A stretch of 63,858 nt of DNA, counting the filler, from Collodictyon triciliatum (lineage: Eukaryota), in assembly GCA_043381765.1 (NCBI GenBank). It is 5 parts of 5 records of this genome, joined end to end, with 100 filler letters (N's around TTAATTAATTAA, not from the genome) between each part and the next. Parts side by side here need not be neighbours in the genome. Positions count along the whole stretch, not along the records: positions 29,497 to 44,134 come from JBHJMP010001791.1; 4 more parts are not named here. One strand, written 5' to 3'. Below the pieces are notes generated by a model, which was given only the letters and a program-made list of their open reading frames with translations, was not told where the DNA came from and searched no databases. Each line of letters begins with the position of its first letter. Positions within the stretch are counted from its first letter, which is position 1. Positions 1-63,858 of this stretch are shown here, piece after piece. The position numbers and the translations under genes are program-made.

Positions 1-110
1 GAAAAAAGAAAAAAGAAAAAAGAAAAAAGAAAAAAGAAAAAAGAAAAAAGAAAAAAGAAAAAAGAAAAAGAAAAAAGAAAAAAGAAAAAAGAAAAAAGAG
101 AAAAGAGAGA
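1..110. repeat. (GAAAAAA)n simple repeat
   Basis: Direct reading. Confidence 0.95.
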
Positions 111-791
111 GAAAATGAGAAACGAGAAACGACTCAACGCCAACAGGGCGAGGATGGAAGGAAGAGAGCTTGATCAGCGAATGGAGATCGGGTGGTTTTG
201 AACCGCCCGTTGCACGGATGCGGATGCAGGCTCTTTGCAGCAGCAGGATGGTTTGTTCGACAAGCACCCGCACTTCGCAAAGACAATAGCAGCCCCTTAG
301 CGCCTCAACGGTTTCTATATGTGGATATCTCAAAAGTCGATCAAAGTCTGCCCAGCCGCTCTTCAGGCCGAAGCAGTTTGCTGGCGGCGTTGCCCAGTTC
401 AAACACGGCTGGGAGTGTGTAGCAAAGACCTAAGGCCCTGGAGCATGACGATGTTTATACTTTTCTTTTCTTCATATCTCGTTTTTGTTTCGGGGCTTTT
501 TTTTTTTCTTTTGCTTCGTTATTACTCACTGCTGACGCCCAGTTTCCAGAGCCCTGATATAATGGAATTACTGCTGCGGGATCACGAAAGGTCTACCATA
601 CGCCTTTGTTTCCAAAGTTACCGGGAGTCGCTGTGCTTTGATTCTCTTCATGCATTTGTGCTTTCACCTGATGTTAGTAATGAGTGGTTCGCAGCAGAAC
701 TCTTGTTTCCACCCAACATCACTTCACTGTGTCCACACATAACTCGGACTGAGCTTTGAAGCTCTGAATCATTCACGTCGATTCTTTGCGA

Positions 792-3700
792 ATGGCTTCA
801 AAGGGAATACCGATTTCATGTTCGCTGGAAAATACCAAAGGTACGTGGGAGAAACTCTCTCCATTTGAATTCTACCCCAGGCCATTTGGCGCCTTATGTG
901 AATATCTCTGTTGCAGCTTTCGGAGGTGGGCAAATATTATCTCTCAGCGAGCCAAGATTGAAAACTGAATGCGTAGAAGAGGATGTAGATGACAATGTTC
1001 CAGTCGCCCAGGAATTAGACAATCATCTTGCTATCATCTCCAACGTAATAGGGAATGCCAGTCCGACAATTGATACGAATAGCAGCCGACATGCTAGTCG
1101 AACGAATTCGCAAAATAAAATCATAGCAGCCTCTGGCGCACCGTCCCAAGCCCAAAGTCATGCTAACGAAGCGCCTGAGAGGAAGGACTTTTTACACTTT
1201 AAGAGTCCTGAGAAAACCGATAGGGACACCCCGGTGGAGGATGAGGATCAACAACACCAAGCCGAGTTATTATTCATTAACATACCAGAAGATAGCCTGC
1301 ACAAGTTGGATCAAAAGCTGGCAAATGAACCTCCCTCTAACATCCTGTCCCTGTCTCATTTAATACGATTCGGGAAAAAAAAGAATGCCCTCTCTCTTGC
1401 AAAATATTTTCTAAGAAAGCTTCATGATGAGAAGGAACTCGTCACCCGACACATTTCTGAATACGGATTCTTGACGCAGACATATGATGTTGACATTTGC
1501 ACGCAGCTTTGGAAGTTAGTTTCGAATCATCTCTTAGAACCAATATTCGGAGAACCACACTATTTGCGCTGTCTGGCTGAAGTGTTGCTGTTTTGTGCGA
1601 TACCTGACAAGAGCTTTCATCTTGAGCAAGTGATCAACAACGCTGTTGATTTAATCGACCAGTATATGAAAAAACCGTATGAAAGAAATGAAGGGCATAT
1701 GCAATTCTTTGCGCATTCCTTAAGTTTTTTGGTGGATTCTGTAGTTCTCCGGGGAATTAGTGTGTCCATTACTGAAGACCAATTTGATATAATCAGGAGG
1801 TTCTTTACTCTACACGAATTAAGTCGCACTTCAAAGAACAATGCTATATTTGAAAAAGCGTATCAGGGTTTTATTCGCCTAAGGAGTAAAACATTATCAT
1901 TTGCAACAAACTATCAAACATACGCACCGAAATTCGATCCGCCTATCCCAGCATCGGGCCTTCGAGAAAGGATTTTGAGTGAGTACAATAAAATCAGAAG
2001 AACTTTCAGAAGATCGGAGGGGAGGGAGATATGGTATGACAACTACATTTTTTTCAAATCTTTGATTCTAGCCCATCGCCTTAAAGAAGCTGTCATTTTC
2101 TCAGAGCACATTTTTAAGCTAGACAAGCAATCCGAGCTGGTATGGTTTGTCATGGAGGATTTTGTGCGTGTAGCTCAACTTCCTATTAAGCAATGTTCTA
2201 AAGGTGCCATCGCGTACTTGGAACGTCTCATCAGTGACGATTTCATGTTGATTCAGAGCAACCACTTTGGCTACCATGCCATTTATCAATTTCGTAAATT
2301 GGGGCAGATAGAAATTCATGCAAAATCAATCAAGCGCATTTTTCAAAAAAGTAACGAAAAACAACCCAAAATAAAATTCCTGGCTTTGGTTGAGCAAGAG
2401 CTGGGCAAGTATCTGGAGAGATGGAATGCATCAGACACCTATGAAAGTGAACTGCGTATACCAACAGACTTGTTTGCACAAATACATCAAGAATACAGCG
2501 GCATGTCTGAGTCGAGAAATCAAAAAAAGACAATTATAGATAATATCAACGAAAATAATGAAAGCAGTGTTGGAGAGTCGCACGGTGAGGATGAAATCTA
2601 TGTTCAGTTAAATGCCAAACGGGACATCAACGAAGAGACTGTTTGTAATGCTGAAGAGATCATCGATCAATTTCTTGCAGGGTATCCAAACACACTTGTG
2701 ATACTCGGAAAATCAGGAGCTGGGAAATCTACGTTCACGCGAAAGCAATATGAAAGACTACGCCGAATGATTTCTGGTCAGAGAACAATACATCCCTTTT
2801 ATATCAACCTCCCAGCGGTGGACGACCCAACCAGAATACGAAACTACTTAAAAAAATCAATGAAATCGGAATACGAAAAGCTGCTGGAATCGAATCAGGC
2901 TGTCTTTATTTTGGATGGGTACGACGAACTTGAAAATGCTGGTTCTTTAAATATCATAGAGGAAAATAGTGACATTTTCCAAAGGTGTCATGTAATAATT
3001 ACTTACAGATACAATCTGCAAGAGACAAAAGGGGATTTGGAAAAGAAGTTTGGCTCCGAAAGCAGAGATGGCTTTCAAAAGCTTGTAGAGTACATGGTCG
3101 TCCAACCTTTTGGAGAAGATCAGATTAGAAAATACGTGATGGTATTTACCGAGTACCACCCTCGGATTCGCTTGCCTCACGAAGAAATTACGTCAAAAAT
3201 ATTTAGTTCACCAAGTTTGAAAGAATCCTCGGGCTCTCCATTTATTCTATCACTGATTATGACTGTTCTTCCCAACTATTTGGAGGAAAAGGCGAACGAA
3301 ACTATGCTTAACCTGTCCATCTATGAGATATATGACAGATTTATTGAATTGTGGCATTCAAATAAGGAAAAAAATTCGTCAAACCCTCACCTTTTCAATA
3401 AAAAATTATATGATCAATTTTCAGTGTCTCTAGCACAAAGGCTTATCATTCACAAAACAACTGTGGCTTCCGTTAAAAAAAGTAAAGACAGTCACAAGTC
3501 GTGTCCTTTATGGGGGTCCTTCTTTGATGACACGTACGAGCTCATGGAATTGAGAAAGGGAGCTTTAATTCGAAGATTCCAAAAGAGTGAAGAGGAGGAA
3601 AAATTTGGTTTCATACATCGCTCCATTCAAGAGTTTTTTGGTGCCAAAAAATCAATCAAAGAAGTTCAAGAAGGGACGTGGAATCTCAAAGACGCTGTTT

Positions 3701-6402
3701 TTTTTAACCTCAAAGAAAAAGATTTTCTTATTAAACTTTTTTTGGCTGAACATGCCTTCAAGAACCCTGCCTTCGCCGATAAGCTGAAGAGCATCATACT
3801 TAATTCAACAATTAATAGAATAAAAATTCAAAAGAATGAGTCCTTGGTATTGCCTGCTCCAAATCCAAAGGCAAAGGTAAATCACATAGCACCCACACCA
3901 GCAAGTACTGCTATCACAATTCTCAACTATGCTAGAATTCCTCTTCATGATATGAGCTTACAGAACGTGGCTATCCCCAAGGCTGACTTGTCGCAGTCTG
4001 TCTTGCAGAACATAGACTTCTCATACGCAGATCTAAGTGGGGTTTCTTTCAAGGACGCCGATATAACAAGGTGCAAGTTTGACGAAGCAACCATGCTCGA
4101 CACAGACTTTGGACAGCTCCCGAAGCTCATCCACAAACACCCGGTCATTTGTGGCTGTGTTGAGGCGAACGATGAGTTTGTTCAGTTTTACACAGCCTCA
4201 AACAACATAGTGTCGGTGTGGGATTTGCAAACGTGTGATTCCAGCATTAAACTAGAGCATGAAGACTCCAATAAATCTCCTTTGATTATTTCAGCTCTCT
4301 CCCTGGCAAAAACTGATGATGGAGCCTATTTAATCACTGGAGATAAAAAAGGGAACATACATATATGGGATTCTATTACTTGTGAGTTGAGAGATACAAT
4401 TCCTTCTAAAATGATCGGGGGAGGTCAAATTACGTGTATACACTGCAGCCCTGAACTCCAATTTAATGCAGGCCTGGATCATTCCAGCGATATCATTTTT
4501 GTTCACACTAGTATGGACGGGATGATTGTGGTAACCGCCTTCGACACTACGGTAACGAGCAAAGACTCAAGTTGTTTCAGCATCCTGTGCACGGATAAAT
4601 TATCGGGTGGTGTATCTTGTATTGATTCATTTAGCGACAGTGGTCACTGTTATATTGTATATGCTGGTTCGCTGTCCAGCGTCCAATACAGAGAGTTGAT
4701 TTTTCACCAAACGGACGGGTCGTCTCGATACAGACAAGTTTCTCTTGGGCCAATCAAATCCCTACTTGATAAGGTAGCTTTGAAATCGGTTCGATCGATC
4801 AAGTACTCAAACAGATATAAAATTGCCATTGCGGTTAAAAATGAGATATACATACTGGACTCCAGTTCGTTGGATGAAAAGCCTATCGTATTGAAAGGAT
4901 GGCATTTAAAAGAAGACATCAAAGATATGCAGTGGGTTCCTACAGAGACAGGAGAACCTGAGTTTCTTATATCTTCAGCAGGTGACCGAATGGTGTACTT
5001 ATGGAGTGTGTCTGAGGGAACAGTTTTGCGCCCCTTTTATGGGCATACAGAAGAGATACCCGACTTGAGTGTGTTTAAGTTCAAGAACGAGTATTATTTT
5101 CTAGGATGTTGCAAGGACAAATCAGCATGGATCTGGAGCATCACATCAAGAGAATTAGTAAAAAAAGCCAGTGGCCACAGAAAAGCTATTAACTCTCTTG
5201 CATCGGTAATTACGGTTCATAAAACACTAGAAGAAGCACCAATTAATCTCCAACCAAGTGGTTACGCTCGTCAATCTGATGTGGTCAATAGAATAGTCAC
5301 AGCCTCAGGCCAGGTAATCACTGGAAGCAGTGATAGAACAATCAAGGTGTGGAATTTTTCTAACGGTACGTGCTTAGTATCCAACAAATTGAATGTATTG
5401 ATTTCGAAACTAGACTACCGCAGCTTCTCTAATCGAATGGGTGTTTACTATCTCCCGGATAAAGAACGCCACAGCTTGAGCTATATCGACCCGTTTGCAG
5501 CAGAGTCTCAACCAAAGCTTTTGATGGTTGATGGGCTCCAGGGAAATGTGGACCATTTCTGCATATTCAATTATGAGAATGTAGACTTTTTGCTCACTAG
5601 CGTAGGAAATCAGCTTTTTTGTCACACTTTTCTTCCAAACTGTTTTGATATTGACCCATCTTTTGAAAAATCTGTTCTGGCAGAAGAAAAAGTCTCTACT
5701 TTTTCCATTAGATATCTACCAGCTTTACGAAGGGCTATGCTGGTCACCATTGAGAAAAATAAAGTTGTCTGTCGCAAGATTACCTCTAGTGAAAACGGTC
5801 ATTCACTAAATGTTGACGAAGATGGTGTCATCGCCGAAATTTTGCTTGATACAGATGTAGAAGCACCTTTGCCTCCAACTTTTACAAAACAGACGCTGGA
5901 TTCGTCTGTACAATCGGTAATATTTGGGGACGAAGAAGGATTGCTTTTTCGTCTAGACCTTCCATTAGAGAAAAGATTTGACTCAAGGTGCACCCCGTTG
6001 ATTGTTATGGACTCCAAGATTTATGCCTATGACACATTCGTCCTCGAGGGGACCGAATACGTTGCTTTCGGTGGGGGTGATGGCGTTCTTTTTATTCGCA
6101 GAGCTTGGGGAGACGAAGGAGAAGACCATGTTCTCCAGCAACAAATCCATAACGAAGTTCGTTTTATTCAGCACCAGGTAGATACAAATTCAATCATCAC
6201 CACGGGAGAAAACGGTTTCATGTATTTGTGGACGTTGCAAAGCTTCAACAGAACGGATGGAAGCGGGGTTGGAATTCGGCTTCTCTTGGTTTGGACTTCT
6301 CACTCCACACTTCGTGGAGATGACGTGAGTTGCAAGAGTCTTCACAAATGCTCACAGCCCAACCGCTTCTTACTAAAGCAGCTTGCAAATTATGATGACT
6401 AA
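792..6402 (+). CDS. NACHT (STAND NTPase) - pentapeptide repeat - WD40 protein, NLR/NWD-like
   Basis: Walker A GKSGAGKST, Walker B VFILDGYDE, winged-helix motif FIHRSIQEFF, pentapeptide repeats (ADLSQSVLQNIDFSYADLSGVSFKDA), then WD40 repeats. The likely start is ATG at 792, with a 40-nt GT-AG intron (841-880) joining in frame to the 5.5-kb ORF. Confidence 0.9.
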
Positions 6403-7110
6403 GTGCACACCCGTAATGTCAACACTAGCTGACTAATATCAAGGTGTCAATAGGAAAAAAAAATATAATTAGACAGTCTCACCCTGTTTTGATTTATCCC
6501 TGAATTCCTATGTATGATTGAGATATCGTGTCGGCAGGAATATTCAGATGTCTCGATTATTATCATTATCCGTGGGCCTGTGCCACTATCATCAACTCCT
6601 GTAATCAATCAGTAATCATAATTTTTTTCTTTTAGGGGCGCCCTATTCGGAAATCGCCTGTTTCAGAACAAAGGGTCATACTCCACCTTTTGGGGACATC
6701 ACAGTCTAAAAATAAATGGAGGCAACACCAAAGTATTTCGATAATCCCAGCTTTGTTGAAAAGAAACTGACAATCAAGACGCTGACTTGTATTTTAATTT
6801 TTCACCTTTTTTTTTTTACTTGAATTTGCACAAGAGCATACATAATGCGGTAGATAACAAGCTTTAATAGCACTGTTTTTCAGTGGCAATTAAGAGAGAG
6901 GATATTCCAAACGAAATATTGTGATTGTGTGTACAGTGGAGGATGAACCATTTTCTGGTCACTGACGATGGTGATAGAGACAAATATATATATATATTAA
7001 TGAAAAGGTATTCGTGTTTTTTTTTCCCATTCGGGTGTTTCGGCCACGAAGAGAATTACGAAAGATGGGAAGAAAAGGAGTCGCAGCCCTTACAAAAAGA
7101 CAGGCTCCAT

Positions 7111-10100
7111 TCAGTTCACTTCCTGCTCGCCTTCGCCTTCATCAGACGAAGATATCACAGCCACAGGAATGAAAACATCGTCCTCGTCGTCATCATCCCC
7201 AAGATTTTCATCGTGCAGTGTCCCATCTCTCCGCTCATAATCATCGGCCACTCCGTACGGCTTCCCATCGTTCTGGCTGTCTTCATCCTCTTCGATGATA
7301 ATTTCATACTCTTCTTCGTCATCGTCATATTCATCGTCACCAGTGTAATCTCCCTCGTCTCCCTCCTCGTCATATTCCTCGTCTCCTTCCTCATAATAGT
7401 CTCCTTCTTCCTCATCACCTTCACCTTCGCCTTCATCGCCGTCCTCATCTTCATCGTAATCAAGTTCATCGCCAACCATTCCGTCCTCATCCCCTTCCAT
7501 GCCCTCCAAAATCTCGTCTGATTCGCCGTGATCCGCTTCGTCAGCACCTTCCATCTCTTGGGTCTCGCTTTCATGGTCGCCTTTGCTGGACTTTCTATTT
7601 GATACAGAAACACTCCCGGACTGTTGCCCATCGCCAGCTACCCGGACTGAGGAACGGAACGACCGCCCCGTCACCCGACGCGAGTATTCGTCTTCTTCCT
7701 GGATGACGCTTGGGGCGCGCCTGGCAATCTTCATATGGCCGACGCGCAGAGTCCCGTCATCTTCACCACTGCCTTCCATGGAGCGGTCGTACTCATAGGA
7801 CTCGTCCTGTGGCGGCTCGATGACTGTTGGGAGCATAGAGTTTTCTTCGTCGATGCCGTCAATAAAGTCCATGTATGGGTCTGGTATGTTGTCACTTCGT
7901 GCGACCTAGCCATCTCAGAGTGAGTTGTGGAAGAAAGAGCGCGGTATTTTTTGTTTATTTATTTTTTTTTTACAAGAAAATGAGCAGTTTCTTTAATGTA
8001 TAATCCGTTCAAGTGGCTTCGTAAACCACTGGATTGGGCAGCGTAGAGGAATATGCAATATTGGAGTGAGATGGAGCCTTTGGGAATCTATCATGAAAAT
8101 CCAGTTTTGCGCAAGAAAAAAAAAACATACCTGTGAGAGAAGAGCCATCCTTTTCTTGTCGTTTCGGATTTCTGTTTGCAGACGGCGAATGCCGAAGGAG
8201 TCAGCAATCGAAAATGACGGGGCTGGAAGCGAGCGAGAGCCTCGACGACCTGTGGAGAAGTTTGGCATCCCTTGAGGCAAATCCAGGTCATCCACCATGT
8301 TGATGTCAGGCTCGATGTTGACTACACATTGGTTTTGATTATATGATATTCTTCAAAATGAATCAAATATGTAAATTCAACGGAGGGGCGTTAGTTAATT
8401 TTATCATTTGTTTGATATGAAAGCGGCATCATATATCAAAAAGTATGAGTAAATAGGAAAATGAAAATGAAAATGAAAAAGGAAAAAGAAAAAAGAAAAA
8501 GAAAAAAGAAAAAGAAAAAGAAAAAGAAAAAGAAAAAGAAAAAGAAAAAGAAAAAGAAAAAGAAAAAGAAGAATGAGTATATAAAGAAATAAGGGAAAAG
8601 GAAAGGAAAATTAAATAAAAAATAAGTTGAAAATCAAGGTCTTCTCCTGAATTGAAGAGGGTGTGAGTAGGTAGACGAGCACCAGCGTACTTGTTGTTTG
8701 GTAGTTTGAATTAAATCCATCTTCGAGGCCGGGATGGTCCAAGGGCAAGTAGCTGGCTGTGGCAGAGTCTATGGCCAGCAAGGCCGCTGGAAGCGGTCCG
8801 ATTCCTGCGCCAACACGAGACTTGCGTCGCATCGAGCCTCTTCTTACGGGGACAGGAACACCGCCCAAGATGTCCAGTCCTATAGACGGCCGACGCTCAC
8901 GAGCGACTGAGCCGCGTCGTTCGCCGGTGATGGATGCCCTTCGCTCTCCTTGAATCGAGGTTCTACGCTCCCCAGTTATGGACACTCTGCGCTCTCCCTG
9001 TGTGGACATGCGTCGGTCGCCTGCAATTTGCGACTGTCGGCGGTCAAATGCAGAGGACATGCGGCGTTCGCTATTGATGCTTTGGCGGTGGTCGTACTGC
9101 TGCGTAGACATTTTGCGTTCACCTACCACGGAGAAGCGCGCTCCTACCAGCTGCGATTGTCTGCGGTCGGCCATTACCGAGCTCCGTTGGTTGGAAAAGA
9201 TGGACTGCCGGTTACCCGACAGGACTGACGTGTTGCGGCTGTTCATGTATGAGGAGTGGTGGTCTGTCCGGACTGACTGGAAGCGCCCTGTTGACTAAGG
9301 TAATGGTTTGGGATAATGAGCCACATTCGGTTCGTCGGTTGAGATAACATATAAGAAAAGGAATATCATTCTTGCAAAACATTTACAAATATCGAAAATC
9401 TTGAAAAAAAAAAGTTTTAAAAAAGGTGGTTCATTCATCGGGAAAAAAAAAGCGTGTGAAATTGCCAACTGGGAGGAACAGAACATATTGAAACTAGGGA
9501 GTATACAGAAGAATAAACATCTCACTACTCGTGTGCTGTGTCGCATATCGTGATATAAAATCCCATCAAGATTGTCAACGTTCTGTGACGACAAAACAGG
9601 GGCCTCTGCGCGGGTCATGGTTGGTGGACTATCCGACCCATTCGATGTGCGTCCTCGACTGACTTGGCTACCAATACTGGGCATCCGATTCACCTCATAT
9701 TTCGACCCGCTTCTAAACGAATTGACCCGAGACACTAACCCGGCGATGAACGACCGGTTTTGCTTGGGATCTTCATCAGACGACTCGGATGCCCCCTTTT
9801 GTGGTGATACTCAATGTAAGATTTCAAGGTTGGGGTTACATTTGGAAATTTTTTTGAGAAGGGTTATATGTTCTTCACTTCTGTATTCTAATAAATCTGC
9901 TCATATTGCTGAGAGGATTATCATTATTATATGATTGTGCTATTATTATTTATTATATTATTGTTATTTGTGTTATAATTATTACAACGATTGTCAGCCT
10001 TTGCTCGTCAGGCCGGCCTCGTGATGCATCGGATATTTTCGAGAGTGTCCCTGGGAGATTCGGACGCGGAGATGGCGCTGGTTTTGGTAAGGTTGCACCA

Positions 10101-13100
10101 GCTTCGACAGGTGAAAAGTCCACGTCCGATAGATTGCTTGGCACGATTCCCATGGGTGGAACGTATACACTTGGCTATATATGCACATATGTGCTTGGAG
10201 TTAGCATTCTGGAATTGCATCAACATTATTGGAGGAACGCCCAGGCTTATGAAATTGTCTATATATGTGAGAATAGTAGATATTGTGACGTTTGGGAGGT
10301 TCGAGAGATACCTTGCTTGTGAGACGCGAGTGGTTTGAGTATGTGCTTGACACCACTGTCGACTTTCCAACAATCTGAGATTTGCTAGAGATAAATGATG
10401 AATCACAAACTATGAAAACAAAACACAAACTATGAAAACAAAACAAGAAACAAAAAATAGAAATAAAAAATAGAAACAAATAGAAACAAAAAATAGACAA
10501 AAAGTGAACACAAAAGGTTACTTTTCTTGGCTAGCGTGCTTAGGTGAAGACGATGGGGCGGCGCTTATGTTGGTTTTACTGTCCTCTGATTTTTGGTTTT
10601 CTCGGATGTTCTTTGCCCAATCTTCATCTGACTTCTTAACATCTCTATTATCATTCGCCTCACGCTCTTGTTGCTCCCTAATTAAATAGCCTCCTCTCAG
10701 TGAAATTTCGTATCGATGGTGAATTATTATTTTATTTTTTTTACTTATAATTACGCGTAATATGATTGCTCCAGAATAATTTCGTTACTTGGCCAATTTC
10801 TTCAACTTCTCTTCCTCTATCTTCTGCTGTGCGATAATCCTCATCGAATCAGCAAAGCTTGGAAAATAGTTCAGCACGGAATCAAAATCCTCCTAAGTTA
10901 AGAACAAGAGTAATAGGAAAACTGTTATCCAATGAGTCACAAATAAGTCCTTGAAATATTGATACGTAATATCATGCAAATACGTGTTTAATTATTACTC
11001 TGGTAAGCACGAGCAAGTCGCAATAACCGCGCGCCTTCACAGAAGCGATGCGACGCGCCGCAAACAACAGAGCAATTTCACCAAAGTAACTCCCCTCTCG
11101 AAGCACAGCATACACAACTTTTTCGTCAGCTAGGTATATCAATCGAAATAAGATAACATTTGGTATATAATTTAATATCCTAATAAACAATCTTCATGAT
11201 ACATACGGCCGCCAGGATTGCAAGTAAAGGAACAAGAGAAAAGTACAGATTAGCTACTAAATATTCTAATACCTGAAACAACATCGACCTCTCCTTGAAC
11301 GATGAAATACATCTCTCTACCAATTTCTCCCTGACGAATGATGTAATCGCCCGATAGAGCAATCTAAGTATAATACAAAGTTTTTGAAAGGTAGCTGTAT
11401 AAGTTCTTTTAACGAGATTTGAATTTATTGACAATTTTATGAAATTGAGCTAATAATTGTTTTTGTTTGTCATGCACTCATACACCTCAAAGGATAAGTT
11501 GTGTGAAAACCTGAGGCTTGAGCATAATCACCAGCGAATCAATGAATCCAGGTTCCTTCATCCCTTTGAAGAGAGGTACATTTTCAATGAGCTACAAGAT
11601 TTGTTGAAATTAAGACATGCCTGCACACTCTAAACCCTAGGAAGTAGCCTTTCCGTGCAAATTGTATTGCAATATATATGTATATGAGTATTTCAACAAG
11701 GGAGAAATAGGGAAGAGTAAACCGAATCAATACGAACCTTGGTGTGCAAGTAAAGCGCTATTTCAGAACGCAGGGACGATGGCAGCTCATTCATCAATGT
11801 CGTCTCGTCTAGACCTGATAGTGTCAAATATTATAACATCTGAATCGTGAAACTAAGGATATGCCACATCTTTATATTTTATATTAGGTACATAGAAAAA
11901 AGTCACAAAATTGAAAAAAGAAAAGAAAATGGAAGGGAAGGGAAACGATATGCGATTGAGAAGCACCAAACTAACCTTTATGTCGAGACCAACTGACATC
12001 ATAATAGTCGAGGATTCTTACACGCAAAAAGTCTGGCAGATTGCGATATCGCATATACAAGTGTAAAACATCGAGCTTTTGGCGATATCGAATTGCAGCG
12101 GCATCCAATTGAGCAACAATCGTTGCTAGAATACATCCAATCAGAAGAAAAAAATCAAAAATTGTCTGGCTCATCTCGACGGATGAATAGGTGGGAGCGA
12201 AGGACTAAAACAAGAAAAAAAATTAATAAAAATGTACTATACAATAATCCTACATATATTTCCAAGCACGACGGAGTGTACAGTGGCACCGAACATCATA
12301 GCAAACATTGTATATATTTTTTCCTCGTTTGTATTCGGAATGATGTCTCCAAATCCAATCTATCATTTTATGAAGCAAACTGTTAGAACGATGAGAATGA
12401 GGAGCGTAGCTGTACGCTTTACTATAGTTGATTGAATAAATCGAATCATAAATTTGAAGGTCATATTTGTGTGGGAAAAGGGAAGTGGAGTAGAAAGCTC
12501 ACGGTAGCCATGATGATAAGCGCCCAATACACTGAATAAATATATTGTGTAGTGGGTGCTGCGTCACTAATGCCGTATCGATAAACCCAAGTGCTGTGGT
12601 CAAAGTTGTTTAACTGGGAAAGACAGAATTTTTTTTAATGTAGCCGTATTTTTAAATATAATCGTATGAAAAAAGGGAGAAATACTGGTAGCATCTCACA
12701 TTTTGGATTAAACCATATTATAATTGGATGATTGTTTCATTACCTTGGCAGTTAAAAACCACATGCAACCAGACCAATGAGCAAATGACAAAAAGAGCGC
12801 CCAAAGACCAACAACACGAATCATGTGCATTCCTGAAACCCTTTCGAGCTCTGAAAAGACTGGCATCAACTCCAATATGCGGAGAAGCTTTGGAAGGCGC
12901 AGATATGGCAAGCTGTCCGTGCCGATTTTCTAATGGTTTCATTTTCGCATTTCACGTGATCGATATAATTTAGTTACATTTGATTTTATGATTACGAGAT
13001 GTACATAATTAATTCACTATCGGATGGGGTATAGTTTGTTATAAGTTGATTTTTAATTTCGTGAATGTTTGTTCTCACAAGAGCCAAAAAGTCTAATGGG

Positions 13101-14361
13101 ATTGACGCAAAAAGGTGAATCTTGAATGTGGTTTTCAAGTAATTCCTAGATTAATTTGTTAATAGCGATTGACCGCAGATTACAACATACGACAATAATA
13201 CATGATGGATAATAAACACTTGTCGATAAACAATACAATCAAATTATTTACATATTTTAAAGAAATAAGATGCGTCTTTATCATTATTGAAGCGTCACCA
13301 ATTGGAAGGAAAGAAAATTATACCTTGTGATGGCCTGCCTGTCAGTGACTAGTTTGCTAGAGCCATCTTCCATATATGCAACAAAGAAATTTGACGTCAA
13401 GTCGACGAGATAAATAACATCTGCACATATGTCCAGGATAATCCAAAACGTTTGGTAAGGCCAAGAAGAGAAAGACCATGACAAACGAAGCGGTATGAGG
13501 GTGACCTTTGCAAGAGAGCTTTTTGAGCATCGTGTCGTGCAATAACAAGGGAGACGGAAAAAAAAAATGGACAATAATATATAATTTCATATATAAAGGA
13601 CACCTATGATTTAGTAAAGATATACAGATATTGGTATATGAGTACCTGAAGGATGATAGATATTGCTAAGAGAATCTTTATCTTTTGTATTGTGGGAGAC
13701 TTTGGGTGGATCCATCGGTTAGTGAGCCTCATCCAAATGGCAACAGCGTAACCAAGACACACCCGAATATTGGTATACCACAGAATCATCTCTTCCTTCA
13801 CATCTGTCTTCCATGACATATCCTCCTATAATGCACGTTTTATGCGTGTGCATAGAGTAACCATTTTAGTTCAGTATTCTGGACGGAGACACTAAATCTG
13901 AGCGTGCATGCTATGTTTCCATTCAGACAGACAATTGAATGATAAGTGATCTGGCTGAATTGAAATGAAAAGAAGCATTGAAATCGCCAGATAGAAAAAA
14001 AAGAAGAGAACAAACCACAGTGATGGGCGCGAGATCCTCCACAACCAAGACTTCCTGGAGTATATGTTCCATTTTGCAAGGATATATTTCGAGATTTGAG
14101 AAGGGAAAGAGATTACTTGCGCGTCGAAAAGTCATTCAGAGACTTTGAACGTCAAGCACAAAACACTCGAAGAGATACATACTCTATCAGCGAAACATGT
14201 GGAAAGGCGCTAATATTGGCACATATACATACATCAGTCCTTTGCAAGCGCCGTCTCGGATTCCAGGGGCCCACTGCTGCAGGTGAAGCTGTGTTTGTGC
14301 CTTTTGCAGGTGTGGCAGTGTTGTCTGTCGAAGCTGCAGATCTGGTTTGTGCGTCAGACAT
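7111..14361 (-). CDS. Multi-exon 6TM cyclic-nucleotide-binding cation/K+ channel (CNG/HCN/EAG-like) with long low-complexity C-tail
   Basis: Exons spliced by hand at GT-AG give S4 YLRLPKLLRI, pore YWALIIMAT-IGFGDIIP, C-linker LYMRYRNLPDFLRVRILDYY and CNBD EGSYFGEIALLFAARRIASVKARGYCDL. Downstream same-strand exons encode RRxS repeats and an acidic tract. The first exons and the exact 3' end are unresolved. Confidence 0.88.
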
Positions 14362-14469
14362 TTCTGCGGTCTGGTTTAGACTGTCAGACTGTCAGACACA
14401 ATAATGAGGATGGGTAAGAACTCCCACTTGGAACTAAAAAAAATAGAGGACCTTCCCTCTTTCTTTTTT

Positions 14470-14651
14470 CTTTATCTTTTTTATCTTTTTTATCTTTTTT
14501 ATCTTTTTTATCTTTTTTATCTTTTTTATCTTTTTTATCTTTTTTTATCTTTTTTTATCTTTTTTTATCTTTTTTTATCTTTTTTTATCTTTTTTTATCT
14601 TTTTTTATCTTTTTTTATCTTTTTTTATCTTTTTTTATCTTTTTTTATCTT
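14470..14651. repeat. (TTTTTTATC / TTTTTTTATC)n at contig end
   Basis: Direct reading. Confidence 0.95.
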
Positions 14652-14751
14652 NNNNNNNNNNNNNNNNNNNNNNNNNNNNNNNNNNNNNNNNNNNNTTAAT
14701 TAATTAANNNNNNNNNNNNNNNNNNNNNNNNNNNNNNNNNNNNNNNNNNNN
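14652..14751. other. Artificial contig-join linker (N44-TTAATTAATTAA-N44)
   Basis: 100-nt block containing a six-frame stop sequence; recurs four times in the window. Confidence 0.97.
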
Positions 14752-14850
14752 GTCCTTGTGTCCTTGTGTCCTTGTGTCCTTGTGTCCTTGTGTCCTTGTG
14801 TCCTTGTGTCCTTGTGTCCTTGTGTCCTTGTGTCCTTGTGTCCTTGTGTC
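14752..14850. repeat. (GTCCTTGT)n at contig start
   Basis: Direct reading; decays into TTTTATCC-like units. Confidence 0.95.
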
Positions 14851-14988
14851 TTTTTATTCTTTTGTCCTTGTGTCCATGTGTCCTTGGGCCTTTTGTCCTT
14901 TTATTCTTGTGTCCTTGTGTCCTTGTGTCCTTTTATTCTTTTATCCTTTTATCCTTTTATTCTTTTATCCTTGTGTCCTTTTGTCATT

Positions 14989-15036
14989 TTTTTATTCTTC
15001 CTTTCAATTTTGTGCAGGATGGTGGAGGTGTTGGAG
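14989..15036 (-). mobile_element. Short poly(A) retroposed insertion, family B
   Basis: T-run + ATTCTTCCTTTCAATTTTGTGCAGGATGGTGGAGGTGTTGG matches the copies at 33513 and 43251; flanked by TGTCATT on both sides. Confidence 0.7.
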
Positions 15037-15388
15037 TGTCATTGTGTCTTTTTATCCTGTTATCTTCTATCCTGTTACTTTCATTTCATTTTCATGTTTA
15101 TTTTCGTTTTTATCTCGTTTCTTTCATTTCCAGTTCCTCTATTATTTTTTTTTGTATTATTGGTTTCTATCTTCTTTTGCTTGTTTTCAAATATTTTTCC
15201 CATTGCATTTAATAACGCCCACTTTTTTTAACTTACTTAAAACATAGCCTCGAAATGCTGACCAATAATCATATAGTTCTTTATCTTAATGCAATCTTTC
15301 TCAGTACTGATATATTTTAAAATATCTAACTAAATTATTGCACCATCGCAAAAATTTTTTTATTTAGGACATTTTCTCTGGTTTTAAA

Positions 15389-18300
15389 ATGAAGCAAACA
15401 GCGACAGGAAGCTGTCTCATTCGTTTGACTGTCATAACATTAACAAGTACTTTCATATTTTTTTCAATAAACTAATTATTTTACCTTTCCTTACATAAAA
15501 TGATGGTGGTCGAGCTTAAAATGAGTAAATAATAACGCGATGCTCCTAACTTGTCTTCTTTCCCCCTAAAAAACGTTCATTTTAATTCTTCAGTTTACCT
15601 TGTGCTTCAATCACCGATACCTTCTTTGTGCCAAACATCCGCTTTGGTTCAAACATTAAGAGGGCATACAAGTGGTGTGAGATGCCTTTCGATATCAGTA
15701 GATGGTACTAAAATTGTTTCTGGAAGCAACGATAATACCATTATATATTGGGAGTTATCGAATGGGAGCGCTATTCGAACCCTTACTGGGCATACGAATA
15801 TCGTTTTAAGTGTCTCCATATCGCCCGATAATTCAAGAATTGTCTCGGGAGGAAACGACCGTGCAATCAGAGTTTGGGATACAACCAGCGGCACCTCCAT
15901 CCGAACATTGACGGGTCACACAAGCAGCGTTAATAGTGTCGCAATATCTCCAGATGGCTCAAAGTTTGTGTCAGGAAGTGGCGATAGAACGGTGAAGGTA
16001 TGGAATCTCTCGGAGGGCACTCTGATATTCAACATCGTAGGTCATCTTCAGAGTGTATTTGCGGTTGCTATATCCCCTGATGGTACAAAAATTGTCTCTG
16101 GTGGTCAAGAAGCAATCATTCGTATCTGGAATATGTCGACAGGAACAAGTATTTCATTCTTTTCCACATACTCTAGTTTTACTCGTTGCATCACTGTGTC
16201 ACCAGATAATACAAAAATAATTGCTGGAAATGAAGACAAGTCCGTTAGAATATGGAATATTGCAGATGGGACGCAGGTTCAAAAACTTGACGGACATACA
16301 GCCTCAGTCATGGGTATTTCTGTGACACTAGATGGATTAGAAATAGTGTCTGGCAGCACAGATAGTTCTGTCAGAGTGTGGAGTTTCACCGACGGGATTC
16401 TACTTCGACATTTAGTTGGCCATACCTCGACAGTTTTTGCCGTTAGCTCTGCTAGAGATAACGCGACAATCGCGTCTGGAAGTGGAGATTCCAACATAAA
16501 CATATGGAAGCCTTGTCCCGGAGGATTTTTTTACAATTCTTCAAGACTAGGATGTGATATCTGCATTCCAGGAAGCTACAACAATCCAAGCAATCAGAAT
16601 TCATGTCTTAGTTGCTCATCTGGGACAAGCAATCCATTATATGGATGTTTAACTGTTGACTGTTGTCTTAAATGCAAAGCGGGAACATACAATTCACTTA
16701 CTGGACAAGCATCATGTTCGAATTGCAAAGAAGGTACCTTTTCGAATCTAGAGGGTCAAACAAAATGTACTGATTGCTCAGAGGGGTATTATAGCTCAAG
16801 TGGCCAGGCGAAATGCTCACCCTGTCCAGCTGGGTTCTATAATCCCACGACGGGAAGCCCAAAGTGTCTAGAATGTGAACCAGGAACATTCCAAAGTGAA
16901 GAAGCCAAGACAACATGTATTGATTGTGACGCTGGGTACTTCAATGACAAAAAGGCCCAAAAATTTTGTATTCCATGCAATTCTGGAACATATACGAACA
17001 AAACAAAGACTGTTACTTGTGAACCTTGTCCAGTTGGGTCTTATAACCCATTTATAGGCTCTGATAATATCAACACATGCCTGAGCTGTGAAATCGGAAC
17101 CTTTTCGCGTAAAAATGGGAGTGCTTTATGTGAAAAGTGTAATCCTGGGACGTATAATTCTCTAATGGGTCAAACTGAATGCGTGTCATGTCGACCCGGG
17201 ACATTTAATCCATATTATGGGAAAGAGAGCAATGGTTCATGCTCTGCATGTCCCCAAGGAACGTATAGCAACCAACTTCAAGATAACTGCATATCATGTC
17301 TTCCTGGGACATTTAACAATGATACAGGATCTGCGGACATCAGTGCCTGCATTTCGTGCGATGATGGAAGTTACAGCTCTGAAAGAAATTCAATGTGCAC
17401 CTCGTGCTTGCCTGGGTACTATCAGCTGCAAAATGTCACTAAGGACTCCACATCTTGCCGCACATGCCCAACAGGGACTTTCAATCCGAGATTTGGCTCT
17501 TATGGTAATTCATCGTGCTTGAAATGCCCGGAAGGTACATACAACGATAAAGATGGACAATCTTCATGCTCTTCGTGTCCAGCCGGAACCTTTAACAACA
17601 GAACGGGTTCGGTGGCTGAATCATCTTGCACGACATGCGCTGATGGAAGTTACAGTTTTGAAAGAAGCGCATTATGCCACTTATGTCCACCAGGATTCTA
17701 TCAAAAGGAAGGAATTGTAAAAGATATAAGATCTTGCTTCAATTGTCCTATTCATCTATTTTCATCAAAATTTGATGTATTGGACATACCTTCCTGCATA
17801 AAATATGATTATGATATTATGTCAAATGGATCATCGTGCTATCAAGACTTTGAAAGATGTTACTCATCATTTAAAACATGCAAGTCATTGAATTCAACTT
17901 TCATAAATCCCACTATCGATTATATTACCCCGCTTCAAACGTCAAAATCAGAAATGATGGGTTATCGAATGCTATTAACAACTCATTTTGCTTTCATATC
18001 CGTCCCATTCTGTATTAACTCGCCAAATTTATGTGATGGTGGTTATATATTGGTTTATCGACACATAGAAAGTCAGTTGGTTTATTTCAGAAAAATCAGA
18101 AACCCTTTTTTAAATTGGGATGTAAGATTTGGCTATGGCATGGAAATGAATGGAAATACTTTGGCTGTTTCTGCCATAAGCTCAAAAAGACATAGGAACT
18201 CGACTGGAGCTGTTGTTTTGTACTTCTGGGATGATAAATTGCAAAACTTTTTAAAAAAATGCTCACTCAAGCCTGGTAGAAACAGACAAGATAAGAGTTT

Positions 18301-19138
18301 CTCAAAGTCTCTCAGTATTTCGGGAAATTATGTAGCGGTGGGGTCTCCAAACTACGAGCTTTCTCAAATCCTCAATTCAGGCATAGTTTACATTTTTCAA
18401 ACTGATGGTGTTAGTAGATGCAACACCCGATTCACAGTAATAAACTCATTCTTAAAATTAGAAAACGAATTTTTCGGGTCTGCTTTATCATTTAAAAGTG
18501 ATGACCTAATTGCTATCTCCAATAGACCAATGTACCAAAGCTATGAAACAGTCAATATTTTAAGCCGAGATAGAGACATATGGTCTCTTAGACACTCGAT
18601 AATGGATAAAAAAAGGGCTGGTTTTGGATGGAAAATTAAATTTATCGGGGACTATCTTTACATCGCAGCTGTGAGAGACAATACAGCCTTAACAAAGTCA
18701 GGCTCTATCAGTATATATGCCATAAATCCACAAGGGCATTTGAGCTTGAAATCTAATATAAAGCCTCATGTGAGTGTCGAGGGTGAACAGTTTGGCTTTA
18801 GTTTTCATTCTGATGGCACAAGATTGGTCGTGGGAACTGACCCGTGCGATGGAAATGTTGCGTGTATGCCGAGAAGTAATCTTCTTTAAAATTTATATTT
18901 CTATATGAATTTAATTCGAATTTGACTTTTGTTTTTTCTACTTTTAGGAAAAGTTTACATATTCGAGGGACTGGATAGCACGTGGCAGGAAAAAAAACAG
19001 TATACGAGTCAAACTTTGGATGGCTCCGATGGATTCGGATTTGATGTTGCAATCCAAAACAACACCATGGTAGTATCTGCTCCATTTGACTCTACCAAAG
19101 GAACTGCAAAAGGAGTTGTATATATTTTTCATACTTGA
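15389..19138 (+). CDS. Probable secreted protein: WD40 propeller + Cys-rich (TNFR/ephrin-receptor-like, GCC2/3) repeats + FG-GAP-like propeller
   Basis: Seven GH..WD-type repeats, many CxxCxxGTY/F repeats, then FG-GAP-like motifs (VAVGSP, GEQFGFS, DGFGFDVAI..VVSAP). A small first exon from ATG 15389 gives a hydrophobic leader. The last exon is 18948-19138. Confidence 0.82.
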
Positions 19139-19336
19139 AGCGATGAATCAATCCTTGTTTAGATTGAGCTTACAAATTCCCAAGCCCAAAAAAAATTTAA
19201 AAAATAATCACCAGTACTTTTTCCTTCGTTTTTACATAAAATCATGAATAATTGAAGCAACAGTCGAAAGAATGGTCGTTGTGCTAGTGTTTCATGTATA
19301 TGGCCTAAATAAAGTTGGATATATGTTCTTAGTTTC

Positions 19337-21164
19337 TCAACGAAATGGTTTTATTCTCACCAAATAATGATAATAATAACGGCCGAAGAAAAGTAACATG
19401 TCGCAGCCGATTCTTTTTGTTCCAACGCTGGCGCGGAAAACCCCCGAGTTGTTCGCAAGTCTAGGAGGACCCGTGCAAGGAAGCCGCCTGCAAGTCTGGC
19501 TGAGCGGAAAGTATTCTTGCAAAGTGTCGAGCAAGTCGTCTACAACAAGAACAAGGCCCGCAGGCTAACAGATGCGCTCGCCTCCTTCTTGAAAGCGAAT
19601 GAACTTTGCGAAGAGTCCATCCAATTGCGCTTACCGGACAGCGAAGGCCTTTGCCTGATTTCCTTCCGCACTGCAGAGAACGCCCGAAAGCTTCTGGAGC
19701 TGAAGCAGGTGAGTTTGATCGATATTACGATCAGCTTCAGCAGAAGTAAACCAACAGAGACCTCGGTGATGCTCTACCAACGACCGCTGGACGTGTGGCC
19801 GCAACTCCTTCGTGAGGAGCTGAAGCCGTTCAGACCGACCCACGTGGACATCAAAAAAAGACAAAGGCCTCTTCACAGACACGGCCGTGGTGAGGCGTCT
19901 TTGTCACAAGAACCAGCTCCCTGCAAAGTTTATGGTCATGGGTAAAAAGTGTCCAAAGCGCATCCTCAAAGAGCGTCCGCCAGCCTCGAACAACGAACGA
20001 CAAGTGAAAGCTCCGCAAAAGAATACACCTGCCAAGCAGACAAGCAGCAACGGGGTCAAGGAAGCCAAGGCCAGGCAACAACAGAGTACACAAGACTCAC
20101 AGAATATACGCGCATACAGCGACAGCGACGATGACATGGAAGGAAATCTCGGTTCCTCTTCAGAATCCTCGCACTCGAGCCCACCACCGCCAACACCGGA
20201 CAAACCAACACATCGCAAGACCCAAGAGCAGTGCATCTCCAAACCCCGAAAGAAATCTCCCCTTAAACTACCCATCCAGACTGACATGAATATGGTTAAC
20301 ATAGGAAGCCTCAAGGCAGTCTTCGTTTCATATCTGAAATGAAACCACAACACAAAGCCAACACAAAACCAGCGCCCACCAAAGATAGTCCACTTATCCT
20401 GTCCCAGCCCGTCGCACCGAGAACCAAGGAGCAAGGGCAAACAGCACAAGTCGAATCCAAGCTTGGAACTCCACACACCAAAGACAGTCCGAGCAAGCAG
20501 GAGCGTATGTTTCTAAAACCACAAACGCGTATCCATACTCTGANNNNNNNNNNNNNNNNNNNNNNNNNNNNNNNNNNNNNNNNNNNNNNNNNNNNNNNNN
20601 NNNNNNNNNNNNNNNNNNNNNNNNNNNNNNNNNNNNNNNNNNNNNNNNNNNNNNNNNNNNNNNNNNNNNNNNNNNNNNNNNNNNNNNNNNNNNNNNNNNN
20701 NNNNNNNNNNNNNNNNNNNNNNNNNNNNNNNNNNNNNNNNNNNNNNNNNNNNNNNNNNNNNNNNNNNNNNNNNNNNNNNNNNNNNNNNNNNNNNNNNNNN
20801 NNNNNNNNNNNNNNNNNNNNNNNNNNNNNNNNNNNNNNNNNNNNNNNNNNNNNNNNNNNNNNNNNNNNNNNNNNNNNNNNNNNNNNNNNNNNNNNNNNNN
20901 NNNNNNNNNNNNNNNNNNNNNNNNNNNNNNNNNNNNNNNNNNNNNNNNNNNNNNNNNNNNNNNNNNNNNNNNNNNNNNNNNNNNNNNNNNNNNNNNNNNN
21001 NNNNNNNNNNNNNNNNNNNNNNNNNNNNNNNNNNNNNNNTCCCTGTTTTTCTTTTTCTATCTCCCACACATCCCCACCTACTTTGGAACTACTTGCCTGA
21101 TGGTTGAATGAAAGATTGTTGAGACGGGCTCAACAGCTTAGACTTTTAGAATAAAAAAAAAAAA
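19337..21164 (+). mobile_element. Degenerate non-LTR retrotransposon (L1/Tx1-like ORF1), with internal N gap
   Basis: Frameshifted ORF1-like sequence (LCLISFRTAENARKLL..SVMLYQRPLDV..LREELKPF..GLFTDTAVVR..LPAKFMVMG) followed by a low-complexity tail. The 3' end has hairpin TGTTGAG-ACGGG-CTCAACA, AATAAA and poly(A). Flanks ATGTTCTTAGTTTC / ATGTTTTTTGTTTC match at 12/14. Confidence 0.65.
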
Positions 21165-21400
21165 TGTTTTTTGTTTCACTGCAAAATTGTTCGAGGTGCC
21201 TTTTTCCTTTAACAGATTGGCACTCGTTGGAACATTGTTACATATTTTGACTTAAATAACATTATGAACAAAAATTTTCAATCTGTCATAATTCTATCCG
21301 CTAATCAGGCTATAAAATTATGGTTAGGATATATTCCAGATATGATAATTTTCCACGACAAACCACAGCGATCGCGCCTGCACAACCAAGAACCAGCACA

Positions 21401-23975
21401 ATGAGCCGGCCACCTCCACTTCCACCTCCGCTTCCCCACACAAACGTGCATCTGTCGAACGTTCCTCCATACGCGCCGCAAAGTCCCGCTCAAAGAGAGT
21501 CGCGAGTGGCAGAAAGTGTCAACCCGCTCACCAACAAACAAGACGAGACCGTGAAGCCAAGTCCAAGGAGAAAGACCGGCACAAATGCAAGAATATGGGA
21601 TGCCAAAGTTGCCTTCTCACGCATATCTGAGAGCCTGCAGCTCTTGGAACAGGTAGCTCTATTCAAAAGACTCACTTTAACATATGTAAAGTGTTTGAAA
21701 AAGAAAGCCCCACGAAGACTGCGGCCAAAGCCCTAATCTCGATGTTGCTCTGGGCGGGTTTTTAGATGGACTCTGGAGATGCTACGGCGGTCACTCGTAT
21801 GGAAAGAGTCGATGAGGATTTGAAGTGGTTGGATTCGTGCGCAGAAAACATACCTCTCATGAAAGCAAGGGCATCGAAAACGAAAAGAAATCAGGTTACC
21901 TCGCACTACATTCTCTTCGGGTTTGTCTACTCGGTGCATTTTCTCTCCGTTGTAGTCTGGGGCCGTGGGGACTTATTTTGAACTCTCCCAAATGAACACA
22001 AAACATAACAAAACTAAAACTATCATGCCTGATCAGAGAAACCCTAACCCTATTTTAAATAATAAAACGAATATGCTACTTTTTTTCTGACACTTTTTCT
22101 TTCTATGCACACCAAATAACCATAAAAACTTCATAACAAAGAAATGGAAAGCTGCAAGAAAGGACAAGAGAAAACTGAAGCAAAAGAGTAAAATCGAAAA
22201 GTGAGTAATTCTATAATGCACCTTTGTTGCACATAGCTGAATCAGTTTTTGTAATTGAATAAAAAAGCAAAAAAAAAAAAAATACATCAAAATTAAATAA
22301 TTTATGGCCTTGCAGACGGCAAAAAATGCATCAAGATATGGACGAATGGAGAATGCACATGATAGCCATAGATATATCCAGAATTCGGGTGCCACATTTT
22401 ATTGTGTTTCGTTCATTTCTTTTATTCATTTTTTTGGAATTGTAACCGTACATGAAATTCTCAAAAAAAAAATTATATGAAAGAGGAAAAAGAAAAAAAG
22501 CAGTGCAATAACAAGATAATTAATGTCAACAAAAATGACAATAATTATTCAAGCTAAATGTGCATGATTGACTCACATGTTCTTTCTTTCATACTGTGAA
22601 TCCTCCTCAAAGGATGAGCAAAAACGTAAAGAGCTTGAAAAACAACGAGAAGCGGACAAAAAGCTTCTCATTTGTGCGAATGAAGTAGCAGCGGTGAGTG
22701 CACTTTTTTTTGCATAGCTAAACTACTGTGTGAAATAATGATTTCTTTTAAATAATTTTTGAAAACTTGGCAGATGATATCCAAATTAGAGGAACTCAGA
22801 GAACTTAGAAAAGAAAAGCTCAGGAAACAAGGTTTTCGGTGGCAAACTTTTAGCAAAACTCTTACATAACCATACCTTTTCAAGGGGTTCACTTTTTGAT
22901 TTATTACGGGGACTTATCCACTGACATCTAACTATCGCACCTCGTTTATCCAGGATTCTTTTTCCCGGAAGACGATGATAGATTCTTTAATCAGTTAAAA
23001 CCAATTTCCGCTTAATATATACATGATAACCTTATCTGACACTAATCATGATTTGTAAACAAATATTTGTCCAAACTACATATTATTTTTCACTTAATTT
23101 TTTTTTTACCTATCTAAGAATACTATTTAAATTGTAGAGTGAAGAAAAAGTTTGAAGAGTTTAAGGAAAACCAGCAGAAAGAAGCGCTACAGAACGAAAT
23201 CTTGGATGAGGTAGCATTCTTTTTTATTTCTGTTATCTCTTGATTTCATGCTTGCCGTGTTGCCGGAACGAAGCTTTTGAAGCTCAAATATGTGTACAAC
23301 TTGCATAGTGTTAAAAGACAATCACCCTAACCTCCCCCTCAAAAAAAATAATGGTAAAAATAAAGTAGGAAAAATGCTCTAATGTGACTCCCCACTTCTT
23401 TTTTCCCCCTTGTAATTATACCCCTTCAAACACCAGATATCGAATCAGGACAGCAGAGATGGCCGACCCGATTCAGATTTTTCACACATTCGAGAGAAGG
23501 CAATGCCAAAACAGAGAAAAATTGTCGAATTGAAAGACCTGGTTAGTGGCAGATGGACTGATTTTCGTCGATACTATACCCAAGGAAACCGCGACTTGCA
23601 ATCCTTGATTGAAATAAGGTGGGCAGCAACACGCAAGACAAAGGAGAAATGTTTCCACGAGTCTTGATTATGTCGCATGTTTTGTTACATTTATTTATTG
23701 AAATCCATCTTTATCTAATAAAAGAAAAAAGAAAAAGAGGTGTTTTCTGCCACAAAAGTCATGCTAGCCATACACAAAAAGGGACTGAAGGGCGGATGGG
23801 TGCCCATTGTCGGCCTTACTGATGCACATGTTTCTATAATCCATCCAGGAAGTTCTGGGATGCGTTTATAGTTCCACCAGGCCAAGGAGGCACCCGAATA
23901 CCCGACCATCTCCTCAATCCGCCGGCACCATCCCACGCAACCTGGGCAATGTGCCTGCTAAAGAGCGATTTGTGA
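21401..23975 (+). CDS. PDCD7: U11/U12 snRNP 59 kDa protein / programmed cell death 7
   Basis: Spliced exons give a Pro-rich N-terminus, KWKAARKDKRK, MHQDMDEWR, LEELRELRKEKLRKQGFFFPEDDDRFF and FRRYYTQGNRDLQSLIEIR-KFWDAFIVPPGQGGTRIPDHLLNPPAPSHATWAMCL, the characteristic PDCD7 C-terminus. Confidence 0.85.
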
Positions 23976-24299
23976 GGATGAGAATAAAAGGTGATTGTGT
24001 CTCCATCGCTCATCCACAAGAATGTAATCACTGCCGAATTCTCGTGGGAAAAAAAAAACGCCCTGTCGCGAGATGCACCGGGTTCTAGTGTCTCCAGATT
24101 TTGAGTTCAACTTGCAGCCATGAATAGATTCAGATAATTTCAACCGAGACGCCCACAACAGGGCTGAGAAAAAACAAGATGAATAAAATTAAAACACATA
24201 CAAACTCATACACATACACATACTCATCTTCAGAGTCTCCCAAGTGTGGGTAGCCATCTGATGAAGAAGGGTTTCTGCACTTCAGGCTCCTTTATTTGC

Positions 24300-25490
24300 T
24301 CATTCTTTGATCAGCGCAGCGTAGATGGAGCGAGGCGGCTCGAAATTGCGTCGCGCATGCAGCGTCTGGTGGTTATCGATGAGATAAACATCTCCGACTT
24401 GCCAGGGGAGATCGACGGCCAACTAGTATCAAAAGAAAAAAAAAAAGAGGAAAAAGCAGAGAAAGCATGAATGAATGTTGCAGAGAGCAACGGATTCACA
24501 CAAACACAAACACAAACACACACATACAGAAACGTAAACAAGAAAAGAAAGAAAGAAAAGAACCTCGTTCATGATGTCGAGGCAGTCGAGGACGGGCTGC
24601 TTGTCCATGGGGGAGTTGTCGCCAAAGACCACGGCCTTCTCGGGGATGTTCCTGCTGTCGATCCAGCCGGTGAATGCGGCGATGATGGAGTTGAACCAGG
24701 CCCACTTGCCGGTGACCGGGTGCTGCTTGAGGGCGGGGAGGACCTTGGAGATGGTCTTCATGGAGCCGTCGGGCAGCCACTCCCAGTCGTTGCCGAGGGA
24801 TCTGCAGCGGGCCTCGGCCTCGTCGCGGGTGGCGGCGGCAAAGGTGGCCTGCCAGCCGCGGCCGATGGGGGAGGTGTGGTCGTCGCCGTCGGGCAGGACG
24901 CGGATGTAGCGGACGCCGAGGGTCTGCAGCTTGTGCACAAAGGCGGGGTGCGCGCGGGCCATGCGCTCGTAGACGACGGTGGAGGGGCACAGCGGCGTCT
25001 CGCCTCCGCGCGTGGGCGGCACCTCGCAGAAGAACAGCAGGCGCTGCGGGTAGTTGGGCACCTGCGCCATCTCGTGGTGGAACGGGATCGGCACGTCCGG
25101 CGGGCTCTCGTTCGTGGTGAAGACGTGCCCGACCACCCGCGACCGCGGCGCCGCCCCGCCCACGTACGGCAGATGCTCGAACCCAAACGCCCCCACAAAC
25201 GCGTCAAAGTCGCCCGCGCTGCGCGGGAAGAACCCGCGGAAGACCACCGCCCCGTACTCCACCAGCCGCTCGCTCACCCACGCCCGCTGCCCCTCCAGCC
25301 ACCGCGTCCACGCCGCAAGCCCCGCCTCTGCCCCGCCCGGCCCCGAGGCTGCCCCGAGTCCGGCCAGAAGCCCCGCCTCGCTCGGCTGCAGCACCAGCGG
25401 GAACGCAAGCCCCGTCTCCCCGAGCGCCTTCTGCTGCGCAACGCCCACCGCACACACCAGCCCGTCCGCCGTCTCTGCTCCTGCGCTCAT
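24300..25490 (-). CDS. TauD/TfdA (clavaminate synthase-like) Fe/2OG dioxygenase, 2 exons
   Basis: YGAVVFRGF, IPFHHEMAQ (HxE), GGETPL and WFNSI; second exon LPWQVGDVYLIDNHQTLHARRNF supplies the third His and the Arg. Confidence 0.92.
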
Positions 25491-25816
25491 CCTGCCCGCC
25501 TGTCCTGCGATCGTGTCTTCGCCCCGCGGCCCCCAACACACGTGCGTTGCGATTCGGTTAGTTTGGTTGTGTGTATGTGTGTGTGAAAGCGTCAGTCAGG
25601 TCGCCCACCTGATTCATCTGTGCCGCTTGGATCCATTCCATGACATGTGTCCGGCGCGTCTCCGTTGCTGCCTTGTGCGCTCTCTTTATATCTGCGCATG
25701 CCGCGGCATCTCGTGCAAAAGGGTTAGGATGCGGTAGGAAAGGGCGCACGCAGACACACACCCGCCCACGCGGGGTGAAGAGCGCAAGCGGTGTCGGGCT
25801 TGTCACGGGCAAGGCG

Positions 25817-26320
25817 CTAGCTCGCTGGGTCTGTGCTTGTGGCAGGCGGCTTGCTGTCGGCTGACGCAAAGCCCTCGAAATGGTCCTCCTGCAGGCCGAG
25901 CTCCTTCATCAGCTCCTCCAGCCGCTCCTTCTTCCGGCGCTCGTTTTCCGTGATGATCAGGCCAAGATGCTCCGTCAGCCGCGTCTTTTCCAAAACCCGC
26001 TTCTGGTACAAGGTCTCGGCGGCTTCGTAGGCGGCTTTGCACCGTTCGCGTTCCCGTAGAGCATACGCCACAGTCCGATCGGCCTCGTCGATTCGATCTC
26101 GAAGCACATTCACGTCCAGAGTCAGGTGTCCCTCAAGCTTCTCCAGCTCCTTGCGGATCCGCTCCAGCCTCACAAACTCCTGCTGTGCTGTGCTGTATCG
26201 TGTGCTGAGCTGCTGCCGAACCAGCTGCTTTTTGCGCTGGATCTCGGGATCGTCTGCCTCGTGAGACCCCATTCCTGGCCCCTCGGTCTCGAATGCCGCG
26301 CTGAAAGCCTCCCACTGCAC
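25817..26320 (-). CDS. GORAB: RAB6-interacting golgin-like coiled-coil protein
   Basis: ELEKLEGHLTLDVNVLRDRIDEA...KTRLTEHLGLIITENERRKKERLEELMKEL matches the GORAB/SCYL1BP1 pattern. The start is uncertain. Confidence 0.75.
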   Translation of the reverse strand: MQWEAFSAAFETEGPGMGSHEADDPEIQRKKQLVRQQLSTRYSTAQQEFVRLERIRKELEKLEGHLTLDVNVLRDRIDEADRTVAYALRERERCKAAYEAAETLYQKRVLEKTRLTEHLGLIITENERRKKERLEELMKELGLQEDHFEGFASADSKPPATSTDPAS

Positions 26321-26686
26321 AGAGCAAGTTGAGTCTTTGGATTCGCGCTAGGAAGGCTGACGTGTCCTCAGCTTTCTAGTCTATTCCCCCCCCCGCCCCC
26401 GTTCTCTACGCTTTGAAACGCTCTACCTTTGGGTAAAGGAAGGCTTTTTTTTTTTGGACAATAATTATCATAATAAAAAAATAGCAGTAGAAAAACAAAG
26501 AGTTCGTTTCAGCCCAAACAGAGGGTGTTACCCTCACAACTTGAAGCCCATGGCCTTTTCTTTTCTCTCACTTTTTTTTTATTTCGTTTCATTTATTTTT
26601 TTTCAGTCCAGAAATAAAAGGCGAACAAAAAAAATGACAAAGAAAAAGAGGTTTGAAGGGCGAACGGCGACTTGCATGGTTTCCAC

Positions 26687-27910
26687 CTACGCGGTGCACG
26701 CATGTGGCGCCCATGACATCCAGTGGAGGTAGAATGCTGCAGCACATGTTTGAAGGAACAGCGCGACGAAAAGTGCCACAGAAAATGATGCCACAGAGAG
26801 GAAGAGCAACGGGAGGACGAAAGAAGAGATAAGTGCCACTCGCGAATAGAAAGCGTGGATTCGCATGAAACACCGGGCATGTACACGGGGGTAGACAAGA
26901 GACAAGTAAGCATGGATGCTACTGCAGGTCCCACCCAAGGAGAATCCCAAAGGTATCAACCCCAAGAGCAGCAGAAGGTCATCCCCTGGGTTTATCAGGT
27001 GTGCAGTCGCCACAGATAGTTGAAAGACAAGAGTGCCAAGCAGAAACGCGGTCGTGGCGAAACGCCTATCTGCCGACCCACTCACAATCATCCCTTGATA
27101 AGCCCTGGCCCCAGCAAGCCGACAGCCAGTGCCAATACTCGCAAGTAAGCCAACTGTTGCTCCATTAATACCCTCGCTGCACAATCTGGCCACCATAATC
27201 GCCTGCCGACTCTCGACAAAACTGGTCATCAAAAAGAACCCCAGAAAAACTAGTACAACAAATTGGCGGTCTCCGGTTCCCCTTTGCTCTTCCACTACGC
27301 TCTCTGAATCAGATGGTCTGGTATCCAAGCCCCAGTAGCCTCGCACAAGTCCAATAGTATCCTTGATACCGAATCCTGATTCATAGCCAAATTCTAGCCA
27401 TGTTTCGGAAGGCACCTCTCGTGATATGCTGTCATCTCCCTCGTCACTTTGTTTCATCGTGTCAAATTGACTTCCACTCACTTCATCACTGAGCCAAACA
27501 AATAAATCATCATAAGCTCCATGAATAAAATAGAGTTGAACAAGACCCAGCAAAAGACCAACCAATAGAACACCAGTAAGGAAAATACTATCTCCAGCAA
27601 GAGACGACAGGCCTAAGGACAGTGGAATCACCACAGGTGTCCAATCATCGAGAGAGCCTTGTAATTCCATAAGCCCTATTTGCTCTGCTACCGGGAGTTG
27701 GTCTTCTAGGGTGCGGACACTTTTTAGTTGTAATAGCCCCCAGCCGTGCCCTAGACATCGGATGATGGCGATGCATACTGTCAGAACCAACTTCAGGCTA
27801 TGAGAGTCTGTCTTTAACAACTCCCAAATAAGAAGAACCCCTATAGAATTACATATGCTCGTAACCAGGATACCGATGGCGATAGCTGAGTTGGATATCA
27901 AATGGAGCAA
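26687..27910 (-). CDS. Multi-pass membrane protein, MFS-like (5' part lost in gap)
   Basis: A 407-aa open frame with two clusters of hydrophobic helices separated by an acidic loop; runs up to an N gap. Confidence 0.55.
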   Translation of the reverse strand: MLHLISNSAIAIGILVTSICNSIGVLLIWELLKTDSHSLKLVLTVCIAIIRCLGHGWGLLQLKSVRTLEDQLPVAEQIGLMELQGSLDDWTPVVIPLSLGLSSLAGDSIFLTGVLLVGLLLGLVQLYFIHGAYDDLFVWLSDEVSGSQFDTMKQSDEGDDSISREVPSETWLEFGYESGFGIKDTIGLVRGYWGLDTRPSDSESVVEEQRGTGDRQFVVLVFLGFFLMTSFVESRQAIMVARLCSEGINGATVGLLASIGTGCRLAGARAYQGMIVSGSADRRFATTAFLLGTLVFQLSVATAHLINPGDDLLLLLGLIPLGFSLGGTCSSIHAYLSLVYPRVHARCFMRIHAFYSRVALISSFVLPLLFLSVASFSVALFVALFLQTCAAAFYLHWMSWAPHACTA

Positions 27911-28699
27911 TTAGTTTTTCTTTGGAATAAGNNNNNNNNNNNNNNNNNNNNNNNNNNNNNNNNNNNNNNNNNNNNNNNNNNNNNNNNNNNNNNNNNNNNN
28001 NNNNNNNNNNNNNNNNNNNNNNNNNNNNNNNNNNNNNNNNNNNNNNNNNNNNNNNNNNNNNNNNNNNNNNNNNNNNNNNNNNNNNNNNNNNNNNNNNNNN
28101 NNNNNNNNNNNNNNNNNNNNNNNNNNNNNNNNNNNNNNNNNNNNNNNNNNNNNNNNNNNNNNNNNNNNNNNNNNNNNNNNNNNNNNNNNNNNNNNNNNNN
28201 NNNNNNNNNNNNNNNNNNNNNNNNNNNNNNNNNNNNNNNNNNNNNNNNNNNNNNNNNNNNNNNNNNNNNNNNNNNNNNNNNNNNNNNNNNNNNNNNNNNN
28301 NNNNNNNNNNNNNNNNNNNNNNNNNNNNNNNNNNNNNNNNNNNNNNNNNNNNNNNNNNNNNNNNNNNNNNNNNNNNNNNNNNNNNNNNNNNNNNNNNNNN
28401 NNNNNNNNNNNNNNNNNNNNNNNNNNNNNNNNNNNNNNNNNNNNNNNNNNNNNNNNNNNNNNNNNNNNNNNNNNNNNNNNNNNNNNNNNNNNNNNNNNNN
28501 NNNNNNNNNNNNNNNNNNNNNNNNNNNNNNNNNNNNNNNNNNNNNNNNNNNNNNNNNNNNNNNNNNNNNNNNNNNNNNNNNNNNNNNNNNNNATTATGAA
28601 ATGCCAAGTGTCATCAAAGTGGTATTATTATTTTTTTTGTGAAAAAAAGGAGAGATAGCATACATATGTCACCAATCAGTATTGAATGAAACAATAAAG

Positions 28700-29163
28700 A
28701 GGATGCTTTTCTCTGCAAGTAACTCACATGGGCGGAATCGAACAAAGCGCTCTTGTTCTGGCTCTTCTCTCGTCGATTCATCGTGGTTATCATGCGTTTT
28801 ATCATACGAAGCATGACCTAAAGGACTTTCTCCGTGCTTCAGACTGCTTTTGACCGCTCGGTTTGAAGAGCCTCCTGATGATAGGGTGTTTGTGGACTCT
28901 TTTTGCTGACCGCGCGTTGGGGTGACGTTTTCTGGTGCTGGCTTTGATGCCGAGTGAAAAGTCGCAGCGTTATGCTCCTTTCGACGGGGATCAAAGTCTT
29001 GATCAAAAGACTGGGTGTTTGGTCTGTTCGAGGGCAACTTTCTCAAGACCTTGCCGCCGGCGCCAAAGCTGGGGTCATCGTCGTCGTCAAGGACAACCTC
29101 TTCGAAAGCGATTTGATGGCCGGGGGTATGCAAACGAAGAAAGTCTGAAGCCTCAGAGAGCAT
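28700..29163 (-). CDS. Hypothetical exon, low complexity (possibly the N-terminus of the membrane protein across the gap)
   Basis: Open frame with protein-like composition ending near a GTGAGT donor. Confidence 0.4.
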
Positions 29164-29396
29164 CGCTTCTGAATAGTTTTGTTAGGATCAGTCTATTTTT
29201 TTTACTTCCAACGACAGAAAAGACACAAAACAAAAAACTTAAACGAAAACAAAGACAAAGACAAATACAAATACAAAAACAAAAACAAAAACAAAAAACA
29301 AAGACACAAAACAAAAAACAAAAACAAAAACAAAAACAAAAACAAAAACAAAAACAAAAACAAAAACAAAAACAAAAAAAAAAAAACAAAAACAAA

Positions 29397-29496
29397 NNNN
29401 NNNNNNNNNNNNNNNNNNNNNNNNNNNNNNNNNNNNNNNNTTAATTAATTAANNNNNNNNNNNNNNNNNNNNNNNNNNNNNNNNNNNNNNNNNNNN
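29397..29496. other. Artificial contig-join linker
   Basis: N-TTAATTAATTAA-N, 100 nt. Confidence 0.97.
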
Positions 29497-29593
29497 TATT
29501 TGATTATTTGATTATTTGATTATTTGATTATTTGATTATTTGATTATTTGATTATTTGATTATTTGATTATTTGATTATTTGATTATTTGATT
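29497..29593. repeat. (TATTTGAT)n
   Basis: Direct reading. Confidence 0.95.
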
Positions 29594-29636
29594 ATATGGC
29601 GGTTTGATGATTTGGTGGTTTTTTATCTTCGATTAG

Positions 29637-33410
<3,774 letters not shown>

Positions 33411-33512
33411 ATAATTGTTTTTGAAACTTTTTTTTTTTTTATTCACGACAGACTTATTGTTTTTGAAACTTGCCTATTTAGCTTTAAGAAATAATTTACA
33501 TGTGAATGCAAT

Positions 33513-33555
33513 TTTTTTACTATTTTTTTATTCTTCCTCTCAACTTTGTGCAGGA
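33513..33555 (-). mobile_element. Short poly(A) retroposed insertion, family B, with TSD
   Basis: T-run + ATTCTTCCTCTCAACTTTGTGCAGGA between direct repeats TGTGAATGCAAT (33501-33512 and 33561-33572). Confidence 0.8.
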
Positions 33556-33624
33556 TTATTTGTGAATGCAATATATTATAGTGTGGAGAAAAAAATTACC
33601 GGTTCTTTTAAATTTGAATTGTCA

Positions 33625-35060
33625 CTAAAGCAGATTTATTTTTCCCCATCCTTTTGTTCCTCCAAATCGTCTATTAACTAGATTGTGAAGAAATTCCCCG
33701 CTGTGATTGCCAATCAGACACAATTGATTTCCTGGTTGGATGGAGCATCCAAATTCATCACCAGCGAGCCCGACGAACACAGCGCCTTCCATGTTGACGC
33801 TCCGTGGGTGTGAGTAAATCCGATCGAATCCATCTCTGCTCATGTGTCCCACTCGCCCGAATGCGTAGCAACAAGACAACCACGAGGAGTTGACTAGGGA
33901 GTTTTTTGCAGTAGCAAACTCCTTGGCCTCGTAAAACCTCAGTCGTTCGAATCTGGAGTCACTCTTTCGATGGCTGGGAATTAAACTTGAATATTTCTGC
34001 CTGAGAATTATACAATAATTGCAATACTGAGAATACGAGTAAATATTGTTACGATGCAGGATTGTACAAGATATGGTTGTCTCCGATGTCCACCAAGTCC
34101 GCTTTCCCCAAGCACCATCCGCACACTACTTCAAAGAAACCATTCGCCAAGTTCGCTCGAATCTTGTGGAGCACGTTGTGCGGGATTCCTTGTGCGACGA
34201 ATAAATCAAAGAGCTTCACGCTTCATTCGCTTCTTCGATCTGATTCATCATAAAGGTATTTTCCTTCCTTCCTTTTTTTTTTTTATCAATTTCTTTTCTT
34301 ATCTTTTTCTGTATCTTCTTCTCTTGGATAAGAATCGCGAGACACAACCACGAAGGGAATGAACCATGAAACAAAGAAGAAAAAAATGTATTTTACGTAT
34401 AAAGCGAACATTTGTGATGGATTTATGATATGGAGTAGCAGATGTGCGCAATTGTTATATTATATCTCAGAGATTGGTTCCGTTCTTGCATCAGCTCCGA
34501 TGGAGAGAATGAAGAGATTGGTTTGCCCAATAATATCACGCACCAGCATCAGAAAAATGAAGAAAAATAGAAATAGATAACAATAACTAAAAAGAAAAAA
34601 GAAAAAAGTACTGTACATATCATGCGGTGTAAAATTAACCAGAATAATGTTACGGGGAGTGGAAGCGGGAGTTGGAGTTGGTTCCCAACGAGGCAAAACA
34701 CACAACAAGCAGCCGGCCGTCAAACCTGTCGCGGGGTGGTTTGCGTGTCTGTGCTCCTGTTCCGATCAGCCGGCGACTGCGATTGATGCGGCTGCAGAAT
34801 GTTTTCGGCAATCGGATTCTCTGGATTTTCAGGCGCGACGGGAGATTCGGTGCGGATGCGGTGAATCCGATTGGCTGGCGAAGACTCGTCCGCAATGCTG
34901 GTGTCAGCTGAGATGCTGCCGCTTAGGTTGTGGGTCCGGTTTGTCTCTGGTTGTGCCACTGTTGCGTTTGGGTGTGCCAGAGTCGGAGTCACAGGCGCTG
35001 ATTGGGTGCTGCGTGCACAGATGGGTGGTTTAGAAGGGTGTCTTAGCGTGGGTGTTGGAT
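33625..35060 (-). CDS. Hypothetical multi-exon protein
   Basis: In-frame exons at about 34068-34190 and 33625-34000, plus an upstream Pro/Ser-rich frame. No family recognised. Confidence 0.4.
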
Positions 35061-35496
35061 GGTGATTGGTGATTGGCGGCGATGCGGGGAAGGCAAAAGG
35101 AAAAAAAAAAAGGCTCGCTGGTGGAAGGATTGTGGTTAAAGATTATGCCTTAAGGAAATGGATGGATGGATGGATGGATGGATGGATGGATGGATGGATG
35201 TTGTTGTTGTTGTTGATGATGATATTAAATACTGGGCATTAATAATAATAAAAAAAATATATAAATTGTTTTGATTATTTAGCGTGTGTTATTACGTGGG
35301 TGTTGACGATGCAGTTCCTGTTGGTGTTTTAGATTTGCTTTGATTGATGGTAGCCTCAAAGGTAATCATTTTTTTCTGTAGTTATGAAAACTGGGATTAG
35401 AAAAGGATGACACGATAGCTTCATGAGTTTGTTGGTTTGAGTGAAAAGAAGCTGTATTTTTATCTTCCTCAAGACTGTCCTTCGATCAAATCTAGA

Positions 35497-38230
35497 CTAT
35501 GGCTTCACAAAAACCTTCATTCTCTCAAACGAATCCCCAACTCGGAGAGGTGACGGGAGAGGCTTTTCAAACATCGCTTTTTTGTCGGGGGAGTCGTCAT
35601 AGTTCCGGCCCTCAGAGTCTGGGTCGAGAAGCTCAAGCTACGTTTGCGATTGAATGCGAGGAGAATTGTTAGCAGATTAATTGGCAAAGGATGAATTTCA
35701 TACATATATTCATGTTTATAGTTGGGTCTTTTTTTTTTTTTTGGAAAAAATTAAGAAAAAACTGCATTTCTTTCGTGACCAAAACTGATCAAAATGAGAG
35801 TATATGAAGGGATATTTGACAAACGCGCAGATAGCTCACCTGAAACCCATCTGTCATGCAGTGAATGCAGGGTGTACTAGGCAATAGGGCAGGCAAAGAA
35901 CTTTTTCCTTCTTCAATCAATCCTTTACCTTGGTTGATGCGATGGAGACAATTTTTTTGTTTTAGATATTCAGATTTTGTACCAAAATATGAAAATATTC
36001 TAGGAAAAGGTATAGTCGGAAAAAGGGGCGGTGCTGGTGATGCAAACAGAAAATATAGTAAACACATACCCTTGATAAAAGCCATAATACATTCTGTGCA
36101 AACTTGGTTACTGCAGCAGCTCGTCTTGTATATCGCTATACATTTAATATACAAGTTAAAAATCTTGATGAAAAGTGAGATTGTGTTGATTTTGAATTTT
36201 TCAGTTTATAGTAGTGTATTATCGTGCGTCTTAATCGGTGATATTATTATTATTTATAATAATATCATTATCATCAGAATCATAGCTATCAGCATTAACA
36301 TTATCATTTGGTGTATTTTCACTGTTTTGATCGCACTCTGATATACAATAGAAATGAAGGATATTGTTTGCTCACTTTTGAAATAAAGCATGCATATTGG
36401 ACAAAAGAACTTGAATTCTGGTCCTTCGTTCTCCGAGCACTTCTTAGAGTCGCATGATGGAAGAACTTTTTCAGTAGAATCGGGTGGTTGGACCGAGTTT
36501 TTTACATTGTCTGCCTCCGCAATAGGGTCCAGGTGAATACTTACTGTATTCCTATAGTTTATGCAAAAATAAGGGATTATTTTAAACGATGGATTTATTT
36601 CTCTCAGTAAAACACAACTTTTTGAATTCAATGCAATTCAAACACGCTGTAGCGATTTTTTAGAATATCATACAAACCTGCTGGCGTAGAAATGTCTTCC
36701 TCCAACAAGAAATAATAAGAGTATAGGCACGAAGGCGAAGTATAGATGAATTATGTAAAAGACAACAGAAGAAAGTGCTGTGGAGTCGCCTGTTTCAAAG
36801 AGGACACCAAAAATCACAGAAATGATAATCCCAGTCACACAAAATATCAGCGGTTTCCTAGCCTGAATGTAGATACAGAATGTCACAATATTGAACTTAA
36901 CGGTGATTATTTCTTTTTTTTTTCCTTTATTCGATTCAAAGTAACGGTGATTATTTCTTAATTTTCATCAATAAAGCATCAGAAATGTTTTGTTTTTTGA
37001 AAAGAAAAGAGAGTATGAAAAATACTGAGTATCATGAATGCTGTATGCGTGTGTTCTAAAAGCACATGTAAAACTTACCTTGTTTATGAATGACATGCAT
37101 AATACATACAGCCATATAGACACCACTATGGAGCCGATGGAACATTTTTTCAAAGATTCCCGACTGGATTTGTAAAGAATCATATTTATTTCTTGAAAAA
37201 GCTCAAATGAGCGAATTTCGGATGCGGTCAGCGATACTAGAAGATGTTCTCGCATGTACTTTCGCTTCGAGTAAAATGATTATGTCAAGCAGATGAGAGA
37301 GGGAGGGGGGACGAACTTTGGTGAATACGCGAGTGAGTGAACTGTTGAATGAGGCATTATATATTTGGTATGTAAATCAGAGATAACAATTCGATACTAA
37401 ATTATTCATTTGTGAGACTCACCAACTGGGTTTCATTTTCTGGCGGCTGTGTTGCAATATTATCATTTTTACGAAGGTGGATACGCATTTTGTTGAATAT
37501 TGGATCGCATGGGACAGAGGGGATTGAATAACCATTCGCTCGAATATATTCTTGATTGTATGCAAATACAAGTGTGTACTTTCCTGATGGTATTTGGCCA
37601 TTTGCAAACGAGGGGCAATCGCTCTGTTTATCAGATGTCGGGAAGAGAACTTGGACTTTTGATTCTGCTTCTGATTGCGGTGCTTTGAAAGGTACAATCA
37701 CAAAGACATCGATGCTTTAATTAATTGCTTTTCAAAAAAAAAAAATACAATAAAATGCTCACATAAAATAGCAATCAAATTGTAGAAATAAACAAAACAA
37801 AAATTAAAAGCAACAAGCCATATATTTGCGAATATGAACTGATAACTTGGAACATATATATTTTTAAAAGCAATGAGAGCCTTCGGTCAAATAAAAGTCG
37901 CTTACAAAGGAATATTGTTTGTGTGAAAACATGTGTGTGATTCTCGTAATCAAAGAGTGCGACCACGATGGGATGCAAATGAGAAGCAGACTTCAAGCGC
38001 ACTGAAACGAGATGGTGACTTCGATCAAAGGTTACGTTGAACATGGTAACTGCTTCAAGTGTGGAGGGCTGTTTGCGGGATCGGTTGGACGACAACGCGA
38101 GGCTGAGATCGAAGCCGTGGCCGAAGATTCCGCCGATAATCAGGCTGACTTGAGCCACACAGGAAAGCAAAACAGTCGCCACAAGGAAAGCGGTTTTGAG
38201 AGTCGCTTTTGATCTGGGCTTTTGCTCCAT
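35497..38230 (-). CDS. Membrane protein with C-terminal RING-like zinc finger
   Basis: Spliced exons give an N-terminal TM, three further TMs, then FFCPICMLYFK-TIYKTSCCSNQVCTEC...PCIHC. Confidence 0.65.
36916..36941 (-). mobile_element. 26-nt micro-retroposon, family A, intronic, 18-bp TSD
   Basis: T8-CCTTTATTCGATTCAAAG flanked by perfect TAACGGTGATTATTTCTT at 36898-36915 and 36942-36959. Confidence 0.9.
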
Positions 38231-38549
38231 GGGGTTGTCGTCGGATTTGCGAGCGTGTCTTGGCTTTGGTTTTGGCTTGATTGTCTGTCTCTGTGATGGG
38301 CTTAGTCCTTTCCATCAGTTGCTTCTTACTTTTTTGTAAGAGTTTGCTTGTTGATTCTGTTTGGTTTTCTCTTTGCTCTTACTTTTTAATTTATGTTTTT
38401 GTTTTTATTTTTATTTTTAATTTCTGTTTTTTGTTTTTATTTTTGTTTTTATTTTTGGAACATGAGAAAAAAAAAACGAAAAGCAGTATCTGACTCCTGT
38501 ATCGATTTATTGCGAGTAGTTATGCGATGAGCAGAATGCTTATTTCTCG

Positions 38550-41500
38550 TCATAGAATGTATATGGTATCTTGAATGCCATCTGCAACAGGCTCATCGCG
38601 CTCCATCCAATCTACTTTGCTCAAGAACATCTCCAGTATGTCATAAGACTCATATACGGCATATGCCTTGATTGTTTCTGTGTCGGGTTTTGTTATCTCG
38701 GAGATAAATACCATGTCCGTTGTATTGGACATTCTCAGGATTGTTGCCAGCGCTTCGGTAACCTACCATTCCATTTTTTCTTCAGTATTCAATATGAGTA
38801 TGTAAATATTCGTAAATCATGATTTTTCCTTACAATGACGCAGTTTTTCTTCTCCAAATACGACATCGCTGATGTATTTTGAACTGTATTTTGCAAATAT
38901 ATATAAATTATATATTTAACACGACTGTATCTCATTTAAATAAATCCACACCTGGTGAGCCGAAGCAACCGAACGAAAAAATTTCTCTTCCTATTGTCAA
39001 AGCATTTTTTAAATATTAATATACAAGAAGTATTAAAAGATAGGAAATTACCGACAACTCCGAATGATATATTTCCTTTGTCAATGTATATTGTTGTTTC
39101 TGCATCGCATATTGTTTTCTCCTGCAAGAACAACTGTACCATTCTTTGGAGCTGCGGTTTTGGAATAATGAAAAAAAGTAAATAATAGTATAGATATTGT
39201 ATTCGAATCGCTAAGGGCATAATTCTTACGTGAATATAAGCTTGTATGACACTGCCTATATCTTCGTGGTTATTTGATTTAATTTTCGCTCGTTTGTGTA
39301 CTTGCACCATCTGAAAAAAATTGTTTAATATTGATACTTGGAATTATTTGCTGATGACTACAAAAAGAAAAAAAAGGAAACGTGCCAAAATTGTTTCGGC
39401 CGATGCACAGAGAACTTCTGTTTCTAATGGACTGCATTCCCTTTCGACTCTCTTAAGTATATCTTTGCAATTATAAGATGCTTTTAAAAAAAGGCTTAAG
39501 TATTGATTTGTTCGATGCAAGCTAATTACTTTTTTTTTTTTTTTTACATAATTAAAGTAAACCTGATATGGTACAGAACATATTGCTACTTTGCTGGGCA
39601 TCAGGGTTACTCCTTTGCCTCATTTCTATTCTGATGAAGAGGGCATCCTCCATATAATTGAAGAAACATATCTCTTCCTTCATGCTTTCGTGGGACTCTG
39701 TTGGGAGTGTAGATTTCAGAAGGATTTCCATCCTCTCTTTTTCTTCAGCCATCTCACTCAGAACCTGTGAAATTTTCAGAGCAATATCAACAGCTATTTT
39801 TCTTGATAATACAAAAAATTTATATGGTCATTCCTATTCAAAGTGATTTATTAGCAAACCTTTTGCAATATTTTTCGGCTCAAGTATTGTTTTCGATAAT
39901 AGTAGTCTCGGAAGCTCATCATCACCAAACAAATGCTCAAAGGAACAAATATTACAGTAAAATCCCACATAAAAATGAATATTCCGAACAATCTAATAAA
40001 ATGGAGTTTTTATTCACATCAAAGTAATTTAAAATTAATATTCATATGTAAATAAAATAATAATTGATGAGTCGATCTGTTCCTCACCCAATATTTTGAG
40101 AGTACTTTATTATCAGAAAGCTAAGACAACATGCCCAAAGCCCAATCTGAATTGCGGCATAAAACGGAACAACCCAAACAACAGATACGAATAAAATACC
40201 GATTTCCATAATTTCGATGAAAATGTATGTATTTTGTTCTATTGTATGCGTTTCAACGTATTCTTTCTCCGAAAAAACAATTTGGGTTTTCACCAAAACA
40301 TATGCGGCATAAAGAGAACCAATTATATAGGGTATGTTTCTAAAAGACATGTCGCTGTTGTATTGGATATATTCTCTGTGAAAATACAGTGACAGGCATC
40401 CGAAAATCATAATTGGCAAAAGACAGTAGTATCGAAAGTAAATGAAGCTGATATCCATGAGCTCATGTTGAACTGATATCGAAGATAGCAAGCTCAGGTC
40501 TACACCACCATATAATAAGGCCCCAAAAGTGACTGCAGATAGTAGAACCCTGGATTATTAATACTATTAATCTTTTCATACTTCATAACATATAAAAATA
40601 GTATTCGATTCGTACAAAACAGCATCTATTTTCCCCCTTGAACATAGCCTTTCTTGGTACTCTTTTTCGTCCTTTTCACTTTTGAATCTAAAATCTCCCA
40701 CGAAAGCCCTTAGCCCTCTTTCCTTCCAAGTTTTGATAAAAGGGTCTGCTTCTTCAGTCTGAGACTATTTTTTATATTCGAAGAATGCCATTAATTTTTG
40801 AAATATTTTTTTCCTTTATTCGATTCAAAGAATTTTTGAAATATTTATTTACATAATTTAAGTTAGTTTTAAGGTAGATTTTGGGTTAGTTTGATTAAAA
40901 CCTCTAATTCATCGATGGAATCACTGGTATCATTCACTTTTGTTGCTTTGTACCCCACTTCATTATGAGTATATATTCCACTCATTTCGGCGTTACTTGG
41001 TGTAAAGATGATATATTTCGATGTATCTGTACACTTTGTTTTCCATCTGAATAAAATGAGTTCTTCCTAGAAAAGAATTTCAGTAAAAAGGTTTGAACAA
41101 AGATATTATAATAGTTTTTTGACCTTTCTATTGTATATCCGTAGGTAAGCCTCTTTTGCGTTGTCACTGATACAAATTTCCCAATATGATGCATTATCTA
41201 AACACTCTCTTGTCTCTGATATACCTATTAAAAAATTGGATATTTATAAAGGATTTTCGAAAAAAAATAATTACGAACCTTCTCCGAGTATGCTGAACGA
41301 CATTTGAGAGTAGTGAATCATTGAACCCTTCACACGTCCATAACCGATACCGATTCTCACTGATGTCTGTTTAAAATTCCATCAATAAATTAATTAAAAT
41401 TTGTGTTATATTCCTTGAATCGAATAATGGAAAAATGTTTGGGTAATTTTAAAAATAAATCCAAACATGTATTGAAGACATTTTCTGAGTCCCTCGAACG

Positions 41501-43619
41501 ATGTTGTTTGAAAGTTTTATTACATCGACAATCGACTCTCCGAATAAACCTGTTATGCACTATAAAATATGACTTGCATTAAGTGGCAAAATTTTTGAAA
41601 TTATCACCTCTTGATTTATTGATGCTCACAAATACCTGTATTGTAAGTCCTGTGTTTATATAAGAGTTAGTATATGTAAAAAAAAAATATTGATACATCA
41701 TTGAATGCAATCAAAAATAATAAGTTTAAAATACCAGTTGTGCATATCTTGTGAGCCTTAAATCTAATTTTACGAATATTAGTGTTGATTCCACTTGTTA
41801 CAAAATAATAAAACGTGCCTGTCAATTTCTTCACTGATGTACCTGTCAAATAAAACCAAGTTTTATCAGAATTTTATCGAATTTTTTGAAATTTAATTAT
41901 ATTCATTGAATACAATTATTACTCGAATTTTTCGTCAATTTCGTCCCTTAAATTAGAAATATTCTCTCGAATATTATTGGTAATGACTATTTCTATCAGA
42001 ATTACACAACAGGCTTCCGATTCAAACACCGGATTATCATTGTGTTCTCGGACAATCATATTTATCACAGGCCTGTGGATAATACTTAGTCACTTCGATT
42101 TTTTTTCATAATCATTTAATGTAATAAAGCGAAAGAAATCATTTGATATTTGATAATCACATACTTTGGATATAGATTCGAAAGGAGTGTTCTAGTTCTC
42201 CTCCTGGATTCTGATAGTCTTACTTTCAAGTATTTCATTTTTTCCTGCGAGTAAAACGAGCTATTTTGTTCAAAATCAGAAATTGAAAATGATATTGATC
42301 TTAAAGTAATTTATTAACCTTCTTCTTTGCCTTTCTAAGTCTCTTAAAAGAGATACATTAACAAATGAATTGATGAGCAGTGTGTTCATCGCGCGGTACA
42401 TGGCGGAAAAATTGGCCTTATAGACCAGAAATAGTATGAAAGGGAGAATATTCCCAATTATTGTAATCATTATTTGCCATTCAAAGTATCCTGGAAGTGC
42501 GACTACAAAGACCTTTTCAGATATTTTAGATGTCACAATTATCGCTACTCACAATTTTATGGATAGAATAAACAATTTTTTTATTTAAATAATGACAAAC
42601 CATTATCATAAACTCTATTTCTGCCAATGTTCTGTCTTTCGTAAAAAATATAATTGCAAACGAAAACAAAACAACAGTGATTAGGAACATTAGCCCGTGG
42701 AGTCGAAAGTAATATCTATGAAAATAAAAAGTTGGTTCAAAATAAAATGAAAATGAATGAAAAATTAATCATCGAATATTATCTCAAATATGTATATAAT
42801 TGAAATTGAAAAATACGCACTGTGGCTTTTCATTCGACTTAATTTGGTAAGAAAAGAAAAACATTACGGAGAAAACTGCGCAGCATGTTGATACTGTACA
42901 GTATAAAATCATGCCTGATTCATTCTCTCTGAGCATCCTACGGTTTTGAATAATGTTTTTATTATTCTTTAAATTTTGTACAATATGGTGGGCGATATAG
43001 AATGAAATTATTTTACCACTTTCAAAATATAGCTGCAGCGTAATAATGAATTAACAATTACCGATAATATGCCATAGTTGCGGAATACATCGATGCTATA
43101 AAGGAAAAAACGAGCGCTATCAGCGAAGAAACTCTTGATAAGCCTAATTCGTAAGTTTTTTCCATTTCCCCATTAACAAACCTGCAAAAAGGAATCAAGT
43201 AAGTGAAAATGTAAATGATATAAGGCACCATATCAACTCAAATGTCACCGTCAGAGCCAACATTTCCACCATCCCGCACAAAATTGAAAGGAAGAATTTA
43301 AAAAAAAACTCAAATGTCACCGCATAGTCCTCGCGTTTAATTGGAATATAGGAAATTGGCTTTCTAAGCCATCATTTCTTTCAATTTCATTGATAATCTC
43401 TGCTAGATTCTCATGTCCGTCATGGATTACTGCTCCATTTTCGTCGTGTCCAACCGTTTGATATTGGGAAAGTTCGTCTGAAAAAGATGAGGAATCAACT
43501 GGTTTTTTTCCTTTCAAGGAACGAACATGCATCCGTAGAAGCTTTCCATATCTCTTGGCTTCTGTGTATTGGATTCGGCTCCCCCTGGACGCTACCGACG
43601 ACTCGCTTTTTGGAGGCAT
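38550..43619 (-). CDS. Transmembrane class III nucleotide cyclase-like protein (TM-C1-TM-C2), catalytically degenerate
   Basis: Two RFx(N/S)xxxExxY pre-TM motifs, two TM bundles, helical LLSNLYPK and LLKSTLP, and a cyclase-fold sequence CCVILIEIV..AHKICTTG..CITGL..VRIGIGYGRVKGSMI..FSILGE..EICISD. Confidence 0.7.
40809..40830 (-). mobile_element. 22-nt micro-retroposon, family A, intronic, 16-bp TSD
   Basis: T4-CCTTTATTCGATTCAAAG flanked by perfect AATTTTTGAAATATTT at 40793-40808 and 40831-40846. Confidence 0.88.
41413..41435 (+). mobile_element. Degenerate family A micro-insertion, intronic
   Basis: CCTTGAATCGAATAATGGAAAAA has 2 mismatches to the consensus; no clean TSD. Confidence 0.55.
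43251..43306 (+). mobile_element. 56-nt poly(A) retroposed insertion, family B, 16-bp TSD
   Basis: Insert ending ...CCATCCCGCACAAAATTGAAAGGAAGAATTT-An flanked by perfect AACTCAAATGTCACCG at 43235-43250 and 43307-43322. Confidence 0.9.
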
Positions 43620-44134
43620 GATTGCCTGTGTCCTTTGCCTTGCCTAAGAATTTTATTAAACGCTTTGGTCAGACTCCCAATATGCAGCTCCTTTCTATCC
43701 CCAAAAAAGTGTGTTATTCATTAGTCTCTGACAGTTTTCCTGTTGCTCGCTAAGAGATACTGTGGATCGCTCTGCTCATGTTGACGTTGTTGAGTTCATG
43801 TTTTTGTTCCAATTCATTTTTGTGCTGTTCTTTGTCTTCTGTGCTCGGAAATTTTGTTTTTTAAGTGGAATGACACATTAGAATTTCTTGTCTCAGTTTT
43901 CTATGAAAGTGGATATGTGTGGAAAATAAATTTGCAGAGTGCAAGAAGCATTTCTGATTCTATTGCGGCAGCGGGTGGCGACATGTTCTGTTTTAAATCC
44001 TTCACAAGGCCATCCAACTTCTCTTCTCTTCTTTTCTTTTCTTTTCTTTTCTTTTCTTTTCTTTTCTTTTCTTTTCTTTTCTTTTCTTTTCTTTTCTTTT
44101 CTTTTCTTTTCTTTTTTCTTTTCTTTTCTTTTCT

Positions 44135-44234
44135 NNNNNNNNNNNNNNNNNNNNNNNNNNNNNNNNNNNNNNNNNNNNTTAATTAATTAANNNNNNNNNN
44201 NNNNNNNNNNNNNNNNNNNNNNNNNNNNNNNNNN
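44135..44234. other. Artificial contig-join linker
   Basis: N-TTAATTAATTAA-N, 100 nt. Confidence 0.97.
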
Positions 44235-44268
<34 letters not shown>

Positions 44269-44323
44269 TCTTAAAAAAATATCTTTCCTTTACGCCCAAA
44301 CTCATGTATACTTAATTTTGCAG

Positions 44324-44446
44324 GCGTTTGGCCACGTTTGTCCTGAAGGTGCAAAGGCCATCGAAAGTATAGGGAAGTTTGCTGGGCGATATTTCGGGCG
44401 AGAATCAAAACCGACGCCTGAAGCAACACCCCCTTCAAAATTGTAA
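44324..44446 (+). CDS. Terminal exon of an upstream gene (possibly an alpha/beta-hydrolase C-terminus)
   Basis: ttgcag acceptor followed by AFGHVCPEGAKAIESIGKFAGRYF...stop. Confidence 0.3.
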   Translation, partial: AFGHVCPEGAKAIESIGKFAGRYFGRESKPTPEATPPSKL

Positions 44447-44959
44447 CCCGAGTTCCATTATCCAAACTCAGCTTTTTTTTGTTTTTTGTTTTTTTTTATA
44501 TCGATATACACTTAACATTAAGTATGTATTGGTATCATTCTTTATATTTGCAGCGTGTATTAAACCGCGAATGCTTTTTGTCATCCCTTTATCTTCTGGC
44601 CTGACCAACATCCAATGAACCACACAAACAAAATAAAGACAAGGTTTTGTGGTTGCCAAGTACAAATGCGAATGAAACCAAACGCACAGAAATGACGATA
44701 CGGCAAAGCCTGCGTAGTTTCCCTTTAATTCCACAAAAGATTATATTTTGATCATACTTTTTTTGTCATGACTTAGCGCATTCAAAGGAGATTCATTTTC
44801 GTCATTTTCCTTCTTTTCCATTTCTTTTGTTGTCAAGACGGCGATCAAAGCCAAGTAGTCCTGTCAAACAAGCTGAACGGCACAATGTCTTCGCGAAAGG
44901 TCTCTGTCTGATCCCACCCAAAGAGGGCGCTTTGAATCGCTGAATCGTGCCCATTTAGA

Positions 44960-46376
44960 ATGAGTCGACGAGGTGGAAAAGAACGCGGGAAAGGTAAAGA
45001 ACGCGATAAGGCGGATTCTGANNNNNNNNNNNNNNNNNNNNNNNNNNNNNNNNNNNNNNNNNNNNNNNNNNNNNNNNNNNNNNNNNNNNNNNNNNNNNNN
45101 NNNNNNNNNNNNNNNNNNNNNNNNNNNNNNNNNNNNNNNNNNNNNNNNNNNNNNNNNNNNNNNNNNNNNNNNNNNNNNNNNNNNNNNNNNNNNNNNNNNN
45201 NNNNNNNNNNNNNNNNNNNNNNNNNNNNNNNNNNNNNNNNNNNNNNNNNNNNNNNNNNNNNNNNNNNNNNNNNNNNNNNNNNNNNNNNNNNNNNNNNNNN
45301 NNNNNNNNNNNNNNNNNNNNNNNNNNNNNNNNNNNNNNNNNNNNNNNNNNNNNNNNNNNNNNNNNNNNNNNNNNNNNNNNNNNNNNNNNNNNNNNNNNNN
45401 NNNNNNNNNNNNNNNNNNNNNNNNNNNNNNNNNNNNNNNNNNNNNNNNNNNNNNNNNNNNNNNNNNNNNNNNNNGAGCTGGTTTGTTTTCGTTCTTACTT
45501 CCTCTCGAACTGAGTAGAACGTCTGTATTTCCTGTAAATAGAATACATTAAATGAAAGAATCAATATATATTCTCCTGTTCATTTATTTCCGATTGGATA
45601 GATATTTCTGCAATAGATAGCAACGGACTTTCTGCTTTGCATATTGCGTCAATTTACGGATTTGCCCCATGTATAAACGTATGTAAGAAACTTTTATTTT
45701 CCCCATTCCATGGCTCCGTCGAATGATAATGATATTGAAAGGTATTGAAGATCAAGTTTGTGCATAACGCGAATATAAAAACCAGGTGCTTCTGGCGAGC
45801 GGGGCAGATCCAAACATGTCCGACCCTGTGCACCAGCGAACCCCAGTTTTCCTAGCGGCGCTTCATAATCACGCGAATTGTGTATGTAATACCAACATTT
45901 CAAAAATACTACATTCATATTATTCTCCTTTTTAAAAGAAAAAACACAAAAATAAAAGAGGAATACGGCTGTGTATGAAAAGATCGGCTCGTTGTCGACA
46001 TTCTTAACCATTTCTCCATTATTTTTTTTTGAGAGAAGATGTATTTGGATGGCCCCGCTACGATTATAGTCTTTAGAACTCAGTCATCTCTATTTGATCT
46101 TGCCAGGTTCGCAGCCTCCTCATGGGTGGCGCTGACCCGATGAAACCGTGCGACTCTGGAGAGACTGTACTTGATAAGTGTAAATCTACACAGATACGGG
46201 GATTGATAGAAGGTTTGTCTGTTATTATCGATGGCTGCTTGGATGTTGGCTATTGTAACTGGCTATTTTCTTCCTCAGCCATCTATTCATGCAACCCAAC
46301 TAATTCCGATGGATTCTTTTTCTATTTCACATTCTCAGATTACATCAAATCGAAAGCTGCCCAAGAGCCGCAATAG
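44960..46376 (+). CDS. Ankyrin repeat protein (spans an N gap)
   Basis: Exons NGLSALHIASIYGFAPCI, VLLASGADPNMSDPVHQRTPVFLAALHNHANC and VRSLLMGGADPMKPCDSGETVLD. The start is uncertain. Confidence 0.8.
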
Positions 46377-46674
46377 CCTATTTCTTTTTTTCTATCTATC
46401 ATTACGCAGTATATACCAGGGGGTGTCTAGTCACAGAACTAGCAGCAAAAGCGAAAACTGTAGATATGCTCGAGAATCTATTTAATAGCACAGGAAATCA
46501 ATATCTATCCGCAACAAACAAAGATGTCTGTATCGAATGAATAAACCCCCGCTTCGTTAGCGTCGACAATATCCCATGAGGGACACTTCTTTCTGATTTT
46601 GTGATATCATCCCCACTCATTTATTGCGTGAGGCTTGTTAAGTGATGCTGCTGGATAGAGACCCCTTTGTTTGT

Positions 46675-48569
<1,895 letters not shown>

Positions 48570-49460
48570 CGGTTCTAGTTTGCTATGGGCGAGAGGGAAG
48601 CGTTTGTTACAACTCACAACCGACGCGAAACACAATGCCAGAAAGACTGATAGACAATGAGGCAAAAGAAGCCGGGCGACTCGCATACAGGGCCAGTCTT
48701 TCGTTCAGCTCTCTCAATCCTTGATTTGCTTCATTTCAGTAGAAAATAACGTGATAAAGGAAACAAGACAGTTAAAAAGAAAAAGAGGAAAGGAAAGGAG
48801 AGGAAAGAAGAGCTTGGTAGGAAATCAGTCGCGCAAGTCTGCCCCATTCCAGGAGTGCGATAATGAAGAAGGAAGTCGGGTGTCCTTCACAAGACCGAAT
48901 GAATGTGTTTGCTTTGTGTTTTTGAGAAGTGCGTTTCGCGCATTCCGCTTGCGGGCGGACACAAACCACAACTCAGGCTAGACACAAATCGTTTGTTGCG
49001 CGCAGTCTCGTCTTTGGGAATTCATTCTGTTTGTGTCCCCACACAAGGATAACGCAGGCAACAAACCCGCCAGTGCGGCTTCTGTCACGTATGCCATTCT
49101 TGTTTGGAGCGCCATCAGTCTCGTTCGGCCGCTTTGCTCAGAGTCAAAGCCGTGTTGTTGAATCGTGGGTATGTGGTGTCTGTGTGGGTTCTGCCAGTCG
49201 CTTGCGTGTGAATGCGTAGTGTTGTCGTGTGATGCAAGCAAGTGCGTTTTGCTACATATTGGGTGTGATCGATGCAATAAAAAAAGAATCCAATAGGATT
49301 ATGAATTGGTGCTTATGTATAAATCATATTCCTGAGCGTAAATTGTAAATAGATATATTTTCCAGATTAGAATAGACCATCCTTTTGTGGGGAGTTTACA
49401 CTAATTTGGAGTCTTAGGGCGGAGTGTTCGCAGGCGTTTATTGCGCAGACATCTCAGGGC

Positions 49461-52400
49461 TTACGAGAGGCGGGCGTATGTGGCGGTAGATGCAAGGACG
49501 ACCTGTGTGATGAGGCGCAGCTGCGGGAAGCTGAAGTCACTGCGGTTGGTGACATCTCCAGTTTGGTGACTATATTAATAGTTAGCATTATAATTATCCG
49601 TTAGAATGGAAATAGTTGGGCCGTAACTGATGGGACTGAAACACTTACTACTGCGGGTCGACTGTATAACCTGAAGATAGATTTATCTGGTTAGAGCGAA
49701 TCAAAAGGGAAGCAGAGACATAGGTTCTGTTGACATGGTGAGGTGGGGGTGGGATGAAACTTGTACCTCCAGCCTCAACCACAGCAACGGCAGGGTAGCC
49801 GATCTCGTAGAAGGACTGTTGGTCGGAGCAGCAGGCACTGGAGTAGCCGAGGCTGAGTTCAGGGACGTAGATGGATGCGATGTTGAGCACGTCCTCGTTG
49901 AGCCAGGTGGTGCTGTAGCGCTCAATCATTTCCATCTGCAAACATTGTGATTCAGAAAGAAAAAAGGGAGAGGCAAAAAAAAAAAAAAAAAAAAAAAAAG
50001 ACTTAGAAAGAGCGGTCGATATAGGCCCATAGAACTTATTCATAGACATCTCCAAAGTCAATTTTTCTTACACGAAGCGGGTTGGTCAGGAAGCGGTGGG
50101 CAATCATGTCACTTTGGAACATGGCGATCACGTCAACCTTTGTGTATTATTACACGTTAGGATGTGCGCTATTGGATTATATTTCTCATAGAGTAGTAAA
50201 AGAAAAAAGAGAAATAGCTGGAATGAAATAAGAAATTGAATAATGCCAGTTTTCATGGAAGCACTATGATGCTACGTTTCACAGAAAAGGAATGCATAAA
50301 GTGGACTAACTCCATTGCTCTTGAGGGATTGAGCATATGCTCGAGAGCCGTAGAGCCCTTGTTCCTCCCCTGATTAATGAAAGAAAAGTAACGTACAACG
50401 TGAAAAGTTGCAAAAATAAAATAAAATAAAATATCACAATACAATGCAATACAATTTAACAAGCAAAAAAGAGCCGCCATACCTGAGAATGCGCAAATGT
50501 AAACGGAGTAGGCAAAGTTGGCGGATTTCTGGCGGATGACACGAGCTATTTCGACGATGGCAGCTGTCCCAGAACCATCATCGTTCGCTCCAGGAGCACG
50601 GACATAGGGGTCGTTGATGTTTGCAGAGCGATCATCATAATGAGCTATGCATGGTCCCCACAATTTCATAAAAAAAAGAAAAAGAAAGAAATGATTGGTG
50701 GCTCGAATATTTGCAAGACAAGGATTGAATTATTACCAACTGGTCATATGATATCAAATGAAATATAATATATCATCACGTTAAAAAATATATCCAGAAT
50801 CTATATACATATGAATAAAGCACTTCCCTGATGCTTCGAAAAAAAAATTATTCGTAGAATTTAAACAAACCTCCAACAACAACAACACGCGAAGGGTCGA
50901 CGCGGCCATAAATCTTGGCTATGACAACATCGGTATAGTTCTGGCGGAAGGAGAACGTGCTAACATCGAATCCGAGAGACTTGAATTTTTCGACAAGGAA
51001 CGCCGTAGCCTATAAAGTAAATTTGTTCCAGAGGTTGTAAGTAATGAATGAACAAGAGGTCTATTTTCGACTCCTTATTACCGAGGATGTCGCATGTTAA
51101 AAGTAAGATATATTCATATATCCCACCAGAAATATTGGAGATCATATTCGTTCACCTGAATGGTGTCACTAGCCCAGGCAAGTCGAGTATTAAACCCGTT
51201 CGTCAGTTGGTCCAAAAAGATGCGCTGCGTATTATTTGTTTATTTTTCCATTGTTTACTAATTATTATGAGTAGTAAATGACTTAAGAAGAAGGAAGAAT
51301 AGCATGCATTAAGGTTGACAAGTAGAATAAGAGAATCACTTGTTCGGACTCAGAGACACCATTAACCAGATCCTGAATGGCATCATTCTTGGCGATGGGA
51401 CGGACTGGAGACACAAAGGTCTTGGTATCCTCTTTGTTAGCGATAATACTCTCTGGTGAGATAACAACTATATCACATGTCGACGGTACGAATGTGCTGA
51501 ACTAAAATGTAGAAGGATATGGTAAGAACTTCAACTTTCTTGTATTGAAGTCCCTGATTATTTTATAACCAACAAAACTATATAAACCTTCTCCACGCTT
51601 CCACGAACACGGACGAAAGCAAAGCGGTCTGATTGATAGACAAACTCGGCATCAACTTCCTATAAGGTGACAAGATATGTAATTTTAAATACATGGTCCA
51701 AAAACTGAATTCTCGTGATGGCGACCAGATGGGGAAAAAAAAAAAAAGAGATAAACATGTCAATATAATAAATCATAGTCAGGCACCAAGAAGCGAATGG
51801 AGAAGATTGCAAGGTCAGATGCATTTTGGCAATCCACAGTGAAGAGAGCACTGAAGTCAATGGGCTCCACAGGTAGGGTTTCAAGACCCTCATACACGGT
51901 AAGAGCAAGGTCGGCCTATAGATGATGTCTTAGTCATCCAACCACCCCAAAGTTATGCAAAAACATCCTCCATAAATATTCCCTCGAACATGGAAAAGAA
52001 AAATAACGAATGTAACAATACGACGTGGTGAGATAAGTTTGTAATAAAAGCACATGTGTGGTTCGATATACACTTTTGGACTATTCAAAAAAGTGAGAGA
52101 ACCTGGACTTTGGTTGCTCGAGCAAGGACAGACATAGAGGCATCCGATTCATACACAACAGCGTGCACAGCAAGGCTGTCAGTGACAGAGGGTACATTTC
52201 CTACAAAATGACTGATTCATTCATCTGCCAGGAGAGAGTAAACAGACAATAAACAATACAAACGAAGTAGAAGATTAAAGGCTCCAGATAAACTAGAGAA
52301 GGTCGGGACGAAAAATCTGAAAAAACATATTGAGCTTCCTTCGAATTCTTTAATTGTCGTTTTGTTGAACTGATCATAGTCTGTGTCTCAACAATCTCAG

Positions 52401-52937
52401 TCTTTTACCAAGAGATGTCAAAGCACATAAGCATGAGTCATATTTAGTACTGCATCTAACGTAACACATCATAAAACCCATACAATACTCCGATATCGCC
52501 AAGATTGACTCCAGGAAAACATAAGAAATTAGAAGGAAAAAGGAAAACAGAAAAAAGGAAAAGAAAAAAGAAAAATGAAAAAAGGAAAAGAAAAAGGAAA
52601 AGAAAAAGAAAAAGAAAAAGAAAAAGAAAAAGAAAAAGAAAAAGAAAAAGAAAAAGAAAAAGAAAAGAAAAAGAAAAAGAAAAAGAAAAGAAAAAAGAAA
52701 AAAAAGAAAAAGAAAAAAGAAAAAAGAAAAATGAAAAATGAAAAAGAAAAATGGAAATGAAAAAAGGAAAAGAAAAAAGAAAAAAGAAAAAAGAAAATTA
52801 GCAGATTCACCTTTGGGGATTTTTGTGAGGACGAGCCAGATCTCAGGAAGCCCAGAGTCCTTCAGAGAGACGGGCAGAGCGATGCTCATGCCGACGACGG
52901 CAAACAAGAAGAAAGCAGCAAACAAAGTGCGTTGCAT
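49461..52937 (-). CDS. Secreted M28 family aminopeptidase, multi-exon
   Basis: Signal peptide; VVVGAHYDD, APGANDDGSG, FSGEEQGLYGS, QSDM, CCSDQQSF and DPQYHQTGD motifs. Confidence 0.93.
52535..52797. repeat. (GAAAAA)n-type intronic repeat
   Basis: Direct reading. Confidence 0.95.
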
Positions 52938-53284
52938 CTCCCTACAGAATCTTTCTTAGTTGCCCCGCCGATCGTGTGTGTTGCTGTTGTTGTTCGCGAA
53001 GGATATCCATTTTCCTGATAATCAATGGCAATACTTAACGCGGAGAAAGGCTTCGTGTATATTGGCATACAATGAAAACAAAGCATGAAACATTCATTGG
53101 AAATGATCTTTAATGGAAATAAAGCCAATACTTTTTGCACAGCACCAATTATGGAGTGTAAGCGAATTGAATAAACATGACTTCCTGTTGTGGGATGGTT
53201 AGTCAGGTGGCTTGCTTAATTCGTGGCTTTGCTTCTCGATACTGCGATTGCGCCGTGCCCATAGAAAGGGAGTGTCAAGATTAT

Positions 53285-53320
53285 TTGAATCGACTAAAGG
53301 AGAGGAGGAAAAATAAATAA
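53285..53320 (+). mobile_element. Older family A micro-insertion with decayed A-tail and degenerate TSD
   Basis: TTGAATCGACTAAAGG + A-rich tail between AGAAAGGGAGTGTCAAGATTAT and AGAAGGGGTGTTAAGATTAT. Confidence 0.65.
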
Positions 53321-53524
53321 AGAAGGGGTGTTAAGATTATGTGAGCAATTTTAGGTGCCTATATACTGCCGTTTAATACAGGTATTTTATTTTTTTGAAT
53401 CTAGTATCGACCAGACGATAAACTAAATCTACAAGGCAAAAATTAAATCCTTCCAAACGACAAAGTCACGCTCCGTCAGGGCGATTTTATTGAAACATGT
53501 TGATAGTTCTCAGGAAATGGATGT

Positions 53525-54747
53525 TCAATCCACCATGCAAAGTTTGAGCTTCTTCTCAAAAGCACGTTTGGCAAACTCATAGAATATAACATCGTTCTTG
53601 TTGACGCGGTAGAACAGCGATTTCTGGGATGACGAAACAGGCTGAAAGCGTATGGTGAAATCACCCCCGACATTTTGACGAATACCATTATATTCCTAGC
53701 ATAAAAAACAAAAACAAAAGTAACAATAAAAGTGAAAAAAATCAAACGAAGCGGCAAAATAAAATGGGAGTCAGGTTGTGGGTAATCAGGACTTAAATAG
53801 TTATGTGAACCTCATAGAGTAGCATATGTTTTTTTTTTATCTGTACATTACTTTATCAACCATTCGATAAAAGTGTTTCGTACCTTTGTGAAAAAATCTG
53901 GAAAAATTTTCCTCAAAACCTGTGCTGTTTGATTTATATTTTCTGTTGTGCCGACGACGCTGTATGACTCTACCAATCGGACTTTGGATATGTATAGAGA
54001 CGTATCGTTTCTTGCCTTGCATTCAGATTGGTGGCCGCAAAGATATGTCATTTGCTCATTAACAAGATAGTTCATCATGTCTTCGAATGTGGAGTTACAC
54101 AGTTGCCCAAACACTCGGCATTGAAAAGCCCTGAAGGATAGAAATCTACTGAGTGGCTCACGAACAATATTGATGTAAGAGATGTCCCCAAAACCTGTGG
54201 TACTATGGTGGGCATTGGTGGGGAAATATGAGTAGAACGAAGTATGGCTATCAAATATTGCTGGTTTCATTTGGAGCATTTCGTTTCTCCTAACATCCGC
54301 CTCCTCTTTCGTTATATACATGGCATAAGGGTCCGCTATGGGGTGATTTTGGGTGTTTGGGGGGATGTGGGAATACGTATGCTTTCTGAATGGCTTTGGA
54401 CCGTCTGTAGACTTTAGAGAGTTTTCCTCGATGTACTTTAACATAGAAGAAGAGCCACATTTTGGGACTCGATTGTAATATATGATTGATGGGTGCTCAG
54501 GTTTGCAATTAGCTATCTGTCGAATTAACTCGTTATCGCTCAACATGGGTTGAGATAAGTCCACGTCCCCAGTATGAGGATTTATGAGAGGCTTCTTTCG
54601 TACTTTTTTCTGAAGCGTTACGCGATGTGTCCCATGTATATCGATTTTTACTTTTGCTACGGAACCGTACAATGGAGGGTCCGCCCACAACCAGATAGTT
54701 GAAGTAGCTCCAACCAAGAAGAGAATCGGAATTAAGTAAAGCCTCAT
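53525..54747 (-). CDS. Golgi-type sulfotransferase, heparan sulfate/uronyl 2-O-sulfotransferase-like, 2 exons
   Basis: N-terminal TM; 5'-PSB IIYYNRVPKCGSSS; 3'-PB YINIVREPLSRFLS; second exon NKNDVIFYEFAKRAF. Confidence 0.85.
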
Positions 54748-56449
54748 GGGGTGAGTCCTGTTTATAAACTTTTGATTCAAATCGGCAGTTATTACTGAAT
54801 GTCTTGGTTTCCAGTGTTTATTGCTCACAGAAAGAAGGCGAGGATGAAATCCAAGTTAACTAAATAATCATAATAAATGGTCTCAATTTAAATGAACATC
54901 CCAGACGAAGAATGACGATAATCAACCTGGATGGTGCATCAAATGAAATGAAGTATCAAAAATGAAAGGATAGAAAAATATAACCACTAGAGTCAACCGA
55001 AATACTCTGGAATGAATGAGATGGTAACAGAGTCGTATCAATCAAAGACTTGAACTGGTGGGCGATTAGTGAGGTTGGGGGTGTTTTCAAATGTATGCTA
55101 CTGGCTTGGATCTAATCATCCGCAAAGACATATACCTGGTGGCCGCCAATCAAAATAGGCCATGGACAAACTAAAAGAGTCACAGGGCTGCCTCAAACTG
55201 GTTATCAACTATATGCGTCATACATACATTTTCGTGCGCTGACGAACACATGAACGCACAACTTTGTTTATCACGAAAGAAAAAAAGTCCTTGATTGGCA
55301 ACCCAAATAACCTCATAGATAACGCACTATCGGTACTATTTAAAACACGATAACTATCACATCAATTGACAAATTTTCTGTCTGTACGTATATCACCATA
55401 TGGAATGTGCATTAGACCAGCCAGGATTTTCTCTTTTAAAAGTATTTTAGTTTGAGTACCCCCCGACCAGGCAAGCGATTAATGACCTCAAAGACATACC
55501 ATATCCTAAGTAGAAAATAGACAGCCAGTCTATGTTTTCAGCAGTCGGAATAATACACCTACACATTTGATAAAATAAGCCCAAACACGCTGGCTTTATA
55601 GAATATTATCAATAAAATATGTAGGCCCCGACACCATACAGCACTTATTTATCACATACTTTATGTATAAAATAAATTGTTGGGAAATCTGCACGTTCGT
55701 ACTTTATTTTAACTTTAGATACTCTAACTTTCATAAATGCGTATTCGCATCATACGACCGTCGATTGAATTTAGTGAAATATGATATTCCAGATTAAAGG
55801 CACAGTCTCTCAAATCCAAAGACTATTGATAGCTGGCAGAGTGAAATAGGTGCTCAAAAGGTTGTGTTAGTACACTAAAAGCTTCATGAGCCAATCTAAA
55901 CCGGTCCATGGGATGATACAATATTTCTTTTTTAAAAAAATTAAGTAATCAAGTAGATAAAATGCTGTTGAATAATTGCTATGTTGAACAATTACTTCAA
56001 AAAGAAAAGGGAAAAGGGAAAAGGGAAAAGAAGAAAAGAAGAAAAGAAGAAAAGAAGAAAAGAAGAAAAGAAGAAAAGAAGAAAAGAAGAAAAGAAGAAA
56101 AGAAGAAAAGAAGAAAAGAAGAAAAGAAGAAAAGAAGAAAAGAAATGAAAAAGAAAATGAAAAGATCCAGTCAAATTAGGCTTTTCATTAACAAATTTAA
56201 ATCCACTCAAATCCGATTGAATACGACAAGGTTAGAATTTGGCCGGTTTCTAAGTCACTTTATAAGAAATATTCAAAAAGGGAAAAAAACTGCTGCTCAT
56301 TATAGTCGAGTTGATCAAAGGAAAAGAGAGGGCCGTATTGTAATACGATAAAAGAGTATATGTGTAAAATGATGTGTGATGGTGATTCCGATGTATTTTT
56401 CCTCTGAGCTTTGTATGAAGAGAGGAAAAGCGCCATGTTCATTTTAATA

Positions 56450-57819
56450 TTACCGTTTCGAGCGCTTCATTTGGTTTATAATCCAATCAAGCCCGTCACT
56501 TAGTCTAAGTAACAAAATCGGCATGTAACAATGAAATATGATTCAGTTGAAAGAGTCCAAAGAGAATATTCATTTCAGTTATGGAAGGAAAAATTGGCAA
56601 TTAAATCGCACAAACCCCTCTCCAGTCAATGCACAACACGCCTAGATATCAACGAAAAAAAGCAAGTTATGAAAATGGTGGACTTTGCGCATGAATACTT
56701 CACACGGTCATAAAATAATTTAAGGTTGTTTACTATTTCCCTCTGTAATTTCTAATGGACACAACCAACAAATCAAAATTCTGTAAAAACCTGGATGTGC
56801 CATTCATGGTCCTTCAAGGAGTGGAGGTTCAGAATATCGGAGACCTCAGCAGCAGAAAGGGCTCCTTTAAGGTCTTGCTTATTTGCAAGTACTAAGAATC
56901 CTGCTCCAGTAAGGTCCTTCATATGTTTTGTAACGATTTAGATTAGTTTGGATTAATATTGCACACATATTCCCATAATATTGGGAGTCAAATATACCAC
57001 CTGATGAGAGGCCATTCTGCTGAGCTCCTCCTTCACCAAAGGGAGGCGCTCTTTGTCTGTGCTGTCAATTACCAAGATTACAATCTGGGCCCAAATAAAA
57101 GTAGTTAGAAGATGAAAATCCCATAACATCATGTTCGCCTACAAATCAAAGTAGCTATATTTCTTCGTGTATACTTACGAGAAGAGGACAACTGCTTGTG
57201 ATGTGTTATTATTTGATCAGATCTCTTACATGTGTGCTTTCATAGTACGATGTCCATGAAGAGCGCAGTGATTCCTGGCCTCCAATATCCCACATCTGAA
57301 AACGTGCATTTTTGTATTCGATCTCTTCCACGTTACTTCCGATGGTCGGTTGTGTTACTACTACCTGAAAAAAATATGCAACTTACCTGATAATTTGTCC
57401 TTGAAGGAGGAAACACTGCTCACACTCAATCATAGAGAATAATAAAATATATAAAAATATATAATATGTAATAAATAATAATACATAATAATAACAATAA
57501 AATAATAAATAATAAATAATAAGTAAATACATAAGTACATAATAATAATAATCATAATAATAATCATAATAATAATCATAATAATAATCATAATAATAAT
57601 CATAATAATAATCATAATAATCATAATAATCATAATAATATATTTTCTCTGTCCGATTCAAAAAATAATAACAAAGAATATAACAAAGTAAATTACCTCT
57701 CCAAGAAGAAGCTTGTAAAGTGTAGTTGTCTTGCCAGCATTATTGAGGCCCACGACAATCACTTTCACCTTATCATATTGCCAAAACAACTCCCACAGCT
57801 TTGTGAGAATCAGCCCCAT
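56450..57819 (-). CDS. ARL5: ARF-like small GTPase, ARL5 subfamily, 6 exons
   Basis: MG myristoylation start, [36 protein letters not shown] and [14 protein letters not shown]. Confidence 0.92.
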
Positions 57820-58286
57820 CTGCTTTGGAACGGGGAAAAAACAATCTGCAGAGCGGAAGAAAAATATCATGATTCACGCACAAACGGCAGACAATGAAGA
57901 GCAATGCAATCGAATGGTAAACATGTCTCTTTCGTTGTGCCCAGTCGCTTCTTCGCCGCCTGGAAAGCGGTGCTCGTGGATGTGATCCGTTGCAGATCTC
58001 TGATGCGATCAAATCTGCGAGGTTGGGAGGCAAAGGAGGAGCAAATACAAACAGAAGTCGCAGCATAAGTACTGTATTATTTATATATATATTTATGCTA
58101 TATATTATACATTAAAATACTACCGTGACAAATAATATAACTTCTGTATTATTTATTAATAATTTCCACATATGTATATACTAAAATGGTATGATTAACA
58201 TGTCGATTGGAGAAAAAAAAACTGCACAAGATGAATCTGCCACTGAGCTGTCAAACCCAGAAGGACAAAGCAAATCGATCGGCAGA

Positions 58287-58781
58287 ATGCTCCCGACCCG
58301 CCCCGCCCTCTCTGCACTGCGCCAAGTAATTCACACCGACCACGCACCAAAGGCCATCGGACCATACAGGCACACATATTTTTCAATAAGACTGCGCCAG
58401 ACATGTTTCCCCTTTATATGTATTCTTTTTTCCCCCCTTTATTTATTTATTGTTCATTTTTCTCCCTCTCGCTTGGCTCTCCCCTTTCTCGCCATCTTTC
58501 CCGTTTCTTGACTGGCAAATCATCCCACATGTAACCATCGGCCCAGTTGGTGATTTTTATCCCTGTCTCCCACTGTGTTTGTTTTAGTCAGGCAATAAGT
58601 GCTGGGGGCTTTCTATATGTTTCCGGGCAAGTGGGATTGGATCCGAAGGTTTTATTTCTTTAACTTGTTTTTCCTTCCAATTTTTCGATTTTATTGATTA
58701 AAAGACTGTGCAAGGACTGATCGCGGCAATGCCAAACAGACAATGCAGCTTCAATCTGGGCTTCATAACCAAACCAAACAG
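58287..58781 (+). CDS. RIDA: RidA/YjgF/UK114 imine deaminase, 5' part (cut by contig end)
   Basis: [48 protein letters not shown]. Confidence 0.92.
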
Positions 58782-58876
58782 GCACGTGCAAATCAATAAC
58801 AAATCACGAATGTTGGATAGTTGAGGGTTTCTGTGTATAAAAAAAAACAAAAAAAATCAAAAAAAAACAAAAAAAA

Positions 58877-58976
58877 NNNNNNNNNNNNNNNNNNNNNNNN
58901 NNNNNNNNNNNNNNNNNNNNTTAATTAATTAANNNNNNNNNNNNNNNNNNNNNNNNNNNNNNNNNNNNNNNNNNNN
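58877..58976. other. Artificial contig-join linker
   Basis: N-TTAATTAATTAA-N, 100 nt. Confidence 0.97.
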
Positions 58977-59243
58977 TGTTTTTGTTTTTGTTTTTGTTTT
59001 TGTTTTTGTTTTTGTTTTTGTTTTTGTTTTTGTTTTTGTTTTTGTTTTTGTTTTTGTTTTTGTTTTTGTTTTTGTTTGGAGAAGGGGTTCTTTTCCTCAA
59101 TCCTGATATTTCAGCGTTTTCTAAGCTCGCACAAGTTGTAGTTTCAAGCCATCCAATTTTTATTGCTTAACTAATGTTTCACCGACTCAGTTCATTCAGT
59201 GGCTTCCCAAAGTCTTCTACATATTTCCGGCATCAAATTATTA

Positions 59244-60110
59244 TTTTTTTCCTTTATTCGATTCAAAGTGTAGCGAGGTTGTGCCATACAAAGGGATGGG
59301 ATAGGTGTGTATGATAGAGAGCAAACGCGAGTATGGGAGGTCACTACTGTGGAGGGGGTAGCATTGGAAAGAAATCAGTGATGGCGAGCTGGTCAGGTGC
59401 GCGACCCAACTGGTTGATTGGTTGCGTGGGTAGCAGGGTTTGGATATGCTGCGGAGATATCGCACAACACATTCCTACATCTCTCTTCGCTTGCGGTCAG
59501 AGTAGCGAAGAAGGCGAGCGTGTTTCAGCAGGTTGTTCAGGAAGCCGTATTGCACGAGGCTTTCAAGCCTGGATACATTGATTTCTCGTTCGGTGATGCC
59601 GTATTTATATTAATATTATTATAAATACGGCATCATTCGGGTGAATAACTAGAACGAGAGAATGCACGCACACTCCATAAGGACTGCATATGTTCCCTTG
59701 TGACTGTCCAGAGTATTCTAGAGTCGTGGGTCATTTGGTATTGTGCGCCAAACAGGATGTCAGACGCGCTGAGTCGGTTGGGAGCATAATCAAGCTCAGA
59801 GCGCATCTTGTGGGTAGATTCTGTCACTTTTTGAGCAAGAGAGCACTTCACAAATGGGGAGTAACTGAGGTATACGGGCTTGCTTCCAGCTTTTGACTAT
59901 TGGCGGGTCTATAATGCCTATAGTTTCGGCCCAACGACTCATTTTCTCCGGTTTGTAGGGATTCGGACTGATGATTTTATGTCGAAACAGCTTGGAGTAC
60001 GCCATGGCTATCGAGAATTGCGGAGAGTCAGGTGTAATGGACAGCCTTTGGTTCTTCAGGCGAAAGAAAAATTGAGACGGCGCTCTGTATGAGATGGGAC
60101 GACAAGAACC
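59244..60110 (-). mobile_element. 5'-truncated, degenerate L1/Tx1-like non-LTR retrotransposon (ORF2 C-terminus + 3' UTR + A-tail); source of family A
   Basis: Minus-strand frames FSIAMAYSKL..RW..W and KCSLAQKV..LSASDILFG..LWSVR resemble the L1-clade ORF2 C-terminus. It ends in CTTTGAATCGAATAAAGG-A7. Confidence 0.72.
59594..59635. mobile_element. 42-bp palindromic micro-MITE, TG..CA ends, 5-bp TSD
   Basis: 16-bp perfect TIR TGATGCCGTATTTATA, with TTCGG on both sides. Removing it restores the host ORF2 frame (SYSPE-REINVSRL). Confidence 0.85.
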
Positions 60111-60370
60111 ACAAATAATTTAAATTTCACGATTTTAATTTACTTCCCACATTCAGTTCAGAATTCAATAGCTTTAGTCAAAGAATAAAAAAAAGTGATA
60201 GCACAAGTCAGAAGCAGACTAAAGGATTCAGCTGAGTTATGCAGTTTGATTAAAGAACGGCTTGGGAATAGAACAGAAAACTTTTTGGAGAGACCAGTAA
60301 CAACGCTATTATTAGATTAACTGCTCGCGTATTTTACATTCTTCTTAGCATCTAGAATATATTAGGCTGA

Positions 60371-60701
<331 letters not shown>

Positions 60702-60802
60702 TTGCTTGAAGTCAATATCTTGAACTATTTGAATTATCGCGTACTAATTTTTCCCAAATCAGTCTTTGCAGCATACATTTTTAAGGCGAATCCTTTTGTA
60801 TT

Positions 60803-61140
60803 ATATTGTATCATATTGTATCATATTGTATCATATTGTATCATATTGTATCATATTGTATCATATTGTATCATATTGTATCATATTGTATCATATTGTA
60901 TCATATTGTATCATATTGTATCATATTGTATCATATTGTATCATATTGTATCATATTGTATCATATTGTATCATATTGTATCATATTGTATCATATTGTA
61001 TCATATTGTATCATATTGTATCATATTGTATCATATTGTATCATATTGTATCATATTGTATCATATTGTATCATATTGTATCATATTGTATCATATTGTA
61101 TCATATTGTATCATATTGTATCATATTGTATCATATTGTA
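60803..61140. repeat. (ATATTGTATC)n 10-bp minisatellite
   Basis: Direct reading; about 33 perfect units. Confidence 0.95.
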
Positions 61141-61478
61141 TCGTATCATATAATTCCATCACATCGCACTGTGCCATGCCTTTTCGCCTTGCTTCCCTCC
61201 CTCGCACGCCAACACACACGAAATTGGTGTTCCACATAAACCTCCATCGCCTTTCAGCAGGAGAGTTGATAATTGCTGTCAACCAGGGGTGCACATTCTC
61301 AAAAAGCCTCCTCGAATTTACGACATGGAGAATGAGTTCCTGGCTTGCAAATTCGCGGAAGGTTCCGAGCAGGCGCACCCGCCTTGAAGGTCCGACTCAC
61401 TTTTGACTAAAACGCCCCGCCCAAGTGATCGACAGGTCAGCCGGGCCAGTGGTAGGAAGCTGATCGCCGCAGATTCCC

Positions 61479-63420
61479 ATGGCAGGAAGAAAACTTGACA
61501 GGTTGAAGGGTATGTTTGGCTCTCAGCCTTTGACGCTCTTCACGGCCGACAGGAGCCCCCCGCCAGTTTCTTTGAGTGCCTCGGGCTCTGCTACTTTTCT
61601 GACCTTCGATTCGGGCAGTTCAGTCTTTTCTGTGGAGGAAACAAGTAGCATCCCCTACCCTTTGCTATGCAGTTTTTTCTTTTTTCTTCTTTTTTTCTTT
61701 TTCTTTTTTCTTTTCTTCTTTTCTTCTTTTCTTCTTTTCTTCTTTTCTTCTTTTCTTCTTTTCTTCTTTTCTTCTTTTCTTCTTTTCTTCTTTTCTTCTT
61801 NTTTTCTTTTTTTTCTTTTTTTCTTTTTTCTTTTTCTTTTTTCTTTTTCTTTTTCTTTTTCTTTTTCTTTTTCTTTTTCTTTTTCTTTTTTTTTCCATCA
61901 AACACCCAGCATCCAAACACTCACCCAATATGAAAACAACGCAATCTACTACCGGCGTATCACAGAGCCATCGGTGGCGCAAACTCCAGTCGCCCTGCAA
62001 ACACCAAGGTCAGCAACTGGCTCCTTAGGGTCTGGTACCTTTGAAGGCTTTCTGGGAAGGAGCACGAGTAGCAACACCAGCAGTGGTAATGGCAGTGGAG
62101 AGTGGGAAGATAATAAACAGTCAAGCCAGAGCAAAGACCAAAGGCAAGCAGAGCGAATTTCTGGAAATCGGGAGGAGAAGGCAAAAGCTGAACTGCAGAA
62201 AGAGGACAGCAAGACCAAGCAATCCCTCCTATGGTGGAACCGGTTCTGCAGCGGAGAAATAGAAGTGCCCGATGCTGTTGGAGATGCTATGATAGGCCTA
62301 GCCCATGTCTTGTCTGTCGTAGGCTTGCATACAGATGAATTATCCACACTACCACGAAGCACAGGAATGAAAGTGATAAAGACTGGACTGAAAAATGCCA
62401 TCAGACTCTCGGAGTCTGTTAATGCACTCCACTCATATAACTTATACCCACGTTCTGTCTCTGTGTTGGCCCAGGATTTAATGGCTCGTGCTTCATCAGA
62501 TCTACGCTTTTGGATAGAAATGTACCGACGAATATATGTGCACTGCAAACAAGCCAATACCTCGATTTTTTCTGTATTCACTATGGCCGATGAACGCATG
62601 CAGGTTGATATTTTTAAAGTGATGCGGTATATTGTAATGCACCTGTGTTAAAAATAAATAATCCCGCGTGTTAAATGAAAAAGAAAAAAATTTATACTCG
62701 CCCGGTCAGCACAATTAAATCACCTGTTATGCCCATCACTTACGTCCATCGGTTTTATTGTAGATTCCTGAGACTTTCCAAGCAAATATGTTTGAGTGCC
62801 GGATATCCCTTGCGTGTGTGATGATAGATATATTGGCTGCAGCATTATTGTACATGCGACCAGCCTCTACACAAGAGCAAACACTCTACAATTCATCGAA
62901 AGTTCATATGTCAAAGCACTTGACCGAAGAAATGTCATCTGCATTAGGAAAGTCGACCATCGTCCCTTCTACTCCATCCTCCATGAACCATTCCTTCGAC
63001 TTTGAGTTTAATATAACTCCCTATTCACCAATGAAAGCTTCTTCGGAATCTCCTGTGAAAGGAGTGCGAGAAAACAGTGACCATCAGGATTCTGACGCAT
63101 TCGAAGCTAAAATCAGAACCCAATCAGCCGCAATTTTGAACTCATCGCTTCGACTTATCGAGATTGTTAACTATATCGCCTCTGAGGCTGTGGTTGTATG
63201 TAGACTCGTATATTTAGATTATAAAAAAAAGGCATAATCATAACAATAAAATAAAGAAATCAATTTTATACTCACCCCTATTCACGATTATTTCTTTATC
63301 TTTTAGGAAATGAGACATGATGACCATCTTTATGGACAAGTTTGCTCTGTCTCTGCGGATCTATGGCGCGCTGTTTCCGAAGTCGTTGTTCCTTACACCA
63401 TCGAAAAGGAAGAATATGAT
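61479..63420 (+). CDS. Hypothetical multi-exon protein (partial)
   Basis: Long same-strand frames at about 61900-62603, 62764-63190 and 63307-63420 with plausible splice boundaries. No family recognised. Confidence 0.5.
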
Positions 63421-63858
63421 GTAAATGCCCAGATATATTTTATTTCATCGTTTAAACTAAATAGTTCGCCGATTTAAATGTTGATTTGCTGGGGCAATCC
63501 TAGAGCACACGAAAAACTGTAAAGTACATATTTTCTCTGATTTTATGGCCTTACTCATCTTTATGTATTACTTAATAGATTGATAATGTTTTTGATCGCA
63601 AAGAAAAAGAGCCTGTCTTTTTAACAATCGCCCGAGCAATATCAAAGATTTTTGAAGGACCAGATCCATTCATTCTGGAGTCCTTTTCTTTAGATAAAGT
63701 ATTTTTCCCCTCTAAATTCATACTAGTATATTGAATGTATATTACGAAAAAATATTTATATTTTTTAAAATTTTCTAGAAACTCAGACAATCAACCAACA
63801 AATTTCCTCAACCAAACGTAATTGATTTTGTTCAGTCCAATCTTTGTAAAATGAGTTG

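What the first reader, a model, noticed from the sequence alone, without database searches (positions are those of the whole stretch)
36898..40846. Family A micro-retroposons: an 18-nt hairpin plus poly(A), inserted with full-length TSDs and a fixed 5' end
Seen: the identical 18-mer CTTTGAATCGAATAAAGG followed by A4-8 (minus strand) occurs at 36916-36941 and 40809-40830. Each copy is intronic and flanked by a different perfect TSD (18 and 16 bp), so these are independent insertions. The same 18-mer is the exact 3' terminus of the longer L1/Tx1-like element at 59244-60110, on another contig. Its first 17 nt fold as CUUUG-AAUCGAA-UAAAG. Both short copies start at the base of this stem (one has 1 nt of ambiguity with the TSD), and the older copies at 41413 and 53285 start within 2 nt of it. 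Established: poly(A) plus 10-20 bp TSDs is the signature of target-primed reverse transcription, and LINE 5' truncation points are normally heterogeneous. Inference: a fixed breakpoint suggests either a discrete ~20-nt processed RNA acting as a minimal SINE, or precise arrest/cleavage of reverse transcription at the hairpin (possibly host restriction). Four short copies in 64 kb would imply a very high genome-wide number.
Basis: partly seen in the sequence, partly recalled or inferred. Interest (0 to 1): 0.9.

Follow-up and report, generated by a model that had tools for sequence, protein, structure and literature searches.

The report
Ultra-short LINE tail copies, recurrent 18-nt end
Two fresh and two older insertions consist of only the last 18 bases of a LINE retrotransposon plus a poly(A) tail; they are real but dead-on-arrival stubs, and it remains untested genome-wide why all four begin at the same base.

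Summary
The 18-mer plus an A-run lies at 36916-36941 and 40809-40830 (minus strand), between different perfect 18- and 16-bp target-site duplications (TSDs). The same 18-mer is the exact 3' end of a longer copy at 59244 to about 60101, and of an independent metagenome contig (L001). That contig's ORF carries the zf-RVT zinc knuckle of L1/Tx1-type LINEs. Two older copies (41413, 53283) lose likeness to the LINE at the same base, give or take one.

Two parts of the interpretation weaken. The "hairpin" is not stable: the minimum-energy fold is the open chain. The same window piece also holds other poly(A)+TSD micro-insertions from at least two other tails (15, about 27 and 49 nt, plus one of about 43 nt elsewhere), and their 5' ends differ. 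So this genome makes ultra-short target-primed insertions in general.

Best reading: these are dead-on-arrival, extremely 5'-truncated LINE copies with a favoured stop at -18. They are not a self-propagating micro-SINE. A discrete processed RNA template is not excluded.

The sample is four copies. No genome was available, so the genome-wide breakpoint test was not run. Interest is moderate.

The parts
36898..36915 (.). TSD of copy A1, left copy on the + strand (18 bp)
   Evidence: Identical to 36942-36959
36916..36941 (-). Copy A1: 18-mer (36924-36941) followed on the minus strand by A8 (36916-36923). The A-run is 10 long if the first two A of the TSD are counted.
36942..36959 (.). TSD of copy A1, right copy on the + strand
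40793..40808 (.). TSD of copy A2, left copy (16 bp)
   Evidence: Identical to 40831-40846
40809..40830 (-). Copy A2: 18-mer (40813-40830) followed by A4 (40809-40812). The A-run is 7 long with the TSD's first three A.
40831..40846 (.). TSD of copy A2, right copy
41413..41435 (+). Older copy A3: 18-mer with 2 mismatches plus A5. Likeness to the LINE stops at the same base. The TSD is not statistically supported.
53266..53339 (+). Older copy A4: degenerate TSD (53266-53283 / 53323-53339), 17-18 nt of the tail (53283/4-53300, 2 mismatches) and a decayed A-rich tail (53301-53322)
   Evidence: TSD: 2 of 2000 shuffles as good
59244..60101 (-). Long 5'-truncated copy of the parent LINE: end of ORF2 plus 3' UTR, ending in the 18-mer (59251-59268) and A7 (59244-59250). 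Relative to other copies it has a 128-nt deletion and a 47-bp insertion. Its 5' end is uncertain by about 10 nt.
43235..43322 (+). Family B micro-insertion: 16-bp TSDs around 49 nt + A7 (43251-43306)
33501..33572 (-). Family B micro-insertion: 12-bp TSDs around about 27-31 nt of the same tail plus an A-rich tail (33513-33560)
14987..15034 (-). Family B copy of about 43 nt + A7 inside a microsatellite-like region; TSD unclear
33414..33471 (-). Family C micro-insertion: 16-bp TSDs around 15 nt + A11 (33430-33455)

Best explanation
The 18-nt + poly(A) units are dead-on-arrival, extremely 5'-truncated copies of the 3' end of an L1/Tx1-type LINE.

Proposed steps:
1. The element's endonuclease nicks an A/T-rich site. 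All clear TSDs begin with A, four of the five with AA.
2. The T-rich nicked strand anneals to the poly(A) tail and primes reverse transcription.
3. In this genome the reaction is usually resolved after only 15-50 nt.
4. The staggered second nick, 12-18 bp away, gives the TSD.

For this LINE, cDNA synthesis ends preferentially right after template position -18. That is a template-position-specific stop or release, not a fixed cDNA length, because the A-tails differ. The stubs carry no promoter and do not propagate; each is a fresh by-product of LINE activity.

Shown: the insertion anatomy, the LINE origin of the 18-mer, the shared 5' end in 4 of 4 copies, and that other tails also give micro-insertions. 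Inferred: the mechanism and the cause of the -18 stop.
For: - Perfect, different TSDs of 18 and 16 bp with pure A-tails.
- In a strict scan (14-mer TSD, up to 2 mismatches, A-run of 6 or more) there were 7 poly(A)+TSD structures in the correct orientation and 0 in the mirrored control. With exact TSDs of 10 bp or more there were 8 against 2; all 5 short ones (under 60 bp) were in the correct orientation.
- The 18-mer is the 3' end of the long window copy and of L001, an independent metagenome contig. The two align over about 850 nt at 85% mean column identity, gaps included.
- The L001 ORF matches Pfam zf-RVT at 1.5e-7.
- Of 14 relatives found among 1.84 billion proteins, four are full length (1226-1275 aa, 29-38% identical). 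All four carry Exo_endo_phos + RVT_1, and 3 of the 4 also zf-RVT.
- Contigs of 4 runs from 3 studies carry the same 3' end and then run on into unlike flanks (loose ends at 59238-59246 in 2, 8, 5 and 3 contigs). So the 18-mer is a genuine repeated terminus, not an adapter.
- 4 of 4 short copies lose likeness to the LINE at -18/-17.
- Family B copies end at 49, about 43 and about 27 nt, and family C at 15 nt. Ultra-short insertion is therefore general here.
Against: - Only four short copies were seen, two of them decayed and one without a supported TSD.
- No physical reason for a stop at -18 was found. The terminal stem does not fold, and the last 97-131 nt fold no better than shuffles (z +0.44 and +0.12).
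- There is no microhomology between the TSD ends and the LINE at the junction.
- A reverse transcriptase is expected to stall before a structure, not just after copying it.
- A run-off on a discrete RNA 5' end would explain the precision as well or better.
- The genome-wide distribution was not seen.
Confidence: 0.55

Rival explanations
1. Processed-template model. LINE transcripts are cut or trimmed to a discrete fragment that starts at -18. This could happen by small-RNA-guided slicing, or by 5'-to-3' exonuclease halted at the protein-bound 3' end. The reverse transcriptase already bound to the poly(A) tail then copies that fragment to its end, which gives a precise 5' boundary.
For: - The same 5' base in 4 of 4 copies despite different tail lengths and targets.
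- No junction microhomology and no stable structure that could stall the enzyme, which favours an RNA end over a pause.
Against: - No RNA data were available.
- Family B and C micro-insertions have differing ends. A general early-termination regime already exists and needs no processing.
- No extra untemplated bases at the junctions; the idea that run-off copies often carry them is recalled knowledge, not tested.
Confidence: 0.2
2. There is no real hot spot. These are ordinary, very early 5' truncations, and the shared end point in four copies is a small-sample and ascertainment effect, because the reader noticed them for being identical.
For: - Other families show scattered ends of 15-49 nt.
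- Contigs of other runs lose likeness to this LINE at 41 nt (2 contigs, X1) and 54 nt (1 contig, X4) from the tail. Longer stubs with other ends therefore exist.
Against: - A search with up to 3 mismatches would have found any copy of 18 nt or more, yet every short copy found ends at -18/-17.
- If ends were uniform over 12-60 nt, three further copies within one base of the first would have odds of about (3/49)^3, roughly 2e-4. This is my own arithmetic on an arbitrary null.
Confidence: 0.15
3. A self-propagating minimal SINE: a dedicated source gene transcribes the 18-mer + poly(A) RNA, which borrows the LINE machinery through the shared tail.
For: The tail is identical to the LINE's, as in SINE/LINE pairs, and the unit length is uniform.
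Against: - 18 nt cannot hold an internal promoter.
- No tRNA, 7SL or 5S-like head: 0 Rfam matches and 0 tRNAs in the window.
- No copy shows conserved upstream sequence (2-4 of 12 matches).
Confidence: 0.03
4. Artefact: adapter or primer remnant, or misassembly.
For: The unit is short and identical, and the micro-copies were seen in this assembly only.
Against: - The 18-mer sits at the end of a LINE in an independent metagenome contig and in contigs of 4 runs from 3 studies.
- Perfect 16-18 bp duplications of local sequence around each copy are not what adapters or chimeras produce.
Confidence: 0.02

Closest known systems
5'-truncated, dead-on-arrival copies of L1-type LINEs (target-primed reverse transcription)
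   Same: Poly(A) tail, variable 12-18 bp TSDs that begin with A's, derivation from the exact 3' end of a LINE whose relatives carry APE + RT + zinc knuckle, and no coding capacity.
   Different: The length is far below what is usually annotated (18 nt). The 5' end is the same in 4 of 4 copies, whereas truncation points of L1 are described as heterogeneous (recalled knowledge). In this window short stubs outnumber long copies.
SINEs that share the 3' tail of a partner LINE (tail-recognition model of Ohshima and Okada; recalled)
   Same: A non-coding unit that carries the LINE's 3' terminal sequence and is inserted by the LINE machinery.
   Different: No RNA-gene-derived head, no promoter and no body. 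The unit is several-fold shorter than the about 100-bp Platy-1, which the abstract listed (PMC4864456; abstract only) calls the shortest known SINE in primates.
Stringent-type LINE 3' stem-loop recognition (for example eel UnaL2; recalled)
   Same: The idea that a short 3' terminal element is enough to be used as a template.
   Different: The proposed 5-bp stem is not stable. The tails are poly(A), not short tandem repeats. Recognition was not tested.
Processed retrocopies of mRNA 3' ends and poly(A)-only insertions
   Same: Families B and C, and an A-rich-only insertion at 47915-48006, look like very short TPRT products of polyadenylated RNAs.
   Different: For family A the source is identified as a LINE. 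For B and C no parent was found in the window.

Membership tests
Non-LTR retrotransposon (LINE), L1/Tx1-type: the parent element | C-terminal CCHC zinc knuckle (zf-RVT) after the RT in ORF2 | tested here: met
   The L001 ORF 549-1157(-) matches PF13966 at E 1.5e-7, 32.4 bits against a cut-off of 27.5. The window copy has lost this part through a 128-nt deletion.
Non-LTR retrotransposon (LINE), L1/Tx1-type: the parent element | APE-type endonuclease and reverse transcriptase domains in the same ORF | tested here: inconclusive
   Only about 1 kb of the 3' end is available. All four full-length relatives (29-38% identical over the tail piece) have Exo_endo_phos + RVT_1. The element's own 5' part was not seen, and no phylogeny was made, so the clade (L1 or Tx1) is unresolved.
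Non-LTR retrotransposon (LINE), L1/Tx1-type: the parent element | Poly(A) 3' end and variable-length TSDs at A/T-rich nick sites | tested here: met
   A4-A11 tails. TSDs of 12-18 bp that start with A (AA in four of the five) in the 5 clear micro-insertions. The TSD of the long copy itself is not supported.
SINE | Promoter-bearing head derived from tRNA, 7SL or 5S RNA (internal pol III promoter) | tested here: not met
   The unit is 18 nt. There are 0 Rfam matches at gathering score and 0 tRNA genes in the whole window.
SINE | 3' tail shared with a partner LINE | tested here: met
   The 18-mer is identical to the LINE terminus.
Stem-loop-dependent (stringent) LINE tail | Stable, conserved 3' terminal stem-loop | tested here: not met
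   MFE of 18-mer + A7 is 0 kcal/mol (open chain) and 200 of 200 shuffles fold at least as well. Covariation is not testable, since the 18-mer is invariant in the live-looking copies.

The most novel reading that the evidence does not exclude
A discrete 18-nt + poly(A) RNA, cut or trimmed from LINE transcripts at a fixed base, is repeatedly reverse-transcribed into the genome. The cut could be a host slicing product or the nuclease-resistant footprint of the LINE ribonucleoprotein. This would make the smallest recurrent retroposed unit described, present in thousands of copies. It would leave a genomic record of RNA-level restriction of a LINE.
Probability: 0.17. Interest if true: 0.8.

Novelty: new variant of a known kind. 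Interest (0 to 1): 0.48.

Why it matters
Standard repeat annotation cannot see insertions of 20-50 bp. If a genome makes most of its target-primed insertions this short (about one clear case per 8-12 kb in this window), then LINE activity and its mutational load are badly underestimated there.

A truncation point fixed to one base would be a rare handle on what ends cDNA synthesis in vivo: enzyme release, a template end, or host restriction. It could be tested directly with degradome data and in vitro reverse transcription.

If the genome-wide distribution proves smooth, the finding reduces to ordinary, very short LINE stubs.

Tried and rejected

**Collection scans with the 18-mer + AAA**
- Metagenome contigs gave 2 loci. 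L001 is a true LINE copy. L002 is a chance match inside a GC-richer sequence that shows no LINE likeness around the match.
- Genome contigs gave 2 loci in Bacteroidota MAGs, going by their titles. I did not read them and treat them as chance matches.
- Viral contigs gave 0.

**The look-up of sequencing runs.** Only small shares were found (0.14, 0.09, 0.06) and no RNA holder is listed.

**Read laying on the long copy**
- The element is present in all 4 runs: 21, 49, 219 and 20 contigs laid.
- Summed contig depth is highest in the bin that holds the 18-mer in X2-X4. The tool states that contig depth cannot rank parts of a stretch, so I draw nothing from it.
- The shortest pieces listed are 53-60 nt, so 18-nt copies could not be seen.
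- 79 loose ends were not shown.
- Empty-site alleles at 36898-36959 and 40793-40846 were not examined, because the single call went to the long copy.

**Searches that added little**
- The search for homologous proteins ('longer') with the L001 ORF: none of 403 candidates scored.
- Pfam on three frames of the window's long copy: 0 families.
- The listing of cluster members: no informative names.

**Looser TSD scans.** With 10-12 bp TSDs the correct orientation is no longer clearly enriched over the mirror control (7 v 6, 10 v 7, 10 v 4, 16 v 14, 10 v 6). Only the strict sets are used.

**Junction microhomology** was considered as the cause of the fixed end and rejected by reading.

**Literature.** Four full-text searches listed nothing about fixed-end micro-copies of a LINE tail. 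I saw listings and abstracts only, plus passages of PMC2806351, which were not relevant. That is no proof that it is not in print. Supplements were not consulted.

**Organism.** Two Atlas look-ups put diatom-dominated clusters first. This is a weak lead only.
Full report
**What the window is.** It is not one contig. It is five pieces (1-14651, 14752-29396, 29497-44134, 44235-58876, 58977-63858) joined by N44 / 12-letter / N44 spacers, with further N runs inside; 61,895 bases are not N. It is eukaryotic DNA of 30-44% G+C, apart from one bin at 57%, and it is rich in microsatellites. Two Atlas look-ups of window proteins put diatom-dominated clusters first, which is only a weak lead.

**The observation.** The 18-mer occurs exactly three times and twice more with two mismatches. 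That is 5 matches at up to 3 mismatches against 0.12 expected, and 0 of 100 shuffles reached 5.
- At 36898-36959, read on the minus strand, the order is: an 18-bp stretch, the 18-mer, A8, then the same 18-bp stretch.
- At 40793-40846 the order is: a 16-bp stretch, the 18-mer, A4, then the same 16 bp.
- The two duplications are unrelated, so these are two insertions and not a segmental copy. Both begin with AA, so the A-runs are 10 and 7 long.

**Is the poly(A)+TSD signature more than chance?** I scanned both strands for direct repeats that bracket a short insert ending in an A-run, and used the mirror-image geometry as a control.
- With exact repeats of 10 bp or more, 8 structures had the correct orientation and 2 the mirrored one. 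All 5 inserts under 60 bp were in the correct orientation.
- With 14-mers at up to 2 mismatches and an A-run of at least 6, the count was 7 against 0.
- Looser settings lose the contrast, so I rely on the strict sets only.

**Origin of the 18-mer.** On the fifth piece the 18-mer plus A7 ends a stretch of about 855 nt (59244 to about 60101, minus strand).

One exact match in the metagenome collection, L001 (1157 bp), carries an independent copy. The two align along the whole shared length at 85% mean column identity, gaps included, and both read ...GCTACA, 18-mer, A-run, then unrelated flank. The other metagenome hit, and by their titles the two hits in bacterial MAGs, are chance matches; I did not read the MAG loci.

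L001 has an open frame of 202 codons that matches Pfam zf-RVT (1.5e-7, above the curated cut-off). A full HMMER pass over 1.84 billion proteins found 14 relatives. Four are full length (1226-1275 aa, 29-38% identical); all four carry Exo_endo_phos + RVT_1 and three also zf-RVT.

The parent is therefore a LINE with the L1/Tx1 architecture. Which clade it belongs to was not resolved, and its own 5' part was not seen.

Laying contigs of four public runs (three studies) on the long copy showed the element in all of them: 21, 49, 219 and 20 contigs. Loose ends directly after the A-run lead into differing flanks (2, 8, 5 and 3 contigs). The 18-mer is thus a real, repeated element terminus, not an adapter.

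**The shared 5' end.** In the 12 bases upstream of the 18-mer, the four short copies match the LINE at 3, 2, 2 and 4 positions, against 12 of 12 for L001.
- The copy at 53283 has a supported degenerate TSD (17 of 18 positions with one gap; 2 of 2000 shuffles as good). That TSD may include the first base, so this copy starts at -18 or -17.
- The copy at 41413 has no supported TSD (1316 of 2000), but it loses likeness at the same base.

Four of four short copies therefore begin within one base of each other. A search tolerant of 3 mismatches would have found any longer stub, and it found none apart from the 855-nt copy. The junctions show no microhomology between the TSD end and the LINE. The tails differ in length, so the constant is a position in the template, not a cDNA length.

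1. The hairpin does not hold. The 18-mer + A7 has the open chain as its minimum-energy state (0 kcal/mol), and all 200 shuffles fold at least as well. The last 97 nt of the window copy and the last 131 nt of L001 fold no better than shuffles (z +0.44 and +0.12).
2. Family A is not alone. The same third piece holds three more perfect poly(A)+TSD micro-insertions:
   - 49 nt + A7 at 43251-43306 (16-bp TSD);
   - about 27-31 nt of the same tail at 33513-33560 (12-bp TSD);
   - 15 nt + A11 of a third tail at 33430-33455 (16-bp TSD).

   A further copy of about 43 nt of the second tail lies at 14987-15034. Weaker candidates lie at 22280-22337 and 47915-48006, the latter A-rich only. The second tail shows three different 5' ends.
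3. Contigs of other runs lose likeness to the family A LINE at 41 nt (2 contigs) and 54 nt (1 contig) from the tail. This is weak evidence, because it comes from metagenome contigs laid at 85% likeness.

Very early resolution of target-primed reverse transcription therefore looks like the rule in this genome, and heterogeneous ends exist as well.

**Mechanism.** I take the units to be dead-on-arrival by-products of LINE activity:
1. a nick at an A/T-rich site;
2. priming on the poly(A) tail;
3. cDNA synthesis that ends after 15-50 nt;
4. a second nick 12-18 bp away.

For this LINE there appears to be a favoured end just after -18.
- Enzyme release or pausing at that template position is my first choice (0.55 together with the general model).
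- A discrete RNA 5' end made by cleavage or trimming is the main rival (0.2). It fits the precision and the lack of structure, but there are no RNA data.
- Coincidence in a sample of four stays possible (0.15).
- A self-propagating micro-SINE is unlikely (0.03), because 18 nt cannot hold a promoter and no RNA-gene head is present.
- An artefact is very unlikely (0.02).

**Comparison and novelty.** The kind of thing, a 5'-truncated LINE copy, is well known. The unusual features are the extreme shortness, the apparent single-base end point in one family, and the density of such stubs (5 clear, 7-9 in all, in about 62 kb). Four literature searches listed nothing equivalent (listings and abstracts only), which does not show that it is not in print. 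I file it as a new variant of a known kind, of moderate interest, pending the genome-wide breakpoint plot that I could not run.

Noticed in passing
window 33414-43322 (third piece): All five perfect-TSD poly(A) micro-insertions (families A, B and C) lie within about 10 kb of one AT-rich piece. None lies in the other 52 kb or so. This may be a local insertion hot spot, or simply the only large stretch of neutral AT-rich DNA in the window.
   Followed up: partly
window 59589-59635, inside the long LINE copy: A 47-bp insertion that is absent from L001 and from contigs of runs X1, X3 and X4 (joint 59588>59636). It is a 42-bp foldback with 16-bp perfect inverted arms and a 10-nt centre, flanked by a 5-bp direct duplication, like a miniature inverted-repeat element. 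No other copy of the arm occurs in the window.
   Followed up: partly
window 47915-48006 (+): An A-rich, (GAAAAA)n-like insert of about 64 nt between near-identical 14-mers (2 mismatches). It may be a tail-only target-primed insertion.
   Followed up: no
window 22280-22337 (+): A 30-nt insert that ends in a short A-run, between 14-mers with 2 mismatches. It may be an older micro-insertion of a fourth source.
   Followed up: no
window 760-6402 (+) and 15536-18889 (+): Two very long intron-free frames: 1880 codons with NACHT, pentapeptide and WD40 matches, and 1117 codons with WD40 plus 12 Ephrin_rec_like repeats.
   Followed up: no
window 24429-25595 (-): A TauD-family dioxygenase frame lies in the only GC-rich stretch of the window (57% against 30-44% elsewhere). 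This could be a foreign-origin gene or a compositional island.
   Followed up: no
window 60366-61240: A long (AAT)n-type run is followed by a tandem array with a period of about 24 nt.
   Followed up: no
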